Below, piece by piece: positions 1 to 64,000 of a DNA stretch of 64,000 nt. Numbering within the stretch: position 1 is the first letter of the stretch; the number at the start of each line of letters is the position of its first letter. Both the position numbers and the translations under genes were made by a program. The stretch is from positions 307,720 through 371,719 of the forward strand of contig JAKAGM010000002.1 of the NCBI GenBank assembly GCA_021815445.1, given 5' to 3'. The notes under the pieces are model-generated. The model was not told the origin of the DNA and made no database searches. It saw nothing but the letters and a program-made list of their open reading frames with translations. This DNA comes from a bacterium (GTDB taxonomy: Bacteria; Patescibacteriota; Patescibacteriia; UBA10025).

Positions 1-141
1 TCCTGCGACGCAACCCCAGCGGGTATGGCCGGTCACTGTCAGCAATGGTAGAATAATCTTGAAACAATAGTACTGGGTAGGCTCCAGTCGAGGGCTTACT
101 CGTGCAGGATCAAAAAAGCCTTTATTACTAACTTTACTCTT

Positions 142-516
142 ATGCGTATCCGACAAGTGGTTATACTCTCAGTAGTCGCCGTAGCACTTCTAGTGCTTTC
201 TGGGTGCACCCCTTCAAATATGACGAATACGCCGGCGACAAACACAACATCAAACACAACATCCGGGTCATCTGTCTCAATTCAGAATCATTCATTCAGC
301 CCGAGCTCACTCACTGTTGCGAAAGGGACTGCTGTTACTTGGACGAATAACGACTCGACCAGCCACACGGTCACGGGGGACACGAGCGGTACCCAAAACA
401 GTTCGACTCTCGCACCAGGCGGGACATACAACTACACATTCAGCGCCGCCGGCACATATTCCTACCACTGTTCGTTCCACCCAGACATGACAGGCACTAT
501 CACAGTCACGCCATAG
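142..516 (+). CDS. Type-1 (blue) copper protein / cupredoxin, lipoprotein
   Basis: Lipobox LVLSGC in the signal peptide. C-terminal copper-site spacing YHCSFHPDM (Cys-x2-His-x2-Asp-Met) plus an upstream His, as in plastocyanin/azurin/pseudoazurin. Confidence 0.8.
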   Translation: MRIRQVVILSVVAVALLVLSGCTPSNMTNTPATNTTSNTTSGSSVSIQNHSFSPSSLTVAKGTAVTWTNNDSTSHTVTGDTSGTQNSSTLAPGGTYNYTFSAAGTYSYHCSFHPDMTGTITVTP

Positions 517-534
517 TTCCACAGGTATCAATGA

Positions 535-560
535 AACGGCCGATCTCTTCGGCCGTTTTT
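535..560 (+). terminator. Rho-independent terminator after the cupredoxin gene
   Basis: GC hairpin ACGGCCGA-tctc-TTCGGCCGT followed by TTTTT, directly after the stop codon at 514-516. Confidence 0.7.
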
Positions 561-642
561 GAATTCAATTGGATTTGAAATAAGGAGATGAATGAACAAA
601 ACCATTTCAAAACGATCCGGGACTTCTGTGTACTTTTCTGAT

Positions 643-671
643 TTGACGTAACTGGGTATATCAGGATATAA
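643..671 (+). promoter_or_regulatory. Sigma70-like promoter for the primase-like gene
   Basis: TTGACG, a 17-nt spacer, then ATATAA. AGGAGGG sits before the ATG at 741. Confidence 0.35.
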
Positions 672-740
672 CAACGTAATCGTCCTTTTACAAATTTATC
701 GTCTTTCCACGAGTCAAAACCGAATGCAGGAGGGTCAGTC

Positions 741-3464
741 ATGAATGGGAACGCCGAATTTCCAGGGGTAACTCTGGACGATATCAGGCGCGTCCCCAAT
801 CCGACTCCTGCGTTTTGGAGTTGGATGTGGGATGCGTTCGCTAACGGCCGGCTTGATATTGCCGTGCAAGCGGCACTCAGCGCCGGACAGGCAACGGGTG
901 TCGAAAGCGCCCTATCGTTTTTGCAGGAATTGGGGAGCCGCTGTCAGGGCGAACCTTCAGCCGTGCACGTCGCGGACATTCAAAGGAAGCGACATTCCTC
1001 TCGGCATACCAGTACGCTACAGAAGATGTTAGGGGCGCCTACCTGGGCGAAGGATCCGCAGCTTATCTTAGGAGCACGCGGTCACGCCGTAGCCTCAGCA
1101 CTTTTGCGAGGAGCATACGATTCACATCGTAGTTCTTCCAAACATTACAAAGGTCCAGCCGGACAGCTTTCGTTATTTCCTCCCTTTGTTGATGTACCAC
1201 CCGGCGGGCAAACCAGACTTTTTTCTGGACCAGCCAGTTATAGTGAGCCACGGAATCCTCAAGGCGTCCGTCGGGCATCGTACCCAGTATTGATTCACCG
1301 CATCGAAAAGCACTGGGACGTCATTCGTAGGCTTATCGAGAATGGTGATCTCAACGCTTGGCGGACACGCAAAGGTGTAGTCCACAGGCTTGAACAAGCA
1401 ATCGAACAGATTGTCGGTGATCCGATCAACAAGCTCTGGCGAGAAGGGTGGGATCCCAGCGGCAACCTCGTTGTCCTCACCATCTTAAGCTGGGCGGCGA
1501 TGATTATCTCCCGCGGTCTGCAACGAATTCCCCACGCACTTTTTACTGAGATTGGAGTTCTCGGACAGCAGCATGGTTTGGGCGGCGGACGGATTGACGC
1601 AATTGAAGTGACTAGTATCAACGGTAAAAATCCGACTCCGTACCAGCAGAGGCTGCTTGGGATTCTCAGCAAAGGGCATTATCGATCCACAGGCCATTTG
1701 ATGAGAGTGCTCCTGGGGAATTTCCGCAACCCGGAGATCGTCGTTATCGACTGGAAATTTTTAGTCGGTGACATGATGAGTCGCGGATCCCAGCCTGATT
1801 TGCGCGCTCTTTGCGCCTCGCCCTTGTCTCACCACGAGGACCAGATGAGACGGTATTTAACGCTTATCCAGCTTGACTACCATCTCACTATTCGTCACCC
1901 CGAGCTCTGGCAGACAAATGAATTCTCGTTGCACGGGGAGCTTCATTACATCTTTCCGCACTGCAAACCTGTCGTTCACAACGTATCCATGACGCCCCAG
2001 GAGCTCGAGCAGTGGTTTGCGAATTCTGTGGCGCTTCGATGGTCGGCTGTCCAACGCCGAGCAATAGTACGCGTGGTAGACAACTTCATTATGGGAACGC
2101 TCGTCGGATTGCTCAACGGCCGTCCGCGGAAAAGAAACGGTACCCTGCACAACGGTGAAGCCGGTGAGCAGATTGAGCTCATACCAGCAGAGCCGCGAGT
2201 AACAGCTGCAACCATCGTTGAGCGAACTCAGGATTCCCACAGGAGGTTTGTTGATGAACATCAGATCATAGAGATTGTCGAGGAAAGACCATCGGGACAG
2301 GTCATCGAAATGCGACTGGATCGTCTTATGGAATGCGTCAGCCAGGGGTCTGTCTCAACGTTCGGGTTCTCCGCAGCACGTGGCGGAAAAATCCAATGTC
2401 TCATGCCTGGTCATCGGGACTCCACTTTCTCCCTGCAGGTGTATCTCGCTGATTTCCGTCCGCATTTTCACTGTTTCGGATGCGGGGCACACGGAAAAAT
2501 TGCGAGTGAATCAATTTCTCGCGAGTTTGCCCTTGCGTTCATTGCGAATCACCAAACTGACGCGCGTACAATTCAGCCGGTGACCAGCTCCCGACTGCCG
2601 GTCATTCCTGAAGAGCACCACCGTATCATGTCGTGCGCGCAAAAACTGCTTTCAGGAAATTTCTGGAACAGTGAGGGAGAGAGATACCTTGTGCAGACCC
2701 GCAAACTTGATGTTCAGCTCGCGTTTGAAAAGGGCGCGGGCTACGCCGATAGTCGGTTCATTTGCGCTCTCCTGGAGGAAGGGCTGACAGTTGATGAGCT
2801 GATCGTCTACGGATTCGTCGGTATTTCGCGCTCGGTATCCAGCCGACACGGACTAGCGCCGCTTCTGTTTGATCGCGGTTTCAAGCTTAACGAGATCAAG
2901 CGCCCGCTCCCCGGTTCAACTTCTGGGAAACCTATCTGGGGGATGCCGTATTCAACCCTTAACAACCGCGTCACCTTTCCGTTGACGCTTGAGGGGAGGG
3001 TTACCAATATCTATGGCCGGGCGGCGTACCGATGCGATAGAAGATTCTCGCATAGGAAGCTCTCGACCGAAAAGACAAAAGTTCCCCAAGGCGGATTCCA
3101 CATGGAAGCGCTCGAGGGAGAGGAAGGCGAGGTCGTAATCTCCGAAGGTGCGATTGATGCACTATCGCTCATCGAGCTCGGATGGCCCCGATCGCTGGCG
3201 ATGATAGGCGTCAGTAATACTGCCATCATCCGCGTCATGGCGCGGTCGCAGCGGAATTTCGCTATAGCGTTAGATAACGACGATACGGGAAGGAGGGAGA
3301 CAGCGAAGCTTGTAGAGCGACTCCGGGGCTTCGGATGGAAAGGCCAATCGCGCGACTTCACGGGCGAGTTTGTCCGACAACATCATGATCGCCAGTTCAA
3401 GGATTACAATGATTGGCTTATTGCTACCCGACTGCCGGCACCCGACGATGATCCGCCCTTTTAA
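741..3464 (+). CDS. DnaG-type primase (CHC2 zinc finger + TOPRIM) with a ~500-aa N-terminal extension of unknown function
   Basis: Primase zinc-binding motif CLMPGHRDSTFSLQV...HFHCFGCGAHGKI. A TOPRIM follows: VVISEGAIDALSL...FAIALDNDDTGRRE. The N-terminal half has no motif I recognise, apart from a possible PD-(D/E)xK-like pair (GRIDAIEV ... VVIDWKF). Confidence 0.6.
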   Translation: MNGNAEFPGVTLDDIRRVPNPTPAFWSWMWDAFANGRLDIAVQAALSAGQATGVESALSFLQELGSRCQGEPSAVHVADIQRKRHSSRHTSTLQKMLGAPTWAKDPQLILGARGHAVASALLRGAYDSHRSSSKHYKGPAGQLSLFPPFVDVPPGGQTRLFSGPASYSEPRNPQGVRRASYPVLIHRIEKHWDVIRRLIENGDLNAWRTRKGVVHRLEQAIEQIVGDPINKLWREGWDPSGNLVVLTILSWAAMIISRGLQRIPHALFTEIGVLGQQHGLGGGRIDAIEVTSINGKNPTPYQQRLLGILSKGHYRSTGHLMRVLLGNFRNPEIVVIDWKFLVGDMMSRGSQPDLRALCASPLSHHEDQMRRYLTLIQLDYHLTIRHPELWQTNEFSLHGELHYIFPHCKPVVHNVSMTPQELEQWFANSVALRWSAVQRRAIVRVVDNFIMGTLVGLLNGRPRKRNGTLHNGEAGEQIELIPAEPRVTAATIVERTQDSHRRFVDEHQIIEIVEERPSGQVIEMRLDRLMECVSQGSVSTFGFSAARGGKIQCLMPGHRDSTFSLQVYLADFRPHFHCFGCGAHGKIASESISREFALAFIANHQTDARTIQPVTSSRLPVIPEEHHRIMSCAQKLLSGNFWNSEGERYLVQTRKLDVQLAFEKGAGYADSRFICALLEEGLTVDELIVYGFVGISRSVSSRHGLAPLLFDRGFKLNEIKRPLPGSTSGKPIWGMPYSTLNNRVTFPLTLEGRVTNIYGRAAYRCDRRFSHRKLSTEKTKVPQGGFHMEALEGEEGEVVISEGAIDALSLIELGWPRSLAMIGVSNTAIIRVMARSQRNFAIALDNDDTGRRETAKLVERLRGFGWKGQSRDFTGEFVRQHHDRQFKDYNDWLIATRLPAPDDDPPF

Positions 3465-3581
3465 GTCTCTGTATGCAGGACACCTACATTTTGGTGACCT
3501 GCTTTTTTATTCCTATCTGATTTATTCGTTTCAAAAATATTTTTTCTTACGTCACTCCCCCCGATTTATCCACCTCATAAT

Positions 3582-3620
3582 TTGACGTTTATTCTTTTGT
3601 GTACTACCCTGTGTAGTAGG
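3582..3620 (+). promoter_or_regulatory. Promoter with BlaI/CopY-type operator dyad (copy 1 of 3)
   Basis: TTGACG, a 17-nt spacer, then TACCCT. The -10 region is overlapped by the inverted repeat TACTAC-cctgt-GTAGTA. A 23-nt core, TGTACTACCCTGTGTAGTAGGCA, is identical to the site at 7783. Confidence 0.65.
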
Positions 3621-3651
3621 CAGGCGTTTCTTGCTTAATAACTGCTAAGAT

Positions 3652-4038
3652 ATGGGCAAAAAGTCGTTATCCACAACCGTAATTGTCGCATTTGTTCTTG
3701 CGTCTCTTTTGAGCCCTATTTTTCTCGCCTCATGCTCACTGGGCGCGGGGCACGATATAGTCATGAGGACTATCGGAATGAGTTGTTCGACAGAACTGCT
3801 CCGTCACCTCACTAAATTACAGGGGATATTTCTTGCATTTGCCATAAGCTTGGTACTGGCTATTCTCGCACCATATTTCGTACGTTCCGTAGATGATGAG
3901 AGTGAACTGACGCGTACACGACAAATATTTTTTTCTTTTCGGGCTTTTTCACACAACATGAAATTTTTTGACGCTCTTCGCCTAGCTTTTGCAGAGGGGG
4001 TCATCGGCGCAAAACGCTTCGACACACTGGCGGTCTAG
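3652..4038 (+). CDS. Hypothetical small membrane protein, first gene after operator 1
   Basis: ORF with two predicted hydrophobic helices. No recognisable motif. Confidence 0.4.
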   Translation: MGKKSLSTTVIVAFVLASLLSPIFLASCSLGAGHDIVMRTIGMSCSTELLRHLTKLQGIFLAFAISLVLAILAPYFVRSVDDESELTRTRQIFFSFRAFSHNMKFFDALRLAFAEGVIGAKRFDTLAV

Positions 4039-4169
4039 AACGGGTCCAAACAACCTCAACGGAGTATCGTCGAGTCAGGATCCGTTTTTTGGCATTCGAA
4101 GCGCTTTTAATGTATTTAAAAACTATGTCCAGACATTCACGTCAAAACAACTCATCTCATGTCATCGTA

Positions 4170-4772
4170 ATGAAAAAGAAACACTTCTATCTTTCGCTTG
4201 TTATGGTTATCGTCGCTGTCGGGATTTTAACCGCTGTCATTTCTTCGGGCAAAGGAAAGATAGGAAGCGTGGAGAGCTCCTCAGAAGTGTCGGGCAATAT
4301 ACAGTTTGAGAATGCAATCGGTAAGCGGGCGCCGGATTTTGAGCTTGAAAATACCAACGGCGCCAAGGTCAGTCTCAAACAGCTTCGGGGAAAGGCCATC
4401 GTCCTCTTCTTTAACGAAGGAAGCATGTGCTATCCGGCGTGTTGGAATCAGGTTAAAGAGCTCGCCGCCGACCAACGACTGAACAATGATCAGATTCAGG
4501 CTTACTCCATTGTCGACGAGTCAAAAGGCGCGTGGCAAAGCATCATGAAGAAGCAGCCGGAATATTCGACTGATAAAATGTTGTTTGATACCTCGCGGAA
4601 AGTATCTCTGGCGTATGATGTTCTTTCGCTTCCTTCCTCGATGCATAAAGGAGCATTTCCGGGACACACCTACATTGTGATAGATAAAGAGGGGATAATC
4701 CGCTACGTGCTTGACGATCCGAGCATGGCAATCCGCAACGACCAGATTCTGGCCGAGGCACAAAAGATCTAA
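4170..4772 (+). CDS. Membrane-anchored thioredoxin-like thiol:disulfide oxidoreductase (TlpA/ResA/redoxin family)
   Basis: Start MKKKHFYL, then an N-terminal TM. The motif FELENTNGAKVSLKQLRGKAIVLFFNEGSMCYPAC carries a CxxC-type redox pair in a thioredoxin fold. Confidence 0.75.
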   Translation: MKKKHFYLSLVMVIVAVGILTAVISSGKGKIGSVESSSEVSGNIQFENAIGKRAPDFELENTNGAKVSLKQLRGKAIVLFFNEGSMCYPACWNQVKELAADQRLNNDQIQAYSIVDESKGAWQSIMKKQPEYSTDKMLFDTSRKVSLAYDVLSLPSSMHKGAFPGHTYIVIDKEGIIRYVLDDPSMAIRNDQILAEAQKI

Positions 4773-4786
4773 CCCGTACTTCCCCT

Positions 4787-5683
4787 ATGGATCTTCTTAT
4801 CTCATCATCACTGATTACCGCATTTCTTGCCGGTGTTGCCGCGCTCTTCGCCCCCTGTTGCATTACCGTGCTCTTGCCCGCGTACCTCGCCTCGATATTC
4901 AAAGAAAAGCGCACGGTCTTTCTGATGACGTTTGTGTTTTTTCTCGGGCTGTTGACCATCTTCTTGCCGCTCGGGCTCGGATTCGCGGGTCTCGGGAAAT
5001 TTCTGACGCGAAACCATACGTGGGTCTTTATCGGGGGAAGCATTATTATGTTCGCGCTCGGAACCATGATATTGCTGGGCAAGCATATTTCCCTTCCTGT
5101 CCACCTGCCATCGACGAAGATTACCAATACCGGATCGGTGTATCTGCTCGGTATCTTTTCTGGAATAGCCACAGTATGTTGCGCGCCGGTGCTGGCAGGA
5201 ACACTTACCTTGTCTGTCCTGCCCGGGTCGGTGCTATGGGGAGGCGTATATGCGGTCGTGTATGTACTGGGCATGGTGATCCCGCTCTTCGTCATCGCCT
5301 TCTTCCTTGATGAAACACATGCAATAAAGAAATTGAAGATTTTCCGGGCTACGATGTCGTATTCCATCGGTGCGCGACAGGTGCATTTACGCATCGCCGA
5401 TCTTATTTCAGGTTTTACCTTCCTTCTTATGGGTGTCGTCACGGTGATTGTCGCGATAAAGAATCCTTCCGGCGGAATGGTCTTTTCGGGATCTGCTCTG
5501 CAGACAGCAGTCAATATCACAGCCTCGCAGATTACCGACGCGCTTTCACGCACCTCAGGCTCGGTTCCCGCATTCGCCTGGCTGATCGCCGTAGGCCTCA
5601 TTATTCTCGGTATTGTCGTCTATGCATGGAAAAGGTCGCATGATCCGTTAGCTGACAGCACGAAAGGAGGTGAAGAATTATGA
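4787..5683 (+). CDS. DsbD/CcdA-superfamily polytopic membrane protein with vicinal Cys-Cys motifs; a possible metal or thiol transporter
   Basis: FAPCCITVLLPAYL and TVCCAPVLAG occupy the two positions where CcdA has single Cys residues. Multi-TM protein. The stop overlaps the next start. Confidence 0.6.
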   Translation: MDLLISSSLITAFLAGVAALFAPCCITVLLPAYLASIFKEKRTVFLMTFVFFLGLLTIFLPLGLGFAGLGKFLTRNHTWVFIGGSIIMFALGTMILLGKHISLPVHLPSTKITNTGSVYLLGIFSGIATVCCAPVLAGTLTLSVLPGSVLWGGVYAVVYVLGMVIPLFVIAFFLDETHAIKKLKIFRATMSYSIGARQVHLRIADLISGFTFLLMGVVTVIVAIKNPSGGMVFSGSALQTAVNITASQITDALSRTSGSVPAFAWLIAVGLIILGIVVYAWKRSHDPLADSTKGGEEL

Positions 5684-6300
5684 AAGTGAAATACATTTTG
5701 AATGGAATTATATTCATCTATGCGTTCTTTTTTGTCGTCTTGAACGGGTTTCTGCTTGCCAGCACAGCCGTCATGGCGACCACCGCGATGGTGTCGCCAT
5801 CCCCAACAACTACGCAAACACAGCAGTCGCAAGGTCCCACGAATGCGCAGGTAGCTTCTGTCGTTGCCCAAGTTATCCCTGCGGGCATCCCGCCGGTGTA
5901 CGGATCGGAGCTCAATGTGAATTTCTCGAATCCTGTTGCGAGTCTGACTATCCTTGACGGCTATGACCGAGGCGCAAATAAAATTGATCTTCAGGGCGAT
6001 GCGCTCGCGCGATACATCAAGATAGCAATGAAAACGGCCTGTGAATTCTGTTGCGGAGCAAAAACGCTCGTGTTCAAAGATGGCAGTCCGGCATGCGGAT
6101 GCGCCCATTCAGCGGCAATGCGCGGCGTTGCCAAGTACTTGATCCAAAAACACGGCACTGAATTCACCGATGAGCAAATTCTGACTGAAGTGAATAAGTG
6201 GAAAGCGATATCGTTCCCCAAGCAGACGGTGGAGCGGGCGCTCGCGAGTGCCGGAGGGAGCAGCTCCGTAAATCTTCCCTCGCAAGTGGGCGGATGTTAA
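5680..6300 (+). CDS. Secreted Cys-rich protein ending in LPSQVGGC
   Basis: Signal peptide, a Thr/Gln-rich linker, then the cysteine cluster CEFCCGA...SPACGCAHS. The C-terminus is NLPSQVGGC. Confidence 0.5.
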   Translation: MKVKYILNGIIFIYAFFFVVLNGFLLASTAVMATTAMVSPSPTTTQTQQSQGPTNAQVASVVAQVIPAGIPPVYGSELNVNFSNPVASLTILDGYDRGANKIDLQGDALARYIKIAMKTACEFCCGAKTLVFKDGSPACGCAHSAAMRGVAKYLIQKHGTEFTDEQILTEVNKWKAISFPKQTVERALASAGGSSSVNLPSQVGGC

Positions 6301-6341
6301 CCGCCTCCAATATTCTAATATCCATAATCAATGAATAGCAT

Positions 6342-6641
6342 ATGAGCCAGATTTCCTCCCCGCACGGAGACGTGCTTCACAGACATGAGGATGCCCCGAA
6401 GGACAAGGTTGTTCAAATCCGCCTGAACCGGAGCACATTCATGAGCGGCATTTTACTTCTCTTTGCCATCGTGGTGACGGTGCAGTTCTTCCAGATCAAG
6501 GGCCTCAGGGCTCAGGTGACTAATTCCGGATCCGCACAGCAGCCGTCGGTGTCCGCCCCCGCCTCACAACAACCGGCTGCGCAACCGGCGCAGTCCTCGG
6601 GAGCGTTGCAAAACCTGCCAAGCCAGGTTGGAGGCTGTTAG
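6342..6641 (+). CDS. Small membrane-anchored Gln/Pro/Ala-rich protein ending in LPSQVGGC (alternative start 6441)
   Basis: The C-terminus QNLPSQVGGC is identical to the preceding protein's, with different codons. One TM helix (ILLLFAIVVTVQFF). Confidence 0.45.
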   Translation: MSQISSPHGDVLHRHEDAPKDKVVQIRLNRSTFMSGILLLFAIVVTVQFFQIKGLRAQVTNSGSAQQPSVSAPASQQPAAQPAQSSGALQNLPSQVGGC

Positions 6642-6645
6642 CCAT

Positions 6646-6885
6646 ATGAAGAGAGCCGAGCTAATCTTTTTTTCGCTCGTCGGACTCGTACTCCTAGTAG
6701 TGCTTGCCGCATCATTTGCCCCGCAGGCGCAGAAGTCGTTCCGCAATACCCCGGAAAACTATGCTCGCGCAAAGGCAGCGGAGGTCGCCGGCAACCCTTG
6801 TGCAACCCCGCCGGGGTACACTGATGCCCAATGGCGCCAGCATATGAGCCACCATCCGGATCAATATCCCGGCTGTCTGAAATAA
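6646..6885 (+). CDS. Small membrane-anchored His/Cys-containing protein
   Basis: TM anchor, then NPCATPPGYTDAQWRQHMSHHPDQYPGC. The two Cys and the His cluster suggest metal binding; that reading is inference. Confidence 0.4.
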   Translation: MKRAELIFFSLVGLVLLVVLAASFAPQAQKSFRNTPENYARAKAAEVAGNPCATPPGYTDAQWRQHMSHHPDQYPGCLK

Positions 6886-6889
6886 AGGT

Positions 6890-7630
6890 ATGAATCTCGT
6901 AGCCTTCCCATTTCTCTTCGGCATCCTCGCGTTCTTGTCACCCTGCATTATGCCCATGCTGCAGGTATATTTGTCCTTAGTTACCGGAACAACGATTTCC
7001 GAGCTAACGACAAAAGATCCGGATGCAGAGGTCCGCCGTAGAGTTTTGGGAAGGACTGCGTGCTTCATCCTGGGATTCAGTGTTGTATTCGTACTGGCCG
7101 GTATGTTTGCTGGTTCAGTAGGATCGTTCCTGAAGGAGAGATCGGTCGTGCTCAATTATATCGGGGGGTTGATCATCGTTCTGCTGGGCCTCAAGATGCT
7201 CGGAGTGTTCCAGATGAAATTTCTCAGCAATCTGCATCTAGAGCCGGAGCGATTTCCCTTGCTCAAGAAGGATACCATGGCTGGAGCATTCTTGGTCGGC
7301 CTCTTTTTCGCGGTAGCCTGTTCGCACTGTTTCGGACCGCTGTTGTACTCCACGCTTATCGTTGCTGCCAATACCCAGTCCGCAACCAGCGGACTCGTAG
7401 TGCTCTTGAGCTTCTCTGCAGGCTTGGCTGTTCCGTATTTTATCACTGCCGCAGCGCTGCCGAGCGTTCTCGGGATGCTTCGACGGTTCAGCGCTGCAAT
7501 TACCGTGATCATAAAGGCGAGCGGGGCGTTCCTGGTCATTTTCGGCGTATTGGTGTTCTTCAACCAGTTTCAAATTCTCGCAACGCTTCTGGGCAAGATT
7601 GTTCCATGGGGAAATATCCTTTCCCTATAA
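6890..7630 (+). CDS. ccdA: Cytochrome c-type biogenesis / thiol-disulfide electron transporter CcdA
   Basis: LSPCIMPMLQVY in TM1, then a second conserved Cys motif, CSHCFGPLL. Roughly six TM helices. Confidence 0.8.
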   Translation: MNLVAFPFLFGILAFLSPCIMPMLQVYLSLVTGTTISELTTKDPDAEVRRRVLGRTACFILGFSVVFVLAGMFAGSVGSFLKERSVVLNYIGGLIIVLLGLKMLGVFQMKFLSNLHLEPERFPLLKKDTMAGAFLVGLFFAVACSHCFGPLLYSTLIVAANTQSATSGLVVLLSFSAGLAVPYFITAAALPSVLGMLRRFSAAITVIIKASGAFLVIFGVLVFFNQFQILATLLGKIVPWGNILSL

Positions 7631-7762
7631 AGGTCGGTATGTCGCTACATATTAATCATTTACAATGACACCTATGAAAAAAATACCAGGCGGCGGAGGA
7701 TGCTGTTAGTTCTATTTGCAAAATAAATTCACAAGAGTAACTCTTAAAAAGCCAAGCATTAT

Positions 7763-7800
7763 TTGACGGCCGTTTTATTTTGTACTACCCTGTGTAGTAG
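7763..7800 (+). promoter_or_regulatory. Promoter with BlaI/CopY-type operator dyad (copy 2 of 3); autoregulatory site of the repressor operon
   Basis: TTGACG, a 17-nt spacer, TACCCT, and the dyad TACTAC-cctgt-GTAGTA. The 23-nt core TGTACTACCCTGTGTAGTAGGCA is identical to site 1. Confidence 0.7.
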
Positions 7801-7825
7801 GCACTTATCCACACACCAAAATCAT

Positions 7826-8209
7826 ATGGCCAAACCTTCATTTCACCTCCTTGGAGACCTTGAGAAGCAGATCATGGAAATTGTTTGGAAACAGGAGCAG
7901 GTTACCGTCAGAGGCGTTGTAGAAATACTCCATAAAAAGCGTGAGATTGCTTATACGACAGTCATGACAGTTATGAACCGGCTTTCCGAGAAAAAGCTGC
8001 TCACCCGAAAGGAAGACGGCGGCGCTTTTGCATATGTAGCCACCCAGAAACGGGAATTATTCATGAGTAGGGCATCCGAAAATGTTATTCGTGGGCTGTT
8101 ATCCGAGTGCGGAGAGGTGGCCATAGCCCAATTTGTTGAAGCACTCGAGGATGTTGATCCGGCGAAGTTAGCACTGCTTGAAAAAAAGATTAGGGAAAAA
8201 CGGTCATGA
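7826..8209 (+). CDS. BlaI/MecI/CopY-family winged-helix transcriptional repressor (no C-terminal Cys-rich metal-binding tail)
   Basis: N-terminal penicillinase-repressor fold (IMEIVWKQEQVTVRGVVEILHKKREIAYTTVMTVMNRLSEKKLLTRK). No CxCx4CxC tail. Confidence 0.8.
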   Translation: MAKPSFHLLGDLEKQIMEIVWKQEQVTVRGVVEILHKKREIAYTTVMTVMNRLSEKKLLTRKEDGGAFAYVATQKRELFMSRASENVIRGLLSECGEVAIAQFVEALEDVDPAKLALLEKKIREKRS

Positions 8210-9258
8210 ATAAGCGAGACAGATCTACATTTTGGTCGTTTGTCCTCTACAGCGCGAGCGGAATATTCGGTATTAGTGCCGCCGCGGTGCTTGGCGGTGC
8301 GCTCCTGCCTCATATATCTTCCTCAGTGGGAATTCTCCTCGCACGCGTGGTGCATACGTGCAGCCAATTACTTTCGACTGTTGCAGGGCGGGATATTTTC
8401 CTCAGCTCATTGAACGCGCTTATTCTGCTTTTCGTGGGAGCCTTTTTCCTGACAGGTGCTGGTCTTTTTTTCCATGCCTCGTGGAAGACTGGACGGTACG
8501 TCTCATCTTTGCGAAAAAAAATTTTTCACCTTTCGGATTCTCGAAAAAAGATGTTCAATACAATGTTTCCGTCACTTACCCTCGTCGGAGTGGATGATCA
8601 GCATCCCTTCGTAGTGAGCGCCGGTTTGTTCAAACCGAAAATATACGTCAGCGCCGGTTTGTTGACTCTCTTATCGGACGATGAGCTTGTAAGCGTTTTT
8701 AAACACGAGGAATACCATTGCAGAAATCGGGACACCGCACGTTTGTTTATCGTGCATTTTTTCAGAAAACTGTTTTGGTTCGTTCCCGGCATTTCAAAGT
8801 TTGCCGCACAGGTCCAGACACTTTTTGAAATATCAGCTGATGAGCACGCTATCCACGCACTTGGTGATGATACGGCACTCGGGAGTGCACTTGTAAAAGT
8901 ACTTCGCCACCCGTCTCATTCGGCGATACCGGAACTCATTCCGGCTTTTTCTTCGGTGAATGATCGCATTGGGCGGCTTCTAGACGCGTCCTACAAACCT
9001 TCGACACGTGCAGCCGTGGCGGTGCCGATTTTTGGGATACTATTCCTGCTTCTTTCGGTGTTCTTTGCCCGAGGCAGTTTCGCCGCACCCAATGTTGCTT
9101 TTGACGGTTTCGAATTGCATAAGATGTCCCAGTCAAGAATATGTCCACAAATTGTTCCCGAACTGCTCATGAGCGTTCCTCAGAACCGTGTCTGCGTCCA
9201 CCCGCAAAATAGTACGCAGGCGCCGTCATGCGGCGAAACACACCCTACAACTAACTAG
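8206..9258 (+). CDS. BlaR1/MecR1-like M56 integral-membrane metalloprotease (anti-repressor), lacking a penicillin-binding sensor domain
   Basis: Four TM helices. The motif HEEYH (HExxH) sits in FKHEEYHCRNRD. At 350 aa there is no room for the C-terminal BlaR sensor domain. Start overlaps the repressor gene stop. Confidence 0.75.
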   Translation: MNKRDRSTFWSFVLYSASGIFGISAAAVLGGALLPHISSSVGILLARVVHTCSQLLSTVAGRDIFLSSLNALILLFVGAFFLTGAGLFFHASWKTGRYVSSLRKKIFHLSDSRKKMFNTMFPSLTLVGVDDQHPFVVSAGLFKPKIYVSAGLLTLLSDDELVSVFKHEEYHCRNRDTARLFIVHFFRKLFWFVPGISKFAAQVQTLFEISADEHAIHALGDDTALGSALVKVLRHPSHSAIPELIPAFSSVNDRIGRLLDASYKPSTRAAVAVPIFGILFLLLSVFFARGSFAAPNVAFDGFELHKMSQSRICPQIVPELLMSVPQNRVCVHPQNSTQAPSCGETHPTTN

Positions 9259-9276
9259 AGAACATGCACTCATTAT

Positions 9277-10230
9277 ATGTCTGATACCATCACAAAAGAT
9301 ATTTGGATCCAGGGTATGCACTGTGACGCATGCGAAAAAACTATCCGCAAATCATTGGAACGCATAGGGGTAGGTGTTGAAGATATTCGTTATACTAATA
9401 ATCGTGTTGAATTACTCTATGATCCGCTGAGAGTGCCTTTCTCCCAAATTGAAGGTGCCGTCGCTGACGTCGGGTACCGCGTGCGAGAAACTCCTCCCGA
9501 GGAATCAGGTCCGCGGGAAACTTCAATTGAGCGCGCCAAAAGGGTTTTTCATTCTTTTCGAAATGACCCTGAAGCGTATCAACTGGAAAAACAAGTCATC
9601 AAAAGCACGCTCGGTACGTTGTTTATTGCGGCGGCATTAGAGTATCTCATCTATTTTATTTTCTTTTGGAACATTCAAGGATTTCTCCATACCTACGGCC
9701 AATATCTTGGGTACTTGATTGTCGGTGTCGTCGCAACAGGAGGAGCGGTAAGGCACTTACGGGCGTATCAGGGGGCCGTTTCATGCATGACAGGAATGAT
9801 GATTGGAATGACCATCGGGATGATTTCCGGCCTGCTTCTGGGGGCAGTTGTTGGCGCAACCAACGGCATGTTCGTTGGCTCTGTTTTCGGGATGGCTGTC
9901 GGTATGGCCGTCGGCGGCTGGGTAGGGGTGTGTTGTGGGATCATGGGACTCATGGAAGGCATGATGGCGGGGCTTATGGGCGGCACTATGGGCGCGATGA
10001 TCGGGGTGATGATGATTCCCGACAGACTCACGCTCTTTTTGCCGATATTCTTTGTCGCATGTCTTGCAATACTCGCAGGTCTTAGCTATATGGTGTACAA
10101 GGAGCACAAAGGCGCGCGAGACGAGGTAAAGTTGTATGGATTCTGGCCGTATACTTTTATCAATTTTGCATTCGTTCTTGCGGGAACCATCATCATCGTG
10201 TGGGGACCCAAGGCGGCATTTTTACGTTAA
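9277..10230 (+). CDS. HMA (CopZ-like) domain fused to a Met/Gly-rich polytopic membrane domain
   Basis: N-terminal GMHCDAC heavy-metal-associated motif. The membrane part is glycine-zipper/Met-rich (GMMIGMTIGMISG...GMAVGMAVGGWVGVCCGIMGLMEGMMAGLMGG) and includes a vicinal CC. Confidence 0.65.
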   Translation: MSDTITKDIWIQGMHCDACEKTIRKSLERIGVGVEDIRYTNNRVELLYDPLRVPFSQIEGAVADVGYRVRETPPEESGPRETSIERAKRVFHSFRNDPEAYQLEKQVIKSTLGTLFIAAALEYLIYFIFFWNIQGFLHTYGQYLGYLIVGVVATGGAVRHLRAYQGAVSCMTGMMIGMTIGMISGLLLGAVVGATNGMFVGSVFGMAVGMAVGGWVGVCCGIMGLMEGMMAGLMGGTMGAMIGVMMIPDRLTLFLPIFFVACLAILAGLSYMVYKEHKGARDEVKLYGFWPYTFINFAFVLAGTIIIVWGPKAAFLR

Positions 10231-10236
10231 CGAAAA

Positions 10237-10461
10237 ATGGATACTCTTACGCTTTCAATTTCGGGCATGCATTGCGCATCCTGCAGTAAACTGATCACTA
10301 TGGACCTGGAAGACATCGGCGTGACAGCCAGTATTGATCGCGACACCGGAAAGGGCAAAGTTACATTTGATCCTCAAAAAGTTTCGCAGGACCAAATACT
10401 CGATCAAATCAAAAAAAGCGGTTATCAGGCGTCAGTTATCACGGGTGGGACAGCACAATGA
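10237..10461 (+). CDS. copZ: Copper chaperone CopZ (single HMA domain)
   Basis: 74 aa with GMHCASC. Confidence 0.85.
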   Translation: MDTLTLSISGMHCASCSKLITMDLEDIGVTASIDRDTGKGKVTFDPQKVSQDQILDQIKKSGYQASVITGGTAQ

Positions 10462-11216
10462 ACGTCACTCAATTACCGCTTGCACTTTCTTTTGTCTTCG
10501 GTGTTCTTTCCATCATATCCCCCTGCGTGATAGTTTTGCTGCCCGCGTACTTGGCCACCATCACGGGGTTCAGCATCGAAGAGCTCACTTCAGCAGAACA
10601 CGAGAGCATTGTCCTTCGAAGGATACTTGGAAATGCGCTCGGGTTTATTCTCGGCTTCTTCCTGGTTTTTATCCCTCTAGGTGCGCTGATCGGTGTGGCG
10701 GCAACTGCGATAGGAAGCGCACGATCGGTTTTCGCGGTCGTCGCGGGCGTCATCGTCGTGCTCCTCGGGATGAATTTCCTGTATCCGCTCCCTTTTCTCA
10801 GGTGGATCAACACCGATGTCCGGATTCGCTGGAAACCTCGCGGCTATTCGTTCATCAGTAATATTTTCTTCGGCGCCGTATTCGCTTTTGTATGGACTCC
10901 CTGCGTTGGACCGTATCTCGTGGCTGTCACAGCTCTGGTCGGGTCGACGGGAGACATCGGCAAAGGCGTAGCGTACTTTTCTCTCTACGCACTCGGTCTG
11001 GCGATAAGCATGCTCGTATTTACTGTCTTTTACACCAAAGTGGCATTCGTGACGAATTTTCTCAAACAACACTCGCGGTCTATCCAAGTAATCAGCGGAA
11101 TTCTCCTTATCACCATCGGCATTCTCATGATATCCGACAAACTCTATCTTACCAACATTGCTATCAATAAATTCTTCGGCGGTTTCCAACCCGAATCGTG
11201 GTTTATTAATTCATAA
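10458..11216 (+). CDS. ccdA: CcdA-family thiol-disulfide transporter (second copy)
   Basis: ISPCVIVLLPAYL in TM1, with a second Cys motif TPCVGPYL. Confidence 0.8.
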   Translation: MNVTQLPLALSFVFGVLSIISPCVIVLLPAYLATITGFSIEELTSAEHESIVLRRILGNALGFILGFFLVFIPLGALIGVAATAIGSARSVFAVVAGVIVVLLGMNFLYPLPFLRWINTDVRIRWKPRGYSFISNIFFGAVFAFVWTPCVGPYLVAVTALVGSTGDIGKGVAYFSLYALGLAISMLVFTVFYTKVAFVTNFLKQHSRSIQVISGILLITIGILMISDKLYLTNIAINKFFGGFQPESWFINS

Positions 11217-11227
11217 TATACAGCACT

Positions 11228-11659
11228 ATGGCCTCACAAAAATCAGACAGTTCGCATTTTATCAGAAATATGATGATCGTCATGGGCATTGTCACTGCTC
11301 TCAGCGGTGCAGCTGCCTGGCGTCTCGGTTCACGGGCGACAATTACGCCGAGAACAAGTGACACCACGGTTGCCGACGATTTGTCCGGAAGCGCGCAAGA
11401 CGCTGTTTCTATCACCGTAGCGTCCTCAGGATATACTCCGGGGGAAATCACGGTACCTCAGGGCAAGAAAGTTCGCCTCAACCTTGTCACCAACGGCACG
11501 TACGGATGCATCCGCTCTTTTGTCATCCCGAAACTTGGGATTTCAAAAACTCTCCCGACAAGCGGCACGACAACCGTCGAGTTTACTCCGACGGAAAAGG
11601 GGACACTCGCGTTCCAGTGTTCCATGGGGATGTTCAGGGGAAATATTAAAGTCATATAA
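11228..11659 (+). CDS. Cupredoxin-like (Cupredoxin_1/EfeO-N-type) protein with N-terminal TM anchor
   Basis: C-terminal YGC...FQCSMGMFRGNIKV copper-site-like motif. Paralogous to the next gene. Confidence 0.6.
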   Translation: MASQKSDSSHFIRNMMIVMGIVTALSGAAAWRLGSRATITPRTSDTTVADDLSGSAQDAVSITVASSGYTPGEITVPQGKKVRLNLVTNGTYGCIRSFVIPKLGISKTLPTSGTTTVEFTPTEKGTLAFQCSMGMFRGNIKVI

Positions 11660-11665
11660 ATTTTC

Positions 11666-12037
11666 ATGGACCCGCGCCAACTGATTGGCATTGTTCTGAT
11701 CGCACTAGTCGTAGGGCTTTTTTTTCTGTGGCTGAGGTTCCAGCGGCGCCAAGAGCGCGCCTCAGAGAGCGGTGGTATCCAAGAGGTTACCATTCTCGTC
11801 AAGGGAGCGTACGATCCGAACGTGATTACCGCAAAGGCCGGCATACCCCTTCGTATCCATTTTAACCGGCAGGAAGATACTGACTGCTCCCGGTTTGTTA
11901 CCTTCGATACGCTCCATCTAAGAAAGAATTTAAAATCCTTTTCGACAACCGAAATCGAATTTACCCCAGAAAAAGCGGGCGAGTATCCTTTCGCATGCGA
12001 TATGGGCATGTATCAGGGAAAGTTGATCGTAAAATAG
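11666..12037 (+). CDS. Cupredoxin-like protein (tandem paralog)
   Basis: FACDMGMYQGKLIVK C-terminus with the same architecture. Single TM anchor. Confidence 0.6.
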   Translation: MDPRQLIGIVLIALVVGLFFLWLRFQRRQERASESGGIQEVTILVKGAYDPNVITAKAGIPLRIHFNRQEDTDCSRFVTFDTLHLRKNLKSFSTTEIEFTPEKAGEYPFACDMGMYQGKLIVK

Positions 12038-12046
12038 TAGAGACAT

Positions 12047-14341
12047 ATGGGACAGCAGACGACGACATTATCACTTCGGGGAATGCATTGCGCGAGTTGC
12101 GCGCAGTTGATTGAGCGCGGGCTCAAAAAGGTTCCGGGGGTGCAGCAAGCCAACGTAAATTACGGCACCGAACGAGCCCATGTAGTGTTCGACTCGGTGA
12201 CTGCCTCGGTTGATTCCTTGATTCGGGGCGTGGAGAATGTCGGGTATCATGCCAAGGAACTAAAAGAAGACCGTCAGTCGCGCCAGTCAGAAGACGACGA
12301 ACGTCGCCGGGAGATACAGAAAATCAAGACAAAATTTTTTATCAGTCTCGTCCTATCCCTCCCCGTGCTCGTGCTCAGTATGGGCATGAAGATTGTTCCC
12401 GCGATCGAAAATATACCGAATCGCGAATGGATCCAGTTTCTCTTTGCGACGCCCATTCAGTTTTGGGCCGGGTGGCAGTTCTATCGTGGATTCTGGGGGG
12501 CGCTGAAGGCCCGTACGGCGAATATGGACAGTCTCATCGCCCTCGGCACCTCCGCGGCGTATTTTTACTCCTTAGTCGTTATCCTCAAGCTTGTTGAGGG
12601 GGAAGTATACTTTGAAATAGGGAGCATTCTGATTGCATTCGTTCTCCTGGGCAAATGGCTCGAGGCGCGAGCCAAAGGCAAGACAGGAGAAGCCATCAAA
12701 AAGCTCATGGGCCTGGCGCCCACTACTGCGTTTGTTATTCGCGGCGAGAGGGAGCTGGAGATCCCGCTCGAACAGGTGGTCGTCGGGGATCATATCCGGG
12801 TGAAACCGGGGTCGAAGATTCCTGTTGACGGCATGGTTGAAGATGGCGTTTCGTCGGTTGATGAGTCAATGATAACCGGCGAAAGCATTCCAGTAGAAAA
12901 AAGCGCCGGAACGGCGGTGATCGGCGGAACTATCAATATCCACGGCTCATTCGTCTTCCAGGCGAAAAAGATTGGGAAAGAAACGTTACTTGCCGGAATT
13001 ATTAAGCTCGTTGAGGATGCTCAGGCGTCCAAGGCGCCCATTCAGCGTTTTGCCGACCGGGTATCGGCGTATTTTGTCCCTATAGTCATCGCGCTCGCGC
13101 TCATTACCTTTCTGTCATGGTATTTTATCGCGGCCCAGCCGTTTGTTTCCAGTTTACTCGCGTTTGTCGCCGTGCTAGTCATCGCCTGCCCCTGCGCGCT
13201 CGGTCTCGCCACTCCTACGGCAATTATTACTGGCACGGGACTGGGCGCGTCGCGGGGCATTCTCATCAAAGGCGGTGAAGCGCTTGAAGCAGCCAGAAAA
13301 ATCGACACGGTGGTTTTTGACAAGACGGGGACCCTGACGATAGGCAAGCCGCTGGTCACGGATATTGTCCAGCTTGAAGAAGGCCAGAAAGCGCTCACCT
13401 TTTTTATTCATCAGATGGCCGGCACGCATATTGAAGATATCCTGCTCCAGGTCGCCGCATCACTCGAGGCGCAATCGGAGCACTCGTTGGCTGAGGCCAT
13501 TGTCAAAGAGGCAAAAGTTCGAAAATTGCCGTTATTTGCCATACGGAATTTTTCCGCGCAGCCGGGCAGAGGAGTGTATGCTGAAATTGTTCCCGCAGAC
13601 GGCGTTACATCAACAGTCAATGTACTTCTAGGTAATAGGAAGATGATGGTCGAAGCGGGGATACCTCTAGGTTCCGCCGAATCCTTTATGCATGCACTTG
13701 AGGAACAGGGCAAGACAGTGATGGCGGTCGGCATACTCGGCCAGCAGGGATCTACGCATGTTGTTGCGGGGCTTATCGCCGTCTCTGATGTTCCAAAGCA
13801 GGATGCCAGAGAAGCGGTTCGCGCGCTCACAGAACGTGGAATTTCTGTCGCGATGATTACCGGCGACAACAGGAGGACCGGAGAGGCTATCGCGCGGCAG
13901 CTGGGCATCACCCGAGTTCTGGCCGAAGTATTGCCCCAGGACAAAGCCGACGAAGTAAAGAAACTTCAGGCAGAAGGGAAGAAAGTGGCTTTTGTCGGGG
14001 ATGGAGTCAATGATGCTCCGGCGCTTGCCTCGGCAGATCTCGGCATTGCCATCGGCTCGGGGACTGACGTTGCGCTCGAGGCCGGGCAGATTGTGCTGGT
14101 AAAAAACAATTTACTCGATGTCGTCAGAGCTATCCGACTTTCTCAGGCGACGTTTCGTAAAATTGTCCAAAATCTTTTTTGGGCCCTTATCTACAATGTC
14201 GCCGGCATACCCATCGCGGCAGGGGCATTGTACGGGGTGCTCGGATGGCAACTGAGACCCGAAATTGCCGGAGCGGCTATGGCTCTGTCCAGTGTCTCTG
14301 TTGTGACAAATTCTCTTCTTTTAAAGCGATTTCGAGCATAA
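12047..14341 (+). CDS. copA: Copper-translocating P1B-type ATPase CopA
   Basis: N-terminal HMA (GMHCASC), CPC motif ([11 protein letters not shown]), DKTGTLT phosphorylation site and the GDGVNDAP hinge. Confidence 0.95.
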
Positions 14342-14375
14342 ACTGTTCTTGAGAAAGCTTGTGTATAACTAATAC

Positions 14376-14412
14376 TTGACCTGCGTGAATATTCTACTAC
14401 AATAAGTAGTAG
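14376..14412 (+). promoter_or_regulatory. Promoter with BlaI/CopY-type operator dyad (copy 3 of 3), upstream of the DsbA-like genes
   Basis: TTGACC, a 16-nt spacer, then TACAAT. It is overlapped by CTACTAC-aataa-GTAGTAG, which has the same half-sites and 5-bp spacing as sites 1 and 2 but a different spacer sequence. Confidence 0.6.
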
Positions 14413-14426
14413 CTCTTTGAAAGATA

Positions 14427-15209
14427 TTGCGTCTAAAGGGCAAGTTACCTTCCTTATGGTATACTGGAATCATTATGGCTGGTATCCCACCACTAGAACC
14501 CGTAAAAAAGCCGTTGGTACTCCGATGGTGGTTTTTGATGACAGTTTTTTTGGCCGTAATAATAGCCGGTTCGTTTGGGATGTTAGTGTATGAAAATTAC
14601 CGCGCCCTCCAGAAAGGTGAGATAAGCATTGCAGGAGGTATCACGCGGGATCCGAACGCTACGGCGACAAATGTAGCGATTGCCAATGTGGTCACTGATG
14701 ACGACCCTTCTCTTGGTCCTAAAGATGCCAAGGTGGTCGTAGTCGAGTTTGCCGATTTTCAATGTCCGTATTGTCAGGAGGCATTTCCCATTATCAGGGA
14801 GCTTACGGTGAAGTACGCAGACAAGGTCCGGTTTATTTATCGTGATTTTCCCGTGGGCAGTGTGCACCCGGACGCCCAAAACGCGGCAATAGCAGCGTCG
14901 TGCGTAGCCAAGCAGGATCAGGTGAAGTTTTGGCTCTATCATGACAAACTTTACCTGAACCAGGAAGATTTAGGCCAGGACGCACTCTTAAGATACGCCC
15001 TGCAGGTAGGCGCAGACGAACAGAAGTTTCTCGCATGCATCAATGATTCGAGCGTTGCCCAGGAGGTTCAAAATGATTATCAGGACGGCATTATCGCCGG
15101 CGTGACGGGGACTCCGACATTCTTTATAGACGGCAGGCGGGTACCGGGGGTGATCCCTCTCGATATCTTCACAAAGGCGCTTGATTCCGAACTTTCCAAA
15201 CAACAATAA
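14427..15209 (+). CDS. Membrane-anchored DsbA-like thiol:disulfide oxidoreductase
   Basis: FADFQCPYCQEAFP CxxC motif in a DsbA fold. N-terminal TM. Alternative start at 14475. Confidence 0.75.
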   Translation: MRLKGKLPSLWYTGIIMAGIPPLEPVKKPLVLRWWFLMTVFLAVIIAGSFGMLVYENYRALQKGEISIAGGITRDPNATATNVAIANVVTDDDPSLGPKDAKVVVVEFADFQCPYCQEAFPIIRELTVKYADKVRFIYRDFPVGSVHPDAQNAAIAASCVAKQDQVKFWLYHDKLYLNQEDLGQDALLRYALQVGADEQKFLACINDSSVAQEVQNDYQDGIIAGVTGTPTFFIDGRRVPGVIPLDIFTKALDSELSKQQ

Positions 15210-15356
15210 ACCACAGACGTAAACAGTCGGTCACCCTACGCCAGTCCAATTCTTTCTTTGGTCGCTGACATGAGAAAGTGAAGCGGGTTGACTACTTTAC
15301 GCCTGCTGGTATACTAGGACGACTACCTCTAATTATTTTTTAAAAGTTTCGTTACT

Positions 15357-16136
15357 ATGGAGAAAGAACAAAAGATAACTCACCAATCAGAGGACGGTAT
15401 TTTCCAGGCGTCGCCAAAAGTGACGTTTTACTTGGGATTGCTGTCGGGTATCACGCTTGTCAGCGTCATCGGTTTCTTTTTAACCTTTTCGATGCTACGA
15501 AGCGGATCTGTCGTGACAAAGAACACAAACTCAGGAACCAATGGGACGGTCGCCGGTGCAGATACAAACACGAATACTGCTGCTGCTCCTGCAGCTGCCC
15601 CGACAGCACCCGTTGATATCAAACTCACCGCTGATGACCACGTGAAGGGTAATGCAAATGCCAAGGTAACTCTGGTAGAATATTCTGACTTCCAGTGCCC
15701 GTTTTGCGCTACAGTCAGACCAACATTGGATCAAGTTATGAAGGACTATGGGGATAAAGTAAAACTTGTGTATCGCAATTATCCTCTGACTTCACTGCAT
15801 CCGATGGCCCAAAAGGCGGCAGAAGCATCAGAGTGCGCATCTGAGCAAGGGAAATTCTGGGAGATGCACGATAAACTCTTCGACCAGAATACTGCGGGCA
15901 CGATGAGCGTGGATAACTTCAAGAAAGCTGCCGGAGAGTTAAAACTCAACCAGAGCCAGTTTGATACCTGTCTCGACACAGGAAAGTATGCGAGCAAGGT
16001 TACAGCCTCCGAGACCGAGGGGACTTCATTCGGCGTGCAAGGCACCCCGGCGACTTTCGTCAACGGCGTGCTTATTTCCGGTGCGGTGCCATATGCGCAG
16101 TTTAAGACTGCGATAGACAACGCATTGAGCTCCTGA
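15357..16136 (+). CDS. Membrane-anchored DsbA-like thiol:disulfide oxidoreductase (paralog)
   Basis: YSDFQCPFCATVRP. An Ala/Thr-rich linker follows the TM anchor. Confidence 0.75.
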   Translation: MEKEQKITHQSEDGIFQASPKVTFYLGLLSGITLVSVIGFFLTFSMLRSGSVVTKNTNSGTNGTVAGADTNTNTAAAPAAAPTAPVDIKLTADDHVKGNANAKVTLVEYSDFQCPFCATVRPTLDQVMKDYGDKVKLVYRNYPLTSLHPMAQKAAEASECASEQGKFWEMHDKLFDQNTAGTMSVDNFKKAAGELKLNQSQFDTCLDTGKYASKVTASETEGTSFGVQGTPATFVNGVLISGAVPYAQFKTAIDNALSS

Positions 16137-16148
16137 GACCACTTTAAG

Positions 16149-16979
16149 ATGATTTTTGGAAGCGCCCTACCGAATCCGATCGCGTTGTCGGTGGGCGCTT
16201 TTGGTATTCGGTGGTACGCGCTTATCATTGTAAGCGCTATAGTAGCCGGGTTTAGCATCACGCGAAGGATGGCGCGCCAACAAGGAATCCAGGATGAAAC
16301 TGTGTGGGATATTCTGCTCTTCACGATTCCCGCGGCAATTATTTTCGGCAGATTGGCTTTTGTGCTAAGTCACCTTCCTCTCTACTATACGTTTAAAGAT
16401 ACCCTAAAAATTTGGGAAGGCGGCATTTCGAGCCACGGAACTATATTGGGAGGTTTGCTGGTCATTGTACTCATCGCATGGAAGCGACGAATTTCGTTTT
16501 GGATGCTTATGGACATCATTGTTCCCGGCGCCGTGCTCGCACAAGCGATAGGGAGGTGGGGCAACTACATGAATCAAGAGGCATTCGGCCCGCCGACAAA
16601 CCTGCCGTGGGCTGTCCCTATCCAGCCCTCTCTGCGGCCGGATAGATACGCTAACTTCGATTACTTCCATCCCACCTGGCTCTATGAGTCGATCTGGAAT
16701 CTCGTCGTTTTTGTTGTCCTCCTGCTTTTGTTCAAAAGGGTTCGGCATAAACCCGGTGTCCTCGCGGCCATTTATTTCCTTTTGTATTATGCCGGGAGGT
16801 TCGTCCTAGAGTTTTTCCGACTTGATACCGTTTTTGTCGGTGCAGTACGGTTTACCACGTACCTCAGTATCGCTGTAATGATCGTCGCTGTAAGCGTATT
16901 GATTGCGCGTATGCGGAGAGCACCTCAAACATTTGAGGATATAGAGACTATTCAGACCAACAAGCAGGGCACCGCATAG
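16149..16979 (+). CDS. lgt: Prolipoprotein diacylglyceryl transferase Lgt
   Basis: Lgt signature GRWGNYMNQEAFGPPTNLPWAV in a polytopic membrane protein. Confidence 0.85.
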   Translation: MIFGSALPNPIALSVGAFGIRWYALIIVSAIVAGFSITRRMARQQGIQDETVWDILLFTIPAAIIFGRLAFVLSHLPLYYTFKDTLKIWEGGISSHGTILGGLLVIVLIAWKRRISFWMLMDIIVPGAVLAQAIGRWGNYMNQEAFGPPTNLPWAVPIQPSLRPDRYANFDYFHPTWLYESIWNLVVFVVLLLLFKRVRHKPGVLAAIYFLLYYAGRFVLEFFRLDTVFVGAVRFTTYLSIAVMIVAVSVLIARMRRAPQTFEDIETIQTNKQGTA

Positions 16980-17111
16980 GAGCTGTTGAAAAAATATTCC
17001 GCTGACGCTTGCAACTGGCCGGATCTGCACATCGGCACTTATTATTATCTCACCTAGCTCTGTGCGCCCTTGCCTTTTTCCTATGCATAGTGTATTCTCT
17101 GGCGGTACCGT

Positions 17112-17186
17112 CGCGGGGTAGAGCAGTAGCAGCTCGCCGGGCTCATAATCCGGAGGTCGTGGGTGCAAATCCCACCCCCGCAACCA
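17112..17186 (+). tRNA. tRNA-fMet (initiator, anticodon CAT), CCA encoded
   Basis: Cloverleaf with a C1·A72 mismatch and an A11:U24 pair, both initiator signatures. Anticodon loop CTCATAA. The 3' end is ...CCCCGCA-A-CCA. Confidence 0.75.
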
Positions 17187-17200
17187 ATTCGAAAAAATGC

Positions 17201-17274
17201 GGCAGGGTAGCTCAGCTGGTTAGAGCGTGGGACTCATAAGCCCAAGGTCGTGGGTTCGACCCCCACCCCTGCTA
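17201..17274 (+). tRNA. tRNA-Met elongator or tRNA-Ile2 (anticodon CAT), no encoded CCA
   Basis: Cloverleaf with a C11:G24 pair. T-arm GTGGGTTCGACCCCCAC. Anticodon loop contains CAT. Confidence 0.7.
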
Positions 17275-17298
17275 TAAGCTCCCTCACACAGTAATTGC

Positions 17299-17334
17299 CA
17301 GCCCCCTATCATAAAAATCATAAGGGCTGTTTTA
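17299..17334 (+). terminator. Hairpin + T-run after the tRNA pair (start of structured unit 1)
   Basis: CAGCCC, a 19-nt loop, GGGCTG, then TTTTAG. Confidence 0.5.
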
Positions 17335-17470
17335 GCATATTGGGGCCGAAGGGCAGAAGCGATCCTGAGTGGAACGAAGGAGAGCGCCGACGAATGCGAA
17401 CGAGTGCAGTATTCGGCGCTGCCCGGGACAGACCCCCACCCCTACTACCAACCACGTACGAAATAATTGC

Positions 17471-17505
17471 CAACCTTCTTTTTCAGCGCGCGAAGGTTGT
17501 TTTGG
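17471..17505 (+). terminator. Second hairpin + T-run (start of structured unit 2)
   Basis: CAACCTTC, a 13-nt loop, GAAGGTTG, then TTTTGG. The flanks resemble those of the first hairpin: TAATTGCCA(G/A)CC before it, GTTTTnGCAnATnGGGGnCGAAG after it. Confidence 0.5.
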
Positions 17506-17790
17506 CACATGGGGGTCGAAGCCGACCCGAACGCGCCGTAGGCGATGAAGTGAGGGCGGCAGGCTTCGGATGAGACCGAGGAATATCGCGATGAGGTCGA
17601 GGGAAAAGGATCCTCACCTCTGTTACAAACAATCCCTCTGTGAAATACCCCCCTGCTGTCTCAAGCATACGGAGGATGTTTTTGCATAAAAAAAGAAAAA
17701 GCGCTTTGTGATTGATTTCGTATACTACGAATTCACAAAGCGCTACAGTGCCAAACTACTGGTCGATGTGTGGAGCTGTTTGTTCATGGG

Positions 17791-18663
17791 TCAGAACCCA
17801 ATGGCGATAAGGATGACTCCAATGATACCGCCGAAAATGACAAGAAGCTCTTTCCGCGACATCGTACGGGCTTCGCCAAAGAACACCATGGCAGTGAACA
17901 CGGGAATGCACATTTCAGCAACCAGCTGTATCGGTTGTGCGACGGTGTTGGGCAACAGTTCGCGTATCCAATATGACATCATCAGCGATGTCCATATTCC
18001 CCCGGCGAGGAGAAACACCTTTGACCGTTGGACCAGCGTTAGCGGTGGCCCAGCCTCATGGGGCCCGATGAGCACAAAGCGCGTCAACAGGGCTCCGCAC
18101 CAGGCGCCGAAATACCACGCGACGACGTAGGTCGGCATACTCAGCCCTTGCAGCGAGAAATAGCGCATGGAGAAAATGGCAACTCCCCAGATCGTGCTGT
18201 AGCCGATCACCCAGCCGATGAGTCGGACGGGCGCCCCGTCTTTTTTCTGCTTGATCTTCGCAAAGACAATTGCGCTGACGAGGCACAGGATGACACCGGC
18301 AGCGAGCAGGGGGGTAAGTACGCGTAGTTCGCCTAGCAGAAGGTATCCGAGTGCCATGGCTAGTAGGTCATCGAGGTTGCTCATCACCGCTGTTCGCGCC
18401 ATCGAGATGTCGTACGCGCGCCAGTGGCAGTAACATGCAAACGCATTCGCCGCGCCGATGACTGCAACGACAAGTGTCGTCATGTTTATCGCGATCCGTC
18501 CGGCAATCACTGCTGTTGCTATAGCAAGTAAGGCCGCGAAGAAGTACTGCCACACGAGTTTCCGTGTGCGCGACCCTTCGACAGCCCCTATCCTCTTGAT
18601 GGCTATATGCACGAGGCCGTATTGGTACAGGACCGCCATACACACCAGAAGCTTCCAGTTCAT
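17791..18663 (-). CDS. EamA/DMT-family (drug/metabolite transporter) 10-TM membrane protein
   Basis: Ten hydrophobic segments in two 5-TM halves. No catalytic motif. Confidence 0.6.
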   Translation of the reverse strand: MNWKLLVCMAVLYQYGLVHIAIKRIGAVEGSRTRKLVWQYFFAALLAIATAVIAGRIAINMTTLVVAVIGAANAFACYCHWRAYDISMARTAVMSNLDDLLAMALGYLLLGELRVLTPLLAAGVILCLVSAIVFAKIKQKKDGAPVRLIGWVIGYSTIWGVAIFSMRYFSLQGLSMPTYVVAWYFGAWCGALLTRFVLIGPHEAGPPLTLVQRSKVFLLAGGIWTSLMMSYWIRELLPNTVAQPIQLVAEMCIPVFTAMVFFGEARTMSRKELLVIFGGIIGVILIAIGF

Positions 18664-18844
18664 GGCTATTCCTTCCTTTCAAGGTTCAATGTTATTTTCA
18701 GACAATGCTTCAGCACTGCTGAGATTTTTAACAACACCCAAAAACGAGTCCTTTATCTTAGACGATAATCTACAAATGTCAAACTGTGTGCCCGATTTGT
18801 GTATAACAAAATAATCCCGTTCATTACGACGTTGACAGCAATTG

Positions 18845-18882
18845 CCGAAGGTGGGAGTCGAACCCACAAGAGGTTGCTCTTA
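18845..18882 (-). pseudogene. Orphan 3' fragment of a class-II (long variable arm) tRNA
   Basis: Minus-strand reading ataAGAGcaacCTCTTgTGGGTTCGACTCCCACCTTCGGCA. This gives a variable-arm hairpin, a T-arm and a 7-nt acceptor 3' strand plus discriminator A. No matching 5' half is adjacent. Confidence 0.45.
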
Positions 18883-18962
18883 TGCGATTTTGCCATGAAC
18901 CAGAGCAGGGCTCGGTTCATGGCATCCTGAACCGGACTTCGTTCTGGTTCAGGGTGAGTCCT
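18883..18962 (-). repeat. Double-hairpin element, copy A (~80 nt)
   Basis: Identical to copy B at 19357-19436 except for 3 substitutions. On the minus strand it forms two hairpins, CCTGAACC-12nt-GGTTCAGG and GCCATGAACC-12nt-GGTTCATGGC. It ends in 8 nt of tRNA-Leu anticodon-stem sequence (AGGACTCA). Confidence 0.7.
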
Positions 18963-18984
18963 ATACGGTATCTTCCCCCATCTC

Positions 18985-19068
18985 TGCCGCGGGAGAGAAT
19001 CGAACTCTCATGATGTTGCCATCGCAGGATTTTGAGTCCTGTGCGTCTGCCAGTTCCGCCACCGCGGC
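18985..19068 (-). tRNA. tRNA-Leu (anticodon CAA), intact
   Basis: Acceptor GCCGCGG/CCGCGGC, anticodon loop CTCAAAA, long variable arm GATGgcaaCATC, T-arm GAGAGTTCGATTCTCTC. The flanks are complementary: a 10-nt leader CCCCATCTCT pairs with the trailer AGAGATGGGG. Confidence 0.85.
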
Positions 19069-19086
19069 AGAGATGGGGCAAGCGCT

Positions 19087-19350
19087 TTACAAGTACTTTT
19101 GGAGGGTCTCACGGAGTACTAGTCGTAAAGTTTTCTTTCCTTTCGTTGTTTTAAAATACTGCTCCCGACGCCATGCGTCAGCTCTATGGGAAAATGCCTC
19201 GTAGAAAATTAGCCTCACCGGTCGTCGATTCTTAGTAGAATCTACTTTACCATCTTTATGCTCTTTTAGTCTACGTTCAAGTTTATCAGTAAATCCAATG
19301 TAAAACTTTCCATCTTTAAGACTCAAGAGAATATAGACATAATATGTCAT
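19087..19350 (-). CDS. GIY-YIG nuclease-domain protein (YhbQ/UPF0213 type, 87 aa)
   Basis: YVYILLSLKDGKFYIGFTDKLERRLKEHKDG ... RRPVRLIFYEAFSHRADAWRREQYFK matches the GIY-YIG fold with the conserved Arg and Glu. Confidence 0.8.
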   Translation of the reverse strand: MTYYVYILLSLKDGKFYIGFTDKLERRLKEHKDGKVDSTKNRRPVRLIFYEAFSHRADAWRREQYFKTTKGKKTLRLVLRETLQKYL

Positions 19351-19356
19351 AGGTGT

Positions 19357-19436
19357 TGCGATTTTGCCATGAACCAGAGCAGGGCTCGATTCATGGCACC
19401 CTGAACCGAACTTCGTTCTGGTTCAGGGTGAGTCCT
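19357..19436 (-). repeat. Double-hairpin element, copy B (~80 nt)
   Basis: 97% identical to copy A. One substitution converts a stem G-C pair to a G-U pair. It abuts the duplicated tRNA-Leu 5' half. Confidence 0.7.
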
Positions 19437-19465
19437 GTGCGTCTGCCAGTTCCGCCACCGCGGCA
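19429..19465 (-). pseudogene. Duplicated 5' half of tRNA-Leu(CAA) (nt -1 to 35), fused to element copy B
   Basis: 37 nt identical to 19033-19069. It ends inside the anticodon (..GGACTCA) and then continues into the hairpin element. Confidence 0.7.
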
Positions 19466-19556
19466 TAAGAATACACCGCATTGTAACGAGTTTACTTTTG
19501 TTTGTCAAAGCTCCTTTTTTTCGCTATACTGTGCGTACATTTTCTTTTGACAACGT

Positions 19557-20321
19557 ATGCCACGGATCATTTCAGTCGTGAATCAAAAAGGGGGAGTGGG
19601 AAAGACGACAACCTCTGTTAATCTTGCCAGCTACCTCGCATCATTCGGGGAGTCAGTCCTGCTCGTCGACATCGATCCTCAGGGGAATGCATCATCGGGT
19701 ATGGGAGTAGATGTGCGATCGATTACTCACGGAGTGTATGAAGTATTAATCGGTATCGCCTCGCTCCCGGATGTCTTGCACCATGCGTCCGTCGGGGGTC
19801 TTCATATTGCTCCGGCGACACTCAATCTTGCAGGTGCCAATGTGGAGCTTGTCAATTTGCCCCAGCGGGAGTATCGCCTGCATGATGCGTTAAAAGGCAA
19901 GATTGACAGCTACAATTATGTCATCATCGACTGTCCGCCTTCACTCGGACTTCTCACTATTAACGGCATCGTGGCTTCAGACGAAGTGCTGATTCCTGTT
20001 CAAACAGAATATTACGCGTTGGAAGGGTTAAGCCAGCTTTTGAACACGATAAAGCTCATTCAAGACAATCTCAAGCCCGATCTTAAGATCCTCGGCGCCG
20101 TGATGACTATGTACGACAGCACATATAGGCTTACGGAGGCTGTGTTCCGTGAAATGTATCAGTTTTTTCCTCAAAAAGTTTTTCGCACAGTGATCCCCCG
20201 GAATGTCCGCTTAGCAGAAGCGCCGAGCCACGGCAAAACAATTCTCCAATATGATCCTCGATCTCCCGGCGCGCGGGCGTATCGCCGCCTGGCGAAGGAG
20301 ATACATCATTCAGCCAAATAA
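19557..20321 (+). CDS. parA: ParA/Soj chromosome-partitioning ATPase
   Basis: Deviant Walker A NQKGGVGKTTTSVNLA. Confidence 0.9.
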   Translation: MPRIISVVNQKGGVGKTTTSVNLASYLASFGESVLLVDIDPQGNASSGMGVDVRSITHGVYEVLIGIASLPDVLHHASVGGLHIAPATLNLAGANVELVNLPQREYRLHDALKGKIDSYNYVIIDCPPSLGLLTINGIVASDEVLIPVQTEYYALEGLSQLLNTIKLIQDNLKPDLKILGAVMTMYDSTYRLTEAVFREMYQFFPQKVFRTVIPRNVRLAEAPSHGKTILQYDPRSPGARAYRRLAKEIHHSAK

Positions 20322-20329
20322 TTCTCACT

Positions 20330-21202
20330 ATGGACAACCACTATGCAGGATTGGGCAGGGGCCTCGACTCGCTGATCCCAAAAAAAAGAAACGGCGCCGT
20401 AGATCTCGGTATCCGGGAACAGATTCTCGGACCGCAGGAACGTCTCTACAGCATCGATCCGCTCATGATCGATGTCAATCCGCACCAGCCGAGAAAAAGT
20501 TTCGACCACGGAAGTTTAGAAGAGCTTGTAAACTCAATCAAGGAATACGGCATCTTGCAGCCCCTGATTGCAGGCAAGAAAGGCAAGCGCTATGAACTCA
20601 TCTCCGGCGAGCGCCGTCTTCGCGCGGCGAAAATTCTTGAGCTAGACACGGTACCCGTTATAGTTCGCGATGCCTCAGAACAGGAGAAGCTGGCCCTTGC
20701 GCTCATAGAAAACGTTCAGCGAAAAGATTTGAATCCCATCGAACGTGCGTGGGGGTATGCCAGGTTAATTGAAGAATTCAGCCTCACGCAGGAGCAGGCC
20801 GCAAAAAAAGTCGGCCAATCACGAGCAAGCCTCACGAACACGCTCAGAATGCTGAAGCTGCCAGATGAGATACAAAAGTCGCTTATCGACAATTCGCTGA
20901 CTGAGGGACATGCGAAAGTTCTCCTCGGCGTTCAGGACCAACAGGAACAGAAAAAGTTATTTCTTAAAATGCTGAAAGAACAGCTCTCAGTACGGGCTGC
21001 AGAACACTATGTCCGTATTGCGCGCCCGTCCAAGCGAAAAACCCCGGCGCACAATCCCGAACTGGAGGAGCTCAAAGAAAGATTGCAGCGAGCGCTCGGC
21101 ACTAAAGTTGATGTGGTCAAGAGAGGAAAACAGGGTGTCATCCACATTTATTTCTACTCTGACGGAGAGCTTAAGGAAATTCTGGGCCGCATAGGCTCAT
21201 AA
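20330..21202 (+). CDS. parB: ParB/Spo0J partition protein
   Basis: ParB box GERRLRAAK and an HTH. Immediately downstream of parA. Confidence 0.9.
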   Translation: MDNHYAGLGRGLDSLIPKKRNGAVDLGIREQILGPQERLYSIDPLMIDVNPHQPRKSFDHGSLEELVNSIKEYGILQPLIAGKKGKRYELISGERRLRAAKILELDTVPVIVRDASEQEKLALALIENVQRKDLNPIERAWGYARLIEEFSLTQEQAAKKVGQSRASLTNTLRMLKLPDEIQKSLIDNSLTEGHAKVLLGVQDQQEQKKLFLKMLKEQLSVRAAEHYVRIARPSKRKTPAHNPELEELKERLQRALGTKVDVVKRGKQGVIHIYFYSDGELKEILGRIGS

Positions 21203-21207
21203 ATGGC

Positions 21208-23508
21208 ATGAGACTTTTTAGAAGGTTTGCTAAAGAACACACTGCGCTACCGACCATTATCCGATGGTGCCTCCTGGCGCTGGTTGTCGCTACGCCGTTG
21301 ATTGTTTATCCGATGGCTCCGGATGCCTTTGAGCTCACCAAATGGCTTGTTTTTGGCATAATCACAGGATGTGTGTTCCTCCTCTGGATAATTGATACTT
21401 TTGTACTCTATCGCAGGGAGGTGCATTGGACTCTCGTCCACACCTTTATTTCAGCATTTACCGTCGTGGCAGTTGCTGCGGCCCTATTTTCCGTATCAGG
21501 GATACGGAGTATGATCGGACCTGAAGGTTCAGTGAGCGGCACCGTTCCCTCGATACTTATGTTTTCGATTTTTTCATTCCTGCTTGTCCAAATGTTCACC
21601 ACACTCAGGGACCTGCGCATCTTGATTTTAGTATTTTTATCCGGCGCGGGTGTTGCCCTACTTTTCTCCTTCCTTCAATATTGGGAAGTTTTTCTCCTGC
21701 CGTGGGCGGGGGCCCGGACAGAAAGTTTCACCACTCTCGCATTGTCGCCGCTCACGACGGTTATCTTTTTTGCATCAACAGTTATCCTGGGTTTATGTAT
21801 TGTATTTTTTTCAAAAAAGCGATGGGAAAAGATTACGATAGGATCGGGTGTCGGGCTCGCGCTGTTGCTCCTCGCGCTCTATGACAAAAAGATAGGATGG
21901 ATCGCTTTGGGGGTGGCTCTTTTTGCGGTAATGATCCTTTTTGCTTTTCGACCAAAGGTACTGCAGTCTCGCCGGGCAGTCATTCTCATGCTCTGCCTCG
22001 CTTTTTCGATCGGAATGCTCTTTATCCCGGTTACCCGCTGGACGAACAAGGTGATCCCCGACGATACGATCCTCCATCAGGGGAGCGGATGGAATGTCAT
22101 GCTTTCCGTGATGCGACAGCGCCCGGTACTTGGTACGGGCCCCCAAACATTCCTTGATGCCTTTCAGCGGTTCCGTCCGGCCGAGTACAATCAGTCTGCC
22201 CAGTGGCAGCTGAGATTCATTAAATCGAGCAACCAGTGGTTTGAGATTGCGACGACGATGGGTATCCTCGGTTTCGCGGCATTTCTCGGGATTCTCGTGA
22301 CCTTGGTCGATCCTTTTTTACGAAGAACGCTTTTAGCGAAAAAGATTGATGACGTCTATCTTATAGCGCTTTTTTCCGTCGGCGCGCTTATGGTTATGAT
22401 TTTCTCAAGCTTTATTTTGCCGTGGAATTTTATCCTTAATTTTCTCTGGTGGTTTTTTCTTGCCGTCGCACTGCGGGGGTTCATGCTCATCGTTCCCGAC
22501 AGAGTACGGCAGTGGTCTCCCAAGTCATTTCCATACCACCGCGTTCTGGGTATCAGTGCGATTATTATTGCCGTCGCCGCATATTGCAGCTTTATTTTTT
22601 TCGGAGTGAGAATATGGAACGGCGAGCGTCTCCGTTCCCGCTCAAATCTTTCGTCCGTGAATACCGTTGCGGATGCGCAAAAAGAGCTTGCCCTCCTCGA
22701 GAAAAGCTCACGCTGGAATCCTTACTCTACGTTCCCCCAGCTGCTCACCGCTCAGGCTTCAGCTCTCACTGCGGGGTATGAGGCGGCAAACAGCAAGGGA
22801 AGTCTTTCGCCTGACACTGAAACGCTCATAGCCAAGAGCCGGGATCTCGTCAATCGAGCTATAACACGCGATCCAAACAATGTCCTGACATATGAGAATG
22901 CAGTGATCGTCTACCGCGCTTTAGCTCCTATTGTGGCAGATGCTCCCCGCCAGATTACGGTCCTTCTCGAACAGGCAGTCGAACGCGACAGTTCAAATCC
23001 CGCTGTCTACAACGATCTCGGTGAGGCGTATCTTGTCGAGGCCCAGTTCGCCTCAAACGGCACAATTCAGCCGCTTATCGATAAAGCTAAGCGGGCGCTG
23101 GCAACGGCTTCCAGCTTAAAACCGAATTTTATCGACCCTTTGCTTTATATTGCGCTGGCCGAAGACCTGTCCGGTGATACTGCCGCCGCCGAAAAACGTC
23201 TCATCAGCCTCCACAGTCAAAGTCCCGCGACGACGGGCATTACACTTACCCTCGCAGACCTATATGAGCGTCACGGCGAGGATGATAAAGCTATCCCGCT
23301 TTACCAGGACGTCATAACCGTCGCTCCCGGCATTCTCTCGCCGTATTCAAAGCTTGAAGCCATTTACGAGAAAAAGAAAGAATACGCAAAGGCACTCGAT
23401 GTGTACCAAAAGCTTGCCGTACTCCGTTCAGGAGATGCGAGCGTTCAGCAAAAAATAAACGAGCTGTCAAAACTTATCGAAGCGCAAAAAACTCCCGCGA
23501 AGAACTAG
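21208..23508 (+). CDS. O-antigen ligase/polymerase-like polytopic membrane protein with C-terminal TPR repeats
   Basis: About 12 TM segments in the N-terminal 480 aa. The C-terminal 280 aa has TPR-like periodicity. Confidence 0.55.
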   Translation: MRLFRRFAKEHTALPTIIRWCLLALVVATPLIVYPMAPDAFELTKWLVFGIITGCVFLLWIIDTFVLYRREVHWTLVHTFISAFTVVAVAAALFSVSGIRSMIGPEGSVSGTVPSILMFSIFSFLLVQMFTTLRDLRILILVFLSGAGVALLFSFLQYWEVFLLPWAGARTESFTTLALSPLTTVIFFASTVILGLCIVFFSKKRWEKITIGSGVGLALLLLALYDKKIGWIALGVALFAVMILFAFRPKVLQSRRAVILMLCLAFSIGMLFIPVTRWTNKVIPDDTILHQGSGWNVMLSVMRQRPVLGTGPQTFLDAFQRFRPAEYNQSAQWQLRFIKSSNQWFEIATTMGILGFAAFLGILVTLVDPFLRRTLLAKKIDDVYLIALFSVGALMVMIFSSFILPWNFILNFLWWFFLAVALRGFMLIVPDRVRQWSPKSFPYHRVLGISAIIIAVAAYCSFIFFGVRIWNGERLRSRSNLSSVNTVADAQKELALLEKSSRWNPYSTFPQLLTAQASALTAGYEAANSKGSLSPDTETLIAKSRDLVNRAITRDPNNVLTYENAVIVYRALAPIVADAPRQITVLLEQAVERDSSNPAVYNDLGEAYLVEAQFASNGTIQPLIDKAKRALATASSLKPNFIDPLLYIALAEDLSGDTAAAEKRLISLHSQSPATTGITLTLADLYERHGEDDKAIPLYQDVITVAPGILSPYSKLEAIYEKKKEYAKALDVYQKLAVLRSGDASVQQKINELSKLIEAQKTPAKN

Positions 23509-23527
23509 CGGAAAGAGTGAAGTGATA

Positions 23528-24970
23528 TTAGCTATTTTTATAGAGCCATGTAGCTATGGCTTCCTGGGCGCGGTGTGTTTTGACGAATGCGAGCCAATCG
23601 TGCGACGGTCCTTTGCGTTTCTTGTCGGAAATAACCTCGACCATATCGCCGTTCTGAAGCGTTGTGCTTAGCCGGGACATTTTTTCATTTATCCTGGCCG
23701 CTGTCATATGATTTCCCAAATCAGAATGAATTTCGTAGGCGAAGTCCACGGGAGTTGAATTCTCAGGGAGATCGATGACATCTCCCTTCGGCGTGAAGAC
23801 GAAAATACGGTTTTTAAAAATATCCACCTTCAATCCCTTAATATAGACGTCATTATCCGCAACACTCTTCTGCCACTTCGCGAGCTCGCTGATCCATTCG
23901 AGCCGCCGCGTGACTGTCGATCCTTTTGCCGGCTTTCCGCTCTCCACATAATTCCAGTGGGCCGCGATGCCGAATTCAGCTGCCTCGTGCATCTGGGGAT
24001 CCCGAATTTGGACTTCGACTATTTTTTTGTCCAGGCAAAAGATGTCGGTATGGAGTGATTTATAACCGTTGGGCTTCGGCTGGGCAATGTAGTCTTTAAT
24101 CCTCCCTTTGAGGGGCGTCCATCTCCCGTGGATAACGCCAAGCGCAGTGTAACATGAGGGTATGTCGGGGACGATAATGCGGACGGCGACCAGGTCATGG
24201 ATCCGGGTGATGTCGTTGTTATATTCCCTGAGCTTCTTGAAGAGGCTGTAAAATCGCTTCGCGCGTCCATGGATATTCACCACGGTCACATGAGCGTCTT
24301 CGAGAGCTTTTTTTATCTGGGGGATGATTTTTTTTACGTACTTTTGCTGGTCTTCAAAACTTTCCTTGACCATTTTCCTCAGCTCATTGTATTCGCGCTC
24401 CATCGCCACGGGAAAAGCAAGATCTTCCAGCTGTCCGCGGACTTCTCCCATCCCGAGCCTGTTAGCTATGGGCGCGTATATTTCCAATGTCTCGCGGGCT
24501 ATGCGGGTCCGTTTTGTCTTATCGAATACATGGAGCGTCTTGACGTTATCCAGGCGGTCAGCGAGTTTTATGAGAATGACGCGGACGTCAGATGACATCG
24601 CGATGAAGAGTTTGCGCAATGACTCGGCATACCTCTCGCGGCCCTGGTATTCGAGTTTTCCCAACTTCGTGACACCTTCGACGAGAAAATACACTTCCTT
24701 CCCGAATTTTTCCTTTATTTCAGAGTCGTATTCCTGCGGTTTTTCTTCCAGCGTGTCGTGAAGGATGCACGCCACTATCGCGTCCGCGTCAAGCTTCCAT
24801 TCAGCTAGAGTGAGCGCAGAACGGAGAGGATGTTCGACGTAGTCTTCACCCGTAAGCCGCTTGGTATTGCGATGGGCGCGTTCCGCAAACTCAACAGCCT
24901 GCTCAACTCTGAGCATCTCTTTGCGGCCGACGGCGCTTTCTATGTCTTTAAAAAATTCCAGACGATCCAT
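23528..24970 (-). CDS. Short RelA/SpoT-family (p)ppGpp synthetase/hydrolase (HD + synthetase + TGS, no ACT)
   Basis: HD motif ILHDTLEE. Synthetase region GRAKRFYSLFKK...RIIVPD. A TGS-like C-terminus. Confidence 0.85.
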   Translation of the reverse strand: MDRLEFFKDIESAVGRKEMLRVEQAVEFAERAHRNTKRLTGEDYVEHPLRSALTLAEWKLDADAIVACILHDTLEEKPQEYDSEIKEKFGKEVYFLVEGVTKLGKLEYQGRERYAESLRKLFIAMSSDVRVILIKLADRLDNVKTLHVFDKTKRTRIARETLEIYAPIANRLGMGEVRGQLEDLAFPVAMEREYNELRKMVKESFEDQQKYVKKIIPQIKKALEDAHVTVVNIHGRAKRFYSLFKKLREYNNDITRIHDLVAVRIIVPDIPSCYTALGVIHGRWTPLKGRIKDYIAQPKPNGYKSLHTDIFCLDKKIVEVQIRDPQMHEAAEFGIAAHWNYVESGKPAKGSTVTRRLEWISELAKWQKSVADNDVYIKGLKVDIFKNRIFVFTPKGDVIDLPENSTPVDFAYEIHSDLGNHMTAARINEKMSRLSTTLQNGDMVEVISDKKRKGPSHDWLAFVKTHRAQEAIATWLYKNS

Positions 24971-25183
24971 AGGTGCTTTCTATTGTACCGCAGTTTATTT
25001 TTCTCCACAATCAGCATATTCGGGAGTAGTTCATATTCTTTATTACAGTGAGAATCAAGCGCTCCAGTGACGAATTGATTTTTTATTAGACGTGGTATAT
25101 AATCGATAACACTCACGGAAACGGCCGGACCAAAAGAAGGGAATGTTATTCAAACTTTTTTCACCATTTATAAGCTATCGTGT

Positions 25184-26119
25184 ATGAAAAATTTCGATGT
25201 ACTCATTGTCGGCGGCGGAGCGGCGGGATTGTCCGCAGGAATGTACGCGGGCAGGTATTTAGTGTCCGCGGCTGTTATCAGAGGGCCAGAACCGGGAGGG
25301 GAGACTGCGACAGCGTGGACAATTGAGAATTATCCGGGAATCCTCTCGATAGACGGGTTGGAGTTGGTCCAAAATATGGAGAAGCATGCTGTAGCGGCGG
25401 GAGCCCAGATGTTTGACGGAACGGTCAGCGCCATTGAGAAAAAGGGAGACTGTTTCATCTCGACAGTCGGTGAGGAACAGTTCTCATCGAAAACTATTAT
25501 CCTTGCCGTCGGATCATCACGGAGGAAGCTCGGTCTGCCCAACGAGGATAACCTCAGAGGAAAGGGCGTCTCATACTGCGCGACATGTGATGCGCCTCTC
25601 TATAAAGGAAAAATAGTGGCCATTGCCGGAGGAGGCGACTCATCGGTGAAAGGGGCCAATCTGGTTTCGCGTTACGCAACCAAGGTCTACCTTATCGTTC
25701 GCGGCAAAGAGCTGAGAGGCGAACCGGCAAATCTGAAGCAGTTGAAAGAGAAAAAAAATGTAGAAGTGCTCTACGATACCGCTGTACAAGAGATCGTCGG
25801 GACAAAGATCATAGAGAAGATTGTTCTCTCGCGTCCCGTCAACGGTTCACAAGACCTGCAGATCGGGGGTTTGTTCGTCGAGGTAGGCGCCCAACCCCGG
25901 ACTGAGCTTTCTAAAATGTTGGGAGTCGATTTGGATGAAAAAGGATATATCAAGGTAAACAAACTCATGCATACGAATATTACGGGCGTGTACGGAGCGG
26001 GAGATATTACTGATGGAGCGGGAGATTTTCGACAGGATGTGACTGCAGCAGCGCAGGGCGCCATGGCTGCAACGTCGGCGTATAAGTACATAGGAGCGCA
26101 TCCGGAGTTAGCGTGTTAG
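25184..26119 (+). CDS. trxB: Thioredoxin reductase TrxB
   Basis: FAD motif VLIVGGGAAG, redox CATCDAP and NADPH motif GGGDSS. Confidence 0.9.
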   Translation: MKNFDVLIVGGGAAGLSAGMYAGRYLVSAAVIRGPEPGGETATAWTIENYPGILSIDGLELVQNMEKHAVAAGAQMFDGTVSAIEKKGDCFISTVGEEQFSSKTIILAVGSSRRKLGLPNEDNLRGKGVSYCATCDAPLYKGKIVAIAGGGDSSVKGANLVSRYATKVYLIVRGKELRGEPANLKQLKEKKNVEVLYDTAVQEIVGTKIIEKIVLSRPVNGSQDLQIGGLFVEVGAQPRTELSKMLGVDLDEKGYIKVNKLMHTNITGVYGAGDITDGAGDFRQDVTAAAQGAMAATSAYKYIGAHPELAC

Positions 26120-26497
26120 TAAATTAAGGGCAAAACAAGTTATCCCGCAGTAACATCCGATATCCGGTATATCCACGGGATCCTTCGTCGTCCGCGCTAG
26201 GAGATACGGGCTCCTCAGGATGGAGAGTAAAAGCAAGACAGCAAGAAAGAAACCCCTAATAAAGAGAGGGCGTTGCTTTTGTATTGACGCCTATGCATGA
26301 TATGTTAGACTTCTTTTATCCTTTTTGCTCATTTCATTTCTGTAGCGAGATAAGTCAACGTACAGTTTCTGCTGCTTGTATGCCATAAAGCGGCGCGAAA
26401 GTCATTCAACAATGGCGACATCATGGAGGATTGTCGCAATGACCTGAGGGAATTGTGAGTTTGTTGTTAACCACCCACCTGTTCACTTGGAGGGTTT

Positions 26498-27286
26498 ATG
26501 AAGTCGATCAAATGGCTCGCTTACCTTGCCATTTTGCTCGTTCTCACCAGCGCGACGTGGTTCACGGTGAACACCGCGATGGCAACGACCGGCAATGACA
26601 AGGTGAAGAGGGAGGCGACGACCACGCATTCGCCTCCAATTCTGGTTGTTGTTGAAGTACAGCTGTGTACCCCCACTTCCAGTCCGGCGAGAGAAAAGAG
26701 CGCCATTGAAGTAACGGGCACGGCGAATACCGACTTGGTTGAAGTGCAAATGTACGCCTCAACGGTGGCATCAGATAAGGCCAACTATGAGGGGAGCGCG
26801 GAATTGACCGACGGTATCGAGATCTGGCTCACGGTGAGCTCCAATTCCGATCCGGCCGGCGACAAGATAATCTGGCAGAATTCCGTGTGCACGACCAATG
26901 GTGGCAGTCCGCCCACAGCGATCTGTTGGACGGCTTGCCGCGAGACCGACCAGCAGGCGATCACGTTCCACATCCCGATCGCACTGGTTTACGTAGAAGC
27001 GCTCACCGGGTCCACTAACACCTGGATGAGCGCAGATTACCTGACGACCGAGGAATCGATCGACGTGGCTATACTGCCGACGGAAAAGGTATGGTGTCCG
27101 AACATTGGATATGACGCAGACCTTTCTGCCTCTGTGGTGGCCACCATGACCGACGCTACGCCCTGTCCGCGAATCGAGGAGGTATGGCAGCCCAACATCG
27201 GTTTTCAGCAAGGTGGTCCGGCAGTATGTGGTGATGGTGACAGTTTCCTCAGTGCCCTGAGCGACTATCCCAACCCGTTCGCATGA
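26498..27286 (+). CDS. Hypothetical secreted Cys-containing protein
   Basis: Signal peptide and about 10 Cys. No recognised domain. Confidence 0.4.
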   Translation: MKSIKWLAYLAILLVLTSATWFTVNTAMATTGNDKVKREATTTHSPPILVVVEVQLCTPTSSPAREKSAIEVTGTANTDLVEVQMYASTVASDKANYEGSAELTDGIEIWLTVSSNSDPAGDKIIWQNSVCTTNGGSPPTAICWTACRETDQQAITFHIPIALVYVEALTGSTNTWMSADYLTTEESIDVAILPTEKVWCPNIGYDADLSASVVATMTDATPCPRIEEVWQPNIGFQQGGPAVCGDGDSFLSALSDYPNPFA

Positions 27287-27342
27287 ACCGATTCCGGCGG
27301 CTACCATAGCTGCGATGTACATCTCGCTAATGTCTGTTCGTC

Positions 27343-27377
27343 CCTCCCGCGCGCATGCGTTGCGGGAGGTTTTTTTA
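27343..27377 (+). terminator. Rho-independent terminator
   Basis: CCTCCCGC-gcgcatgcgtt-GCGGGAGG followed by TTTTTTT. Confidence 0.6.
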
Positions 27378-27574
27378 GACAGAAAGGAGGGCAAACCCGC
27401 TTCGTCCTCGCGAAGCGAGGCGAGCTGATCAGTCTGCCCTCCGGGGTTGTTACCACTTTTTTCATATTCAAAGAAATTGACAACACTAGTTTGATAAGAT
27501 AGGCTATTATAATTCGCTCATTAGACAATCAACCGCTGTAATCTGACACCGCGTTTCAAAGGAGGAGGTACGTC

Positions 27575-28348
27575 ATGTTGTTCAGAGTAGCATTACCAAA
27601 AAAGTTGAAACCCTGGCTGGGAAATCTCATCGGTATCGGCTTGGTCGTTCTCATCGGAACAGTCATCGTGGTAGCGGTCATTATCTCGGAGGGCACCTAT
27701 CGGTTTGACCCGCAGTTTCGGAAAGTTCTGCTTCCGGTGGCCGTGACGGTGATCCTGGCTATGATGGTGTTCACATTTGGTTTCCCCAGCATGTATCGGG
27801 AGGGTGTATTTGACTATCATGGATCATCCAAATGGATCAAGCGATTACTGAAATGGTTGCCTCATGTCGTCCTGCGCGTGGTCTTTCTGGGTGTGGCCGC
27901 GGGATTCCTATGCCCATTCATCAGAACATCGCCTGAGGCGCGCTGGTTAAGCCACGAGAGGCTGGTGATGTACCCGCAGGGCCACCCGGAGCTGGCGCAA
28001 GAGGTTTGCGGACCTGTTTGGTTCAATCCATTTCAAACCGTTTTTGAAGGGTATCCCGACAGGATGCCGGTAGATGTAGACGGCATTACGGTTATCTGCG
28101 CAGACGGAAGGTCTGCTGCTCTGCAAACTCCTGTTCTACAATTGAACAGGGATTATGGCAGTGCCGCCAGTTACTATCGGGAGATTCGCGGTGACGTTCT
28201 CGCTGTCGCCGGAAAAATCAAGGCCAGCCGGCCGGGGATCTCACCGGAAGAACTGATTGTCCAGCTGGAGGAGCAGCTCCCTGTTTTTATACCGAATATG
28301 CGATTCAGAGTTGATCTGAAGTCGTCGTGTGGCGGCAACACAGCTTGA
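27575..28348 (+). CDS. Hypothetical membrane protein
   Basis: Three or four TM segments. No motif. Confidence 0.4.
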   Translation: MLFRVALPKKLKPWLGNLIGIGLVVLIGTVIVVAVIISEGTYRFDPQFRKVLLPVAVTVILAMMVFTFGFPSMYREGVFDYHGSSKWIKRLLKWLPHVVLRVVFLGVAAGFLCPFIRTSPEARWLSHERLVMYPQGHPELAQEVCGPVWFNPFQTVFEGYPDRMPVDVDGITVICADGRSAALQTPVLQLNRDYGSAASYYREIRGDVLAVAGKIKASRPGISPEELIVQLEEQLPVFIPNMRFRVDLKSSCGGNTA

Positions 28349-28477
28349 TCGTTCTATTCTTGAATCTTTGTTCACCCCATCCGTCCTTGGGCGGGTGTTT
28401 TTTTAACTTGACGAATATTCTCAAAGCGGTAAGATAATTGCAACGACAAAAACAAACTCGCTTATGGAGGGAGGCAG

Positions 28478-28828
28478 ATGATGTGTCTACGGCATATTCG
28501 TCTGCGGTACATTCTTGGCGTGTGGATACTGGCATGTCTCGTGATAAGCTTCGATCTCAATGTCGCGTGCCATCAACATCCGCAGGAGATTTCGCACCTG
28601 ATTCCGATATCACTCATCACCCCCGCGGTCTACAGGACCTGGGAGTGGCGGAGTTCCAGGCCGAGTCTGTTCGAAGCAGTTGAGCTGCAACAGTATCCGC
28701 TGGTCCCAATTTGCCCGCCAGACGCCCTGTCAGTCTGGATGGTCCCCACCCTTTCGAGCGAAAAGGGCGGGATTTTTTATACTGATGCGCTCTTGACATG
28801 TATTTTGCCTTATGATAACGTGCTCTGA
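28478..28828 (+). CDS. Hypothetical protein (doubtful 3' end)
   Basis: The ORF runs through a terminator-like hairpin and a promoter-like motif at 28748-28821. Confidence 0.25.
   Translation: MMCLRHIRLRYILGVWILACLVISFDLNVACHQHPQEISHLIPISLITPAVYRTWEWRSSRPSLFEAVELQQYPLVPICPPDALSVWMVPTLSSEKGGIFYTDALLTCILPYDNVL
28793..28821 (+). promoter_or_regulatory. TTGACA-N12-TATGATAACGT promoter-like motif (copy 1 of 2)
   Basis: The same 11-mer with the same spacing recurs at 37032-37060. It is preceded by the hairpin CCCTTTCG/CGAAAGGG plus a T-run. Confidence 0.4.
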
Positions 28829-28967
28829 AATTGCCGTTCTTTGACCTATCATTTTGAATAAGTAGTCTTGAGGCGCTTTCCTTGAAAATTCCTAGCTGTC
28901 TCATTGTGAGACTGTCGCAGAACCGACCTACTTTACCAGGAGGAGAGGTAGGCTCAATATTTGCGCG

Positions 28968-29558
28968 ATGAAGCAGGACGATAGGGGAAAGCATGGTCAT
29001 CAACACCGAACCCCCGAAGGAGGTCCGATGAAGAAGCGTGTACTTGCATTCTTTGCCATGATCACCGTGATGTTCTTCGTGTTCATCACGATGCCAGTCA
29101 CGACTACGGCTTACACCGACAAGCCTGTCCCGACGGTCGCTCACTCAACGTCACCGCCGGCCACGTCCTCCATTCTGTCCCCGGACATCAATTGCCCGCT
29201 GGTTTCCATATCGATCTCGACGTTCTCGGCCATCGACCGTGCCGGCCCGCCGACAGTCTGTTCAACGTATTACTCTTATGCACTCGAGTCGGCCACCAAC
29301 TACAACGTATGCCATCGATACTCTGAGGAGACCCTGACGACCACTGACACGAGCGTCCACTGGTTCGCCAACATCGGTTATACCAAGCAATCGGACCCGG
29401 TGTCGGCCTCATCGAGTGTGACTTCGGTCATCTGGCGCCCCGGCAACGACATGCGGGACAGGCCTGCGGCCATCGCATTTGCGGTGGCCCGTGGTACACT
29501 CGATTATATTGAGTCCCAGATCGCGACCAGCGTCCCGGTCCCGAACAAGACCTCCTGA
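28968..29558 (+). CDS. Hypothetical secreted protein (probable start 29028, MKKRVLAFF)
   Basis: Signal-anchor and a Ser/Thr-rich region. No motif. Confidence 0.4.
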   Translation: MKQDDRGKHGHQHRTPEGGPMKKRVLAFFAMITVMFFVFITMPVTTTAYTDKPVPTVAHSTSPPATSSILSPDINCPLVSISISTFSAIDRAGPPTVCSTYYSYALESATNYNVCHRYSEETLTTTDTSVHWFANIGYTKQSDPVSASSSVTSVIWRPGNDMRDRPAAIAFAVARGTLDYIESQIATSVPVPNKTS

Positions 29559-29651
29559 TCCGGCAACACCGTGAAATCATCTTGAGCGCGCGGACAAACG
29601 TCCGATAAGCAAGGCGAGGATCGGACAAACTCGTCGCCTCAATGATGATCC

Positions 29652-29688
29652 CCCCGACTGTGCATTCTTGCAGTCGGGGTATTTTTTT
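29652..29688 (+). terminator. Rho-independent terminator
   Basis: CCCCGACTG-11nt-CAGTCGGGG followed by TATTTTTTT. Confidence 0.6.
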
Positions 29689-29991
29689 ACCAATCATTAT
29701 AACCGACCCGGTTAGCGGGGTGTGTACATTTTGCTCTCCTCCGGAGGGGCTTCACTTTTCTTTGCTCGTCCAAAGAAAAGTGGAGAGAAAAGAAAGGACG
29801 TCGCGGCGCAAACTCGGCCGTGTGGTTTATCTCTATGTTTATCGCCGGCCTCAGGCAGTGCGCCGCGCGAAGGGAAAAAGTTTCTCTGGCATTCTTTGCA
29901 AACCAGCCGTTTTCAAAGGGGCAAGACGAAAACCGCCAGCGTAAGCTTGAGGTTCACTTCCAAAGATACGAGATTGAATATTGCATGTATC

Positions 29992-32199
29992 TTACGCGGC
30001 GACTTTTTCCAGTTTATGCGGATTGTGGTTGGGACAGGTTTTGTCGCTGCACCGCTCGGGGATGGTCTTGGTGCCCTCCATCATCAGTGCGCCGCAGATT
30101 CTACCGCCTTCGCGGACATGCTCGCAGAGGCGGCCCGTCGGTTTCGCTTTAATAGCGTTCTTGCATTTAGGATAGTTCGAACAGCTGTAAAAAATACCGA
30201 ATCGCCCCCGTCGCTCAATCATCTCGCCGGTCTTGCATACGGGGCAGGTAACGCCAGAAGAGTTGGTATTATTTTCACTTCGTTTGATATATTTGCATTT
30301 CGGGTAGTTGCTGCAGGAAATGAAGAGACCGAAACGCCCCTCGCGCTCCACGAGCTTGCCGTCGGCGCAGTCGGGGCATTTTTCTCCAGTCTCTTTCGGT
30401 CCCGCAAGCTCCTTACCGTCGATGGTCCGGGCGCCATTACAGGCCGGGAAACGCGAACAGCTCAAGAATTTTCCCGTCCGGCCGAGCTTGATAATCATCG
30501 GAGATCCGCAGACAGGGCAGACAATGTGCTTTTCAGCGTCGCCGAGGTTGGTAATCTTCGCTATGCTTTCCTTTGCCTTCACGTCCTGGGTAAAAGGCCC
30601 GTAGAAGTCCTTAAGTGTTTGCACGTATTTCCGCTTTCCGTTGGCGATCTCATCAAGCTCGTTTTCCATTTCGGCGGTAAATGAATCGCTGATATATTTC
30701 GCGAAGTTCTGCTCGAGGAACCCGCTGACCACCTCACCGGTGTCGCTGGGGATAAGCGCTCGCCCTTCTTTGCGCACGTAGCCCCGCGTGACTATCGTAT
30801 TAATTATAGAAGCATACGTCGAAGGGCGCCCGATGCCCCGCTTCTCGAGCTCTTTGACCAGGCCCGCCTCGGTGTACCGCGGAGGAGGTTGCGTCTGCTT
30901 CTCGAGCGAATAAATCTTTTCGAGCGTCAGCGGATCGTTTTCTTTCACTTTGGGCAGGTCAACTTCATTATTCCGGGCAGAAGGGTCGGCCAGGAGCCAT
31001 CCGGGAGAAAGAATATGTGTGCCGATGACGGCAAAGTTCGGGATTTCCGCACCCTGTATATTTGCGATAATCTTGGTCTTTAAGAGTTTGGCGTCCACCA
31101 TCTGTGAAGCCAGCGTACGCTGTCTGATGAGTTCATAGAGCTTCTTTTGGTCATCGGTGCTGCCGGCAGTCTTTTGAGCCGCATCGGTAGGCCGGATCGC
31201 CTCATGAGCTTCCTGAGCGTTCTTGCTCGTAGTTTTATAGATGCGCTCCTTGAGCAGGTCGGGGCCAAAGTCGCGGGCAATAACTTCCTTCATGTGCGCA
31301 AGGGCTTCAAGACTGAGGTTGGTGCTGTCTGTCCGCATGTAGGTGATGTGTCCCGCTTCATAGAGCCGCTGTGCTGTCCGCATTGTCCGCGAGGGCGCGA
31401 AGCCGTACCGCGAACTTGCCGTCTGCTGCAGCGTCGAAGTGGTAAACGGCGGGCGGGGAGTGCGGAGCTGCTCTGTCGCTTTGACCTCCACCACTCGCCA
31501 AGGATGCTGTTTTCCGGCCTTCAGGATCTTTTCCACTGTGGCTATGTCCTGCGGCTCTTCAGAGCAGGTGAGGGCAATCTTGTCGCCCTGGGCTGTCTGT
31601 ACCTCCGCAGTCAGCACCCAAAAAGTTTTGGCGACAAAAGCGCGTATCTCGCGTTCTTTTTCCACAAGGATTCGCAGCGCCGGGGATTGCACCCGCCCGG
31701 CAGAGAGGCCGTAGCGTACCTTTTTCCAAATGAGACCGCTGAGATCGTAGCCAACCAGCCTGTCGAGCACGCGGCGGGCTTCCTGAGCGGCGCGGAGGCT
31801 TTGGTCGATTTCGCGTGGATGCTGGATGGCCTCGTCGATTGCAGATTTTGTAATTTCGTGAAACACGACCCGTTTTATCTTTTTCTGGTCGCCGTCAATG
31901 AGCTCGGCAATGTGCCATGCAATCGCTTCGCCTTCGCGGTCGGGATCGGTGGCCAGCAATATTTCGTCAGCTTTTTCTGCGAGTTTCCGCAATTCATTGA
32001 CTATGTCCTCCTTGTCATGCGGTACCTCGTAGTAGGGGACAAATCCCGCTTTGATATCAATGGCCTTTTTATTGCTCTTTGGGAGATCACGAACATGCCC
32101 TACGCTCGCTTTGACGGTGTACGGGGATTTTGAGCCCAAGAACTTTGTAATGGTTTTTGCCTTTGTCGGCGATTCGACGATGACCAGGCTTTTCTTCAT
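29992..32199 (-). CDS. topA: DNA topoisomerase I with C-terminal zinc ribbons
   Basis: An N-terminal TOPRIM with EGEAIAWH. The C-terminus has several CxxC...CxxC zinc ribbons. Confidence 0.9.
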   Translation of the reverse strand: MKKSLVIVESPTKAKTITKFLGSKSPYTVKASVGHVRDLPKSNKKAIDIKAGFVPYYEVPHDKEDIVNELRKLAEKADEILLATDPDREGEAIAWHIAELIDGDQKKIKRVVFHEITKSAIDEAIQHPREIDQSLRAAQEARRVLDRLVGYDLSGLIWKKVRYGLSAGRVQSPALRILVEKEREIRAFVAKTFWVLTAEVQTAQGDKIALTCSEEPQDIATVEKILKAGKQHPWRVVEVKATEQLRTPRPPFTTSTLQQTASSRYGFAPSRTMRTAQRLYEAGHITYMRTDSTNLSLEALAHMKEVIARDFGPDLLKERIYKTTSKNAQEAHEAIRPTDAAQKTAGSTDDQKKLYELIRQRTLASQMVDAKLLKTKIIANIQGAEIPNFAVIGTHILSPGWLLADPSARNNEVDLPKVKENDPLTLEKIYSLEKQTQPPPRYTEAGLVKELEKRGIGRPSTYASIINTIVTRGYVRKEGRALIPSDTGEVVSGFLEQNFAKYISDSFTAEMENELDEIANGKRKYVQTLKDFYGPFTQDVKAKESIAKITNLGDAEKHIVCPVCGSPMIIKLGRTGKFLSCSRFPACNGARTIDGKELAGPKETGEKCPDCADGKLVEREGRFGLFISCSNYPKCKYIKRSENNTNSSGVTCPVCKTGEMIERRGRFGIFYSCSNYPKCKNAIKAKPTGRLCEHVREGGRICGALMMEGTKTIPERCSDKTCPNHNPHKLEKVAA

Positions 32200-32203
32200 A
32201 GTA

Positions 32204-33388
32204 TTATGATAGTCGGACGTAGTGCATGCCTCCGATGTCTCTCACGAAGCCCTGCACCTCAAGCGTCATGAGGGTGGAATTAACTACACTGGTTTGCAGT
32301 TTACTCACTTTTACCAATTCGTCAATGTGGCGCGGCTCTCTCGTAATCAGGTTGAGAATAACGGACTCTTCATCAGAGAGCGACGGATGTGATTGATTGT
32401 CGATGATATGAGAAATGTTGTCAACTTGGGCCGGCGGTTTGTAACTGCCGAGATTCAACGCTTCAACAACATCGTCAGCCGAGGTTACCGGTCTCGCGCC
32501 CATTTTGATGAGTTGGTTCGCCCCTTCTGACGCGGCTCGGAATATGTCGCCGGGCACGGCAAATACTTCACGATTGTATTCGAGTGCGGCTTTAGCCGTG
32601 ATCAGGGAGCCCGAATCCATCCCTCCTTCTATGACGAGCGTTCCGAGCGACAGACCCGCGATGATGCGGTTTCGAATGGGAAAGTGGTGCTTTTGGGCGT
32701 ACATTCCCAAAGGAAACTCCGACAAGAGCGTTCCGCCTGATTTCACAATTGCTTCAGAAAGCCCATAGTTTGTCCGCGGGTATATCTGGTCGAGCCCCGA
32801 GCCGAGCACGGCGACGGTAGTTCCCCGTTGATCCAGTGTCGTCTGGTGCGCAATGCTGTCGATACCTAGGGCGAGCCCGGAAACGATTGCAAATCCCCGT
32901 GAAACAAGTTCGGCAGTCAGGCGACGTGCCACTTCAACTCCGTAGTGTGAGGCCTTTCGCGTGCCAACTACCGCTAATGAAGGACGCCCGACGGGCAGTG
33001 TGCCGCGCATGTACAGAAGCGCGGGCGCGTCGGGGATCTCTTTTAAAAGCGGCGGATAGTCCTGGTCGCCCGGAATCAGCGCGGTGTACCCGGCTTTTCG
33101 TATGCGTTCGAGCTCAGTGTGCGGATCGATGTGTTGGCGTTGAATAATAATCGCCTGAACTGTCTTCGGCATGAGGCCGGCCAAGATAAATTCCTGTTCC
33201 TGGGCACTCCATGCCTTTCCCAAGGCGCCAAAGTGTCCTTTCAGGCGTCCGATTTGCCGCGGTCCGAGAGTAGGAATTCGGGAAAACGCAACCCAATACG
33301 CAAGGTCATCAGTTGACCTTGCGAGATTATCAGAGTAGGGTGGTGTATGAGTTGGTTTTGACATTGTGTTCTTTATCAAGGAGGTCAA
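32204..33388 (-). CDS. dprA: DNA-processing protein DprA/Smf
   Basis: Rossmann-like DprA core LVIEGGMDSGSLITAKAALEYNREVFAVPG. Confidence 0.85.
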   Translation of the reverse strand: MTSLIKNTMSKPTHTPPYSDNLARSTDDLAYWVAFSRIPTLGPRQIGRLKGHFGALGKAWSAQEQEFILAGLMPKTVQAIIIQRQHIDPHTELERIRKAGYTALIPGDQDYPPLLKEIPDAPALLYMRGTLPVGRPSLAVVGTRKASHYGVEVARRLTAELVSRGFAIVSGLALGIDSIAHQTTLDQRGTTVAVLGSGLDQIYPRTNYGLSEAIVKSGGTLLSEFPLGMYAQKHHFPIRNRIIAGLSLGTLVIEGGMDSGSLITAKAALEYNREVFAVPGDIFRAASEGANQLIKMGARPVTSADDVVEALNLGSYKPPAQVDNISHIIDNQSHPSLSDEESVILNLITREPRHIDELVKVSKLQTSVVNSTLMTLEVQGFVRDIGGMHYVRLS

Positions 33389-33677
33389 CGCCTTGGTTCA
33401 TTGGCTTACTAAACGGGAGCTTGTTGAGCAGATATTTGCGTTGGCACAGTGCAGCGAGGAAACAAAATCCCTCACCCGTTCAGGCATAGGCCTGCTCGGG
33501 GCAGAACAGCTGTATGCCCGCTATCTTCATTGCCAGCGAGGCGCTCACATCGGTTTGCGAGATGAGTTTCTCAGCTGGTTAGCACAGGAAGTCCGCTCTG
33601 CCCAAGCGCTGCAGGCTCAAGCCAGATGCCGCAAAAAAGCTCGACAATAGTTGTCTCTATGGCTGCACACTGCGAAT

Positions 33678-36600
33678 CTAGTATTCTTTCGCAGTTTTTT
33701 CTTTTTGCTCTTCCGGGGAATCCTGATTGTCTATCTGCCAGATTTTCATTACATGCTTCAGCTCATCAAGCCAATCCTCGCCGAGATATTCGAGGTCGAT
33801 CTTAACCTGATTTTGAGTGAACTGCCAGTGGGCATTTCGCGCCAAAAGTTCACCGAGCTTTTTGGGATCGAGATGATGGGCAAAGCTCACCAGTATCCGT
33901 CGACGCTTGTTTCCCGCATCTCCGAGGAGCGTCACCGTATCGATAGTTGTTGCGTCTGTTTTTTGGGCGAGCAATTTTATCTCGAGGACGTCAAAGAGAT
34001 TTTGGAGCGGTACGGGTGGCTTTTGGCGGTACGTAACACGTTTCTTGAATGCATGGAGCTCTTCAGGTTTGCTGATATTGGCGAGCTTCTGATAGACGAT
34101 AAGCCGTTCGCTTTCCGCAGGGATATAGGACTTTGGAATGCCGATCTCTACCGGCAGATCTATTGTAACATCGCGGACGGTTTCGACTTTGCCCGTTTTC
34201 AGCTCCTGGACGGCCTGTGCGAGCAGTCTGGTGTACATAGCCAGGCCTATGGCAGATACCTTCCCGTGCTGTTCTTTCCCGAGGATATTACCTGTGCCGC
34301 GGATCTCGAGGTCGCGCAAGGCGAGCTGGAATCCGCTCCCGAGTTCTTTTGCCTCCAGGAGGGCTTGGAGCCTTTGTTTGGCCGTCCCGGTCAATTTCTT
34401 CCTGTCGTAGAGAAAGTACGCGTACGCCTGGCGGAATCCTCTGCCTATCCTGCCCCTGAGCTGGTAGAGCTGGGCCAGCCCAAACTTCGTCGCCTGTTCG
34501 ACTATCAGGGTATTCACGTTGGGCAGGTCGAGGCCGTTCTCGATGATCGTCGAACAGACGAGAATATTCGTCTTGGCGGTATCAAAGTCGCGCATGGCCT
34601 GCGCCAGATGTTTCTCCGAAAGTTTGCCGTGCGCTATTCCGATTTTTGCTTCAGGGACGAGTTTTGAGAGCTCTTGTGCGGCGAATTCGATGGTTTCGAC
34701 ATTGTTGTATAGGTAATACACCTGTCCCTTGCGGGAAAGCTCGGCACGTATCGCTTTGACGACCAGATTCGTGTCCTGGCGCTCAATGACCGTCTCAATG
34801 GGGAGTCGCCCTTCCGGAGGCGTTTCAATGATGCTGACATCGCGGATCCCGGAGAGCGCTATGTTCAGCGTCCTCGGAATGGGCGTGGCTGTCAGGGTGA
34901 GGACGGGCGCTTCGGTGCGGAGCGTCTTGAGTTTTTCCTTATGCTGGACTCCGAAACGCTGCTCCTCGTCTATGATGATAAGCCCGAGATTTTTAAACCT
35001 GATATCAGGCGACAGAAGTCTGTGGGTGCCTATAACGATATCGACATCGCCGGTGGCCAGTCCTTGAATAGTCTTTTGTTCTTCACTGTCGCTGGCAAAA
35101 CGCGAGAGGATGGCAATTTTAACGGGGAACTGCTTGAGCCGCTCAGAAAAAGTGTCATAGTGCTGCTGGGTCAGGATTGTGGTAGGCGAGAGCAAAGCCA
35201 CCTGGCGCTTGTTCATGACGGCTTTAAACGCTGCGCGAATCGCGACTTCAGTCTTCCCGAAACCCACATCTCCGCAGATGAGCCTGTCCATCGGCCGTTC
35301 CTTAGAGAGGTCGCTGTCAACGTCCGCGATTGCGCGGAGCTGGTCGGGAGTCTCCTCAAAGGCGAAAGATTGCTCCAGGCTGAATTCCTCCTTGGTCTTT
35401 TGGCTGAACGGTTTGGCATTGCTCGCATTTCTCCTCGCGTAGAGTTTTAAAAGGTCGTGGGCGAGTAGCTTGGCTTCCTCCTTGATTTTCCTGGTAATCT
35501 GGTACCATTGGCCGCCCGAGAGTCTGTGGAGCTTCGGATGCGCCAGTCCGATGTATTTATTAATTTTCTCGGCAGTCTCAATCGGCACATAGAGTTTGTC
35601 TCCTTCGGCGTATTCGAGCACAAAATATTCTTTTGCAATGCCCTCCACGACGTTTCTCGTCATGCCCTTAAACCGTGCAACGCCGTGATCAATATGGACG
35701 ACATAATCGCCCGGGCGGATCTCAGTAATGAAGGCCGTTTCAACTCTTTTGGACATGGCGTAATCAGTATCTGTGTATCCGAATATTTCCACATCAGATA
35801 GCAGCAGCAGCTTGTCTTTTTCGTTAATAAACCCGTTGAAAGAAGCGGGCGGCTCATCAAGCCAGATGATGTCCGGGGAAAGTTTTTTTGCCCTTAGAAG
35901 GCGTTCGAGATCGGCGCGTTTTTTCGTGGCAATGGCAATCCTCATTCCTTCACCGAGAAACTTTTTCATGTCGTCAGTAAAAGTATTGAGACGGTTGTGA
36001 TACAGCGGCGCGCGCCTGTAATGAAGTTGGATGCTCCGCTGCGGGGTTCGGAACGTTTCCAAGACGATACGCTTGAATTGCTTCAACGGTTCGTCTATTT
36101 TTTCCCAATCCGCCACGCGCTCCGCGAGATCGTCAGGTGACTCAAGAATGACAAGAGGCGAGCCGGCTCTCGAGAGGTATGCCCAGAGATTAGCCCTGTG
36201 GCTCGCATGCAGCTTCACCGGGATAAGTCGGATGCTGGTGAGCAGTTCCTTCCTTTTTTTCGTTATCTGGTCAAAAGGCGTTATCGAGATGATCTTCTGG
36301 TCATCACACTCGATGCGCAGGGGCATTTGCCCGCCCTGGGGAAAAATATCGACTATTCCGCCTCGCCGCGCAAACGAGCCGGGCTGGTCGGCCGTGCTGT
36401 TCCAGCTGTAGCCCCGCTTCGCGCATTCCTGGGCGATATCCGACGGGGATATCTTTTGACCTGATTCAAATCGGAGAAGGGATGCGGCAAGCTCGTCAGG
36501 GTGGGGAAGCGGAAGGAGGGTGTACTCGGCGGCAGAAACAAAAATAAACGGCTTGCCATCCTCAAAAACTATCAGCTGGTCGGGAGTCAGGTCTTCCGAC

Positions 36601-36860
36601 CCCTGGATGACTGTTGCTTTCGGATTCCAGTATTTCAGGAGGTTCGCGATGAGCTCTTCCTCTTTATCGTTTGCCGTAAGCCAAAAAAGACTGCCTGTTT
36701 TTTCCGGGAGCGGTAGAGATGAAATAAGAAATGTCTGCGCTGAACGGCTTTGGGCTCCGCTGACAAAAATTTCCTGCTCTTTCTCAAGGTGGCGAAGGAG
36801 ACGGGAAATTGCGGAAGGAACCCCAAATCCGTCGAGCGGATGGGAACCGGTTTTTTCCAC
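33678..36860 (-). CDS. mfd: Transcription-repair coupling factor Mfd
   Basis: Superfamily-2 helicase motifs GDVGFGKTEVA and LIIIDEEQRFGV, a UvrB-homology N-terminus and a TRCF C-terminus. Confidence 0.9.
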   Translation of the reverse strand: MEKTGSHPLDGFGVPSAISRLLRHLEKEQEIFVSGAQSRSAQTFLISSLPLPEKTGSLFWLTANDKEEELIANLLKYWNPKATVIQGSEDLTPDQLIVFEDGKPFIFVSAAEYTLLPLPHPDELAASLLRFESGQKISPSDIAQECAKRGYSWNSTADQPGSFARRGGIVDIFPQGGQMPLRIECDDQKIISITPFDQITKKRKELLTSIRLIPVKLHASHRANLWAYLSRAGSPLVILESPDDLAERVADWEKIDEPLKQFKRIVLETFRTPQRSIQLHYRRAPLYHNRLNTFTDDMKKFLGEGMRIAIATKKRADLERLLRAKKLSPDIIWLDEPPASFNGFINEKDKLLLLSDVEIFGYTDTDYAMSKRVETAFITEIRPGDYVVHIDHGVARFKGMTRNVVEGIAKEYFVLEYAEGDKLYVPIETAEKINKYIGLAHPKLHRLSGGQWYQITRKIKEEAKLLAHDLLKLYARRNASNAKPFSQKTKEEFSLEQSFAFEETPDQLRAIADVDSDLSKERPMDRLICGDVGFGKTEVAIRAAFKAVMNKRQVALLSPTTILTQQHYDTFSERLKQFPVKIAILSRFASDSEEQKTIQGLATGDVDIVIGTHRLLSPDIRFKNLGLIIIDEEQRFGVQHKEKLKTLRTEAPVLTLTATPIPRTLNIALSGIRDVSIIETPPEGRLPIETVIERQDTNLVVKAIRAELSRKGQVYYLYNNVETIEFAAQELSKLVPEAKIGIAHGKLSEKHLAQAMRDFDTAKTNILVCSTIIENGLDLPNVNTLIVEQATKFGLAQLYQLRGRIGRGFRQAYAYFLYDRKKLTGTAKQRLQALLEAKELGSGFQLALRDLEIRGTGNILGKEQHGKVSAIGLAMYTRLLAQAVQELKTGKVETVRDVTIDLPVEIGIPKSYIPAESERLIVYQKLANISKPEELHAFKKRVTYRQKPPVPLQNLFDVLEIKLLAQKTDATTIDTVTLLGDAGNKRRRILVSFAHHLDPKKLGELLARNAHWQFTQNQVKIDLEYLGEDWLDELKHVMKIWQIDNQDSPEEQKEKTAKEY

Positions 36861-37031
36861 AGAGGGAAGCTTTAACGGTATTTTAATTATCTATGCATCA
36901 TATTAGCGCACCTGGGAGCTTTTGGCAAGCCCCTATTGTGTTGTGTAGTAAAGTTCCTAAAACCCGCCGTTGCCACGTTTGATGTGCGCTGCGCTTCGAG
37001 GCTTTTGCTACGAATTTTCACGCACAGGGTC

Positions 37032-37060
37032 TTGACAGATTTTTTTCCCTATGATAACGT
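37032..37060 (+). promoter_or_regulatory. TTGACA-N12-TATGATAACGT promoter-like motif (copy 2 of 2)
   Basis: Identical 11-mer and spacing to 28793-28821. It lies about 265 nt upstream of the orphan gene at 37326. Confidence 0.4.
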
Positions 37061-37325
37061 TGCGTATCCCAGAAAATTGACAATCCATATCTCTTCAGGA
37101 CGCTGCTCGCAAGTCGAGCGAATACAGACAACCCCTCCTACGTCTGTGAGTAGCTCTTAAAGTTAAGGTGCTGCAGGTTTTCCTGCAATGCCTTATACTT
37201 GTGAGTGGCGTCGTGGATGGATCGGAGGTCAAAAGGCGGTTGGATAGTAGAATACTAGTGTTCAGCCGTCTTTTCAATACAAATAAACAACGTTCTGGTT
37301 GATAACTCAATAGGGAGGGAGGCAC

Positions 37326-37793
37326 ATGAGTACCGGTCAAGGACTCAATTTGGAAGCTGTTCTTCAGCGGGCAGTAACGGACCTTGATTGCATGATCATT
37401 CTCATCAGGGAACCGAGTCGACAGCACGAGCTCACCGGTGAGGTTCGGGCCGCCCGGGACAGATTTCCCGGCGACAACGCAGGTTTCGCCATCACCGTGC
37501 TTACTGAGGTAATGAACACCCTCCGTGAGCTTCATGGGTGCCATCACGTCGACGGCAAAGGGATTCTGCCCCGCCCTATCGAAGCGCTTGCCATCCTGGA
37601 TCTACTGAAGGAGCAGCTTGAAGTCATCCAGGAGGTTATGGGCGGCAAAACGCCCAGCTGCATCACCAGCCTGGTTGTCGAGATGTACGGTCGCCAGGCG
37701 GTTACCGATCCGGTCGGGGCCGTGTACAATGCTCTTGGCAACGCGGTGCAGATGCTGCAAACCAACGTGCAGGCCCATGCCAACATGCGGTAG
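37326..37793 (+). CDS. Hypothetical cytoplasmic protein (155 aa)
   Basis: ORF with a GGGAGGG ribosome-binding site. A strong terminator follows. Confidence 0.35.
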   Translation: MSTGQGLNLEAVLQRAVTDLDCMIILIREPSRQHELTGEVRAARDRFPGDNAGFAITVLTEVMNTLRELHGCHHVDGKGILPRPIEALAILDLLKEQLEVIQEVMGGKTPSCITSLVVEMYGRQAVTDPVGAVYNALGNAVQMLQTNVQAHANMR

Positions 37794-37816
37794 CGAGTTC
37801 CCCCTACTCGCATCCA

Positions 37817-37857
37817 CTCCAGTCAGGCTTTTATAGATGGCTGGAGTTCTTTTTTTG
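37817..37857 (+). terminator. Rho-independent terminator
   Basis: CTCCAG, an 18-nt loop, CTGGAG, then TTCTTTTTTT. Confidence 0.6.
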
Positions 37858-38427
37858 ATTTCCCCAAATACTCATCGCCTTTTCCGGGGATGTTTGAATT
37901 GCTTGCACGATAAGTCCGGCGATGGCGGGAATAAGCGACAAAAGCGTATGCTCGTCATCGCGTGAAAAAGCGGATAAAACAAACCGGTCAGTATCCTGTT
38001 TCTTCTGTTTATCTGTCCGGGAGTCAATGCCTATTCGGAAACGAAGCGCGTCCTTTGTCCCAAGCACTTGGATAATATGCTCAACCCCCCGATGTCCCGC
38101 CGATGACCGTCCCCGCTGGATTTTTACCTTGCCGAATGCCAGGTCAATGTCGTCGTGGACTATCCAGACATCCTCGGGAGCTGTCTTATACATATTGCTC
38201 ACAGCGGCTACTGCATCTCCCGAGAGGTTCATGAATGTTGCCGGTTTAATGACAACAACTTTTTCACGGCCGATGCGTCCCTCAGCGACCTCCGCGCGGA
38301 GTTTTGACTTTTTTGCCCATTTGGCATCAAAGTTCGCGACGAGCGCCTCGACAATCCGAAACCCGAGGTTGTGCCTCGTGTTTCTGTACTGAGCGCCCGG
38401 ATTGCCAAGACCTACAATTAATTTCAT
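37831..38427 (-). CDS. pth: Peptidyl-tRNA hydrolase
   Basis: MKLIVGLGNPGAQYRNTRHNLGF. Confidence 0.9.
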   Translation of the reverse strand: MKLIVGLGNPGAQYRNTRHNLGFRIVEALVANFDAKWAKKSKLRAEVAEGRIGREKVVVIKPATFMNLSGDAVAAVSNMYKTAPEDVWIVHDDIDLAFGKVKIQRGRSSAGHRGVEHIIQVLGTKDALRFRIGIDSRTDKQKKQDTDRFVLSAFSRDDEHTLLSLIPAIAGLIVQAIQTSPEKAMSIWGNQKKNSSHL

Positions 38428-39770
38428 GGTCGTACTTCTCTTGCTGTTACCAGTTTAAAGCTGATGGGAATTCCCGTAAAATCAAACTCTTTCCGCATCC
38501 TGCCCTCTATATACCGCAGGTATGCGTGAGCCACGGCGCCCGGTTCGTTGACGAGCATTTGGAAGCGGGGAGGATCCACGTGGTACTGGGTGAGTGAGGA
38601 AATATACGGACGCTTCTTGCCCAGCCGCTGTCCCGGCGGATGCCTGGTGATTAACTTCAGCAGGAAATGCTGAAGGTCATTTTGCGGAATCTCGCGGAGC
38701 TGGAGCCGGCGGATATCCTGCGCGAGCGGAAAAAGATCCACAATCCTTTGCCTGTTCAGTGCGGAGGTGAAAATAATGGGCGCCCACGGGATCATAGGAA
38801 GGGCGCGGCGGTAGTATTCGGTATATTTCTTGAGGGTTTGATGCGTCTTATCTTGGATAAGGTCCCATTTATTCGCCAGTATGATAATTCCTTTCTTCGC
38901 TTTTACAGCGAGGTTGATGACGTGTAAATCGTGCATGGTGAGCGTTTGGGTGACGTCGGTGACTACCACGGCTATATGAACCGATTCGATAGCATGCCTG
39001 CTCATCAGAACCGTGGTGCGCTCCAGGGCATCCGATATTTTCCTCTCTTTTCTGAGACCGGCCGTATCAACAAAGGTATAGTCGCGCTCTTTCCAGTTTA
39101 TCGTCACGTCCCGCGGTTCCCTGGTCGTGTGCGGAGTAGAGGACACGATATATCGCTCTTCCCCGACTAACGCATTCATGATGGTTGATTTTCCCGTATT
39201 CGTCTTTCCTATCAGCGCGAGGCGGATGGGGGCCTCTTCGGCCATCGCCCTTCCTTTAGGCGCGCCGCAACGTTTCGCTATTGCGTCTAACAGATCACCG
39301 ACACCGGCGCCCGTCATCGCCGAGATGAGGAATATATGTTTAAAGCCGAGCCTGTAAATCTCAGTCGCAGGGGAGAGCAGGTCTCTCGGGCTGTCCAGTT
39401 TATTCACCACCACAAAAACTTTAGCGGAGATTTTACGCAGGCTTCGGGCCAAAACGAGATCGTCATCGGTGACGCCGACGCTTCCGTCGATCATGCAGCA
39501 TACCAGGTCGGCATCGGCGACCATGGCCAGTGACTGTTTTTGGACAGAGGTATTCACGCTGTTGGTCGTTTTTTGTACCAGGCCCCCGGTATCGACGAGG
39601 AGGAAATGGGTCCGTTGCCATTCCACGTCCGCCTGGTTCATATCACGCGTCGTTCCGGGTACTTCTGAAACCAAAGCCTGCTTTTTTTCAAGAATGGCGT
39701 TAAAAAGAGTTGACTTGCCAACGTTAGTACGCCCGACGAGCGCGACGACGGGAAGCTTTGGTGGGGCCAT
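38424..39770 (-). CDS. der: Ribosome-biogenesis GTPase Der/EngA (tandem GTPase domains + KH-like C-terminus)
   Basis: Two G1 motifs, GRTNVGKS and GKTNTGKS. Confidence 0.9.
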   Translation of the reverse strand: MAPPKLPVVALVGRTNVGKSTLFNAILEKKQALVSEVPGTTRDMNQADVEWQRTHFLLVDTGGLVQKTTNSVNTSVQKQSLAMVADADLVCCMIDGSVGVTDDDLVLARSLRKISAKVFVVVNKLDSPRDLLSPATEIYRLGFKHIFLISAMTGAGVGDLLDAIAKRCGAPKGRAMAEEAPIRLALIGKTNTGKSTIMNALVGEERYIVSSTPHTTREPRDVTINWKERDYTFVDTAGLRKERKISDALERTTVLMSRHAIESVHIAVVVTDVTQTLTMHDLHVINLAVKAKKGIIILANKWDLIQDKTHQTLKKYTEYYRRALPMIPWAPIIFTSALNRQRIVDLFPLAQDIRRLQLREIPQNDLQHFLLKLITRHPPGQRLGKKRPYISSLTQYHVDPPRFQMLVNEPGAVAHAYLRYIEGRMRKEFDFTGIPISFKLVTAREVRP

Positions 39771-39785
39771 AGGGGTGTCCTGATG

Positions 39786-41276
39786 CTATATATTTTTTGT
39801 GAGTCGGGACGCCTGATCAGCCCCTAAGACTACGAGAAAATCAGGGGATACCGCGGAATTTGCAACGTTTTTGAGCGCATTTGCGTTCAACGTTCCATTT
39901 TGTATCTTTACCGGAACGGCGTTCCCGACTATTTGCGTATTAAAGAAATTCTTGAGGCGATCGAGAGAATTCGGTTTAGTCCCGCCGGTGAAGTCGTAGA
40001 TGACTGTCTGAGTAAAATCGCGGCGGGCGGCATTCTTTACATTTATGACATCAAATGATTCTGCGCCAAGCTCCTGTGAAATCTGCGCGGCAAGACCGGC
40101 GACTTGAGAACCGTTTTGAAGTTCTATGCGCGGACGCTCTTTTGCTATGAGATTCTCCATAAAGATATTCTTTGCGAGTAGCTTCACCGCGTCAAAGTTG
40201 CCGCTCTTCGGTAAAAGGATATACGCGCCGTCTTGGGTAGTCGCTGACTTAAGGAGATTATCGGGCGAATCATCAAGCACTTTGGTAATCATGGAATCCG
40301 TCTGCAGACTGCCGGCCATTTTTGCTAATCTCAGTATTTCCCATAACTGGAGGTTAGTCCTGTTGTGCTGGCCGATATCATCGAGTGCGGTAATGATGCT
40401 CTTGGGGGTTGTCAGCGTTGCAAGCGAAAGTCCTTGGTCCTTCACTGCCAGCAGGACTTTTTGCTGCCGTTTGGAGCGGGCGAAATCCGAGCCTTCGCCA
40501 TTGGTGCCGTGGCGGGAACGCACGTATTTGAGTGCCGTTGCGCCATCCATTTTCTGAAGCCCTTTTTGGAAACGGACCGTCTGGTATCCGTACTGTTCTG
40601 TAGGGTAGGAGTAGTCGGCAAAGCTCGTGTCGACATTTACCCAGATGCCGCCGAGATCATCAATGACCTTTTTAAAACCCGTGAAATCTATGCGGGCGAA
40701 GTAGTTGATGGGCTGTCCCGTCACGTCCGATACAACCCGGCTGAGGAGCGTTTCTCCCCCTCCCGGGTACTGGTCACTATGCCCGAAGGCCATGGCGTTG
40801 TTAATCTTTCTGGCGCCGTATCCGGGAATGTCGACATAGAGGTCTCGGGGAATCGAAAGCATGGCTACTTCGCGTGTCGAGGGCTTGATGCTGACCATAA
40901 TAATGGTGTCAGCCAAGTATGCCCCGTCATGTCCTTCGCCGCCTATCCCTATAAGGAGGATATTGATACGATCGGCTGATTCGCCGTCAAGCTGTTTGTC
41001 CGGGCTGGATATCAACCGCTTAAGCTGGTCGAAGAAAACGACCTTCTCGCCTGTTTGAGTGTTCGTGCTGTTTACCGAAAGTATTACCTTGGCCGTTATT
41101 CCAAGAGCGAAGCCGACGAGGACCATTCCCAATAAAACAAAAAGCCATCCGAGCTTCCTGGTTTTTATCCGCTTCATTTCGGGCTGTTTGATTACCTCGT
41201 CCTTTTTCGTTTGTTCCTTTGGCGTTTCTTCCATAGCGCATTGAGTATAGTGGACAGTATAGGAATTTTTAGACAA
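39786..41276 (-). CDS. LytR-CpsA-Psr (LCP) family cell-envelope phosphotransferase
   Basis: N-terminal TM. LCP core INILLIGIGGEGHDGAYLADTIIMVSIKP...LSIPRDLYVDIPGYG. Confidence 0.8.
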   Translation of the reverse strand: MSKNSYTVHYTQCAMEETPKEQTKKDEVIKQPEMKRIKTRKLGWLFVLLGMVLVGFALGITAKVILSVNSTNTQTGEKVVFFDQLKRLISSPDKQLDGESADRINILLIGIGGEGHDGAYLADTIIMVSIKPSTREVAMLSIPRDLYVDIPGYGARKINNAMAFGHSDQYPGGGETLLSRVVSDVTGQPINYFARIDFTGFKKVIDDLGGIWVNVDTSFADYSYPTEQYGYQTVRFQKGLQKMDGATALKYVRSRHGTNGEGSDFARSKRQQKVLLAVKDQGLSLATLTTPKSIITALDDIGQHNRTNLQLWEILRLAKMAGSLQTDSMITKVLDDSPDNLLKSATTQDGAYILLPKSGNFDAVKLLAKNIFMENLIAKERPRIELQNGSQVAGLAAQISQELGAESFDVINVKNAARRDFTQTVIYDFTGGTKPNSLDRLKNFFNTQIVGNAVPVKIQNGTLNANALKNVANSAVSPDFLVVLGADQASRLTKNI

Positions 41277-41353
41277 TTCGTCAATTCTTCGACATACATT
41301 TCATATCTAAGTCACATCTGGGGCACAATCTGCCATTGGTAAGTCGGGAATAG

Positions 41354-41382
41354 TGGACAAATACCGACTTTTCGTGTATACT
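41354..41382 (+). promoter_or_regulatory. Sigma70-like promoter of the giant gene
   Basis: TGGACA, a 17-nt spacer, then TATACT. Confidence 0.4.
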
Positions 41383-41456
41383 ATGAATGTTAAAAATTGG
41401 TAAGTGAGACCGTTTTTTTCTCTGTATAAAGCCAAAAGTTCATTTGGGAAAAAACA

Positions 41457-44400
41457 TTGCGTTTCATCTCTCTAGGACAATTTAAGGAAAAAATCAAGCG
41501 AAACAAAAGGTTTGATTTTCGCTCTCTTCCGAAACTCCTCAGTCTCGAACAAGTGAGCGAGATTCTTGGCGTCCATCAAAATACCCTCCGCAACTGGGAC
41601 AACATCGGCAAGCTGAAATCTGTCAGGATTGGAAAGCGCCATGACAGGAAGTACGAACGTGATCGGATCGAGAAACTTTTCCTCGACATGCGCGCCTCAC
41701 AAGCAGGGGCAAAGAGAGACGCCCAGAAAAACGGAAAGAAACATAGGCGAGGCGCGGAGCGCAGGAATGAAGGCCCGCTTCTCGGCTTTTGGCTGATAGG
41801 GAATGTCCGTTCAGTGATCATCTATGGCCTTCTCGGATTGGTGGTTTTCTTTTTTTCTGTCCAGAACATGTCGCTTGGCAAGATACTCTTTGCCAGAGCG
41901 GAGAATGATGCGCTAGTAACCATGCGGCTACAGTCGGCAGATTGTTCCGGATGGCTCAATCCAGAAAAAGCAAGGTTTATCGACGCACTCGCGAAGACTC
42001 CGCTCGATGAATTCCTTGAGACCAATTCCGCGGTGTACTCAAATCAATTTGCTTTCCGCAGTGCAGGCCCCCCCGCGCTTAATGAAGTGCCCGGCCAGCC
42101 CGTGCAGCCCGAGAATACAGCGGCAAACACCAGCGCCGCACCGGTAAATGATGCGGCGGCTCCTCCCGCCAACACTGCTCCCGCACCCGTTCCATCCGCC
42201 GATCCTGCCCCGGCTTCTTCTGACCAGACGGCTCAGGTCAATCCGCAATTAATATGCCAGGGATATACGTTCGACCAGCCGGTCCCTGACGGTTCTCGCT
42301 TAGAAAAAGCGACCCTCGTAGTCTCGTTCGCGGCTGACACCTTTGCAAACAACGAAGACGTCGTTGATTTTTCTTACTCGTTCAACGGCAAGGACTGGAA
42401 GAAGCTCAGTTCTTTTGCCCTGCTCCAGGATATGAGCAATGCGACAAATGACGGCTACTTGTCCTATCCCATCGAAGTAAGCTCCTTCGATGATATTAAA
42501 AACCTCTCTGTCCGCGTCGACTACAACGCCTTTCCCGCGACTCAAGGTTCGAGAGCTTTTTTCGACGGCGCGGCGCTTGATGTCCTCATCCGCAAGCCCC
42601 CCCCTCCGAAGCTCGCGAATGAACTTACGCAAAGCACGACAATCGTAAAAGCCGACGTTGCCCCTTCAGAGGATCCGACGCTTGACGTCACAGTCGAAAA
42701 AAAATCAACCCTCGACTTCCTCGGGGTCGGTCCCACCACGCGCGACGTCCAGTCTGTGACAATCACCGATCCCGGCGGCAATACTAAGACAGTGAATCTT
42801 GATATCCAGGATAAGCAGGTAGGAAAGAATACCGTGGCTCAATATGTTATCCCAAAAGAAGATCTCTCCAGGCCTGGTCTCTATAAGGTGAGCATGCAGG
42901 TAGAACAGGACGGGTATATCCAAGAGGTTTCAAAAGAATTCAGCTGGGGAGTCATCGCAGTCAACGTGAGGTCCTCGGTCATCGAACCGGATACGTACAC
43001 CGAAGTCGGAATGTCGGTCCTCGATGACTTTGGGCACGCGCAGTGCGCCGCTTTCATCGAGGTGACGGTGCGCCATCCGGGAAATTTTGTGGAAAAATTC
43101 TCCACAACTGATAAAACAGTGGTAAAAAATCCCACCTGCAAGGACCAAAGTGTAACAAATGAGCCGGATTATTCGGCATTTTTTACCACAACGACAGTGG
43201 GGAAATATACCGTCGACGTTACGGCTACAACAGAGAAGGGGACGCACACCATTTCCGATTCTTTTGAAGTGAGAAGCAATCCGCAGTTTACCATCGAAAG
43301 GACTGAGTTTCCTACGCGCATTTTCCCTTTTGTGGATTACCCGGTCAAATTCACCGTCACCTCTCAGCAGGATTTCACGGGGGTCTTTATGGAAAAAGTC
43401 CCTGTCGGTTTCCAGATTTACGATATCACTCAGCGCGGGGCGGAGCTTGGCGGAAGTAACGACCCGCAGTATAAAGTCATCACCTGGCCGGTCGCTCTCA
43501 CCGCGGGGAAGCCGTACACGCTCGGGTACACGTTCAATCCCCCCGACCAGGTGCCTTTTCTGTATAAACTCGGGCCGGCAAATATCGGTAATTTTACGGA
43601 AGCCCGCCAGTGGCAGATTGCGTCTGATGCGGCATGCTCGTCCGCAGGATCCGGTGCCTGGACCACGACAGCCACCTGGTCTGGGTGCAGGGTAGGCGGA
43701 CCCATTGCCGGCGATACCGTACAGATTAATTCCGGGCACATGATTACGATTTCAAACAGTACCGCGGTAGCTGCAGCAAGTGTCACCATTATCACGAATA
43801 ACAGCGCCACGGTGAACGGTCTTACGTTCGGAAACTCGGGTTCTTCATTGGCTATTACTGGCGCCATTACCATCCCTGCGGCCACGGCGTCGGGCGGATC
43901 GCTCGTTGCCGTAGATGCCGGAAGCATTACCACTACAAGCGGGACCAGTTCAGTGTCCATATCAGGCGCAGCGGCGCTGACCAGTATTTTTAGAATTAGT
44001 ACAGGGTCTGTTACTTTGACTGGTGGCGTTACATTTGGTGGCACGCAATCGAATGCGCAGCTCACATTCACAGGCGCCGGTTCACTGACTATCGGGGCCG
44101 GCATGGGTACCGGAGGTACGTTTACCAAGAGCACGAGCACGGTCACCTTCAACGGCACCGGAGCGCAGAATATTACCGGGTATAACTACAACAACCTGGT
44201 GGTCAATAACGCCGGCTTGACGCTCACAACGGTTCAGGATGGCGCTAATACATTCACGGTGGGCGGCACCACGACAATTACTGCCGGCACGCTGACCATG
44301 GGAAACTTCGCGCACACCTTTACCGGCGCGACCTCGGTTACAGGAACCCTGAACACAAGTGGCGGCACTACGGGTAATCGGACATTTACCGGGGCAGTAA

Positions 44401-47400
44401 CGGTTAATAGTTCCGGTACGTGGGATTTATCCGGGCAAAATCCGGCGACAATTTTCGCAAACGGCATAACGGTCAGCACCGGGGCGACGTCATTCAATAA
44501 CGGCACCGGAACGGTAGCTTTTAACACAAATAACCAGGCGCTTGCGGGTTCCGTAGGTATGACTTTTGGCGGGACTGCGACTATAGCCAGCGGTGTTACA
44601 TTGACGAATAACAACACGGGCACGGTTAATTTCAGCGCGGCTACTAATTGCCTTACCGGCGCCAGCGCAACCTTATCGATTTTTACGACCGGGACCAATT
44701 CAACCACCCAATGCGCCAGCGCTCTTCTGGGTGCAGGCGGATCCAGCACCGGCTTGTTAAATCCTAGCGGTACCGGGAGCACAGTTGAGTACAACGGGGG
44801 CAGCCAGACGGTAAAAGCGCATAATAGTACGAATAATTATGTCAATATTAAGTTAAGCGGCTCAGGCACCAAGACGCTCACGACTACCGATGTTACGTAT
44901 ACCGGTAACTTCGATATTACCTGCTCGTCGGCCTGCTCGACTGCTCTTGTGGTCGCCAACACCGCTATCCAGGGTACCCTGACAGTCGGTGCAAACGCGA
45001 CCTTCACCGCCGGCGCATTCGCTCTCACGGTAACCGGGACCACCAATGTGCAAAATACCGGCGTTTTATCGATAACATCGGCCACCGGCACCAAGGCGTT
45101 TAACGGCGACGTCACAATCGACAACGGCGGGAGGTGGAGTGTCGCTATATCGGTCAACTTTACATTGCCGGGCAATTTGACAAACAACGGCACATTCACT
45201 CCCAGCACCGGCACCTATACGCTGTCAGGCGCAGGAAAAGCAATCTCCGGCACTTTTGCCAGCCCCTTTACCACCGTCACCCTCACCGGCGGCGGCGCTC
45301 AGAATAATGCGGGGACTTTTACAACGGCAACGCTGAATGTGAATGCCGCGTTTGCCAATACGGGAACGATTACTGTCACCTCGGCTTTGGCCGGGACAAA
45401 TACATTGACTAACAGCACGAATGGAAATTTGAATATTAATGTGGCGGCGGCGAGTTATACGCTCACCGGCCTTGCGGCAAGCGCCTCGGGTAATACAGTT
45501 TCATGGGGATTTGCCGGCGCGCAGACCGTCACTCCGTCGATTAGCTACTACAACCTTACTCTGGCCGGCAGTGGCGCCAAGACACTGACCAACGTAACTA
45601 CGGTTAGCAACAATCTCACTATGGCAGGTACAGCAACTGCCACTATTGTTACGGCCACCATGGCTATCGGCGGAGATTTGGTAGTGGGCGGAGGGACAAC
45701 TATCACTATCGGCGCCACTACGACTATCGGCGGCGGTGATATTACGACTTCCGGCACTTCGGCTACAGTGGGCACTTCAGGCACGCCGACAGTGACCATT
45801 TCCGGCACAGGGAGTCTCGGCGGCGGCACATCACCGGGCCTGACTTTTTACGACCTGACCATTTCTGGTACGCAGACTATCAACGACCCTTATGCCATGA
45901 CCATCAATCACACACTGACGGTCAACGGCACGCTTAACGGCACGGGAAGTCCCGCAACGCTGGGCAGTATCGTCGGTACGGGCACTATTACGATGGCCAG
46001 CCCGTCGGCGTGGCTCGTGTATCCAACTGCCTCAATTAATTTCGGCACCACTTCCGGCTCTACGGCATGGACATTCTATAGCATGACAGTGAGCGCCGTC
46101 CTTGCAAGCGCCGATGTCACTCTTACTACGCAGGCAGGCACCGGTGATATTACCTTTAATGGCACTTTGCAATTGTCCAGTTTTGGCGACTCGTTTTATA
46201 CCAATTTAAATGCCGGCGGCAGAAATTGGATTATGTCGGCTACGAATAATGCAAAGCCCTTTGAGCTCGATGTCGGCGGCGCCGGTGTCCTGATAGCCAG
46301 TACTTCTACGTTCCAATTTACGGGCAATAATGCCTCCGGCAATGTAACCCTGCAAAATGCCACATATAATAATCTGACTTTGGGCGGGGCATCCGCCGAA
46401 ACTTTTGACACTGAGGCCTCGCTGACGGTTTCCGGCACGCTGAACGTTGCCGCGAACGGCACTTTGGCCATCGGCAGTACGCACACCGTGACGCACAGCG
46501 GCGCCACATTGACCCTAGCCGGAATCATCTCCGGCGCCGGACGGCTGGCGTATCAGAGTGCCACGGCATTTCCTACTACGGGGACCATTTCATCGATCGT
46601 GCGATTCGATGCGACGAATAATGATCAAACAATGTCAGCCCGCACATACGGCGGCAACGTCGAGATTTACAACGTCAGCAGTTCATTTACGCGGGCCGTC
46701 ACCATGACCGCGACTGCTACCCAGGTGATCAGCGGCTCCCTAAGCATCAATGCCGCTGGAACTGCCGGGATCACCCTCGATGCATCGGTAAACAACCCGA
46801 CGGTCACTGTCGGGGGGAGTATCTCTTCAACAGCGGGCGGAGGGGGGCTTCAAGTGCTTTACGCAGGTACCGGCTCGTGGACTGTCGGCGCGAACTTCGA
46901 TATGACCAATATCCAGCTGACCGTAGGTACGGGAAACACGATTATAATGTCCGGTACGGGGACCTTTACTTCCGGTGGGTATAACATGCAAAATCTTACG
47001 CTCTCCGGAACTATTACACTTGCAAATGCCGCCCATACGGTATACGGCAACCTCGATATGACGGGGGGGACCATTACCGCCGGGACGTCAACAATGTATA
47101 TGAGAGGGACGGCAAATTTGGTTGGCGGCAACCAGAGTCTCTATAATCTGACCGCAAATGGTAACGCCAATACGCTGACCGTTACCTCCAATGTTACAGT
47201 GACGAATGTGTTGACTATCGGCTCGGTGGGGGACAACAACAACGATACGATGTCCATAAATGGCGGTATCAGCGTGACTTCCGGCACATCGGGTACCGTC
47301 ACGCTCTCGGGAAGCGGGACTGATACCATCTCCGGCGCGGGAACATTGGTAATGCAAAACTCCAACCTGAATACTCTCGGCGTTCTCTCTTCGAAGGTGA

Positions 47401-50400
47401 GATTCGATGCGACCAGCGGCGACATCAACATGCCTGCCCGCACGTACGGCGGCGCCGTAGAGATTTATAACAATCATGCAACCACTGCCCGCGTCGTCAC
47501 CATGCTCGCAACCGCCACGCAGACTCTTTCCGGCGATCTGACGGTCATCGCGGCCAACGGCGGTGACATCACTCTTGCCGGAGCTACATATAATCCTACC
47601 GTCAGCATTACAGGCAGTGTTGCATTTACCAAGAGCAGTACCGGAACGCCTATTATTACCACGGGCACTGGTACGTGGACAGTGGGCACAACGCTTGATT
47701 TGACCAACGGTACGTTTACCGCTGCGGCAACCAATACCGTGCTCATGGGCGGCACCGGCAATCTGATCGGAGCCGGCCAAACATTAATTAACCTCACGAT
47801 TGACGGAAACGGCAACACCGTTACCATAACTACTTCGGATATATCCGTCAGCGGGACGCTCACTATCGGCGGAGCGGCAGACGGTAATAACGATACGCTG
47901 TCGATAGGCTCGGGCAGGCTTGTCACCTCCACGTCCGCAGGCACTGTTACGCTTATTGGCAGCGGCACTGACACCATTTCCGGTACGGGGACTCTTGTCG
48001 TAAAAAACAATAATTTAGGCACGGCTGGGACACTCTCTGCTCCCGTCAGATTCGATGCGACAGCGGCAGATCTGACTATGCCCGCACGGACGTATGGGGG
48101 TGATGTGACAATTTACACATTTAAAGTTGTTGTCGATCGTACGGTTACTATGTCAGCAGGGACATATATCATCTCAGGAAACTTGGACATGAATCCTAAT
48201 AATCCTCAGGGAGGTGTGCGGGCATTAACGCTGGATGCCGCAACAAATGATCCCGCAGTAAATGTCACCGGAAACGTTACAAATTCAGAAACAGGGGTTC
48301 TGGGGTACTCGATTATATTAGCTGGAGCAGGTACATGGACGATTACGGGGTATGCAAATTTTCAAAGTCAATGGGGAACAGGAACTGATTTTTTAACCGA
48401 AACAAACAGCACGCTTGTGATGAACGGGACCTCAAAAACGCTGTACCCGGGCAACAACTTGACTCTGTATAATTTTACTAGCGGGGGCACAATCGCTGCC
48501 TCAGGCATGACTGTAAGTAATACTCTGTTGATATCTTCTGGTACATTAACTATGGATATGACTCTCTTGACCGTGGGGAACAACTTTACTAATAATGGCG
48601 CCTATACGGCTAGCTCAGGCACTGTAAATATGACCGGTACCAGCGGCTCCATAGGCGGATCGGCCTCCACGACATTTTATAACCTTTTGATTAATGGGAC
48701 GAATATCACAACTACGGTGAATACGAGCGCAACGGTAAGCGCTACGCTTACCGTCGGCGCCGCCGGCGACGGTAACAACGACGAGCTCTCTATCGCGAGC
48801 GGCAAGACGCTAACGTCCGCGACTACGGGCACCGTGACGCTCATCGGAAGCGGAACGGACTCAATCACGGGCTTAGGCACGTTAGTCGTGAGAAATTCGA
48901 ATTTAGAAGCCACCAATGGCACTATTTCCGCCAACGTCCAATTCAACGCATCGAGCGGGAGTATTAACATGCCTGCGCGGTCATACGGCGGAAATGTGGA
49001 AATATACAGCTCCGGAATATTGCCGCGCACGGTTACTATTGCATCATCCGGGACAGTCAACATCACCGGAAATCTTACCGTTACTGACGCCGGAACCGGT
49101 GTGTCATTGTCCGGGATGAACAATCCCACTGTGAATATCACCGGCAGCATAAATCCGTGTAATCCAGCCACCGACGCATTTATTACGACCGGAACCGGCG
49201 TATGGACGGTCTCTGCCGGCGCGGACTTTACTCTGTGCTCGCTTACTGCGACAAGCGGCAATACCCTCGTGATGAATGGCGCCGGCACGCTGAGAACCTC
49301 TGTAAATACCCTGCAAAATCTGACGCTCTCCGGTACAATAACCCTCGCCAATGAGGTAGAGACCATCGCAGGCAATCTCGACATGACCGGCGGAACGATT
49401 ACTCCCGGCACATCCACCATAGTAATGACCGGGACTAAAGATCTGATTGGTGGAAGCCAGACTCTTAATAATCTCACCATTAACGGAGTCAACACTACAG
49501 TCACAGCAAAGACTTCGAATCTCAGCGTCTCCGGCACCCTGACGATTGGCGGCGCAGCTGACGGCGATAACGACACATTCACGATCAACAGCGGTATCGC
49601 GGTAACCTCGGGAACTGCAGGTACCGTAACGCTCGTCGGCAGTGGCACCGACTCAATCACCGGTGCGGGAACACTCACTGTTCAAAATTCCAACCTTGGC
49701 ACAGGCGGGGTATTGTCCCCGATAGTACGGTTCGATGCCACAAACGGGGATATCGCAACGATGCCTGCGCGCACATACGGCGGGTTAGTGGAAATTTACA
49801 ACGGCCACGCCAGCACGGCGCGCACAGTGACCATGAGCGCTCTAGCCACCCAGACTCTCTCGGGAAACTTAAGCGTCATTGCAAATAGCGGAGGCAACAT
49901 CACGCTTATCGGCGCTCTAAACAATCCGACAGTCAACATCACCGGCGGCGTTTCGTTCGCCAAAAATAGCACGGGCACTATCACCGTCACTTCGGGCACG
50001 GGCACATGGAGCGTCGGCGGAGCAGTGAACTTTACCAACGGCACCTACACGGCGGCAACTGGTAATGTATTGGCGATGAGCGGCTCTGTCAATCTGATCG
50101 GGAACGGCCAAAGTCTCTATGACCTGAACGTGAACGGGACGACCAATACTGTCACGGCGACGACATCGGACGTCAGCATCGCTGGAACGCTCACGGTGGG
50201 ATCGGGCAACATATTGTCGATTGCATCCGGCCGCACGGTAACATATTCCGGGAGCGGGAATGTCGCCGGTACAGGTACTATCAGCGGCGCCGGAACCATT
50301 ACCTTTACTGATACATCCGGCGGTCCGGGGACGGCACTTACTACCCTGAGCGCTGTCTCGCGCTATGACGCGACAAACGGCAATATCGCCTCCACGACAT

Positions 50401-52559
50401 TGGATGCGAGGACGTACGGAGCAAGAGTTGAGATCTACAGCAATAGCACGACGGCGCGCACAGCTACCTTCGCGACTGGCACATATACGCTCTCCGGCGC
50501 ATCGTCACATCTCTACGTCATTGCCGACGGAGCATCTCCGGGTGATGTCACGCTTATCGGCGCCACGAATAATCCCACGGTAACTATAGGCGGAGATCTT
50601 GATTTCACCGGTGTGGGTACGGCAAGTGAAGCGATCACTTCGGGCACGGGGATATGGACGGCGTCAGGCAATGTGAATTTCACTGACGGCACGTACACGG
50701 CCACGGCGGGCAATACCCTCGTGATGAACGGCACATCAAAGACGCTTACCAGCGCATCACAGACGCTCTATAATGTCACGCTCTCAGGTTCCATCACCCT
50801 CGCAAATGCTACGCACACCATAGCGGGCAACCTTGACATGACCGGCGGCACAATTACCGCGGGAACGTCCACAGTGACGATGACCGGCACGTCGAATACC
50901 CTGAAGGGCGGCGGGAACACGCTGGCAAGTCTCACTATTGACCCTCCATCTGCGGGCACGATTACGCTCTCGACGTCAACGCTTGGCGCGGGAAATGTAT
51001 CGGTAGGCACGAATGGCATACTTGCCGGAACGGTTGATGTTACAGTGACGGGCAATGTTACCGGCGGCGGCGCTATCACTCTCACCGGCGGCACCTTCAA
51101 ACAGCTGGTGAATGCCACAAAGACATTTGGCACCGATGTCGCGTCTGCCAACGACTGGACATTCTATAATCTTTCTTTTGAGGCTGCGAGTACGACAAAG
51201 ACTATTACCTTTAACGGCACGGGAACAGGAAAAATTATCGCTACCAACGATTTAGCGACGGTCTTTAACACGGGATCTGTCGTTGTCGACGACGCAACGA
51301 ATGACCGTATCCTCCAGGTGAATGGGAACGTCAGCATTGTATCAAATACCGAGTTAAAAGCTCCCCCGGCAGCAGCTTTCTCTGTGGCCGGCAATTGGAC
51401 AAACGCGGGTACTTTTACCCCCGGGACCGGAACGGTCACATTCAATGCAACCACCGGAACAAAAACAATTGATACAAGTGCGGCCGCGGCGGGGAATTTC
51501 GGAAATGTTGTGCTGAACGATGGGGTAGGAAACGCGACGTTCCAAATTGCCAATGGGCCGATTACCGTGAATAACAATCTCACGATTACCCATGGGACGC
51601 TTGATACCGGCGCCGCGGGAAACTATGGGATCACTATCGGAGGTAATTGGACCAACAACGGAGTTTTTACGGCAAATAGCGGTCTCGTCACAGCAAATGG
51701 TACCAGCCAGCAGACATTTTCCGGGACGATGACGGGCAGTTCAAAGTTCAACAATCTGACCATTACCAATGTTTCCGGGACTGATCCCGATACCTCACCC
51801 TCGGTGATATTCGGTTCGAGTGCGCAGACCGGGGGCACGTTCACGGCAGCCACGGCCAACACGAAGCTCAGGTTCCTCGCAGGCGGCACCTTCACTTTCC
51901 AGAATATCAGCTTCAACGGCCAGGCAACGGGCACAAGAGTGTCGCTCCGCTCCTCCACATACGGGAGCGTGTGGAATATCAATGTCGCCGGCACGCGGAG
52001 CGTGTCGAATACCAATGTTGAAGATTCCGACGCCTGCGGGCAGGCGCCCGACATCGACGCATCAGATGGGACGAACGTCGATAAAGGCAACAACCATTGC
52101 TGGGATATCAACAGGATATCAGTGTCGCTCTCGGCCAATACAATCAACTTAGGCACCCTGAGCACGAGCACGGTGTCGCAGGGCTCCATGATTTCTACTG
52201 TGACGACAAATGCGCCCGACGGGTATGTCAGCGTTATTTACGATACCCAGGACTTCTCGACGGTAGGAGGGGGGACTATTGCGGATGCCGGCGGTTCTAT
52301 TACTAACGGCACCGCGGGGTACGGAGTATCGAGCTCCATGGCGAGCCAAACGGTTGCCCAGACGACGGGAGCATGTTCATCAGGCGCAGGGACCTTTAAT
52401 GCAACGAGCCTCACCGCGACTCCGCAGACATTCGCGTCGAGTGCCAGCGCTGTTACAGGCCAAGCGACGACGCTCTGTTTCCTGGCGACCCCGAGCGGCA
52501 CCACCGAAGCCGGCGGATACTCTGATACGGCGACTCTGGTGACCACAGGGAGGTTCTAG
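41457..52559 (+). CDS. Giant (3700 aa) membrane-anchored surface protein: N-terminal excisionase/MerR-type HTH, one TM, a Thr/Gly/Asn-rich beta-helix-like repeat region, and a conserved C-terminal domain ending LVTTGRF
   Basis: A continuous ORF whose track start is a TTG codon. The HTH_17-like segment is LSLEQVSEILGVHQNTLRNWDNIGKLKSVRIGKRHDRKY. A basic stretch then precedes the TM helix LLGFWLIGNVRSVIIYGLLGLVVFFF. At least six ~270-aa repeats carry the motif ARTYGG(N/A/D)VEIY. Confidence 0.7.
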   Translation: MRFISLGQFKEKIKRNKRFDFRSLPKLLSLEQVSEILGVHQNTLRNWDNIGKLKSVRIGKRHDRKYERDRIEKLFLDMRASQAGAKRDAQKNGKKHRRGAERRNEGPLLGFWLIGNVRSVIIYGLLGLVVFFFSVQNMSLGKILFARAENDALVTMRLQSADCSGWLNPEKARFIDALAKTPLDEFLETNSAVYSNQFAFRSAGPPALNEVPGQPVQPENTAANTSAAPVNDAAAPPANTAPAPVPSADPAPASSDQTAQVNPQLICQGYTFDQPVPDGSRLEKATLVVSFAADTFANNEDVVDFSYSFNGKDWKKLSSFALLQDMSNATNDGYLSYPIEVSSFDDIKNLSVRVDYNAFPATQGSRAFFDGAALDVLIRKPPPPKLANELTQSTTIVKADVAPSEDPTLDVTVEKKSTLDFLGVGPTTRDVQSVTITDPGGNTKTVNLDIQDKQVGKNTVAQYVIPKEDLSRPGLYKVSMQVEQDGYIQEVSKEFSWGVIAVNVRSSVIEPDTYTEVGMSVLDDFGHAQCAAFIEVTVRHPGNFVEKFSTTDKTVVKNPTCKDQSVTNEPDYSAFFTTTTVGKYTVDVTATTEKGTHTISDSFEVRSNPQFTIERTEFPTRIFPFVDYPVKFTVTSQQDFTGVFMEKVPVGFQIYDITQRGAELGGSNDPQYKVITWPVALTAGKPYTLGYTFNPPDQVPFLYKLGPANIGNFTEARQWQIASDAACSSAGSGAWTTTATWSGCRVGGPIAGDTVQINSGHMITISNSTAVAAASVTIITNNSATVNGLTFGNSGSSLAITGAITIPAATASGGSLVAVDAGSITTTSGTSSVSISGAAALTSIFRISTGSVTLTGGVTFGGTQSNAQLTFTGAGSLTIGAGMGTGGTFTKSTSTVTFNGTGAQNITGYNYNNLVVNNAGLTLTTVQDGANTFTVGGTTTITAGTLTMGNFAHTFTGATSVTGTLNTSGGTTGNRTFTGAVTVNSSGTWDLSGQNPATIFANGITVSTGATSFNNGTGTVAFNTNNQALAGSVGMTFGGTATIASGVTLTNNNTGTVNFSAATNCLTGASATLSIFTTGTNSTTQCASALLGAGGSSTGLLNPSGTGSTVEYNGGSQTVKAHNSTNNYVNIKLSGSGTKTLTTTDVTYTGNFDITCSSACSTALVVANTAIQGTLTVGANATFTAGAFALTVTGTTNVQNTGVLSITSATGTKAFNGDVTIDNGGRWSVAISVNFTLPGNLTNNGTFTPSTGTYTLSGAGKAISGTFASPFTTVTLTGGGAQNNAGTFTTATLNVNAAFANTGTITVTSALAGTNTLTNSTNGNLNINVAAASYTLTGLAASASGNTVSWGFAGAQTVTPSISYYNLTLAGSGAKTLTNVTTVSNNLTMAGTATATIVTATMAIGGDLVVGGGTTITIGATTTIGGGDITTSGTSATVGTSGTPTVTISGTGSLGGGTSPGLTFYDLTISGTQTINDPYAMTINHTLTVNGTLNGTGSPATLGSIVGTGTITMASPSAWLVYPTASINFGTTSGSTAWTFYSMTVSAVLASADVTLTTQAGTGDITFNGTLQLSSFGDSFYTNLNAGGRNWIMSATNNAKPFELDVGGAGVLIASTSTFQFTGNNASGNVTLQNATYNNLTLGGASAETFDTEASLTVSGTLNVAANGTLAIGSTHTVTHSGATLTLAGIISGAGRLAYQSATAFPTTGTISSIVRFDATNNDQTMSARTYGGNVEIYNVSSSFTRAVTMTATATQVISGSLSINAAGTAGITLDASVNNPTVTVGGSISSTAGGGGLQVLYAGTGSWTVGANFDMTNIQLTVGTGNTIIMSGTGTFTSGGYNMQNLTLSGTITLANAAHTVYGNLDMTGGTITAGTSTMYMRGTANLVGGNQSLYNLTANGNANTLTVTSNVTVTNVLTIGSVGDNNNDTMSINGGISVTSGTSGTVTLSGSGTDTISGAGTLVMQNSNLNTLGVLSSKVRFDATSGDINMPARTYGGAVEIYNNHATTARVVTMLATATQTLSGDLTVIAANGGDITLAGATYNPTVSITGSVAFTKSSTGTPIITTGTGTWTVGTTLDLTNGTFTAAATNTVLMGGTGNLIGAGQTLINLTIDGNGNTVTITTSDISVSGTLTIGGAADGNNDTLSIGSGRLVTSTSAGTVTLIGSGTDTISGTGTLVVKNNNLGTAGTLSAPVRFDATAADLTMPARTYGGDVTIYTFKVVVDRTVTMSAGTYIISGNLDMNPNNPQGGVRALTLDAATNDPAVNVTGNVTNSETGVLGYSIILAGAGTWTITGYANFQSQWGTGTDFLTETNSTLVMNGTSKTLYPGNNLTLYNFTSGGTIAASGMTVSNTLLISSGTLTMDMTLLTVGNNFTNNGAYTASSGTVNMTGTSGSIGGSASTTFYNLLINGTNITTTVNTSATVSATLTVGAAGDGNNDELSIASGKTLTSATTGTVTLIGSGTDSITGLGTLVVRNSNLEATNGTISANVQFNASSGSINMPARSYGGNVEIYSSGILPRTVTIASSGTVNITGNLTVTDAGTGVSLSGMNNPTVNITGSINPCNPATDAFITTGTGVWTVSAGADFTLCSLTATSGNTLVMNGAGTLRTSVNTLQNLTLSGTITLANEVETIAGNLDMTGGTITPGTSTIVMTGTKDLIGGSQTLNNLTINGVNTTVTAKTSNLSVSGTLTIGGAADGDNDTFTINSGIAVTSGTAGTVTLVGSGTDSITGAGTLTVQNSNLGTGGVLSPIVRFDATNGDIATMPARTYGGLVEIYNGHASTARTVTMSALATQTLSGNLSVIANSGGNITLIGALNNPTVNITGGVSFAKNSTGTITVTSGTGTWSVGGAVNFTNGTYTAATGNVLAMSGSVNLIGNGQSLYDLNVNGTTNTVTATTSDVSIAGTLTVGSGNILSIASGRTVTYSGSGNVAGTGTISGAGTITFTDTSGGPGTALTTLSAVSRYDATNGNIASTTLDARTYGARVEIYSNSTTARTATFATGTYTLSGASSHLYVIADGASPGDVTLIGATNNPTVTIGGDLDFTGVGTASEAITSGTGIWTASGNVNFTDGTYTATAGNTLVMNGTSKTLTSASQTLYNVTLSGSITLANATHTIAGNLDMTGGTITAGTSTVTMTGTSNTLKGGGNTLASLTIDPPSAGTITLSTSTLGAGNVSVGTNGILAGTVDVTVTGNVTGGGAITLTGGTFKQLVNATKTFGTDVASANDWTFYNLSFEAASTTKTITFNGTGTGKIIATNDLATVFNTGSVVVDDATNDRILQVNGNVSIVSNTELKAPPAAAFSVAGNWTNAGTFTPGTGTVTFNATTGTKTIDTSAAAAGNFGNVVLNDGVGNATFQIANGPITVNNNLTITHGTLDTGAAGNYGITIGGNWTNNGVFTANSGLVTANGTSQQTFSGTMTGSSKFNNLTITNVSGTDPDTSPSVIFGSSAQTGGTFTAATANTKLRFLAGGTFTFQNISFNGQATGTRVSLRSSTYGSVWNINVAGTRSVSNTNVEDSDACGQAPDIDASDGTNVDKGNNHCWDINRISVSLSANTINLGTLSTSTVSQGSMISTVTTNAPDGYVSVIYDTQDFSTVGGGTIADAGGSITNGTAGYGVSSSMASQTVAQTTGACSSGAGTFNATSLTATPQTFASSASAVTGQATTLCFLATPSGTTEAGGYSDTATLVTTGRF
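46600..50500 (+). repeat. Tandem ~640-890-nt coding repeats inside the giant gene
   Basis: The ARTYGGxVEIY-containing units recur at about 46631, 47444, 48083, 48975, 49762 and 50407. Confidence 0.6.
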
Positions 52560-52841
52560 AATCTTGAAGCAAAAACAGGTTTTCTGCAAAATCTAGGCAA
52601 CAAGAGCCTTCTCCGCAGAGGCGGATCCGCTTCCGGTGGAAAAGGTCTTTGTTATTGCCAGGGAATCCTGCCCGCCCCGCTTTGCGGAGCGAGGCGGGGG
52701 AATCAAGTCCATGGTTGATAGACACTCAAGAGCAAAGTATTTGACAAGAAACGATAAGTGTGCTATGCTGTAGCCAAGTGAAATGACAGTTTGAGTTTTT
52801 TCTGAAAACAAATTCTTAAAATCACCCAAAAATAAGATTGT

Positions 52842-53933
52842 ATGAGTCGAGTCTGCTCATATCCTCAATCAAAGTCCGCACATAAATACGTGAACCTGTT
52901 TTTGGTCATCCTTTACGTGGCAGTTTTTGCTTTTCTCGTGCCATTGCAGCCCGCCTCTGCCGCCACTCTCTCTACCTCCCGTGATTATCTGAACCGTGAA
53001 ATAGCCGACCTTGCCAGCGGTCTCCAGCACGAAGTCTTTCTCACCACCGTCGGCGCAGTCAGCGGCGGAGCCGGTATCAACAAAGTCATCCTCGTCTTCC
53101 CTGATGCAGACGACGGCAAATGGTGCCGCACCGCAGGCACTGACCTTGTCGCGACAGGCATTGCCAATCCTTCCGGCGGCGCCACGGAAACCGCCACAAT
53201 CCTTCCCGGCACCCTGACAGCCGCCTGTACCCAGGGAGCGGGGGCTTCAAGCTATGACACAATTACCGTCTCGGGCGTTAACAATCTTTCGGCGACTACC
53301 AAGTACGGCGTCCGCATCGCCCAGGCAGGATCTCCGGTAGGCCTGCTTGGCACCGCAACAGCCGCAGCCAACAATATCCAGGTGACGGTCAAGACGAACA
53401 ACGGCACCTCGGACATTGATACCGGAACCGTCGCCCTTTCACTCATCACCAACGACCAGGTGTCAGTCACGGCAACCGTGACTCCGACCCTGACCGTCGT
53501 CTTGAGCGCCAATACCGTCGCTCTCGGCACGCTTGCCACAGGAACGGTGACCCAGGGCTCTATCACCAGCACCGTGACCACCAATGCTAGCGGGGGCTAT
53601 GTCTCGCAGGTGAAGTACAACAATACGCTGACGTCGTTGGCGTCTGACACCATTGCCGACGCCGGCGGCACCATCACCAACGGCACCGCGGGATTCGGGG
53701 CTTCAACTTCGGCAACCAGCCAAGGCATTGCCACCATCACCACAGCCTGTTCGTCAGGTGCCGGAACCTTTAATGCATCATCCCTGACCACGGCCTTCCA
53801 GACCTTTGCCTCTGCAGCGGCGGCCGTCAGCAGTGATGCCACCACCCTTTGCTTCCTTGCCACGATCAGCGGCACCACTCCCGCCGGGTCTTACTCGAGC
53901 ACGAGCACGCTGGTGACGACAGGGAGGTTCTAA
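52842..53933 (+). CDS. Secreted Thr/Ala/Gly-rich protein sharing the giant protein's C-terminal domain (paralog A)
   Basis: Signal peptide cleaved near ASA-ATLS. The C-terminal ~150 aa aligns with the giant protein's C-terminus (conserved C...C pair, LATxSGTT, ends STLVTTGRF). Confidence 0.6.
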   Translation: MSRVCSYPQSKSAHKYVNLFLVILYVAVFAFLVPLQPASAATLSTSRDYLNREIADLASGLQHEVFLTTVGAVSGGAGINKVILVFPDADDGKWCRTAGTDLVATGIANPSGGATETATILPGTLTAACTQGAGASSYDTITVSGVNNLSATTKYGVRIAQAGSPVGLLGTATAAANNIQVTVKTNNGTSDIDTGTVALSLITNDQVSVTATVTPTLTVVLSANTVALGTLATGTVTQGSITSTVTTNASGGYVSQVKYNNTLTSLASDTIADAGGTITNGTAGFGASTSATSQGIATITTACSSGAGTFNASSLTTAFQTFASAAAAVSSDATTLCFLATISGTTPAGSYSSTSTLVTTGRF

Positions 53934-53936
53934 GAC
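52946..53936 (+). repeat. Tandem duplication, unit 1 (~991 bp, apparently 100% identical to unit 2)
   Basis: The sequence from GCAGCCCGCCTCTGCC through TTCTAAGACT recurs at an offset of 1189 bp. Both strands translate identically in the two units. Confidence 0.8.
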
Positions 53937-54027
53937 TTAATAAGAATAATTCTCGCTTAAAGCTGGTTGACCCTTCTCTGTTTGCTTGATACCATCATAT
54001 GCATAGGGGAAACACAAAAGTTACATT

Positions 54028-55122
54028 ATGATACACAAAAGAAAATTACTGCTCATGAGTAAAATGTTTCGGCGCGTTAGTTGTGCGTTCTCAACCATTG
54101 CAGTTCTTGTAGCGGTCATTTTAAATTTAACTATGCAGCCCGCCTCTGCCGCCACTCTCTCTACCTCCCGTGATTATCTGAACCGTGAAATAGCCGACCT
54201 TGCCAGCGGTCTCCAGCACGAAGTCTTTCTCACCACCGTCGGCGCAGTCAGCGGCGGAGCCGGTATCAACAAAGTCATCCTCGTCTTCCCTGATGCAGAC
54301 GACGGCAAATGGTGCCGCACCGCAGGCACTGACCTTGTCGCGACAGGCATTGCCAATCCTTCCGGCGGCGCCACGGAAACCGCCACAATCCTTCCCGGCA
54401 CCCTGACAGCCGCCTGTACCCAGGGAGCGGGGGCTTCAAGCTATGACACAATTACCGTCTCGGGCGTTAACAATCTTTCGGCGACTACCAAGTACGGCGT
54501 CCGCATCGCCCAGGCAGGATCTCCGGTAGGCCTGCTTGGCACCGCAACAGCCGCAGCCAACAATATCCAGGTGACGGTCAAGACGAACAACGGCACCTCG
54601 GACATTGATACCGGAACCGTCGCCCTTTCACTCATCACCAACGACCAGGTGTCAGTCACGGCAACCGTGACTCCGACCCTGACCGTCGTCTTGAGCGCCA
54701 ATACCGTCGCTCTCGGCACGCTTGCCACAGGAACGGTGACCCAGGGCTCTATCACCAGCACCGTGACCACCAATGCTAGCGGGGGCTATGTCTCGCAGGT
54801 GAAGTACAACAATACGCTGACGTCGTTGGCGTCTGACACCATTGCCGACGCCGGCGGCACCATCACCAACGGCACCGCGGGATTCGGGGCTTCAACTTCG
54901 GCAACCAGCCAAGGCATTGCCACCATCACCACAGCCTGTTCGTCAGGTGCCGGAACCTTTAATGCATCATCCCTGACCACGGCCTTCCAGACCTTTGCCT
55001 CTGCAGCGGCGGCCGTCAGCAGTGATGCCACCACCCTTTGCTTCCTTGCCACGATCAGCGGCACCACTCCCGCCGGGTCTTACTCGAGCACGAGCACGCT
55101 GGTGACGACAGGGAGGTTCTAA
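54028..55122 (+). CDS. Secreted Thr/Ala/Gly-rich protein (paralog B), identical to A after the signal peptide
   Basis: A different N-terminal signal peptide (MIHKRK.../MSKMFRR...), then mature sequence identical to paralog A. Confidence 0.6.
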   Translation: MIHKRKLLLMSKMFRRVSCAFSTIAVLVAVILNLTMQPASAATLSTSRDYLNREIADLASGLQHEVFLTTVGAVSGGAGINKVILVFPDADDGKWCRTAGTDLVATGIANPSGGATETATILPGTLTAACTQGAGASSYDTITVSGVNNLSATTKYGVRIAQAGSPVGLLGTATAAANNIQVTVKTNNGTSDIDTGTVALSLITNDQVSVTATVTPTLTVVLSANTVALGTLATGTVTQGSITSTVTTNASGGYVSQVKYNNTLTSLASDTIADAGGTITNGTAGFGASTSATSQGIATITTACSSGAGTFNASSLTTAFQTFASAAAAVSSDATTLCFLATISGTTPAGSYSSTSTLVTTGRF

Positions 55123-55125
55123 GAC
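54135..55125 (+). repeat. Tandem duplication, unit 2
   Basis: See unit 1. Confidence 0.8.
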
Positions 55126-55159
55126 TATATCTTTGGATGTGATCATAAGGAGGAACTCT

Positions 55160-56263
55160 ATGATATTCAAAAATAAATTAGCCGCGATCCTGTTTTTCAG
55201 TATTATCGCCGGACTAGTCGTTATTCCGCACGCAAGCCATGCCTTGACGCTGATTCCTCCGTCTCTTGAGTTCCAAGCCACTCCGGGTCAGACGTACCAG
55301 ACGACTGTCAAAGTATTTAACGAAGAGGAAAAAGATATCCAGGTATATACCGAGGTCGCCAATTTCGGTCCCCAGGGCGAGTCAGGCGTTCCCGCGTTTG
55401 ATTTTACCCAGCAAAGCACTGATTTAAGCGCATGGATTACGGTAGATAAGGGACCGTTTGCGATCAAGCCCGGGGAACGGATAGAGATTCCCATCAAAGT
55501 GAATCCGCCAAAAAACGCGGAGCCCGGCGGCCATTATTCCGCGATTTTCTTTTCACAAAATGCTCCCACTGATTCCGCGGGGACTCAGGTCGGGATTGCG
55601 TCAAAAATCGGCGTCCTTCTCCTCGTCAAAATCTCAGGTGACGTCAAAGAAGAGGGAAGTATAAAGGAATTCTCAGTGAGTGCGACAAAGATGCTGACTC
55701 GGTTGCCCGTCGATTTTAACGTACGTTTTGAAAATACTGGAAATGTCCATCTTCGTCCTACCGGGGCCATTACCATCAGCAATATGTTCGGACACGTCGT
55801 AGACACCGTGCAGATCAACCAGCAAAAAGGCGCCACGCTGCCCAAGTCGATCAGAAAGTATGACGCCCTCTGGGAACGGGCGCAGGTGAAGGCGACCACA
55901 GGAAACGGCTGGAGTAAGTTTTGGTCCGAATACAGAAATGAGCGCCTGAACTTCGGAATTGGGAAATACAAAGCTGCTCTCAGCATGGTCGCAGGGACTA
56001 ACGACGGTATCCGTGACACAAAGACCTTAAGTTTCTGGATTGTACCGTGGCACGTCCTGTTGATTTACGGGGTTGCGCTTGTTATTATCTTGCTCGCCCT
56101 GTGGCACCTGATTAAGCAATACAACAAGTGGTTGATCAACAAAGCCCTCAAATCACGGGCAAGCGTCCCGGGTGATAGCGATAAACAAAAAGAGAAAGCT
56201 GTCGTCAAGAATGAAAGCGGCAAGAGTGCCGGAGATAAGAATCAGCGGGATAAGGGCAAGTAA
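55160..56263 (+). CDS. Cell-surface protein with N-terminal signal, beta-rich ectodomain, C-terminal TM anchor and charged tail (DUF916-like architecture)
   Basis: AAGGAGG ribosome-binding site 6 nt before the ATG. The signal peptide IIAGLVVIPHASHA, the C-terminal TM WIVPWHVLLIYGVALVIILLALW and a Lys/Asp-rich tail are all present. Confidence 0.55.
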   Translation: MIFKNKLAAILFFSIIAGLVVIPHASHALTLIPPSLEFQATPGQTYQTTVKVFNEEEKDIQVYTEVANFGPQGESGVPAFDFTQQSTDLSAWITVDKGPFAIKPGERIEIPIKVNPPKNAEPGGHYSAIFFSQNAPTDSAGTQVGIASKIGVLLLVKISGDVKEEGSIKEFSVSATKMLTRLPVDFNVRFENTGNVHLRPTGAITISNMFGHVVDTVQINQQKGATLPKSIRKYDALWERAQVKATTGNGWSKFWSEYRNERLNFGIGKYKAALSMVAGTNDGIRDTKTLSFWIVPWHVLLIYGVALVIILLALWHLIKQYNKWLINKALKSRASVPGDSDKQKEKAVVKNESGKSAGDKNQRDKGK

Positions 56264-56292
56264 ATTATTTTATACCGTTCAATGACGCCGAT

Positions 56293-57156
56293 ATGACGAC
56301 ACTGCGCGCATTGTGTCGCTGTTTGCGATACATTATTGCCGGAGTCCTCGTTGCGGCGATGGTTATACCCTCGCAAGTTTTTGCGCTTGATATTAATGTC
56401 ACCGCGGAAGTGCCCGTACCGGTACCGCCGGAGATTATCGATGCAACCGTAATATTCAGCGGCTTTTCATATCCGAATTCCGCAATGCGGATACTCAAGG
56501 ACGGTACGCAAGTTGTAACAGGCGCTGCTGACGCCCAAGGCCGGTACACTATCACGGTCACGACAGCGCCGGGCGCATATACGTTCGGCGTCATTGGCAA
56601 AGATATTCGCGGGAGAGACGGAGCAGTCACCAACTTCTCCCTCGCTCTCACCAGTGGGGCGACAGTGACTATTAGCGATGTCTTTTTGGCGCCGACTATC
56701 GCGACGAACGCCACAAGCGTTACCGCGGGCGAGACTGTCGCTTTTTCAGGGTTTACCGTGCCGCAAAGCACCGTTACCCTTACGGTAAATTCGTTTCAGG
56801 AAAAGATATACACGGCTACCTCGAATAGCGCCGGAGAGTGGCTGATCAACGTTGCCACGAGTACGTTTGAAGCCGGTACGCACACCGCATCAGCGAAATC
56901 GACAACGGGGACATTGGCATCGGAAATTTCCGGCATCGTCAGCTTTATCGTAAAAGGCGCCCAGCCCCCGAACAAATGCGACGGTAAGGTTTCCGGTGAC
57001 ATTAATTGTGACGGAAAGGTAGACCTTATTGATTTCAGCATCATGCTGTATTATTGGAATGTGACCCATCCGGCGAATGCCCGGGTAGACATCAATGCTG
57101 ATGGCGTCGTGGATGAGGCAGATTTCAGTATTTTACTCTTTTATTGGACAGGGTAG
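56293..57156 (+). CDS. Secreted Ig-like-domain protein with C-terminal type-I dockerin
   Basis: Two 22-residue Ca-binding dockerin repeats, DINCDGKVDLIDFSIMLYYW and DINADGVVDEADFSILLFYW. Confidence 0.65.
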   Translation: MTTLRALCRCLRYIIAGVLVAAMVIPSQVFALDINVTAEVPVPVPPEIIDATVIFSGFSYPNSAMRILKDGTQVVTGAADAQGRYTITVTTAPGAYTFGVIGKDIRGRDGAVTNFSLALTSGATVTISDVFLAPTIATNATSVTAGETVAFSGFTVPQSTVTLTVNSFQEKIYTATSNSAGEWLINVATSTFEAGTHTASAKSTTGTLASEISGIVSFIVKGAQPPNKCDGKVSGDINCDGKVDLIDFSIMLYYWNVTHPANARVDINADGVVDEADFSILLFYWTG

Positions 57157-57163
57157 TCATCGT

Positions 57164-58306
57164 ATGCGAAAAGTTCAATCAGTGAAATATTTGATTGCCG
57201 GTGCGCTCGTTGTGGCGGGTTTATTCGGTATTCGCAGTGCTGCGCATGCCGCATTACTCTTTACCTACCCGCAGGAATACCAGGCGGTGGCGAATGACAC
57301 GCTTGTCGTCGATATTAGGCTGGACAGCAAGCTGGATCCCGTGAATGTGGTGAAAGGGACGTTGCTGTATCCCACTGACCTTCTCGCCGTGGAGGACGTT
57401 TCATACCGCGGATCATTCCTGACGCTGTGGATCCAGCAGCCCACCGTTGACGCAAAGGCGGGAACCGTCACATTCCTGGGGGGCGTTCCTCATGGCAGCT
57501 ACGTAGCCGGTGGACGCGTTATGACCGTTACTTTCCGTGCGTTGTCCCAGGGTACTGCGAAGCTTGTTTTTGACCAGGGGTTGTCGAGCGTTCTCCTGAA
57601 TGACGGCAAGGGAACCAAGGCCCCGCTCCAGACACAGCAGGGGACCTATTATATCGTGGATGCTTTAACAAGCATCGTCCGAATAGACTCATCGACCCAT
57701 CCGGACGAAAATACGTGGTATCCCTTTAACCTGCTTAAAGTTCATTGGGATCCAAAACCCGGCGCTTCCTATAGTTATGTGCTGAGCAAGGATCCTTTTG
57801 AAACCCCTGATGATCTCGCAGATTCGGCCATCGGTGATGTACAGTTTACCGATCTCGATGACGGGGCATATTACTTTACCCTCAAGGAGCTTATCCCGGG
57901 TCATGCCTGGAGCGTCGTAGGCAGGCGGAGAGCGCTTATCGACAGGATAGGCCCGACAGGTTTGGAGTATAAGATCGGCAGCGATCCCACCGCGTATGGA
58001 GGGAAAACATTTTTAGCATTCACAGCGTCAGATGCGGCGTCGGGCATCGATCACTTTGATGTAGTCGAAGGAAATACGGTGACATCACCGGCTACAAGTC
58101 CGTACATTCTCGCAGATCAGACCCGCCACAAGGGGATTATCCTCCGGGTATATGATAAGGCGGGTAATATGACCGAGGCCACGGTTTCCCAATCTTCTCC
58201 GATTACCTCCTCAACAGCGACATTCATAGTCGTTGGCGCCGGTATTGTTCTAGGTGCTATTGTAGTAATATGGATTCGCACGCGAAAGCGCAAAAAAGAA
58301 CAATAA
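57164..58306 (+). CDS. Surface protein with N-terminal cohesin-like domain, a conserved STHPDxNxWY domain and a C-terminal TM anchor
   Basis: Signal peptide, a ~140-aa beta-sandwich-like region that is paralogous to the N-terminus of the next gene, then the C-terminal TM FIVVGAGIVLGAIVVIWI followed by RTRKRKK. Confidence 0.55.
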   Translation: MRKVQSVKYLIAGALVVAGLFGIRSAAHAALLFTYPQEYQAVANDTLVVDIRLDSKLDPVNVVKGTLLYPTDLLAVEDVSYRGSFLTLWIQQPTVDAKAGTVTFLGGVPHGSYVAGGRVMTVTFRALSQGTAKLVFDQGLSSVLLNDGKGTKAPLQTQQGTYYIVDALTSIVRIDSSTHPDENTWYPFNLLKVHWDPKPGASYSYVLSKDPFETPDDLADSAIGDVQFTDLDDGAYYFTLKELIPGHAWSVVGRRRALIDRIGPTGLEYKIGSDPTAYGGKTFLAFTASDAASGIDHFDVVEGNTVTSPATSPYILADQTRHKGIILRVYDKAGNMTEATVSQSSPITSSTATFIVVGAGIVLGAIVVIWIRTRKRKKEQ

Positions 58307-60699
58307 GCCGGGGACACTTTGCACGAAAGATTTTTATCTTTCTTGCCGCCATCCTTGCCTCGGGCGGTATGTTTTTTGTTTTGCGTCCTGTGCCGGCTTC
58401 TGCCGCCACGTTCAGCCTGGTCCCGTCGAGCGGGACTATTACTATCGGGCAACAGACGGATATCACGCTGACTCTAGGCAGTCCGGGGCAGGCGATTAAT
58501 GCGGCCGAAGCGGTAATAACATTTCCCAGCACCTACCTTGCGGTAGATAGCGTCACCAAAGGCGCGCTCTTCAACCATTGGCCGGTAGGTCCTGTTTTCT
58601 CGAACGCACCGGGTACTGTCACGTTCGCAGGCGGCCTGCCATCCCCGGGATTCTCCGGTGACTCAGGAACGGTGTTCGCCGTCGCTTTTCGCGGAGTGTC
58701 CCCGGGTGCCGGCGTACAGGTATGCATCACAGCTGCGCGGATACTCGCAAACGACGGGAACGGCACGGACGTACTTCAGCCTCCTGATTGCGCGGTTTAT
58801 GACGTCGTGGCTGGGAAGGTTCCCCCTGCTCCACAGGTAACCTCCTCGACTCACCCCGACCAGAATGCATGGTATCCGCTTTCCAGTCCCGCAATATCGT
58901 GGACTATAGGCGAGGGCGTACTTGATTTTAGCTACGTGCTTGACCGCACATCGGGCACCCAGCCTGACGAACAGGGAGAAGGAATAGGCACGGCGAAAAC
59001 CTACACCGGTCTTGACGACGGAATATGGTATTTTCACGTACGCGCAAAAAATATATTCGGGTGGGGAGCTACGGGGCATTTTACCCTGAGGATAGATACT
59101 GTCGCTCCGCTTCCTTTTGCCATCAATCTCCTCGATGGGCAAAACACAGAATCGCATACTCCGCGGATCAGCTTTGAAACGACCGACGCCACTTCTGGCG
59201 TCCAGTACTATGAGATCATGCTCAATGGAGGTCCGGCGGTAACCTTGCCCGTCGGATCGACTCTCCCATACACATTTTCACAGCTCCAAAACGGAGAATA
59301 TACGGTTATCGCGACGGCCGTGGATTACTCGGGAAATCGTACAACGGCGTCGACGCTCTTTACCGTAGTTTCTCCGACACTTTTGAACCGCATAGACCAG
59401 ATCATCAATATTACAAAGGAGCAGATTGCGAAAATCCTGCCCGCACCCGTGATATCCACTATCACAAATGTCACAAAGGACATCGCTAAAACGATCGAAA
59501 CCCTGCGCTCGAACACTGAAGTAACGAATGTTTTTAAGGATATCGTCCAGCCGACCACGAGCACCGCAGCCATCATCGCAACTGTCGGCGTCGCGACATC
59601 AACGGCGACAGTCGAATTGACCAACATTTTTTACTTGCTCTTCCGTTTCGGGTATTTCTGGCTGCTGCCTATCTCGTTCGGCAAAAAACGAAAGCCGTGG
59701 GGCGTCGTCTTTGACAGCTCGACAGGCCGGCCTATCAAAGGAGTGATGGTCAGAATCTTTGCGAAAGAATTCAACAAGCTCAAAGAAACCCAGATTACCG
59801 ATGATCAGGGAAGGTTCGGCTTCCTGGTGGATATCGGAGAATACTATGTGACGGTGTCGCGTCCCGGATATTTTTTTCCTTCCCGCCTCATCCTTACCCC
59901 CGTTATCAGCCGTTTCGAAAACATTTACCGCGGGGAAGTTTTTTCTATCAAAGAGCGGATTGAATCCGCTATTTCAATCAATGTTCCCATCGATCCCGAC
60001 GACCAGCATGTTTCGCGCCTCCGCCTCAACTGGCTGCGGGTCATTAATCTCTTGGGTGTTATTCTCGACAAAATGAATGCTCCGCTGTTGATCGGCGGCA
60101 CGCTCTTGAGCTGGGCGACGCTGATCATGCAACCGCGGCTTGGGAACTATCTCGTGCTTGCGCTGTATGGATTCCTCATCTTGGTAAAATTTTACCTCGC
60201 GAAAAGGGTCCAGCGGTCATGGGGAATCGTCAGAGACGCCGTGACGGACAAGCCCGTCGAACTCGCCGTCGTGCGCATCCATAATATTGCATCCGGTGCC
60301 GTGGCTGCCACCAAGATTACCAACGGCGAAGGCAAATTTTCCGCCCTTGTCATGCCCGGTCAGTATTACCTCATGGTAATAAAGGCCGGCTATCAGGCGT
60401 ACCAAAGCAAGACCGTGAACATCGTCAAGCAGCGCGGTTTGATCACCACGGAAGTGCGGTTGAGGCCTATTGAAAAAAAACAACCGCAAATTTCATCTAT
60501 GCCCCACTTAGGCGAACCTCCAGCGGTACAACCGCGCACAACCGATGAGCAAGAAGCCATAGCAGAACATGGCCCCGGTTTCACTGATGCTTCTTCTGGC
60601 GAGAAACAACTGCCGCATTCCATGCCGCCCAAGAGTGACGATCTTCTCTCAGGAGAAGAAGGAGATTCTACCCCAGGCAATCCTCAAAAAAAATTGTAA
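58270..60699 (+). CDS. Cohesin-like + STHPDxNxWY domain protein with a multi-TM region and two carboxypeptidase-regulatory-like (CarbopepD_reg) domains. The start is uncertain: the first 33 codons (58270-58368) overlap the preceding gene, and the hydrophobic signal-like segment precedes Met34.
   Basis: The N-terminal domain is paralogous to the 57164 gene. The CarbopepD_reg-like segments are WGVVFDSSTGRPIKGVMVRI...TDDQGRFGF...GEYYVTVSRPGYF and WGIVRDAVTDKPVELAVVRI...GEGKF...GQYYLMVIKAGYQ. Confidence 0.55.
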   Translation: MDSHAKAQKRTISRGHFARKIFIFLAAILASGGMFFVLRPVPASAATFSLVPSSGTITIGQQTDITLTLGSPGQAINAAEAVITFPSTYLAVDSVTKGALFNHWPVGPVFSNAPGTVTFAGGLPSPGFSGDSGTVFAVAFRGVSPGAGVQVCITAARILANDGNGTDVLQPPDCAVYDVVAGKVPPAPQVTSSTHPDQNAWYPLSSPAISWTIGEGVLDFSYVLDRTSGTQPDEQGEGIGTAKTYTGLDDGIWYFHVRAKNIFGWGATGHFTLRIDTVAPLPFAINLLDGQNTESHTPRISFETTDATSGVQYYEIMLNGGPAVTLPVGSTLPYTFSQLQNGEYTVIATAVDYSGNRTTASTLFTVVSPTLLNRIDQIINITKEQIAKILPAPVISTITNVTKDIAKTIETLRSNTEVTNVFKDIVQPTTSTAAIIATVGVATSTATVELTNIFYLLFRFGYFWLLPISFGKKRKPWGVVFDSSTGRPIKGVMVRIFAKEFNKLKETQITDDQGRFGFLVDIGEYYVTVSRPGYFFPSRLILTPVISRFENIYRGEVFSIKERIESAISINVPIDPDDQHVSRLRLNWLRVINLLGVILDKMNAPLLIGGTLLSWATLIMQPRLGNYLVLALYGFLILVKFYLAKRVQRSWGIVRDAVTDKPVELAVVRIHNIASGAVAATKITNGEGKFSALVMPGQYYLMVIKAGYQAYQSKTVNIVKQRGLITTEVRLRPIEKKQPQISSMPHLGEPPAVQPRTTDEQEAIAEHGPGFTDASSGEKQLPHSMPPKSDDLLSGEEGDSTPGNPQKKL

Positions 60700-60708
60700 A
60701 CTAACACT

Positions 60709-61416
60709 ATGCGTGCTGCGATTGTTATTCCAACATATAACGAAAAAGAGAATATTATCCCGCTCCTGCGGTCTATTCTATCTCAAAAGGTGGCTGCCGC
60801 CTTGGAGATTATAGTGGTCGATGACAACTCCCCCGACGGTACCGGTTTACTCATTGATGAGGAAAGCAAGCTTCATCAAGAAATTTCGTGTATCCATCGC
60901 AAGGGAAAACTCGGCTTGGGGAGCGCATACCGCGAGGGATTCCGCACGGCCTTATCGCGAGGCGCAGATGCAATTGTCGGCATGGACGCGGATTTTTCAC
61001 ACTCCCCAAAATATCTGCCTGCGCTACTTGCCGGCACCGCTCACGCGGACCTTGTCATCGGATCACGGTACATCAAGGGCGGCGGCCAAAAAGGATGCTC
61101 GCTCGGACGGAGGATTCTGAGCAGGGGGGCTAATGCGCTGGCACGGCTCCTCCTCGCGCTTCCGACGCGGGATGCTACTTCAGGATTTCGGTGCTACACG
61201 CGGGCAGTTTTTGACCGCATAGATCTTTCGACAGTCAGATCAGACGGATACTCATTCCTGGTAGAAATGGTGGTCAGATGCCGCCGCGCCGGACTGACGA
61301 TAAGGGAGGTGCCGATTATTTTCGAAAATCGAACCCGCGGGGCTTCCAAAATATCCCGCAGGGAAGTGTGGCACGGGATGATGACGATTCTACACCTTCT
61401 ATTTCGGAGGTTCTGA
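60709..61416 (+). CDS. GT2 polyprenol-phosphate glycosyltransferase (Dpm1-like)
   Basis: IVIPTYNEKENI...IIVVDDNSPDGT...GSRYIKGG. Confidence 0.85.
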   Translation: MRAAIVIPTYNEKENIIPLLRSILSQKVAAALEIIVVDDNSPDGTGLLIDEESKLHQEISCIHRKGKLGLGSAYREGFRTALSRGADAIVGMDADFSHSPKYLPALLAGTAHADLVIGSRYIKGGGQKGCSLGRRILSRGANALARLLLALPTRDATSGFRCYTRAVFDRIDLSTVRSDGYSFLVEMVVRCRRAGLTIREVPIIFENRTRGASKISRREVWHGMMTILHLLFRRF

Positions 61417-61980
61417 TGTATCGTTCGCTTTTCCGGTCTGAGTAAAGCGCACTTTCAAAACATACAATACAGTAGCTATCCACAGCCCCCCGCATATATA
61501 ACCTGCCAAGACGTCACTCATCCAATGCACTCCCAGGTACACGCGGTCGTAGCCAACTAGCAAAATATATATCGTGCCTGCAAGATACAGTAGCCAATGT
61601 CTGCCCTTGTGAACATGCGGGAGGATACAATACAGCAAGGTAAAAACTAAAAGTACCGCACCAAGAGCATGCCCGCTCGGAAAGCTTGGGCTGGTGATGC
61701 GCTCCAAGACATTGACGACATAAGCCGTCGGTCTGGGCCGGCCGATCAGAAATTTTGCCAGCGGTATGATTGCGTTCCCGGAAAAGAAAATAATAATACA
61801 CACCGCCGTATTCTTTTTTCCCTGAAATATGAGATACGCAATGACGGGTACCGCCAGGACGAGGTAGAGTTCCGGTGCGCTGATGATGCCAAAAAATTTC
61901 ATTGCCGCAGTCAGCCAGGCCGGCTGGGCCGACTGGATAAAATGGGATACTGAAATGTCTATTGGCCACGGGACGCTCAT
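61399..61980 (-). CDS. PAP2-family membrane phosphatase
   Basis: KxxxxxxRP (GRPRPTAY), PSGH (SFPSGHALG) and SRxxxxxHxxxD-like (DRVYLGVHWMSDV) motifs. Confidence 0.8.
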   Translation of the reverse strand: MSVPWPIDISVSHFIQSAQPAWLTAAMKFFGIISAPELYLVLAVPVIAYLIFQGKKNTAVCIIIFFSGNAIIPLAKFLIGRPRPTAYVVNVLERITSPSFPSGHALGAVLLVFTLLYCILPHVHKGRHWLLYLAGTIYILLVGYDRVYLGVHWMSDVLAGYICGGLWIATVLYVLKVRFTQTGKANDTSEPPK

Positions 61981-62212
61981 GTGCGTATATCTAAATAGTA
62001 CATTAACTTCGTTCGTACTGCGAGCCGGTAAAAAATCGAATATCGCAAAACTACCGGTTAAGCGAAAAAACCGTCAATCTCACCCCCCTCATTTGGCAGT
62101 CTCAGCGGTCGATCTCCTGAGGCTTGATTTCCTGTGATTTTGTGCTATACTATTGCTAATTCTCGTGTATTTTCAGTGTTTTTTACATGCAGAGGATGGG
62201 TAATCTGGACAG

Positions 62213-62289
62213 GGGTGATTAGCTCAGCTGGTTAGAGCGCGGCGTTCACATCGCCGAGGTCCCTGGTTCAAATCCAGGATCACCCACCA
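62213..62289 (+). tRNA. tRNA-Val (anticodon CAC), CCA encoded
   Basis: Acceptor GGGTGAT/ATCACCC, anticodon loop TTCACAT, T-arm CCTGGTTCAAATCCAGG. The 3' end is ACCA. Confidence 0.8.
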
Positions 62290-62302
62290 CCAGGGAGCTT
62301 AA

Positions 62303-62938
62303 TTGACTACTTCTAGTGTTCACCAAAATATGATCAAACTTTTTCAGAAATCTCAGAAAAAACCCCATGAAGAGCGATCGACCTCGGCAGGCGGGTTTAT
62401 CTTCGAAATAGGAAAGACTATCGTCATCGCGATTGCCCTGGTATTGGTGATCAGATTTTTCCTTATCCAGCCTTTTTACGTCAAGGGAGCATCCATGGAA
62501 CCTAACTTTCATGACCACGAATATCTCGTGATTGATGAAATCAGCTACCGCCTGCACCAGCCTGAACGCGGCGATGTCATTGTTATCCGGTATCCTCGCG
62601 ACCCGTCGCAATTTTTTATTAAACGCCTGATCGGTCTGCCGGGAGAGACCATAGAAATCCACAGGGATGAAGTGGTCATCACCACTGCAGGGTCCCAAAC
62701 GATAGTACTCAGTGAACCGTACCTTGCGCCGGACACTCCGACAACCGGCGAAATACGCCTGACGCTTGCCAGCGATGAATACTTCGTCCTCGGAGATAAT
62801 CGAACGGCGAGTCTCGACTCCCGGTCATTCGGCGCTGTTAAAAAAAGTTACGTGGTCGGACGGACATGGATTCGCGTGTGGCCCTTTGACCGTTTTCGGA
62901 TTTTTAAGAATATAAACTACCCGACGTCGGCGCCCTAG
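62303..62938 (+). CDS. lepB: Signal peptidase I
   Basis: S26 boxes GASMEPNF and GDNRTASLDSRSFG. Confidence 0.85.
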   Translation: MTTSSVHQNMIKLFQKSQKKPHEERSTSAGGFIFEIGKTIVIAIALVLVIRFFLIQPFYVKGASMEPNFHDHEYLVIDEISYRLHQPERGDVIVIRYPRDPSQFFIKRLIGLPGETIEIHRDEVVITTAGSQTIVLSEPYLAPDTPTTGEIRLTLASDEYFVLGDNRTASLDSRSFGAVKKSYVVGRTWIRVWPFDRFRIFKNINYPTSAP

Positions 62939-62962
62939 CGCACCCGTCAGGAAGCTTTTTTC

Positions 62963-64000
62963 ATGTCAGAGAAATCTAAAGACAAACTTCCGCGTCTGCT
63001 GCGGGGGATGAAAGATATCCTTCCGCAAGATCAGTCCCAATGGGACCATCTGAGGCAGAAGGTGAAAGCGTTTGCGACAAGTTACGGTTTTTCGCGTATT
63101 GACACGCCCGTACTCGAACAGACGAGTCTTTTTGTGCGGTCGGTGGGAAAGGGGACCGATATAGTGGAAAAGGAGATGTTTTCTTTTGTGGACCAGGGAA
63201 ATGAACAGGTGACGCTCCGTCCTGAAGCGACCGCAAGTATTGCACGGGCGTTTATCGAGCATGGCTTTGTCAATCAGCCGAAACCGGTCAAGCTTTTCTG
63301 GATGGGGCCGCTTTTTCGGCATGACCGTCCCCAAGCCGGCAGGCAACGGCAATTCTGGCAATTTGACTTCGAATCACTCGGAGAAGCGCATCCGGTGGTT
63401 GACGCTGAACTGATCCTTGTCGCGTATACGATTGTTCGGGAGCTGGGGCTGGAGCCCGTGGTCCAGATCAACAGCATCGGAGACGCGCAGGACAGAGAAA
63501 GGTACAAAAAAGCCCTCGTAGAGTATTTTCGTCCCCGCCGCAACCAGCTTTCTGATGAGATAAAAAAACGCCTTCAGCGCAACCCCTTGAGAGTGCTTGA
63601 CGCCAAGGAGGAAGAAGTGCGGATCCTCGTCCAAGACGCCCCGCAGATTGTTGATTTCCTCTCTGAGGAAGCCAATAAACATTTTGTGAAAGTGTTGGAG
63701 CACCTCGACGAGCTTGATATTCCGTATGTTCTGAACCCGCGGCTGGTTCGCGGGTTGGATTATTATAACAGGACAGTCTTCGAGATTTGGCCGACAGGCG
63801 ATGATACCGGGCAGCTGGCTCTCGGGGGCGGCGGACGGTACGACGGACTGGTAGAATCTCTCGGCGGCCAGCCGACGCCTGCTGCCGGTTTCGCGATCGG
63901 CATCGAGCGGCTTCTTATGAAAATGCGCGAAGCAAATGTCCCGATCCCGCAGCCTGAAACTCCGAGAATATTTATCGCCCAGCTCGGCGAGGCGTCAAGG
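62963..64000 (+). CDS. hisS: Histidyl-tRNA synthetase (5' partial; continues beyond the window)
   Basis: Class-II motif 1 region EKEMFSFVDQGNEQVTLRPEATASIARAF and motif 2 FRHDRPQAGRQRQFWQFDFE. This ORF is absent from the supplied track because no stop codon falls inside the window. Confidence 0.85.
   Translation, partial: MSEKSKDKLPRLLRGMKDILPQDQSQWDHLRQKVKAFATSYGFSRIDTPVLEQTSLFVRSVGKGTDIVEKEMFSFVDQGNEQVTLRPEATASIARAFIEHGFVNQPKPVKLFWMGPLFRHDRPQAGRQRQFWQFDFESLGEAHPVVDAELILVAYTIVRELGLEPVVQINSIGDAQDRERYKKALVEYFRPRRNQLSDEIKKRLQRNPLRVLDAKEEEVRILVQDAPQIVDFLSEEANKHFVKVLEHLDELDIPYVLNPRLVRGLDYYNRTVFEIWPTGDDTGQLALGGGGRYDGLVESLGGQPTPAAGFAIGIERLLMKMREANVPIPQPETPRIFIAQLGEASR

Follow-up and report, generated by a model that had tools for sequence, protein, structure and literature searches.

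The Ssn family (Nat Commun 2025) comprises site-specific single-domain GIY-YIG endonucleases of ~94 aa. These proteins bind hairpin repeats on either side of the gene that encodes them and cleave single-stranded DNA close to these repeats, with no activity on double-stranded DNA or RNA and no binding of RNA (PMC11893778). These repeats are the NTS/SRM hairpins; the catalytic residues of SsnA are Y6, Y17 and E64, mutants of which have been described, and the Ssn paper makes no mention of tRNA (PMC11893778). SegB of phage T4 is reported to be a GIY-YIG homing endonuclease that acts in a tRNA gene cluster and leaves 2-nt 3′ overhangs (PMC2330249). Furthermore, group I introns have been found at position 35/36 of tRNA genes in Patescibacteria (mSystems 2026, PMC13011429).

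Here, we analyzed a tRNA-Leu(CAA) locus of an uncultured CPR bacterium in a 64-kb stretch of contig JAKAGM010000002.1 (the window, i.e., the whole stretch of DNA under analysis). All parts of the rearranged locus listed in a preliminary description were present and reproducible, including the full identity between the tRNA-Leu 5′ half and the intact gene (Table 1). Along the minus strand, the native promoter and the tRNA-Leu(CAA) 5′ half are followed by a two-hairpin unit (unit B), the gene for an 87-aa GIY-YIG protein, the intact tRNA-Leu(CAA), a second hairpin unit (unit A) and, last, the orphan tRNA-Leu 3′ half. This locus is probably a tRNA-Leu(CAA) gene that has been colonized by a small selfish cassette of hairpins and a nuclease; readings of it as an isolated rearrangement, an intron or a split tRNA do not hold.

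Table 1. Features of the tRNA-Leu(CAA) locus, in the order in which they are read on the minus strand.
Feature	Position in the window	Strand	Evidence
Sigma-70-type promoter, TTGACA-17-TACAAT	19480..19508	-	11/12 consensus matches
tRNA-Leu(CAA) 5′ half, positions 1-35, ending ...GGACTCA within the anticodon	19429..19464	-	37/37 identical to the intact gene, including the -1 base (19429-19465)
Hairpin unit B, CCCTGAACC...GGTTCAGGG, TG, CCATGAATC...GGTTCATGG	19367..19428	-	Member of the CCnTGnACC/GGTnCAnGG hairpin family
10-nt remnant, caaaatcgca	19357..19366	-	Exact match to the beginning of the orphan 3′ half
Gene for the 87-aa single-domain GIY-YIG nuclease (UPF0213/YhbQ-like)	19087..19350	-	PF01541, E = 5e-16
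Inverted repeat, left arm, cttgccccatctct, extending the acceptor stem of the intact tRNA	19069..19082	-	21 nt, 95% complementary; fold z = -7.2
Intact tRNA-Leu(CAA), CCA not encoded	18985..19068	-	Called by ARAGORN and Rfam at 18984-19069 (56 bits)
Inverted repeat, right arm, gagatgggggaag, extending the acceptor stem	18972..18984	-	Inverted-repeat search and fold
aggactca (8 nt), then hairpin unit A; stem 1 weakened by two substitutions	18893..18962	-	With the orphan 3′ half, orthologous to L216 2320-2433
Orphan tRNA-Leu 3′ half: CA, AAATCGCA, variable arm, T-arm, acceptor strand CTTCGGC, A	18843..18892	-	3′ end as in canonical tRNA-Leu

The promoter is the native tRNA-Leu promoter, and the 5′ half occupies its native position behind it: together they are 78% identical over 116 nt to the promoter and tRNA of the empty-site relative L215. 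This promoter now probably drives the 5′ half, the hairpins, the GIY-YIG gene and the tRNA. The intact tRNA-Leu(CAA) is the functional copy and shares 95–96% identity with the tRNA-Leu of the relatives L213 and L215. Its acceptor stem is lengthened to 21 bp by a 14-nt inverted repeat that was absent from the preliminary description, and a comparable 9-nt extension of different sequence was seen in L216. The 10-nt remnant consists of the stem strand of a TGCGA/TCGCA-type allele preceded by the 3′ side of a tRNA-Leu anticodon loop; counterparts occur in L047 (caaaatcgt), L088 (caaaatca), L079 (ctggatc) and L016 (cgagtcc).

The repeated element had been described as 80 nt long with three differences between the copies. 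This holds for its core; the complete direct repeat, however, measures 85 nt (18883-18967 versus 19357-19441; 94% identity, five of 85 positions differing) and has tRNA-derived flanks (left, ‘aggactca’; right, ‘caaaatcgca’). The 5′ half does end in the anticodon, but the junction, previously placed exactly after position 35, can be shifted by the dinucleotide CA that occurs on its two sides; in unit B, this target dinucleotide flanks the hairpins on both sides. Both repeat copies fold into two hairpins (DNA z-scores of -5.9 and -6.5), and units A and B are direct copies with no complementarity to each other. As for the three core substitutions, one is indeed a pairing-preserving G-C/G-T change, but the other two break pairs in copy A. 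They provide no evidence for the suggested selection on RNA structure, and on the sense strand of 107 hairpins of the family, G-T and A-C mismatches were about equally frequent (26 versus 18); the palindromes are equally compatible with a role at the DNA level. Unit A is the older copy in comparison with unit B, and both are chimeric: the flank on the left is of the current allele type, that on the right of the old one. With H and F as the 5′ half and the orphan 3′ half and E as the repeated element, no single-step history could be derived for the order H-E-GIY-tRNA-E-F, the chimeric flanks of both hairpin units standing in the way.

The orphan 3′ fragment, earlier described as diverged, is no decayed oddity. 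In a metagenome scan with a permissive degenerate pattern of the tRNA 3′ end, its last 25 nt recurred unchanged, as the 3′ terminus of canonical bacterial tRNA-Leu genes, in 32 of 120 matches; the matches were mostly canonical tRNA-Leu genes of unrelated bacteria, and none of them was accompanied by a GIY-YIG gene or the element. By sequence, the fragment qualifies as a bona fide tRNA-Leu end, a relic left by a tRNA-Leu allele that was present earlier and belonged to the canonical GCCGAAG type. The strand TCGCA of its anticodon stem agrees with a different tRNA-Leu allele (TGCGA, as in L047), and unit A plus the orphan 3′ half is 79% identical over 114 nt to positions 2320-2433 of L216. The window also contains orphan tRNA-Met 3′ fragments without any GIY-YIG gene.

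With regard to the nuclease, PF01541 spans residues 3-73 of the 87-aa protein, which has no domain beyond GIY-YIG; the sole other Pfam match was a weak, overlapping one to T5orf172 in the same stretch. The catalytic-type residues Y6, Y17, R27, H31 and E63 were invariant in 25 homologues, and the protein looks functional. It was closest in sequence to UPF0213/YhbQ, with phmmer E-values of 1.2e-10 and 3.7e-10 to the structurally solved BH0048 and EF2693 and an hhalign probability of 98% against UPF0213 (43% identity over 65 columns). The match to TIGR01453 covered residues 5-35 only and scored 23.7 against a cutoff of 56 bits, and PADLOC defence models gave no meaningful match. In a weakly resolved NJ tree of the 87-aa proteins, the window protein, whose clade bears the signature YFKTTKGK, grouped with cassettes in Gln-CTG anticodon loops.

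The cassette is UPF0213/YhbQ-like by sequence and resembles Ssn by architecture. In common with Ssn, its ~90-aa protein consists of the GIY-YIG domain only, with Tyr/Tyr/Glu at the same positions (E63 in the window corresponding to E64 in SsnA), hairpin-forming repeats of 20–50 nt lie on both sides of the gene in an ‘IS-like’ repeat-gene-repeat order (units B and A in the window), and nucleotides at the hairpin foot are conserved. This contrasted with the hairpin motif itself, CCnTGnACC...GGTnCAnGG in the clade of the window: the Ssn SRM consensus HGTCWYN(0-2)YYVSBRHN(0-5)WNVSBRGN(0-2)RNCYNB had no match in the 500-nt flanks of 80 loci. Further differences from Ssn are that the protein is nearest to UPF0213 and not demonstrably a member of cd10448, that the cassettes are fused to tRNA genes and come with partial copies of these, and that only four hairpins occur in the whole window, all at this locus, with zero chance matches expected. 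The UPF0213/YhbQ/YazA family (bacterial Slx1-like stand-alone GIY-YIG proteins; PDB 1zg2, 1ywl) provides the best sequence match and has the same size and single domain, but it differs from the clade of the window in the signature, the hairpin modules, the tRNA attachment and the 55–68% identity across phyla; for typical UPF0213 genes on plasmids and phages (35–45% identity), the match tables showed no such context.

The locus also shares traits with other invaders of tRNA genes. As with SegB (PMC2330249), a GIY-YIG gene lies among or next to tRNA genes, inheritance would involve co-conversion of flanking tRNA sequence, and a 2-nt staggered cut would fit the 2–3-nt junction repeats (CA, CG, CTG) of window-type loci. 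SegB and I-TevI, by contrast, are phage-encoded and carry a C-terminal DNA-binding domain, and this domain and the I-TevI/Seg-type linker are absent from the window protein, which is chromosomal and accompanied by hairpins; moreover, the insertion can lie inside a tRNA gene, with a compensating duplicate. As with homing endonucleases, filled and empty versions of one site exist in related genomes, here of different species. The group I introns of Patescibacteria share the phylum, the nominal anticodon-loop position and the interruption of a tRNA gene by a selfish insert, but the window locus has neither a ribozyme nor a productive splice product, and it is the duplicated tRNA copy that rescues function. 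Integrase tRNA islands likewise insert into a tRNA gene, regenerate an intact gene and leave an orphan fragment at the other boundary; unlike these islands, in which a 3′ segment of the tRNA is duplicated, units of the window type measure ~0.4–0.7 kb, contain no integrase, may duplicate either the 5′ or the 3′ part and have breakpoints in 7-nt loops. No tyrosine or serine recombinase was present, the GIY-YIG gene being the only domain-bearing ORF between the tRNA fragments of the window.

The preliminary description had suggested an anticodon-loop-targeting mobile element associated with a GIY-YIG endonuclease, and a census of relatives bore this out. At least 507 loci with relatives of the window GIY-YIG gene were found in species-representative genomes, in Patescibacteria, Planctomycetota, Omnitrophota and other phyla. 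The protein identity of 55–68% across phyla fits horizontal spread. Among the best 79 of the 507 loci, 53 had a directly attached tRNA on the same strand (beginning directly behind the stop codon or lying no more than 400 nt upstream), and tRNA density was 1.37/kb next to the GIY-YIG gene versus 0.048/kb elsewhere; a tRNA was directly upstream in all four long-contig homologues. About one-third of the loci had no adjacent tRNA, some of them with short flanks or interrupted genes. The tRNAs attached to the clade have many different identities. The junction is stereotyped, tRNA-N73-CCA|TGNACC…GGTNCATGG hairpins; tRNA-N73(CCA)|TGNACC was found in the great majority of 46 cases with an upstream tRNA, the stem taking in N73. 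CCA was encoded in 35 of these 46 tRNAs and in 20 of 44 other tRNAs of the same regions, a comparison confounded by tRNA type, and is suggestive of a feature borne by the cassette. CCnTGnACC/GGTnCAnGG hairpins reached 1.88/kb within 330 nt of the gene versus 0.10/kb elsewhere (a ~19-fold enrichment), and a hairpin of the family was located upstream of the gene at 53 of 81 loci.

In some lineages, the tRNA gene itself is interrupted by the hairpins, either at its T-loop or at an anticodon loop resembling it; the nuclease gene then lies between a partial and an intact copy of the tRNA. Partial 5′ parts end in GGTTCG (L016, L063, L076, L078) or at the anticodon (the window, L047, L048 and L088 for Leu-CAA; L079 and L091 for Gln-CTG), and partial 3′ parts start in the T-loop (L014, L019, L025, L034, L056, L086), with breakpoints of the 3′ fragments scattering over positions ~52–62. 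The two junctions show short direct repeats (CA, CG or CTG) followed by the tRNA continuation. Hairpins occurred at other anticodon-arm positions in L020 and on both sides of the gene in L031, L020 and L086. The anticodon-loop architecture of the window recurs at six other loci of different lineages (Leu-CAA, Gln-CTG). At the Leu-CAA loci, the 5′ half ...GACTCA is followed by CC(A/C)TGNACC hairpins, a short loop remnant, the GIY-YIG gene and, where the contig continues, an intact tRNA; this series is complete in L048 and L088, whereas the L047 contig ends within the GIY-YIG gene.

Uninterrupted versions of the locus, proposed earlier as a point to check in related genomes, were found. L215 has the same promoter and an intact tRNA-Leu but no cassette (a clean empty site), and L213 is likewise cassette-free, so that the ParA-adjacent tRNA-Leu(CAA) site is filled in the window, L088 and L028 and empty in L215 and L213, which are different species and not strains. 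Relics were observed as well: L216 holds the orthologous unit A and 3′ half with no neighboring GIY-YIG gene, together with a frameshifted GIY-YIG remnant behind tRNA-Met, and L028 has hairpin arrays without an adjacent GIY-YIG gene. In one Uhrbacteria MAG, two cassettes (units of ~0.55 kb) lie behind two tRNA-Gln genes; their nuclease parts are 92% identical versus 87% for the tRNAs, and the similarity stops at the unit ends.

From this distribution we infer mobility of the cassette, and by analogy it would also cleave. The cassette consists of one or two perfect CCnTGnACC...GGTnCAnGG hairpins and a gene for a ~87-aa single-domain GIY-YIG protein. Its usual place is behind a complete tRNA, with the hairpin beginning at the discriminator base/CCA end; in some lineages it sits in a 7-nt loop, namely the T-loop (TTCG|A) or the look-alike anticodon loop (CTCA|A in Leu-CAA, or Gln-CTG), with an intact tRNA copy always beyond the nuclease gene. 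The locus in the window would accordingly read as native promoter and 5′ half, unit B, 10-nt loop remnant, nuclease gene and regenerated intact tRNA-Leu. Unit A and the orphan 3′ half would be an older relic of the same kind of insertion into an earlier tRNA-Leu allele, common to the relative L216, and unit B, 94% identical to A, may be a recent copy or a gene-conversion partner. As to mechanism, with the Ssn nucleases as a model, the protein may recognize the hairpins and/or the tRNA-gene loop as DNA and produce a staggered break of 2–3 nt, into which the cassette would be copied with conserved tRNA sequence as a homology anchor; expression would follow by read-through from the tRNA promoter.

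Some observations speak against the cassette reading. GIY-YIG enzymes only hydrolyse DNA, and therefore insertion would need host repair. The 87-aa protein is devoid of a separate DNA-binding domain, unlike classical homing endonucleases, and its nearest family, UPF0213/YhbQ, may be housekeeping; the chimeric flanks of both hairpin units fit no single-step model. The missing SRM matches, the loci with no adjacent tRNA, the scatter of the 3′-fragment breakpoints and the deviating hairpin positions in L020 also count against it. In addition, no vector is known for the spread across phyla because the clade is essentially absent from viral contigs and plasmids: searches of IMG/VR viral contigs, phages and plasmids returned only distant UPF0213 genes or nothing.

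A host function, which we regard as unlikely, would make the protein a resident, vertically inherited GIY-YIG enzyme coupled to tRNA genes (in transcript processing or repair, or in the upkeep of tRNA-gene DNA), the hairpins transcript signals (a processing site, an mRNA 5′ stabilizer or an attenuator) and the tRNA fragments side products of recombining hairpin repeats. An obvious route of expression would be transcription together with the tRNA from its promoter, the inclusion of tRNA N73/CCA in the hairpin would matter for 3′-end processing, and UPF0213 relatives are fused or adjacent to tRNA methyltransferases (PMC1564403); the conservation of the protein with its catalytic residues intact and the chromosomal, neither viral nor plasmid-borne, nature of the clade are also in line with this. 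Such a function is, however, at odds with the patchy occupancy of one locus in close relatives (L213 and L215 versus the window, L028 and L088), the many different tRNA identities, the pseudogenized copies and orphan hairpin–tRNA relics, the genome with two copies more alike than their tRNAs and the identity level across phyla. Moreover, insertions in tRNA loops destroy a gene copy, the characterized Ssn enzymes do not bind RNA and the wobble pairs of the hairpins show no sense-strand bias.

Somewhat more doubtful still is the possibility that the hairpins are non-autonomous REP/MITE-like palindromes moved by an unrelated enzyme, or products of replication slippage or fold-back repair at structured tRNA DNA, with the GIY-YIG gene a passenger sharing the hotspot. 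Hairpin units do exist without an adjacent GIY-YIG gene (unit A with the 3′ half in the window and in L216, and the L028 arrays), hairpin-type insertions of other sequence are present in tRNA-Leu fragments of L214 and L216, and the tRNA-Met fragments of the window lack a GIY-YIG gene; stems that reach into the flanks (the X / X′ pattern, the 21-bp acceptor stem) look like fold-back synthesis. Nevertheless, the enrichment of CCnTGnACC hairpins beside the GIY-YIG clade, upstream of the gene at most loci and across phyla, speaks against this possibility, the ~0.6-kb units contain no transposase, integrase or HUH gene, and the pairing of hairpin and nuclease has a biochemical precedent in Ssn. In particular, no HUH (Y1) transposase of the IS200/IS605 or REP/RAYT type was found beside the hairpins in the window and at loci with called genes.

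A reading in which a single tRNA-Leu has the 5′ half and the orphan 3′ half as its exons, joined by splicing or trans-assembly with the hairpins as splicing or pairing structure, had been raised previously and is now very improbable. The nominal junction at 35/36 is the site of the Patescibacteria group I tRNA introns (PMC13011429), and pairing between the acceptor strands would involve just one mismatch and a single G-U pair. Yet Intron_gpI had no match in 18600-19700 even at E ≤ 10, and Rfam returned tRNA only, with no intron, ribozyme or known sRNA, at the gathering cutoff and at E ≤ 10 on the locus, and likewise on six homologous loci. The joined halves (H+F) were not recognized as a tRNA by ARAGORN because the anticodon stem (CAGGA versus TCGCA) cannot pair, whereas the control join H+R was called tRNA-Leu. 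Besides, an intact tRNA-Leu(CAA) lies inside the would-be intron, whose two ends would be direct duplicates of each other, the same hairpins follow the 3′ end of complete tRNAs, where there is nothing to splice, and L088 and L048 have no downstream 3′ half. Finally, an assembly artefact, i.e., a duplication from reads mis-joined at repeats, is hardly credible, even though repeats trouble assemblers and the GTDB species representative has the locus broken into a 594-bp contig (L039), because two NCBI MAG assemblies, L001 (a 359-kb contig) and L002 (an 854-bp contig that runs from the first element copy through the GIY-YIG gene and the intact tRNA and ends within the second copy, most of which it includes), show the same sequence as the window; the exact protein is on record on nine contigs, the two repeat copies differ from each other, and the same architecture is found in unrelated lineages.

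The arrangement had been called undocumented. A GIY-YIG gene with flanking hairpin repeats has in fact been published for Ssn in 2025 (PMC11893778). The Ssn paper is silent on tRNA, and no earlier account of the tRNA-embedded design, a small GIY-YIG cassette linked to a tRNA, turned up in the literature that could be searched, which does not prove its absence. Beyond the cassette reading of this one locus, we tentatively propose, as a possibility that we hold with less confidence, an undescribed class of autonomous selfish elements specialized on tRNA genes, which would cut by a hairpin-guided nuclease, copy themselves, rebuild the tRNA from a carried partial copy and be expressed from the tRNA promoter. 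In such elements, the 2–3 nt at the hairpin foot (X′), complementary to the target (X), may serve as a built-in guide, the nuclease would cut either at the discriminator base or, in a 7-nt loop (the T-loop or the look-alike anticodon loops of Leu-CAA and Gln-CTG), behind the conserved U-turn T, and universally conserved tRNA sequence would be the homology anchor for copying in. No phage or plasmid vector would then be needed to account for the spread across phyla, and Ssn/UPF0213-type mini-nucleases would gain a biological role as mobility enzymes.

The cassette reading lends itself to a direct test that takes a single small protein and a handful of oligonucleotides. If it is true, nature would offer a whole set of hairpin/nuclease pairs, each with a defined DNA target, similar to those that have already been put forward as ssDNA tools. 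A very compact mobile element of ~0.5 kb would then be driven by the smallest GIY-YIG nucleases (UPF0213/Ssn-like), an element that parasitizes tRNA genes in at least 507 scanned species-representative genomes, including those of genome-reduced CPR bacteria, and this would account for orphan tRNA halves and for tRNA genes that standard CPR annotation may miss. Beside self-splicing introns and integrases, it would constitute a third way for selfish DNA to occupy a tRNA gene without killing it.

The arrangement of parts that the preliminary description had given for the tRNA-Leu(CAA) locus was confirmed, and the identical sequence was found at L001 (359-kb contig) and L002 (854-bp contig, ending within the second element copy), which belong to two NCBI MAG assemblies. 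The exact GIY-YIG protein was recorded on 9 contigs; the source bacterium belongs to the Patescibacteria (CPR) and is labelled Candidatus Nomurabacteria (L039).

Parts of the tRNA-Leu(CAA) locus and their positions in the window
Feature	Positions	Strand	Basis or remark
Promoter, near-consensus TTGACA-17-TACAAT	19508-19480	minus	
tRNA-Leu(CAA) positions 1-35	19464-19429	minus	37/37 identical to intact gene, including the -1 base
Hairpin unit B, two hairpins	19428-19367	minus	repeat comparison, hairpin pattern
Ten-nt caaaatcgca	19366-19357	minus	
GIY-YIG ORF, 87 aa	19350-19087	minus	PF01541, E = 5e-16
Intact tRNA-Leu(CAA)	19068-18985	minus	tRNA calls
14-nt inverted repeat bracketing the intact tRNA-Leu	19082-19069 and 18984-18972		acceptor stem extended to 21 bp
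Eight-nt aggactca and hairpin unit A	18962-18893	minus	
Orphan tRNA-Leu 3' half	18892-18843	minus	

Units A and B were 94% identical across 85 nt and comprised two hairpins apiece, which folded far better than shuffled controls; the hairpin patterns had no further match anywhere in the 64-kb window beyond the locus. What had been described as a structured 80-nt element is present, folded and in two copies, but consists simply of two hairpins of a nuclease-linked family. Selection on RNA structure, previously proposed, is unsupported, since three substitutions (one from G-T to G-C, two breaking stem 1 pairs in copy A) are too few to show it. Each unit was bordered on both sides by a CA dinucleotide (gactCA[CC...GG]CAaaatc), so that the junction, reported as lying exactly after position 35, falls within the anticodon but is ambiguous by CA. 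In both units, the left flank was of the current tRNA-Leu allele type and the right flank of the old one. The intact tRNA-Leu of L216, a locus from a related genome, carries an analogue of the 21-bp extended acceptor stem, namely a 9-nt extension of different sequence (cactaccca / tgggtagtg); such extensions could have come from fold-back DNA synthesis where the tRNA end was broken, or could act as a processing stem. Elsewhere in the window, one ORF (41457-52559, plus strand) encodes a giant protein of 3700 aa.

The decisive evidence on the locus came from relatives of the GIY-YIG gene. Homologues with 55–71% identity were present in CPR lineages, Planctomycetota, Omnitrophota, Verrucomicrobiota, Nitrospirota, Zixibacteria and others; 507 relative loci were confirmed in species-representative genomes, and the catalytic-type residues Y6, Y17, R27, H31 and E63 were conserved among homologues. 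By sequence the protein is UPF0213/YhbQ-like (PDB 1zg2 and 1ywl at E = 1e-10; hhalign probability 98%), in line with the YhbQ type named earlier, and plasmid and phage matches were of this type only, at 35–45% identity. The first four homologues on long contigs all had a same-strand tRNA gene 100–250 nt upstream. Among the best 79 of the 507 loci, a same-strand tRNA was directly attached at 53, and tRNA density was 1.37 per kb in the attachment zone versus 0.048 per kb in the remainder of the same loci. In class I (about 44 loci), hairpins lie between a complete tRNA and the nuclease gene downstream of it, while in class II (about 12 loci) a complete tRNA begins 1–18 nt after the nuclease stop codon. 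An Uhrbacteria MAG contained two cassettes, behind tRNA-Gln(CTG) and tRNA-Gln(TTG), whose similarity extended from the tRNA 5' end to about 10 nt past the nuclease stop codon and was higher in the nuclease part (92% identical) than in the tRNAs (87%). Separately, loci from a 'Patescibacteria' MAG (L027) and an 'uncultured Gammaproteobacteria' MAG (L037) matched at 71% over 1.9 kb around the cassette, flanking genes included, which suggests mis-binning or mislabelling and not transfer.

With regard to the hairpins, the density of CCnTGnACC...GGTnCAnGG stems was 1.88 per kb up to 330 nt from the gene versus 0.10 per kb elsewhere, with the cores GAACC (46), GTACC (13), AAACC (11), GCACC (9) and GAACT (8), and a family hairpin stood upstream of the gene in 53/81 loci. 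The class I junction was stereotyped, the 5' arm starting at the discriminator base plus CCA (...N73-CCA/TGAACC...) and the 3' arm ending in the complement of N73; 35/46 cassette-bearing tRNAs ended in CCA, versus 20/44 other tRNAs of the same regions. The SRM consensus published for the hairpin repeats of Ssn nucleases had 0 matches in the 500-nt flanks of 80 loci. Stem mismatches (26 G-T versus 18 A-C) displayed no sense-strand wobble bias. Nothing favours a role as RNA, the preference of the preliminary description, over one as DNA.

Partial tRNA duplications differed between the classes. In class I, the tRNA 3' part, from in or near the T-loop, was duplicated downstream of the gene (L014, L019, L025, L034, L056, L086), whereas class II loci had, upstream of the hairpins, a duplicate of the 5' part of the tRNA that lies downstream. 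These 5' copies ended with GGTTCG in the T-loop (L016, Gln; L063, Ser; L076, Tyr; L078, Ile) or within the anticodon (the window, L048 and L088, Leu-CAA; L091, Gln-CTG), and inspection added L047 (Leu-CAA, Saccharibacteria; the contig stops within the gene), L079 (Gln-CTG, Planctomycetia) and L020. Internal hairpin units were bordered by the same 2–3 nt, after which the tRNA sequence continued for 7–10 nt: ctCA[..]CAaaatc, with TG between the two hairpins, in the window, L047 and L088; ttCG[..]CGagtcc, with CG, in L016 and L076; and ctCTG[..]CTGgatc, with CAG, in L079 and L091. A two-hairpin layout (X, hairpin 1, X', hairpin 2, X) was seen in L016, L047, L076, L079, L088, L091 and at 19365-19430 of the window, where X is 2–3 nt of target (CA, CG, CTG) and X' its complement, each stem thereby being lengthened by target-derived bases; this layout might act as a kind of guide or be a trace left by the insertion chemistry. 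The Leu-CAA anticodon loop (CTCAAAA) and the T-loop (TTCGAAT) have YTCRA in common, and, judging from sequence, this likeness may be why tRNA-Leu(CAA) is hit in the anticodon loop.

Related genomes were found through ParA homologues. The uninterrupted locus looked for among them was present in L215 (Kerfeldbacteria; ParA 70% identical), an empty site where the same promoter is followed directly by an intact tRNA-Leu(CAA), 95% identical, with no cassette; this arrangement places the 5' half of the window at its native position. L213 (ParA 80%) also lacked a cassette and had its tRNA-Leu inverted, while L088 and L028 (Uhrbacteria, Parcubacteria) carried cassettes at the same ParA-adjacent tRNA-Leu. 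In L216 (ParA 69%), tRNA-Leu pieces formed a graveyard with hairpin elements between them, and a frameshifted GIY-YIG remnant lay right behind the tRNA-Met (cat) gene at 1766-1842. L216 also has, with no adjoining GIY-YIG, a stretch orthologous to unit A and the orphan 3' half together (79% across 114 nt, caaaatcgca among them), which indicates that this pair is old. Unit B, 94% identical to unit A, represents either a recent copy or a conversion partner.

In L213, the closest relative, the inverted tRNA-Leu(CAA) (2809-2894) is joined to the tRNA-Met pair, and in the window a 290-aa membrane-protein ORF with no Pfam domain (17791-18663) separates tRNA-Met from the tRNA-Leu locus; this region is a rearrangement hotspot. 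At 17258-17625 (plus strand), GACCCCCACCCCTGCTA, with which the second tRNA-Met ends 3', is repeated at 17431-17447 (94%, then CCA) and 17609-17625 (76%), 173 and 178 nt apart, as tandem units of ~175 nt that each hold an orphan tRNA-Met 3' fragment beginning in the T-loop; tblastn found no GIY-YIG remnant at these repeats. Other hairpin-type or structured inserts, unrelated in sequence, were seen within tRNA-Leu 5' fragments upstream of the intact gene: one of ~150 nt in L214 (2740-2905, minus strand) and, in the D-loop region, a CCCCGTAAA...TTTACGGGG element in L216 (2740-2870, minus strand), neither with an Rfam match at E ≤ 0.1. On a metagenome contig (L194, about position 779), a tRNA-Leu(CAA) 3' portion from about the D-stem, with T-arm and acceptor of the window type, has non-tRNA sequence in front of it and may be another truncated or invaded tRNA-Leu.

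The locus is most likely a selfish cassette resident in a tRNA gene, composed of hairpins and a mini GIY-YIG nuclease and here placed in the tRNA-Leu(CAA) anticodon loop, with tRNA-Leu function rescued by the intact copy that follows the nuclease gene and with an older relic downstream. This reading builds on the observed tRNA-gene association, junction rules, duplications, filled and empty sites, relics with pseudogenes and catalytic-type residue conservation, and the relatives of the GIY-YIG gene support and generalise the initial suggestion of a mobile element targeting the anticodon loop. The nuclease would cut tRNA-gene DNA or its own hairpins, and the 2–3-nt repeats may be the trace of a staggered cut like that of GIY-YIG homing enzymes, by analogy with SegB (PMC2330249). 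Insertion would proceed through tRNA homology, and transcription reading through from the tRNA promoter would express the cassette.

A role for the host, coupled to the processing of tRNA, appears unlikely; it would accord with co-transcription with the tRNA, with N73/CCA being part of the hairpin stem and with the links of UPF0213 to tRNA methyltransferases, but not with the patchy distribution, the relics, the internal insertions that destroy the gene or the similarity across phyla. Mobilisation of the hairpins by another agent, the nuclease being a passenger, is slightly less likely still and is weakened by the ~19-fold local hairpin enrichment. An intron or a split or alternatively assembled tRNA, as first proposed, is effectively excluded: joined in silico, the 5' half and the real 3' half were recognised as a tRNA, whereas the 5' half and the orphan 3' half were not. 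The anticodon-stem strand of the orphan (TCGCA) fits another tRNA-Leu allele (TGCGA, as in L047) and not the upstream 5' half (CAGGA); many canonical tRNA-Leu genes of the GCCGAAG type end in exactly the same 25 nt, making it a genuine tRNA-Leu end instead of the diverged fragment originally described. An assembly artefact is likewise effectively excluded, the same sequence being present in two MAG assemblies.

Among known systems, the Ssn nucleases, of ~94 aa and a single GIY-YIG domain, bind the hairpin repeats on either side of their gene, an 'IS-like' repeat-gene-repeat layout, and cut ssDNA adjoining these repeats (PMC11893778, a paper with no mention of tRNA). The cassette of the window resembles them in its architecture of hairpins plus mini GIY-YIG gene, but its family hairpins fail the SRM consensus. 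The proposed logic of the cassette is that of classical GIY-YIG homing endonucleases such as T4 SegB, located in a tRNA cluster (PMC2330249), but these have a DNA-binding domain, which the window protein lacks. Group I introns, which occupy 35/36 in tRNAs of Patescibacteria (PMC13011429), are alike in position only. No integrase or HUH transposase was found at the cassette, and literature searches returned no paper on small GIY-YIG cassettes welded to tRNA genes. The locus is one member of a widespread, tRNA-attached and apparently undescribed variant of the hairpin-plus-mini-GIY-YIG theme, a reading that is testable with simple biochemistry and that bears on the biology of UPF0213/Ssn-type nucleases.

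Follow-up and report, generated by a model that had tools for sequence, protein, structure and literature searches.

A probable Pam-type pilus locus with a giant candidate tip adhesin and twin pilin genes in a Kerfeldbacteria-like CPR bacterium

The window analysed here (the whole stretch of DNA, 64,000 nucleotides in length) contains, between positions 41457 and 60699, a run of genes in which one giant protein and two small secreted proteins end in the same domain (CTD). The features to which the text refers are given below with the evidence for each.

41457..52559, + strand: gene for a giant secreted protein, candidate tip adhesin (3,700 aa; Thr/Gly/Ala/Ser/Asn-rich)
41535..41678, + strand: HTH_17/excisionase-type domain of the giant protein (aa 27-74), upstream of its hydrophobic segment (Pfam HTH_17, E 1.3e-6; phrog_66, E 2.5e-7)
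41793..41873, + strand: hydrophobic segment of the giant protein (aa ~113-139), followed by the junction ILFARA/END (hydropathy scan, sequence)
52116..52556, + strand: Pam-type CTD of the giant protein (65% identity to pilin residues 217-363; NF058581, E 3.5e-6; 160 bits on a CTD profile that includes the giant protein itself)
52741..52769, + strand: promoter-like site of pilin copy 1, TTGACA-17-TATGCT with TG extended -10 (10/12 consensus matches only)
52842..53933, + strand: pilin gene copy 1 (363 aa; homologues, AF2 model), encoding a signal peptide (aa 1-40), a beta-sandwich N-domain (aa ~41-202), a linker (aa ~203-216; 53448-53489) and a CTD (aa 217-363; 53490-53930)
52945..53937, + strand: exact repeat copy 1 (993 bp)
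53967..53995, + strand: promoter-like site of pilin copy 2, TTGACC-17-TACCAT with TG extended -10 (9/12 consensus matches only)
54028..55122, + strand: pilin gene copy 2 (364 aa; different signal peptide, same mature protein)
54134..55126, + strand: exact repeat copy 2 (993 bp)
55160..56263, + strand: membrane-anchored two-Ig chaperone-like protein, PamC/D-like and WxLIP-like (AF2, pLDDT 89), with a signal peptide, domain 1 (aa ~29-158), domain 2 (aa ~166-294) and a C-terminal TM helix (aa 297-334)
56293..57156, + strand: Ig-Ig-dockerin protein (Dockerin_1, E 1.5e-9; Big_13; Big_6)
57164..58306, + strand: protein with a cohesin-like N-domain, a C-terminal TM helix and a basic tail, candidate membrane anchor (family alignment)
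58270..60699, + strand: second cohesin-like protein, with hydrophobic segments and CarboxypepD_reg domains, candidate anchor (domain and family searches)

The only Rfam matches in the window were four tRNAs.

Comparison of sequences within the window indicated that positions 52945-53937 and 54134-55126 are 100% identical over 993 bp at an offset of 1189. The initial annotation had placed this repeat at 52946-53936 and 54135-55125; the identity and the offset stand, while the length of 991 bp missed 1 bp at each end. The 5' edge of the repeat lies within the c-region of the signal peptide (QPASA codons) and the 3' edge lies 4 nt past the stop codon. The identical tract comprises the mature coding part alone, and the mature proteins of both ORFs are identical after the junction QPASA/ATLSTS. 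As had been claimed, the promoter and signal-peptide regions differ: the signal peptides are unrelated and each gene has its own promoter-like site, in both cases sigma-70-like with an extended -10, as judged by consensus match only. Immediate flanks of the two copies are likewise unrelated, with 28% ungapped identity upstream and 23% identity downstream. As neither the 196-bp spacer nor the 5' ends are repeated, the locus is not a simple tandem duplication, contrary to the earlier title.

Of the origins that the initial annotation had left open (duplication, gene conversion or copy-number variation), gene conversion between older tandem paralogues fits best, and it is the origin that we infer; conversion would have homogenised precisely the homologous, mature-coding part of the two genes. 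Two pilin paralogues per contig, at 49-81% identity, are common in relatives, and the paralogues of one related locus (L002) are 67% identical at the DNA level yet have one perfect 143-bp tract in common. It appears doubtful that the pair arose by very recent duplication, one 5' end being replaced afterwards, with no conversion between old paralogues. This course of events would account for 993 bp at 100% identity, and copy number does change in the clade, since some relatives carry one pilin copy and others two; however, a period of 1,189 bp should also have repeated the spacer or the upstream 196 bp, neither of which is repeated (23-28% identity), both copies possess complete, unrelated signal peptides and separate promoters, and the mosaic between the diverged L002 copies is conversion-like. 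The orthology of the signal peptides does not separate conversion from duplication, because these peptides are too variable across homologues. An assembly artefact of this metagenome-assembled genome is highly improbable as the source of either the second copy or the perfect identity. Short reads do assemble exact 1-kb repeats poorly, and an independent assembly, GCA_027341205.1, which is 100% identical to window positions 54567-62263, breaks within the repeat, its contig stopping inside copy 2; but stutter artefacts would repeat the flanks, each copy is preceded by a different 5' context that looks functional and runs into the repeat in frame around the site of signal-peptide cleavage, and tandem pilin gene pairs are common in relatives. 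A real repeat left unresolved would produce just such a contig end inside copy 2, although this falls short of proof.

The architecture of the twin proteins was compared with that of Pam pili, fibres built by donor-strand exchange with the help of a chaperone and without an usher (Troman et al., bioRxiv 10.64898/2026.03.03.709456). In the Pam pilus of Candidatus Mycosynbacter amalyticus, PamA and PamB are the pilins, each with an N-domain, a linker donor strand, a truncated Ig CTD and paired cysteines, PamC and PamD are PapD-like chaperones with a TM helix, PamT (a CTD without a linker) is the tip and PamR (FnIII plus TM) the anchor (bioRxiv 10.64898/2026.03.03.709456). In the AF2 model of the window's pilin (pLDDT 90), about 10 strands occupy residues 45-199, residues 200-216 have no assigned strand and residues 217-361 form a second all-beta domain. 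The modelled protein thus has the two-domain plan of a Pam pilin: behind a Sec signal peptide, a linker joins a beta-sandwich N-domain to a C-domain. Signal peptides with an AxA site were noted across the pilin homologues, the linker shows an alternating VxVxAxV pattern and the near-invariant residues D205 and Q206 (at least 90% conserved), and both domains carry paired cysteines. There were 151 pilin homologues at E <= 0.001, and the taxon-labelled ones were all CPR (Kerfeldbacteria, Parcubacteria or Patescibacteria), the distribution of Pam systems; two MAG records labelled Gammaproteobacteria were taken as mislabelling. The N-domain matched no described family, profile and sequence searches of the pilin and the CTD against PDB sequences led nowhere, and Foldseek with the two-domain model returned generic tandem-Ig matches only (TM-score ~0.2), including weak matches to the adhesins PapG and FimH. 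LVTTGRF is the C-terminal sequence of the pilins, which have neither a TM segment nor LPXTG. A sortase pilus was rejected, as the pilins have no LPXTG and no sortase was matched among the genes scanned from 29992 to 62938. Since an S26 signal peptidase is encoded at 62303, a fibre of the TasA/camelysin type, served by a signal peptidase of its own, was weighed as well and set aside: Pfam gave no match to that family at E <= 5, and a chaperone gene is present.

Pilin residues 217-363 aligned without gaps to the last 147 residues of the 3,700-aa ORF, with 65% identity and an E value of 7e-49. In both proteins the cysteines of a pair are spaced by 34 residues (C303/C337 in the pilin, C3640/C3674 in the giant protein), and LVTTGRF terminates both. 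The earlier statements that the last ~150 residues of the small proteins align with the C-terminus of the giant one, and that both share a conserved Cys pair and the terminal LVTTGRF, were therefore confirmed. Low-complexity compositional bias, the objection that the initial annotation had raised against itself, is ruled out by the gapless identity, the E value and the matched Cys spacing, and the similarity is one of true homology. A profile of the domain identified three ORFs only in the window, namely the two pilins and the giant protein.

The NCBIfam model NF058581 (CPR_Pam_pilin_C; HMM length 148, curated cut-off 55 bits) aligned from HMM position 3 to 148 with pilin residues 223-363 (36.5 bits, E 4.7e-9) and with the last 141 residues of the giant protein (27 bits, E 3.5e-6), in each case up to the C-terminus and below the cut-off. 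The model matched 43 of 44 pilin-family members (best E 2.2e-13), none of which appears to reach 55 bits. Judged from these alignments, what the pilins and the giant protein share is probably the donor-strand-acceptor domain found at the C-terminus of Pam pilins. A wider search found 2,587 protein clusters with a matching domain, which in the best 150 of these lay essentially always at the very C-terminus of proteins of 121-3,391 aa. The acceptor domain may thus be a general mounting device, as suggested by the 2,587 clusters and by the size of the carrier proteins, which reaches ~3,400 aa among those matches and 3,700 aa here.

The giant protein contains a single hydrophobic segment, near its N-terminus, as determined by hydropathy scan. 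This segment is a candidate signal anchor or cleavable signal, and might stay uncleaved. Another giant protein, P0250, shows the same N-terminus with HTH and TM, and has APASA/ES at the position that matches ILFARA/END. The passenger of ~3,400 aa had no match in Pfam, PDB or PHROG, a homology search with the N-terminal 420 aa returned nothing, and the gene showed no tandem DNA repeats (TRF) and no internal repeats listed by self-BLAST. A profile of the pilin N-domain and linker did not match the giant protein, which thus has the CTD without the N-domain or linker; read from its sequence, it is built as a tip subunit would be, in a variant form of the acceptor-only design. Giant homologues with the same terminal domain precede the pilin gene in four related loci, immediately in L002 and L004 and with one or two unrelated ORFs in between in L001 and L003. 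The passenger is most likely the distal adhesin at the tip of the fibre, and such a tip protein suggests itself as a natural candidate for host recognition.

The protein encoded at 55160 had been proposed as a candidate assembly factor, and the structural results support this proposal, as it is modelled as a membrane-anchored PapD/WxLIP-like chaperone. Foldseek with its AF2 model placed WxLIP first (9i25_C and 9i1y, ~3e-11, with E 3.4e-11 for 9i25_C; probability 1.0), followed by CsuC, CfaA, DraB and Caf1M with TM-scores of 0.50-0.58. In the model, a low-confidence disordered loop (residues 133-149) precedes the hydrophobic strand KIGVLLLVKI, which is the last of domain 1, and the two together resemble the F1-G1 loop and G1 strand of such chaperones. 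Sequence matches were weaker: Pfam WxLIP_PGBD gave 20.7 bits (cut-off 27.3) for the window's protein and matched 19 of 44 relatives (best E 9e-8), and a PDB profile match to EfmWxLIP1 had an E value of 0.056. No NCBIfam model was matched, and orthology to PamC/D is thus unproven. Homologues numbered 494 at E <= 0.001, the taxon-labelled ones being nearly all CPR, with one record labelled Bathyarchaeia. An operon-encoded PapD/FimC-like chaperone with a C-terminal TM helix, as expected of a Pam system, is therefore predicted by the AF2 model and the Foldseek matches.

The resemblance to WxLIP raises the alternative of a WxL/Csc-type surface complex without a fibre, in which the CTD would dock on the WxLIP-like protein by strand insertion and the small proteins and the giant would be held unpolymerised. 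In the WxL/Csc clusters of Bacilli, small and large WxL proteins, whose C-terminal WxL domain has two Trp-x-Leu motifs, are encoded with WxLIP (DUF916+DUF3324+TM); the proposed role of WxLIP is to keep WxL proteins attached to the wall, not to polymerise them (PMC10599100, PMC9772566; PDB 9i25, 9i1y). The best structural matches of the 55160 protein are to E. faecium WxLIP, including its complex with a long WxL protein (9i25_C), a strand of WxLIP is predicted to close the WxL sandwich, and the clusters follow the same logic: one large protein and its small companions have a domain in common that is strictly C-terminal, and a DUF916-like TM protein is encoded beside them. Against this, the CTD has no Trp-x-Leu motif and no Trp whatsoever, Pfam WxL matched none of the 44 family members even at E <= 5, and WxL loci are nearly all from Bacilli. 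Moreover, the CTD matches the Pam pilin HMM, PamT-like genes occur in sister loci, and the pilins retain a conserved inter-domain linker with its near-invariant D205-Q206. Identification of the CTD as a WxL domain was thus rejected for want of both motif and Pfam match, and an unpolymerised complex of this kind is unlikely.

Downstream of the chaperone-like gene, the mature N-terminus of the Ig-dockerin protein, LDINVTAEVPVPV (56386-56424), aligned with the pilin linker when orthologues and long forms were included, the long forms of this family comprising a pilin N-domain, the linker, Ig2 and a dockerin. The best non-pilin matches of a linker HMM were three Ig-dockerin proteins of related loci, at a weak 6-12 bits; only these orthologues were detected, and the window's own Ig-dockerin N-terminus was not individually matched. 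With a donor strand and no acceptor domain, the Ig-dockerin protein may be a fibre terminator or adaptor. The cohesin assignment of the protein encoded at 57164 derives from its family alignment (A4), in which Pfam Cohesin matched 8 of 11 members (best E 2.4e-9) and the PDB cohesin 4ums_A was matched at E 4.6e-4, the N-domain of the window's own protein having no Pfam match in the family scan. Its start codon matches the gene call of a related locus (L008), and a weak LPXTG_anchor match on it reflects the TM helix and basic tail only, without an LPXTG motif. The membrane cohesins may anchor a fibre terminated by the Ig-dockerin protein. Gene order is kept in L001-L004. The initial annotation had missed these dockerin and cohesin genes, as well as the Pam match and the WxLIP link.

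Taken together, positions 41457-60699 probably constitute an operon-like Pam-type pilus cluster of a Kerfeldbacteria-like CPR bacterium, with a giant tip adhesin and twin pilins homogenised by conversion. The initial annotation had envisaged a filament of major subunits with a giant tip adhesin, and the Pam-type acceptor CTD, together with the lack of N-domain and linker in the giant protein, supports that reading. The repeat, the domain homologies, the modelled chaperone-like fold and the synteny are observations; polymerisation, the tip position, termination and anchoring are proposed. Donor-strand exchange is suggested by the conserved linker. In the proposed mechanism, the twin genes, with their different signal peptides and promoters, would supply the shaft subunit; Sec would export the subunits, and the membrane-anchored two-Ig chaperone would cap their CTD. 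Head-to-tail joining would follow, each newly arriving subunit inserting its linker strand into the CTD groove of its predecessor. The giant protein, with an acceptor CTD alone at its extreme C-terminus, could start a fibre but could not insert into one, and therefore its passenger would become the distal adhesin. At the proximal end, the Ig-dockerin protein, with its linker-like strand and no CTD, would cap the fibre and dock onto the cohesin proteins encoded at 57164 and 58270.

In related loci, a short PamT-like protein would take the tip role. In L005 and L006, the gene directly upstream of the orthologous pilin (42-43% identity) scored 143 and 129 bits on NF058581 (cut-off 55) and 171 and 158 bits (E 2e-50 and 3e-46) on CPR_pilus_PamT (NF058579), for which the equivalog cut-off of 240 was not reached. 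These proteins are of 247-263 aa and are encoded on the side of the pilin gene that is occupied by the giant gene in the window and in L001-L004. The scan of genes from 41457 to 62938 revealed no RbmA-like (2x FnIII) PamR terminator or anchor with an N-terminal strand and a TM helix, and the Ig-dockerin and cohesin-TM proteins may be its functional substitutes.

A lifestyle of attachment to other cells is presumed for CPR bacteria, and little is known of the organelles that mediate it. The present locus suggests that a divergent version of the Pam pilus, in a form missed by current curated models, reaches a Kerfeldbacteria-like lineage, and it offers a concrete model of fibre termination and anchoring without PamR. 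The definition of the Pam pilus itself dates from as late as 2026 and comes from a single cultured parasite of the Saccharimonadia (bioRxiv 10.64898/2026.03.03.709456). In addition, the twin genes would be a clean example of concerted evolution, in which a surface-fibre subunit is kept under two promoters. The link of the chaperone-like protein to WxLIP, in sequence and in structure, suggests a new view of the little-understood WxL clusters in enterococci, listeriae and lactobacilli; WxL goes unmentioned in the Pam paper (bioRxiv 10.64898/2026.03.03.709456). More tentatively, as a possibility that we would not yet favour, Pam pili of CPR and WxL/Csc complexes of Bacilli could be branches of one ancient usher-less, membrane-chaperone donor-strand system, with this locus as a bridge. 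Passengers of 100 to more than 3,000 residues would then be carried on a strictly C-terminal acceptor domain, and the fibre of this branch would be closed and tethered by a donor-strand dockerin protein on membrane cohesins, which would be a previously undescribed way of anchoring a pilus.

Compared with known systems, the locus resembles WxL/Csc clusters in its small proteins and one large adhesin-like protein with a common, strictly C-terminal domain, in the adjacent protein with signal peptide, two Ig domains and TM (the best structural and a weak sequence match of the 55160 protein), and in the strand insertion into an incomplete sandwich predicted for WxLIP. It differs in that WxL motifs and WxL Pfam matches are absent, its small proteins have an extra N-domain and linker, it belongs to CPR and not to Bacilli, no LPXTG protein or sortase was found in the genes scanned, and WxL proteins are thought to be wall-bound and not polymerised. 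With chaperone-usher pili (Pap/Fim, Csu, CFA/I and Caf1) it has in common the chaperone-like fold, as seen in the similarity to CsuC, CfaA, DraB and Caf1M, the weak match of the pilin model to PapG and FimH, which are adhesins with a C-terminal pilin domain, and the logic of an acceptor-only tip adhesin. In contrast with those pili, there is no outer membrane here, the chaperone is membrane-anchored, sequence similarity is absent, the putative donor strand is an internal linker as opposed to an N-terminal extension, and no usher was matched among the genes scanned from 41457 to 62938; the Pam system likewise has no usher (bioRxiv 10.64898/2026.03.03.709456). As in cellulosomes (e.g., the anchoring scaffoldin B cohesin, PDB 4ums), the gene for a type I dockerin neighbours genes for cell-bound proteins with cohesin-like modules, whereas the locus has no enzymes or scaffoldin repeats, its cohesins are held by TM helices and not by SLH or sortase, its dockerin protein has a pilin-linker-like N-terminus and cohesin-dockerin binding is putative.

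The closest likeness is to the Pam system, which is also CPR-restricted. Its pilins, too, are exported by Sec, carry paired cysteines and consist of a beta-sandwich N-domain, a linker and an acceptor CTD of the kind matched by the Pam model; its operon likewise encodes a two-Ig chaperone that ends in a TM helix but no usher, and an acceptor-only subunit is encoded beside the pilins. The PamT-like genes of sister loci pass the Pam CTD cut-off. Differences are that the window's proteins score under the curated HMM cut-off and that the lineage is Kerfeldbacteria-like, whereas the Pam paper stresses Saccharimonadia and Microgenomatia, without mention of ABY1, Paceibacteria or Kerfeldbacteria (bioRxiv 10.64898/2026.03.03.709456). 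With its 3,700 aa, the acceptor-only subunit contrasts with the single-domain PamT, the mature pilin is the same from both shaft genes whereas PamA and PamB are dissimilar, and an Ig-dockerin protein and membrane cohesins are encoded in the part of the operon that would belong to a PamR-like anchor.

Direct sequence comparison within the window showed that positions 52945-53937 and 54134-55126 are 100% identical over 993 bp at an offset of 1189 bp. Exact identity and this offset had been reported in the initial annotation and were upheld, whereas the coordinates reported there fell 1 bp short at each end. The repeat begins in the codons of the last signal-peptide residues (QPASA) and ends 4 bases past the stop codon, and the flanks of the two copies are unrelated (28% identity just upstream and 23% just downstream). 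The two genes encode the same mature protein, referred to here as the pilin, behind unrelated signal peptides:

52741-52769, promoter-like site of copy 1, sigma-70-like with extended -10
52842-53933, pilin copy 1, 363 aa
53967-53995, promoter-like site of copy 2, sigma-70-like with extended -10
54028-55122, pilin copy 2, 364 aa

Had the copies arisen by plain tandem duplication with a period of 1189 bp, either the spacer of 196 bp or an equal length of upstream sequence should recur as well; neither does, and this origin is rejected. Tandem pairs of pilin paralogues are common among relatives (eight contig pairs, 49–81% identity). The pair in a related locus on CAZFGG010000003.1 (L002, 9929-12195) has 67% DNA identity and one perfect 143-bp tract, located around the linker and the beginning of the C-terminal acceptor domain (CTD), and from its sequence looks like a gene-conversion-type mosaic. 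We infer that the identity of the twin pilin genes likewise came from gene conversion, the identity ending exactly where gene homology ends because conversion would be limited by the extent of homology. That the repeat is an assembly artefact is improbable. An independent assembly (GCA_027341205.1, contig DAIENG010000003.1) is 100% identical to window positions 54567-62263, its contig starting 433 bp inside repeat copy 2.

A homology search returned 151 pilin homologues at E <= 0.001. The 120 listed were mostly of about 330–370 aa and unnamed or hypothetical, those with taxon labels belonging to Kerfeldbacteria, Parcubacteria or the Patescibacteria group. The pilin had no match in Pfam. NCBIfam NF058581 (CPR_Pam_pilin_C) was matched along its full length by pilin residues 223-363 (E 4.7e-9) and by the last 141 residues of the adjacent giant protein (E 3.5e-6), both scores lying under the curated cut-off of 55 bits; the model was matched by 43 of 44 diverse pilin-family members. 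Its source is a 2026 preprint (bioRxiv 10.64898/2026.03.03.709456) describing cryo-EM filament structures from Ca. Mycosynbacter amalyticus, in which the C-domain of a Pam pilin receives the linker of the next subunit and extra density at a PamA serine is consistent with post-translational modification. Besides the pilins, the Pam operon carries genes for PapD-like chaperones that have a membrane helix at the C-terminus (PamC/D), for a tip protein consisting of the CTD alone (PamT) and for a membrane anchor resembling RbmA (PamR) (bioRxiv 10.64898/2026.03.03.709456). AlphaFold predicted for the window pilin (pLDDT 90) the same plan as published for the Pam pilin: about ten strands lie in 45-199, none is assigned in 200-216, and a second, all-beta domain spans 217-361.

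The strongest link between this pilin family and Pam is the gene context of two more distant loci, L005 and L006, whose pilins are 42–43% identical to that of the window. A gene of 247–263 aa precedes the pilin in each. It scores 143 and 129 bits on NF058581, well over the cut-off of 55, and its scores on the PamT model are 171 and 158 bits. In both loci (L005 8191-12108, L006 4443-8461) a chaperone-like gene flanks the PamT-like and pilin pair on both sides and a giant gene is absent directly upstream; in another related locus, L004, chaperone genes are paired in tandem.

The giant and its upstream neighbour are as follows:

39786-41276, minus strand, LCP (LytR-CpsA-Psr) cell-envelope protein, divergent from the giant gene
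41457-52559, plus strand, giant of 3,700 aa
41457-41900, giant N-terminus: HTH_17/excisionase-type DNA-binding domain (aa 27-74), basic stretch, hydrophobic segment, AxA-like site

The housekeeping genes der, pth and mfd lie upstream of the LCP gene. The kinship first noted between the C-termini of pilin and giant is genuine: the last 147 residues of the giant form an ungapped alignment with pilin 217-363 (65% identity, E 7e-49), the cysteine pair is equally spaced in the two, and each protein ends in LVTTGRF. Since it has the CTD and lacks the pilin N-domain and linker, the giant would be acceptor-only, able to take a strand but unable to supply one, as befits a tip subunit. In L001-L004, homologues of the giant with the same terminal CTD are encoded upstream of the pilin, directly adjoining it in L002 and L004 and separated from it by one or two unrelated ORFs in L001 and L003. 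These intervening ORFs (L001 6619-9835, L003 7653-9263; 526–541 aa) are missing from the window and carry no CTD, pilin N-domain or significant NCBIfam match. An exhaustive search with a CTD profile found 2,587 clusters, 742 at E <= 1e-10, and in essentially all of the best 150 of the 2,587, in proteins of 121–3,391 aa, the CTD occupied the extreme C-terminus; this placement across varied proteins suggests that it serves generally as a mounting module.

The passenger portion of the giant (about 3,400 aa) had no match in Pfam, PDB sequences or PHROGs. The sole hydrophobic segment of the giant (aa ~113-139), followed by an AxA-like site (ILFARA|END), is preceded by the HTH_17 domain, and P0250, another CTD-bearing giant (3,391 aa), is arranged alike; it is odd for a cytoplasmic HTH to stand before a signal or anchor. 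Other giants have plain signals at the N-terminus.

The protein encoded at 55160 had 494 homologues at E <= 0.001, those with taxon labels being nearly all CPR, with one record labelled Bathyarchaeia. In its model (pLDDT 89), a signal peptide is followed by two Ig-like domains and then by a long helix at the C-terminus, and a low-confidence loop at 133-149 comes before the final strand of domain 1. Best Foldseek matches were the E. faecium WxLIP structures of 2026, 9i25_C ("bound to long WxL") and 9i1y (E ~1e-11 to 1e-10), followed by the chaperones of chaperone-usher systems CsuC, CfaA, DraB and Caf1M (TM-score 0.50–0.58 against target). Among 44 relatives, 19 matched Pfam WxLIP_PGBD (DUF916; best E 9e-8), on which the 55160 protein itself was sub-threshold. 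Thus, by its modelled fold and these matches, the 55160 protein fits the published description of PamC/D and appears to be a relative of WxLIP, a link without mention in the Pam preprint (bioRxiv 10.64898/2026.03.03.709456). In WxL clusters of Bacilli, a strictly C-terminal domain is common to small and large proteins, and WxLIP is predicted to add a strand completing the WxL-domain sandwich (PMC10599100, PMC9772566). The window resembles these clusters in its logic but differs in that its CTD has neither a Trp-x-Leu motif nor a WxL Pfam match. A faint match to Pfam WxLIP_HBD (DUF3324; E 0.009, below cut-off) was seen at giant aa 435-496 (window 42759-42944).

Further downstream, a dockerin gene and two cohesin-like membrane-protein genes lie side by side (56293-60699) in this presumed CPR pilus cluster:

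56293-57156, two Ig-like domains and a type I dockerin
57164-58306, N-terminal cohesin-like domain, C-terminal TM helix and basic tail
58270-60699, N-terminal cohesin-like domain, several hydrophobic segments, CarboxypepD_reg/transthyretin-like domains
60709-61416, GT2 glycosyltransferase, 3' of the cluster
61399-61980, minus strand, PAP2 phosphatase
62213-62286, tRNA
62303-62938, signal peptidase I

GT2 and signal peptidase I genes come after the pilus cluster in L002 too, and in the window these genes may conceivably be dedicated to glycosylation or processing. In an alignment including orthologues, the mature N-terminus of the 56293 protein aligned with the pilin linker:

Pilin: NDQVSVTATVTPT
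Window Ig-dockerin protein: LDINVTAEVPVPV
L004 Ig-dockerin protein: QQVVITATVPEKPP
L003 Ig-dockerin protein: DIISISATVPSQTP

Long Ig-dockerin forms (in L002, and the homologous proteins P0098 and P0120) have the full pilin N-domain and linker before Ig-Ig-dockerin, without the CTD. When a linker HMM built on pilins alone was searched against 1,534 six-frame ORFs, the best non-pilin matches were three Ig-dockerin proteins, with weak scores, and the window 56293 protein was not matched. Pfam Cohesin matched 8 of 11 members of the cohesin-like family (best E 2.4e-9) and the family profile matched the PDB cohesin 4ums_A (E 4.6e-4); the N-domain of ORF 57164 itself had no Pfam match. Hydrophobic segments occur in both cohesin-like ORFs, and no PamR-like protein was recognised among the genes at 41457-62938. 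In the simplest model, the Ig-dockerin protein would be a donor-only terminator that docks onto the membrane cohesins, replacing PamR.

The function first guessed for this locus, filament subunits with a giant tip and the 55160 protein as assembly factor, holds up well given the Pam CTD match, the acceptor-only giant and the chaperone-like 55160 model. Polymerisation, the tip position of the giant, termination and anchoring are presumed. Most probably the locus encodes a pilus of the Pam kind, known only since 2026, and it departs from Pam in that its pilins are sub-threshold on the curated model, its twin genes give one mature pilin, a giant acceptor-only protein stands where Pam has PamT, and the putative chaperone appears to be WxLIP-related and is accompanied by a candidate dockerin-cohesin anchor.

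Follow-up and report, generated by a model that had tools for sequence, protein, structure and literature searches.

A dockerin protein and two membrane cohesins as the putative base joint of a Pam-type pilus in Patescibacteria

What is a type-I dockerin doing in a small-genome bacterium, next to two membrane proteins that might receive it but far from any recognizable cellulosome? The sequence-only reading of this locus took the dockerin protein, an anchor-like protein upstream and two cohesin-like proteins downstream, together with a giant protein and its small paralogs, for a modular, non-cellulosomal surface-display assembly. Much of this is borne out: the locus has no glycoside hydrolases, CBMs or multi-cohesin scaffoldin, and the source is indeed a small-genome bacterium, a member of the Patescibacteria (CPR), the group that supplies almost all homologs. 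The parts of the assembly are also real but, judging by matches to the pilin model NF058581, they appear to form the distal part of a Pam-type pilus operon rather than a free-standing display module. Specifically, we consider it probable that region 41457-60699 of the window (the whole 64 kb stretch of DNA analysed) is one operon encoding both the filament and the anchoring of a Pam-type donor-strand-exchange pilus, in which case 55160-60699 would be its assembly and anchoring half, a reading we favour to the same degree. Judging by these genes, the source organism may build such a filament. The relevant features are:

41457..52559, + strand: giant putative tip adhesin, up to 3700 aa, with a Pam-type acceptor C-terminal domain (CTD) at ~52116-52556
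52842..53933, + strand: Pam-type pilin copy 1, 363 aa (NF058581 E=4.7e-9, residues 223-363)
54028..55122, + strand: Pam-type pilin copy 2, 364 aa, mature part identical to copy 1
55160..56263, + strand: WxLIP/DUF916-like two-domain protein, 367 aa, putative membrane-anchored donor-strand chaperone (PamC/PamD-like) with C-terminal TM helix and charged tail
56293..57156, + strand: dockerin protein, putative pilus terminator/adaptor, 287 aa (Pfam Dockerin_1, Big_6, Big_13)
56386..56421, + strand: predicted donor strand of 56293, LDINVTAEVPVP, residues 32-43, same motif as the pilin linker
56995..57156, + strand: type-I dockerin module of 56293, residues 235-287, two near-symmetric repeats, DINCDGKVDLIDFSIMLYYW and DINADGVVDEADFSILLFYW
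57164..58306, + strand: cohesin membrane anchor 1, 380 aa (Pfam matches of homologs, AF2 model, Foldseek)
58270..60699, + strand: cohesin membrane anchor 2, 809 aa (Pfam CarboxypepD_reg, paralogy to 57164)

The genes from 55160 to 60699 are tightly packed, with gaps of 29, 7 and -37 nt, and we found no convincing + strand terminator between the cassette genes in the window. Across 79 related loci from GTDB species genomes the cassette follows the order [giant CTD protein] - pilin - WxLIP x1-2 - dockerin protein - cohesin - cohesin (- cohesin). A dockerin gene of ~290 aa lies between the chaperone and cohesin genes in every locus that has cohesins (41/41); only two of the 79 loci have a dockerin alone, both on truncated contigs.

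The dockerin had been read from two calcium-binding repeats at the end of 56293, and this call stands: residues 235-281 match Dockerin_1 at E=1.5e-9 (38.4 bits against a Pfam gathering threshold of 22.9), both Ca-loop repeats are readable (DINCDGKVDLID-F and DINADGVVDEAD-F), and the module is strongly conserved across 43 loci. The cohesins had been a guess from hydrophobic periodicity. Pfam Cohesin does not match 57164 or 58270 themselves at E<=1; it does match 35 of 58 aligned homologs (best 2.1e-9), and the AF2 model of the 380-aa 57164 protein (pLDDT 91.3) retrieves almost nothing but cohesins among the top Foldseek matches in the PDB, including 6kge_A (TM 0.80, rmsd 2.3 A), the non-cellulosomal A. 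fulgidus cohesin 2xdh (TM 0.79) and the cohesin-FnIII module 2w1n (E=4e-10). On this evidence the N-terminal domains fold as cohesins. The two proteins are paralogs, as proposed (28% identity over 343 aa, E=3e-30), the alignment running from the N-terminal beta-sandwich through the SSTHPD(E/Q)NxWYP domain to a third domain, of Ig/FnIII-like type. Their membrane attachment likewise holds. In 57164, a signal peptide is followed by the cohesin (~30-165; nt ~57251-57658), the STHPDENTWYP beta-sandwich, an FnIII/BIg-like domain, a TM helix (349-379) and a basic tail; in 58270, signal peptide, cohesin (~46-185) and the same two beta-sandwich domains lead into a polytopic region and a disordered tail, and the two carboxypeptidase-regulatory-like domains predicted there are recovered as CarboxypepD_reg stretches (Pfam E=3.1e-21) with hydrophobic segments in between.

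Why, then, invoke a pilus? Pam pili, described for Candidatus Mycosynbacter amalyticus (Troman et al., bioRxiv 10.64898/2026.03.03.709456), comprise pilins with an N-terminal domain (NTD), a linker strand and an open CTD; an acceptor-only tip subunit, PamT; PapD-like chaperones with a C-terminal TM helix, PamC/D; and a combined terminator and anchor, PamR, in which an N-terminal strand is followed by two FnIII domains and a TM helix. The assembly model is largely AlphaFold-based, and the preprint mentions neither dockerin nor cohesin (bioRxiv 10.64898/2026.03.03.709456). The small paralogs of our locus share the pilin layout: in copy 1, a signal peptide and N-terminal domain precede a linker or donor strand (..NDQVSVTATVTP.., ~205-216) and an acceptor CTD (217-363), the linker being the best conserved stretch of the family. 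The two copies are 100% identical in DNA over ~995 nt and differ in signal peptide and upstream region. NF058581 (CPR_Pam_pilin_C, NCBIfam) matches 36 of 40 family members, the best at 2e-42, with the window pilins scoring 36.5 bits, under the curated cut-off of 55. The giant protein consists of a long Thr/Gly-rich repetitive ectodomain followed by the same CTD: its C-terminal 199 aa match NF058581 at E=2.1e-7, and over its last 147 aa it shares 65% identity with the pilin CTD (E=9e-50), in a match that begins exactly past the pilin linker. There is no donor strand ahead of this CTD, nor is the donor motif present at that position in any of 12 large CTD proteins from related loci. Having an acceptor domain and no donor strand, the giant protein would be the distal tip adhesin; its true start is uncertain because its N-terminus contains an in-frame HTH-like segment and a TM/signal segment.

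The dockerin protein presents the mirror image. Behind a signal peptide (1-31) it has a donor-strand-like mature N-terminus, a Pro-rich spacer, two Ig-like domains (Big_6, Big_13) and the dockerin, and the predicted strand starts right behind the predicted signal-peptidase site (VFA, cleaved before LD). Mature N-termini of dockerin proteins read x-Q-V-T-V-T-A-T-V-P-E and pilin linkers D-D-Q-V-x-V-[ST]-A-T-V-x-P; the motif [VI]x[VI][STG][AG]x[VI] occurs at 41/43 dockerin-protein N-termini compared to 11/674 background N-termini. The motif is short, and we saw no locus-specific covariation between its dockerin-protein and pilin versions (permutation p=0.17). In three loci (L032, L060, L056) the dockerin protein carries a complete pilin N-domain before the linker (45-54% identity, E 1e-44 to 1e-52), with Ig-Ig-dockerin where the pilin CTD would stand; Pfam confirms Dockerin_1 in L032. 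An acceptor domain is absent from 56293. A protein with a pilin donor strand at its start but without an acceptor is not what one expects of generic displayed cargo, and fits the role of a terminator or adaptor.

For 55160, the earlier suggestion of a DUF916-type anchor holds as regards kinship, C-terminal TM helix and charged tail, but probably not as regards function. The protein matches Pfam WxLIP_PGBD (=DUF916) at E=4.5e-4, below threshold (20.7 vs 27.3 bits); 24/58 of its homologs hit this model, and its family profile finds the solved EfmWxLIP1 at E=4.5e-4. Its AF2 model (pLDDT 89.9; two beta-sandwich domains, TM helix 297-334) is closest in the PDB to WxLIP 9i25_C (E=5.9e-12), followed by the chaperone-usher chaperones CsuC, CfaA and DraB. 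Genes of this type adjoin pilin genes in 77/79 related loci, coming directly after the pilin gene in essentially every one. NCBIfam models match neither 55160 nor the single-chain anchors described below. It is more likely that 55160 acts as a membrane-tethered chaperone than as an anchor, its likeness to PamC/D resting on the description of those proteins.

What do lineages without cohesins do? Right behind the chaperone gene, their loci encode a single-chain donor-strand protein of one of two types: a short one consisting of signal peptide, donor strand, FnIII and TM segment (L041, L043, L045, L047, L051, L070, L078), and a long one of ~1100-1200 aa, in which a pilin NTD and a donor strand are followed by FnIII repeats and a polytopic CarboxypepD_reg module. 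The C-terminal half of 58270 is homologous to this module and aligns with the C-terminal half of the single-chain anchors at 25-29% identity (E 1e-25 to 1e-36), and, going by the description of PamR, these anchors have the same architecture as PamR. As part of the overall reading, and with similar confidence, we regard them as fusion evidence of the Rosetta-stone type, which suggests that they do the job performed elsewhere by the dockerin-cohesin pair. Since lineages lacking cohesin and dockerin encode such anchors, the dockerin protein is most likely a terminator docked onto the membrane cohesins.

Imagine, then, how the pilus might be built. All components would be exported by Sec, and 55160, tethered to the membrane via its C-terminal helix, would act as chaperone and hold the open C-terminal domain of incoming subunits. 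With the giant protein at the distal tip, the 363-aa pilins would polymerise behind it, each inserting its NTD-CTD linker strand into the C-terminal domain of the previous subunit. The dockerin protein, with a donor strand at its mature N-terminus and no acceptor, would cap the last pilin and end growth. Its Ca-dependent C-terminal dockerin could then plug into the cohesin of 57164 (single TM) or 58270 (polytopic), providing a strong non-covalent tie between filament and cell. Dockerin and cohesins would most likely constitute a plug-and-socket joint linking pilus base and cell membrane.

Such a system shares with Pam the NTD-linker-open CTD pilins, the acceptor-only tip, a two-domain chaperone-like protein with C-terminal TM helix encoded next to the pilin genes, a base subunit with N-terminal strand, and its restriction to CPR. 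It differs in that a giant adhesin of 3700 aa would take the place of the single-domain PamT at the tip, the pilins score below the curated NF058581 cut-off, and the lineage is Parcubacteria-group/Kerfeldbacteria-like and not Saccharimonadia. Above all, the terminator-anchor function is seemingly split over two polypeptides joined by dockerin and cohesin, which, if true, would be a variant of Pam anchoring; no paper in the literature library we searched describes dockerin or cohesin as anchoring a pilus.

Other systems offer partial parallels. Chaperone-usher pili (Pap/Fim/Csu/CFA-I) have the same donor-strand logic, a chaperone fold near that of 55160 and the same polarity from tip adhesin to base terminator (PapH), but the system here lacks both usher and outer membrane, would tether its chaperone to the membrane, and would have a terminator with a dockerin and no pilin acceptor domain at all. 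Sortase-assembled Gram-positive pili also fix the fibre to a monoderm envelope through a dedicated last subunit, using covalent isopeptide and sortase chemistry; our locus has neither sortase nor LPXTG, and a weak, sub-threshold Gram_pos_anchor match (Pfam) arises because of a TM helix with a basic tail. In cellulosome anchoring scaffoldins (OlpC/OlpA cohesins with dockerins; PDB 4dh2, 3ul4), a cell-bound cohesin likewise meets a type-I-like dockerin with two Ca-binding repeats, and the cohesin folds superpose at TM 0.72-0.81; the locus differs in lacking enzymes, CBMs and a multi-cohesin scaffoldin, in using TM helices instead of SLH domains or sortase, and in having a filament as its proposed cargo.

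Might the cohesins and dockerin nonetheless work on their own, with Ig-Ig-dockerin as cargo or adhesin, the DUF916-type protein as a separate anchor, and the giant protein and its paralogs merely co-located? Dockerin and cohesins do exist and lie side by side, non-cellulosomal pairs are known (e.g. PDB 2xdh), and a Saccharibacterium cannot grow as an epibiont without a dockerin-domain protein, for which no link to a pilus is stated (PMC10633639). We consider such a display system unlikely. It would not explain why the dockerin gene holds a fixed place between the chaperone-like and cohesin genes of a pilin operon, why its product starts with the pilin linker motif, why some variants carry a full pilin N-domain, or why cohesin-less lineages swap the pair for single-chain donor-strand anchors. 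Alternatively, dockerin and cohesins might both be present without being partners, the dockerin binding a glycan, a host-cell ligand or a cohesin encoded elsewhere, and the cohesins capturing other dockerin proteins of the genome. Dockerin-like modules can bind other partners, each dockerin gene is accompanied by two or three cohesins, and our view is limited to 64 kb of genome, so that further cohesin partners may be encoded elsewhere. However, dockerin and cohesin co-occur strictly and in fixed order in all 41 loci, the window contains just one dockerin and two cohesins, and the existence of single-chain, fused equivalents speaks for a physical connection of the donor-strand part with the membrane part, which makes this scenario improbable.

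A different kind of explanation dispenses with the filament: as in the WxL clusters of Enterococcus, Lactobacillus and Listeria, 55160 might bind the small and giant CTD proteins singly and hold them at the cell surface, with cohesin and dockerin as a further tether. E. faecium WxLIP is the best sequence and structure match of 55160, which is distantly homologous to WxLIP (DUF916-DUF3324) proteins and like them has two Ig-like domains and a C-terminal TM helix. In WxL clusters, too, one small and one large protein share a C-terminal domain and go with a TM-anchored two-domain partner (PMC10599100). Yet the partner proteins in the window have no detectable WxL domain; the pilin family lacks a WxL Pfam match, has no match by sequence among PDB chains, 9i25's WxL chain included, and instead matches the Pam model, which owes its NCBI name to pilins observed in filaments by cryo-EM. 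WxL clusters, for their part, have no known filament and no cohesin or dockerin, and WxL proteins are described as peptidoglycan-bound. A conserved linker strand that is missing from the giant protein fits polymerisation with polarity. We think a non-polymerising complex quite unlikely, and retain the Pam-type pilus as the preferred reading.

The pilus model does not explain why one dockerin protein should be matched by two or three cohesin proteins. Downstream of the cassette lie two conserved neighbours whose tie to the system is uncertain:

60709..61416, + strand: GT2 polyprenyl-phosphate-type glycosyltransferase
62303..62938, + strand: signal peptidase I (TIGR02227 E=2e-42)

In 9 other loci, too, a glycosyltransferase gene comes after the last cohesin gene, and a signal peptidase I gene is found just 3' of the cassette in 15 others.

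Seven genes occupy the + strand between 41457 and 60699 in a head-to-tail arrangement:

41457-52559, + strand, giant ORF
52842-53933, + strand, 363-aa pilin paralog
54028-55122, + strand, 364-aa pilin paralog
55160-56263, + strand, WxLIP-like ORF 55160
56293-57156, + strand, dockerin ORF 56293
57164-58306, + strand, cohesin ORF 57164
58270-60699, + strand, cohesin ORF 58270

Across 55160-60699 the intergenic spacing is 29, 7 and -37 nt. A scan for consensus promoters and terminators returned counts not above those of shuffled controls and no convincing + strand terminator between the operon genes; its only suggestive sites are promoter-like ones ahead of each pilin gene (52741-52769 and 53967-53995).

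For a comparative view, 78 loci were fetched around homologs of ORF 55160 in GTDB species genomes and, together with a metagenome contig (L002), all 79 were scanned with HMMs built for this analysis. A pilin gene lies directly upstream of the WxLIP-like gene in essentially every locus, and a gene carrying the pilin C-terminal (acceptor) domain, or CTD, is found in 77 of the 79. The cassette order, observed in 41 loci, is (giant) - pilin - one or two WxLIP-like genes - a dockerin protein of ~290 aa - cohesin - cohesin (- cohesin). All 41 cohesin-bearing loci have the dockerin gene in this same slot, and the two loci with a dockerin only are truncated contigs. Such strict co-occurrence (41/41) is our basis for proposing that dockerin and cohesin are putative binding partners, binding by type-I dockerins being Ca2+-dependent. 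Locus records with informative labels belong to the CPR (Kerfeldbacteria, Uhrbacteria, the Parcubacteria group, Saccharibacteria, Minisyncoccales and Moraniibacteriota). Many cassette contigs (for example loci L007, L012, L013, L014 and L046) are labelled 'uncultured Gammaproteobacteria', Pirellulales or Methylomirabilis, and one related protein (P0184) is labelled Bathyarchaeia; these non-CPR records are probably mis-binned or mislabelled MAG contigs.

The sequence-only reading had recognized a type-I dockerin at the end of ORF 56293, and Pfam agrees: Dockerin_1 (PF00404) matches residues 235-281 at E=1.5e-9, with 38.4 bits against a gathering score of 22.9. There are two tandem repeats of ~22 residues, each consisting of a Ca-binding loop (DxNxDGxxxxxD) followed by a helix (DINCDGKVDLIDFSIMLYYW and DINADGVVDEADFSILLFYW), with two Ig-like domains N-terminal to them. 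The repeats are kept across 43 loci and the dockerin sequence is very strongly conserved. A dual binding mode is an established property of cellulosomal dockerins; here, the near-identical helices of the two repeats (DFSI[ML]L[FY]YW) would allow either such a mode or the use of either cohesin socket.

ORFs 57164 (380 aa) and 58270 (809 aa) had been read as paralogs with cohesin-like N-terminal domains. Their paralogy is borne out by 28% identity over 343 aa (E=3e-30). Because neither protein matches Pfam Cohesin (PF00963) directly at E<=1 in Pfam and NCBIfam scans, the cohesin assignment rests on homologs and on fold. PF00963 is matched by 35 of 58 aligned homologs at E<=0.01 (best 2.1e-9), several homologs are named 'cohesin domain-containing protein' in their source records, and the family profile finds only weak cohesin matches among PDB sequences (E 0.015-0.34). 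An AF2 model of ORF 57164 (pLDDT 91.3, with a C-terminal TM helix) was compared with the PDB using Foldseek: almost all matches are cohesins (TM 0.72-0.81, rmsd 2.2-3.4 A over ~150 columns), including a non-cellulosomal archaeal cohesin and a cohesin-FnIII module, so that the N-terminal domain of this model has a cohesin fold rather than the generic Ig/FN3 fold that had been named as a refuting outcome. Given its 28% identity to the modelled protein, ORF 58270 would carry a cohesin as well. As had also been proposed, it contains two CarboxypepD_reg domains inside a polytopic membrane region. A hydrophobic segment and a basic cluster (FGKKRKPWG at residues ~470-480, AKRVQRSWG at ~645-655) directly precede each of them, and by the positive-inside rule both would lie in the cytoplasm; CarboxypepD_reg beta-sandwich domains are usually extracytoplasmic.

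What kind of structure might such a pair be attached to? The filament of Ca. Mycosynbacter amalyticus, solved by cryo-EM, is built from pilins in which a linker beta-strand joins an N-domain to an open C-terminal domain, the latter receiving the linker from the subunit next to it; its Pam operon further encodes predicted membrane-tethered PapD-like chaperones (PamC/D), an acceptor-only tip (PamT) and a terminator/anchor (PamR) with an N-terminal strand, two FnIII domains and a TM helix (bioRxiv 10.64898/2026.03.03.709456). In the window, both small paralogs and the C-terminus of the giant protein match the NCBIfam model NF058581, 'Pam pilus system pilin subunit'. For the pilins of the window the match has E=4.7e-9 and, at 36.5 bits, falls short of the curated cut-off of 55; with the model matched by 36 of 40 pilin-family members (best 2e-42) and the PamT model by 19 of 40, the family link to Pam nevertheless appears solid. 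The linker (DDQVxV[ST]ATVxP) is the most conserved stretch of the pilin family. The giant protein aligns with the pilin over the CTD and nothing else, at 65% identity, beginning right after the pilin linker, so that the Pam pilin architecture (NTD, linker strand, CTD) and an acceptor-only candidate tip subunit are both present. We consider it very likely that dockerin, cohesins and Pam-type operon are all real. The host is uncultured, known only as a metagenome-assembled genome, and its filament is a prediction.

Over ~995 nt, a stretch that takes in the entire mature protein and the stop codon, the DNA of the two pilin genes is 100% identical, whereas their signal peptides and upstream regions are unrelated. 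A recent duplication, gene conversion or an artefact of assembly might explain this. The start of the giant ORF (41457-41900) encodes, in frame, an excisionase/MerR-like HTH (residues ~21-85), a basic linker, a TM/signal segment and an ARA|E cleavage-like site. Homologs of the HTH that stand alone (E ~1e-31) are encoded in two loci labelled Saccharibacteria, at L053 14426-14683 and L077 9325-9525, the former just ahead of an apparent long + strand ORF that runs off the locus end. The segment could be a regulator held in the membrane, either fused to the tip adhesin or translated together with it, or the start may have been called wrongly.

ORF 55160 had been likened to DUF916-type anchor proteins. 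A distant relationship to WxLIP, a family defined by DUF916, DUF3324 and a TM helix, stands, supported by homologs, profile and fold, whereas the Pfam match itself, to DUF916/WxLIP_PGBD (PF06030; E=4.5e-4), falls below its gathering score (20.7 versus 27.3 bits). The same Pfam family is matched by 24 of 58 homologs at E<=0.01, and the family profile matches the solved EfmWxLIP1 (E=4.5e-4). The AF2 model (pLDDT 89.9) shows two tandem Ig-like beta-sandwich domains followed by a C-terminal TM helix, and its top PDB matches (E from 5.9e-12 to 6.3e-10) are the WxLIP structures 9i25_C, the best at 5.9e-12, and 9i1y. Lower down are unrelated multi-domain proteins, V. cholerae RbmA and then the chaperone-usher chaperones CsuC, CfaA and DraB. 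Fold and TM helix are compatible with a membrane-anchored PapD/FimC-like chaperone of the PamC/PamD kind, and this is the role that we infer for the protein.

If the filament is a donor-strand-exchange polymer, the dockerin protein has features expected at its base. Its mature N-terminus carries the pilin linker motif (..Q-V-T-V-T-A-T-V-P-E.., in the window LDINVTAEVPVP; compare ..D-D-Q-V-x-V-[ST]-A-T-V-x-P.. in pilin linkers, in the window NDQVSVTATVTP). Since a Pro/Glu-rich spacer separates the motif from the first Ig domain, this predicted donor strand is not part of the Ig fold. Counted with a simple regex, the motif is present at 41 of 43 dockerin-protein N-termini and in 67 of 108 pilin linkers, compared to 11 of 674 background N-termini and none of 12 giant proteins in the region before the CTD. 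Locus-specific covariation between the donor motifs of dockerin protein and pilin was uninformative (p=0.17). In three genomes (L032, L060 and L056) the dockerin protein has the pilin N-domain in full (45-54% identity, E down to 1e-52), and the linker and an Ig-Ig-dockerin unit stand where the acceptor domain would be; Pfam confirms Dockerin_1 in L032. These N-domain variants, along with a linker motif that is not followed by an acceptor, indicate that the dockerin protein is a pilin derivative, able to donate a strand but not to accept one. Judging by its sequence, this is what a base terminator should look like.

Where a locus lacks cohesin and dockerin, the chaperone-like gene is followed directly by a gene for one of two single-chain proteins. 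The short type (signal peptide, donor strand, FnIII, TM) corresponds, by description, to the published PamR architecture. The long type, of ~1100-1200 aa, comprises a pilin N-domain, donor strand, FnIII repeats and a polytopic CarboxypepD_reg module. No NCBIfam PamC/D or PamR model matched the chaperone family or these single-chain anchors. In its C-terminal half the long type shares 25-29% identity with the same half of ORF 58270 (E 1e-25 to 1e-36), so that a single chain elsewhere corresponds to two chains in the window, and the break between them falls exactly at the dockerin/cohesin position. The two cohesin proteins of the window mirror the two single-chain types. In contrast to the Pam system, then, the window has no single PamR-type protein, PamR-type features being split between dockerin and cohesin proteins.

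Three further loci concern the recognition of dockerins. Dockerins called in L057 and L081 by a strict regex are false positives and correspond to acidic double-disulfide repeats; in the long single-chain anchor of L057 (10981-14535) three such repeats (NF033662, E=6.8e-28, residues ~500-600) sit between the FnIII domains and the membrane module, and to a simple regex they resemble dockerin Ca-loops. L058 (11140-16065) holds a divergent second version of the dockerin-cohesin pair: a 755-aa protein in which a pilin N-domain, a donor strand and three fn3 domains lead to a dockerin-like C-terminus undetected by Pfam, followed by a gene for 879 aa with a weak cohesin-HMM match (8.7e-7) and three CarboxypepD_reg domains.

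There are a number of ways to interpret this locus. The sequence-only reading had seen a stand-alone cohesin-dockerin display module; alternatively, the genes might specify a non-polymerising WxL-like surface complex, or the dockerin might bind other partners altogether. None of these three models accounts at once for the donor motif, the dockerin proteins with a pilin N-domain and the single-chain counterparts. A cellulosome can be rejected: each cohesin protein has a single cohesin, the sole dockerin protein has Ig-like rather than enzyme domains, and there are neither CBM/GH matches nor a multi-cohesin scaffoldin. Sortase/LPXTG anchoring is rejected too, the only match being weak, sub-threshold and caused by a TM helix and basic tail. 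As to a chaperone-usher pilus, no usher-like gene was found among the cassette genes of the window and the 79 loci, the window's cassette proteins having been scanned with Pfam/NCBIfam; moreover, whereas chaperone-usher pili use a soluble periplasmic chaperone, the chaperone-like protein of the window carries a TM helix.

The mechanism we propose instead would run from a giant tip adhesin (acceptor only) through a pilin polymer to a dockerin terminator (donor only) and on to a membrane cohesin socket, with the TM-tethered, WxLIP-like ORF 55160 acting as chaperone and the terminator's strand inserting into the pilin groove. Judged from comparative evidence only, we consider this full scheme, including filament formation in this organism, somewhat more probable than not. 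Its broader evolutionary formulation we regard as about evenly balanced between right and wrong: that cohesin and dockerin were recruited as a load-bearing plug-and-socket fastening a donor-strand-exchange pilus to the CPR cytoplasmic membrane, with a pilin-derived terminator that kept the donor strand and has Ig-Ig-dockerin in place of the acceptor, and with cohesins as interchangeable sockets matching the two single-chain anchors of sister lineages.

CPR bacteria account for much of bacterial diversity and live attached to host cells; descriptions of how they build and hold their surface filaments are only beginning to appear. If the proposal is true, it amounts to a principle of pilus anchoring that is neither covalent (sortase) nor usher-based, and of which we found no description in the literature searched. 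It would also give cohesin-dockerin a natural non-cellulosomal job as a mechanical joint, in keeping with the known mechanical strength of the pair, and the split versus single-chain anchors of sister lineages would constitute a natural experiment in modular evolution. Non-cellulosomal cohesin-dockerin pairs, Pam pili and WxLIP are each already known separately, and our literature search returned no paper linking cohesin-dockerin to pili or donor-strand systems. The 2026 Pam pilus preprint never mentions dockerin, cohesin or WxL (bioRxiv 10.64898/2026.03.03.709456), and the closest report describes a dockerin-domain protein essential in a Saccharibacterium, with no mechanism given (PMC10633639).

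The poorly understood WxL/WxLIP clusters of Gram-positive pathogens would thereby be linked to a filament system, which may guide work on WxLIP function. Like Firmicute WxL clusters, the window has a small and a large protein with a common C-terminal domain plus a TM-tethered two-domain partner; unlike in WxLIP loci, the pilin partners have no detectable WxL domain. Pfam scans of the window proteins and of 40 pilin-family members found no WxL domain, nor any other meaningful family in the latter, and the pilin-family profile matched no PDB sequence at E<=10. The sequences therefore lend no support to homology of the Pam CTD with the WxL domain. WxL clusters and Pam pili may still have a deep relationship and, because the chaperone-like protein is a WxLIP homolog, a weaker further reading would make CPR Pam pili and Firmicutes WxL clusters branches of one ancient monoderm strand-complementation system.

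Finally, the surroundings of the cassette deserve mention. Upstream of the giant gene and divergent from it lies an LCP-family (LytR-CpsA-Psr) glycopolymer transferase (39786-41276, - strand; TIGR00350, E=5e-37); no such gene was found near the cassette in other loci. Sequences exactly matching window genes are contained in the Patescibacteria MAG GCA_027341205.1. Downstream, a GT2 polyprenyl-phosphate-type glycosyltransferase (60709-61416) also follows the last cohesin gene in 9 other loci and may provide a dedicated glycosylation step for the cassette. Signal peptidase I (62303-62938) is likewise encoded just downstream of the cassette in 15 other loci (L009 15428-17177 and L019 11950-14025 exemplify this GT2/signal peptidase I neighbourhood) and may be a leader peptidase dedicated to the system, whose cleavage would expose the dockerin protein's donor strand.
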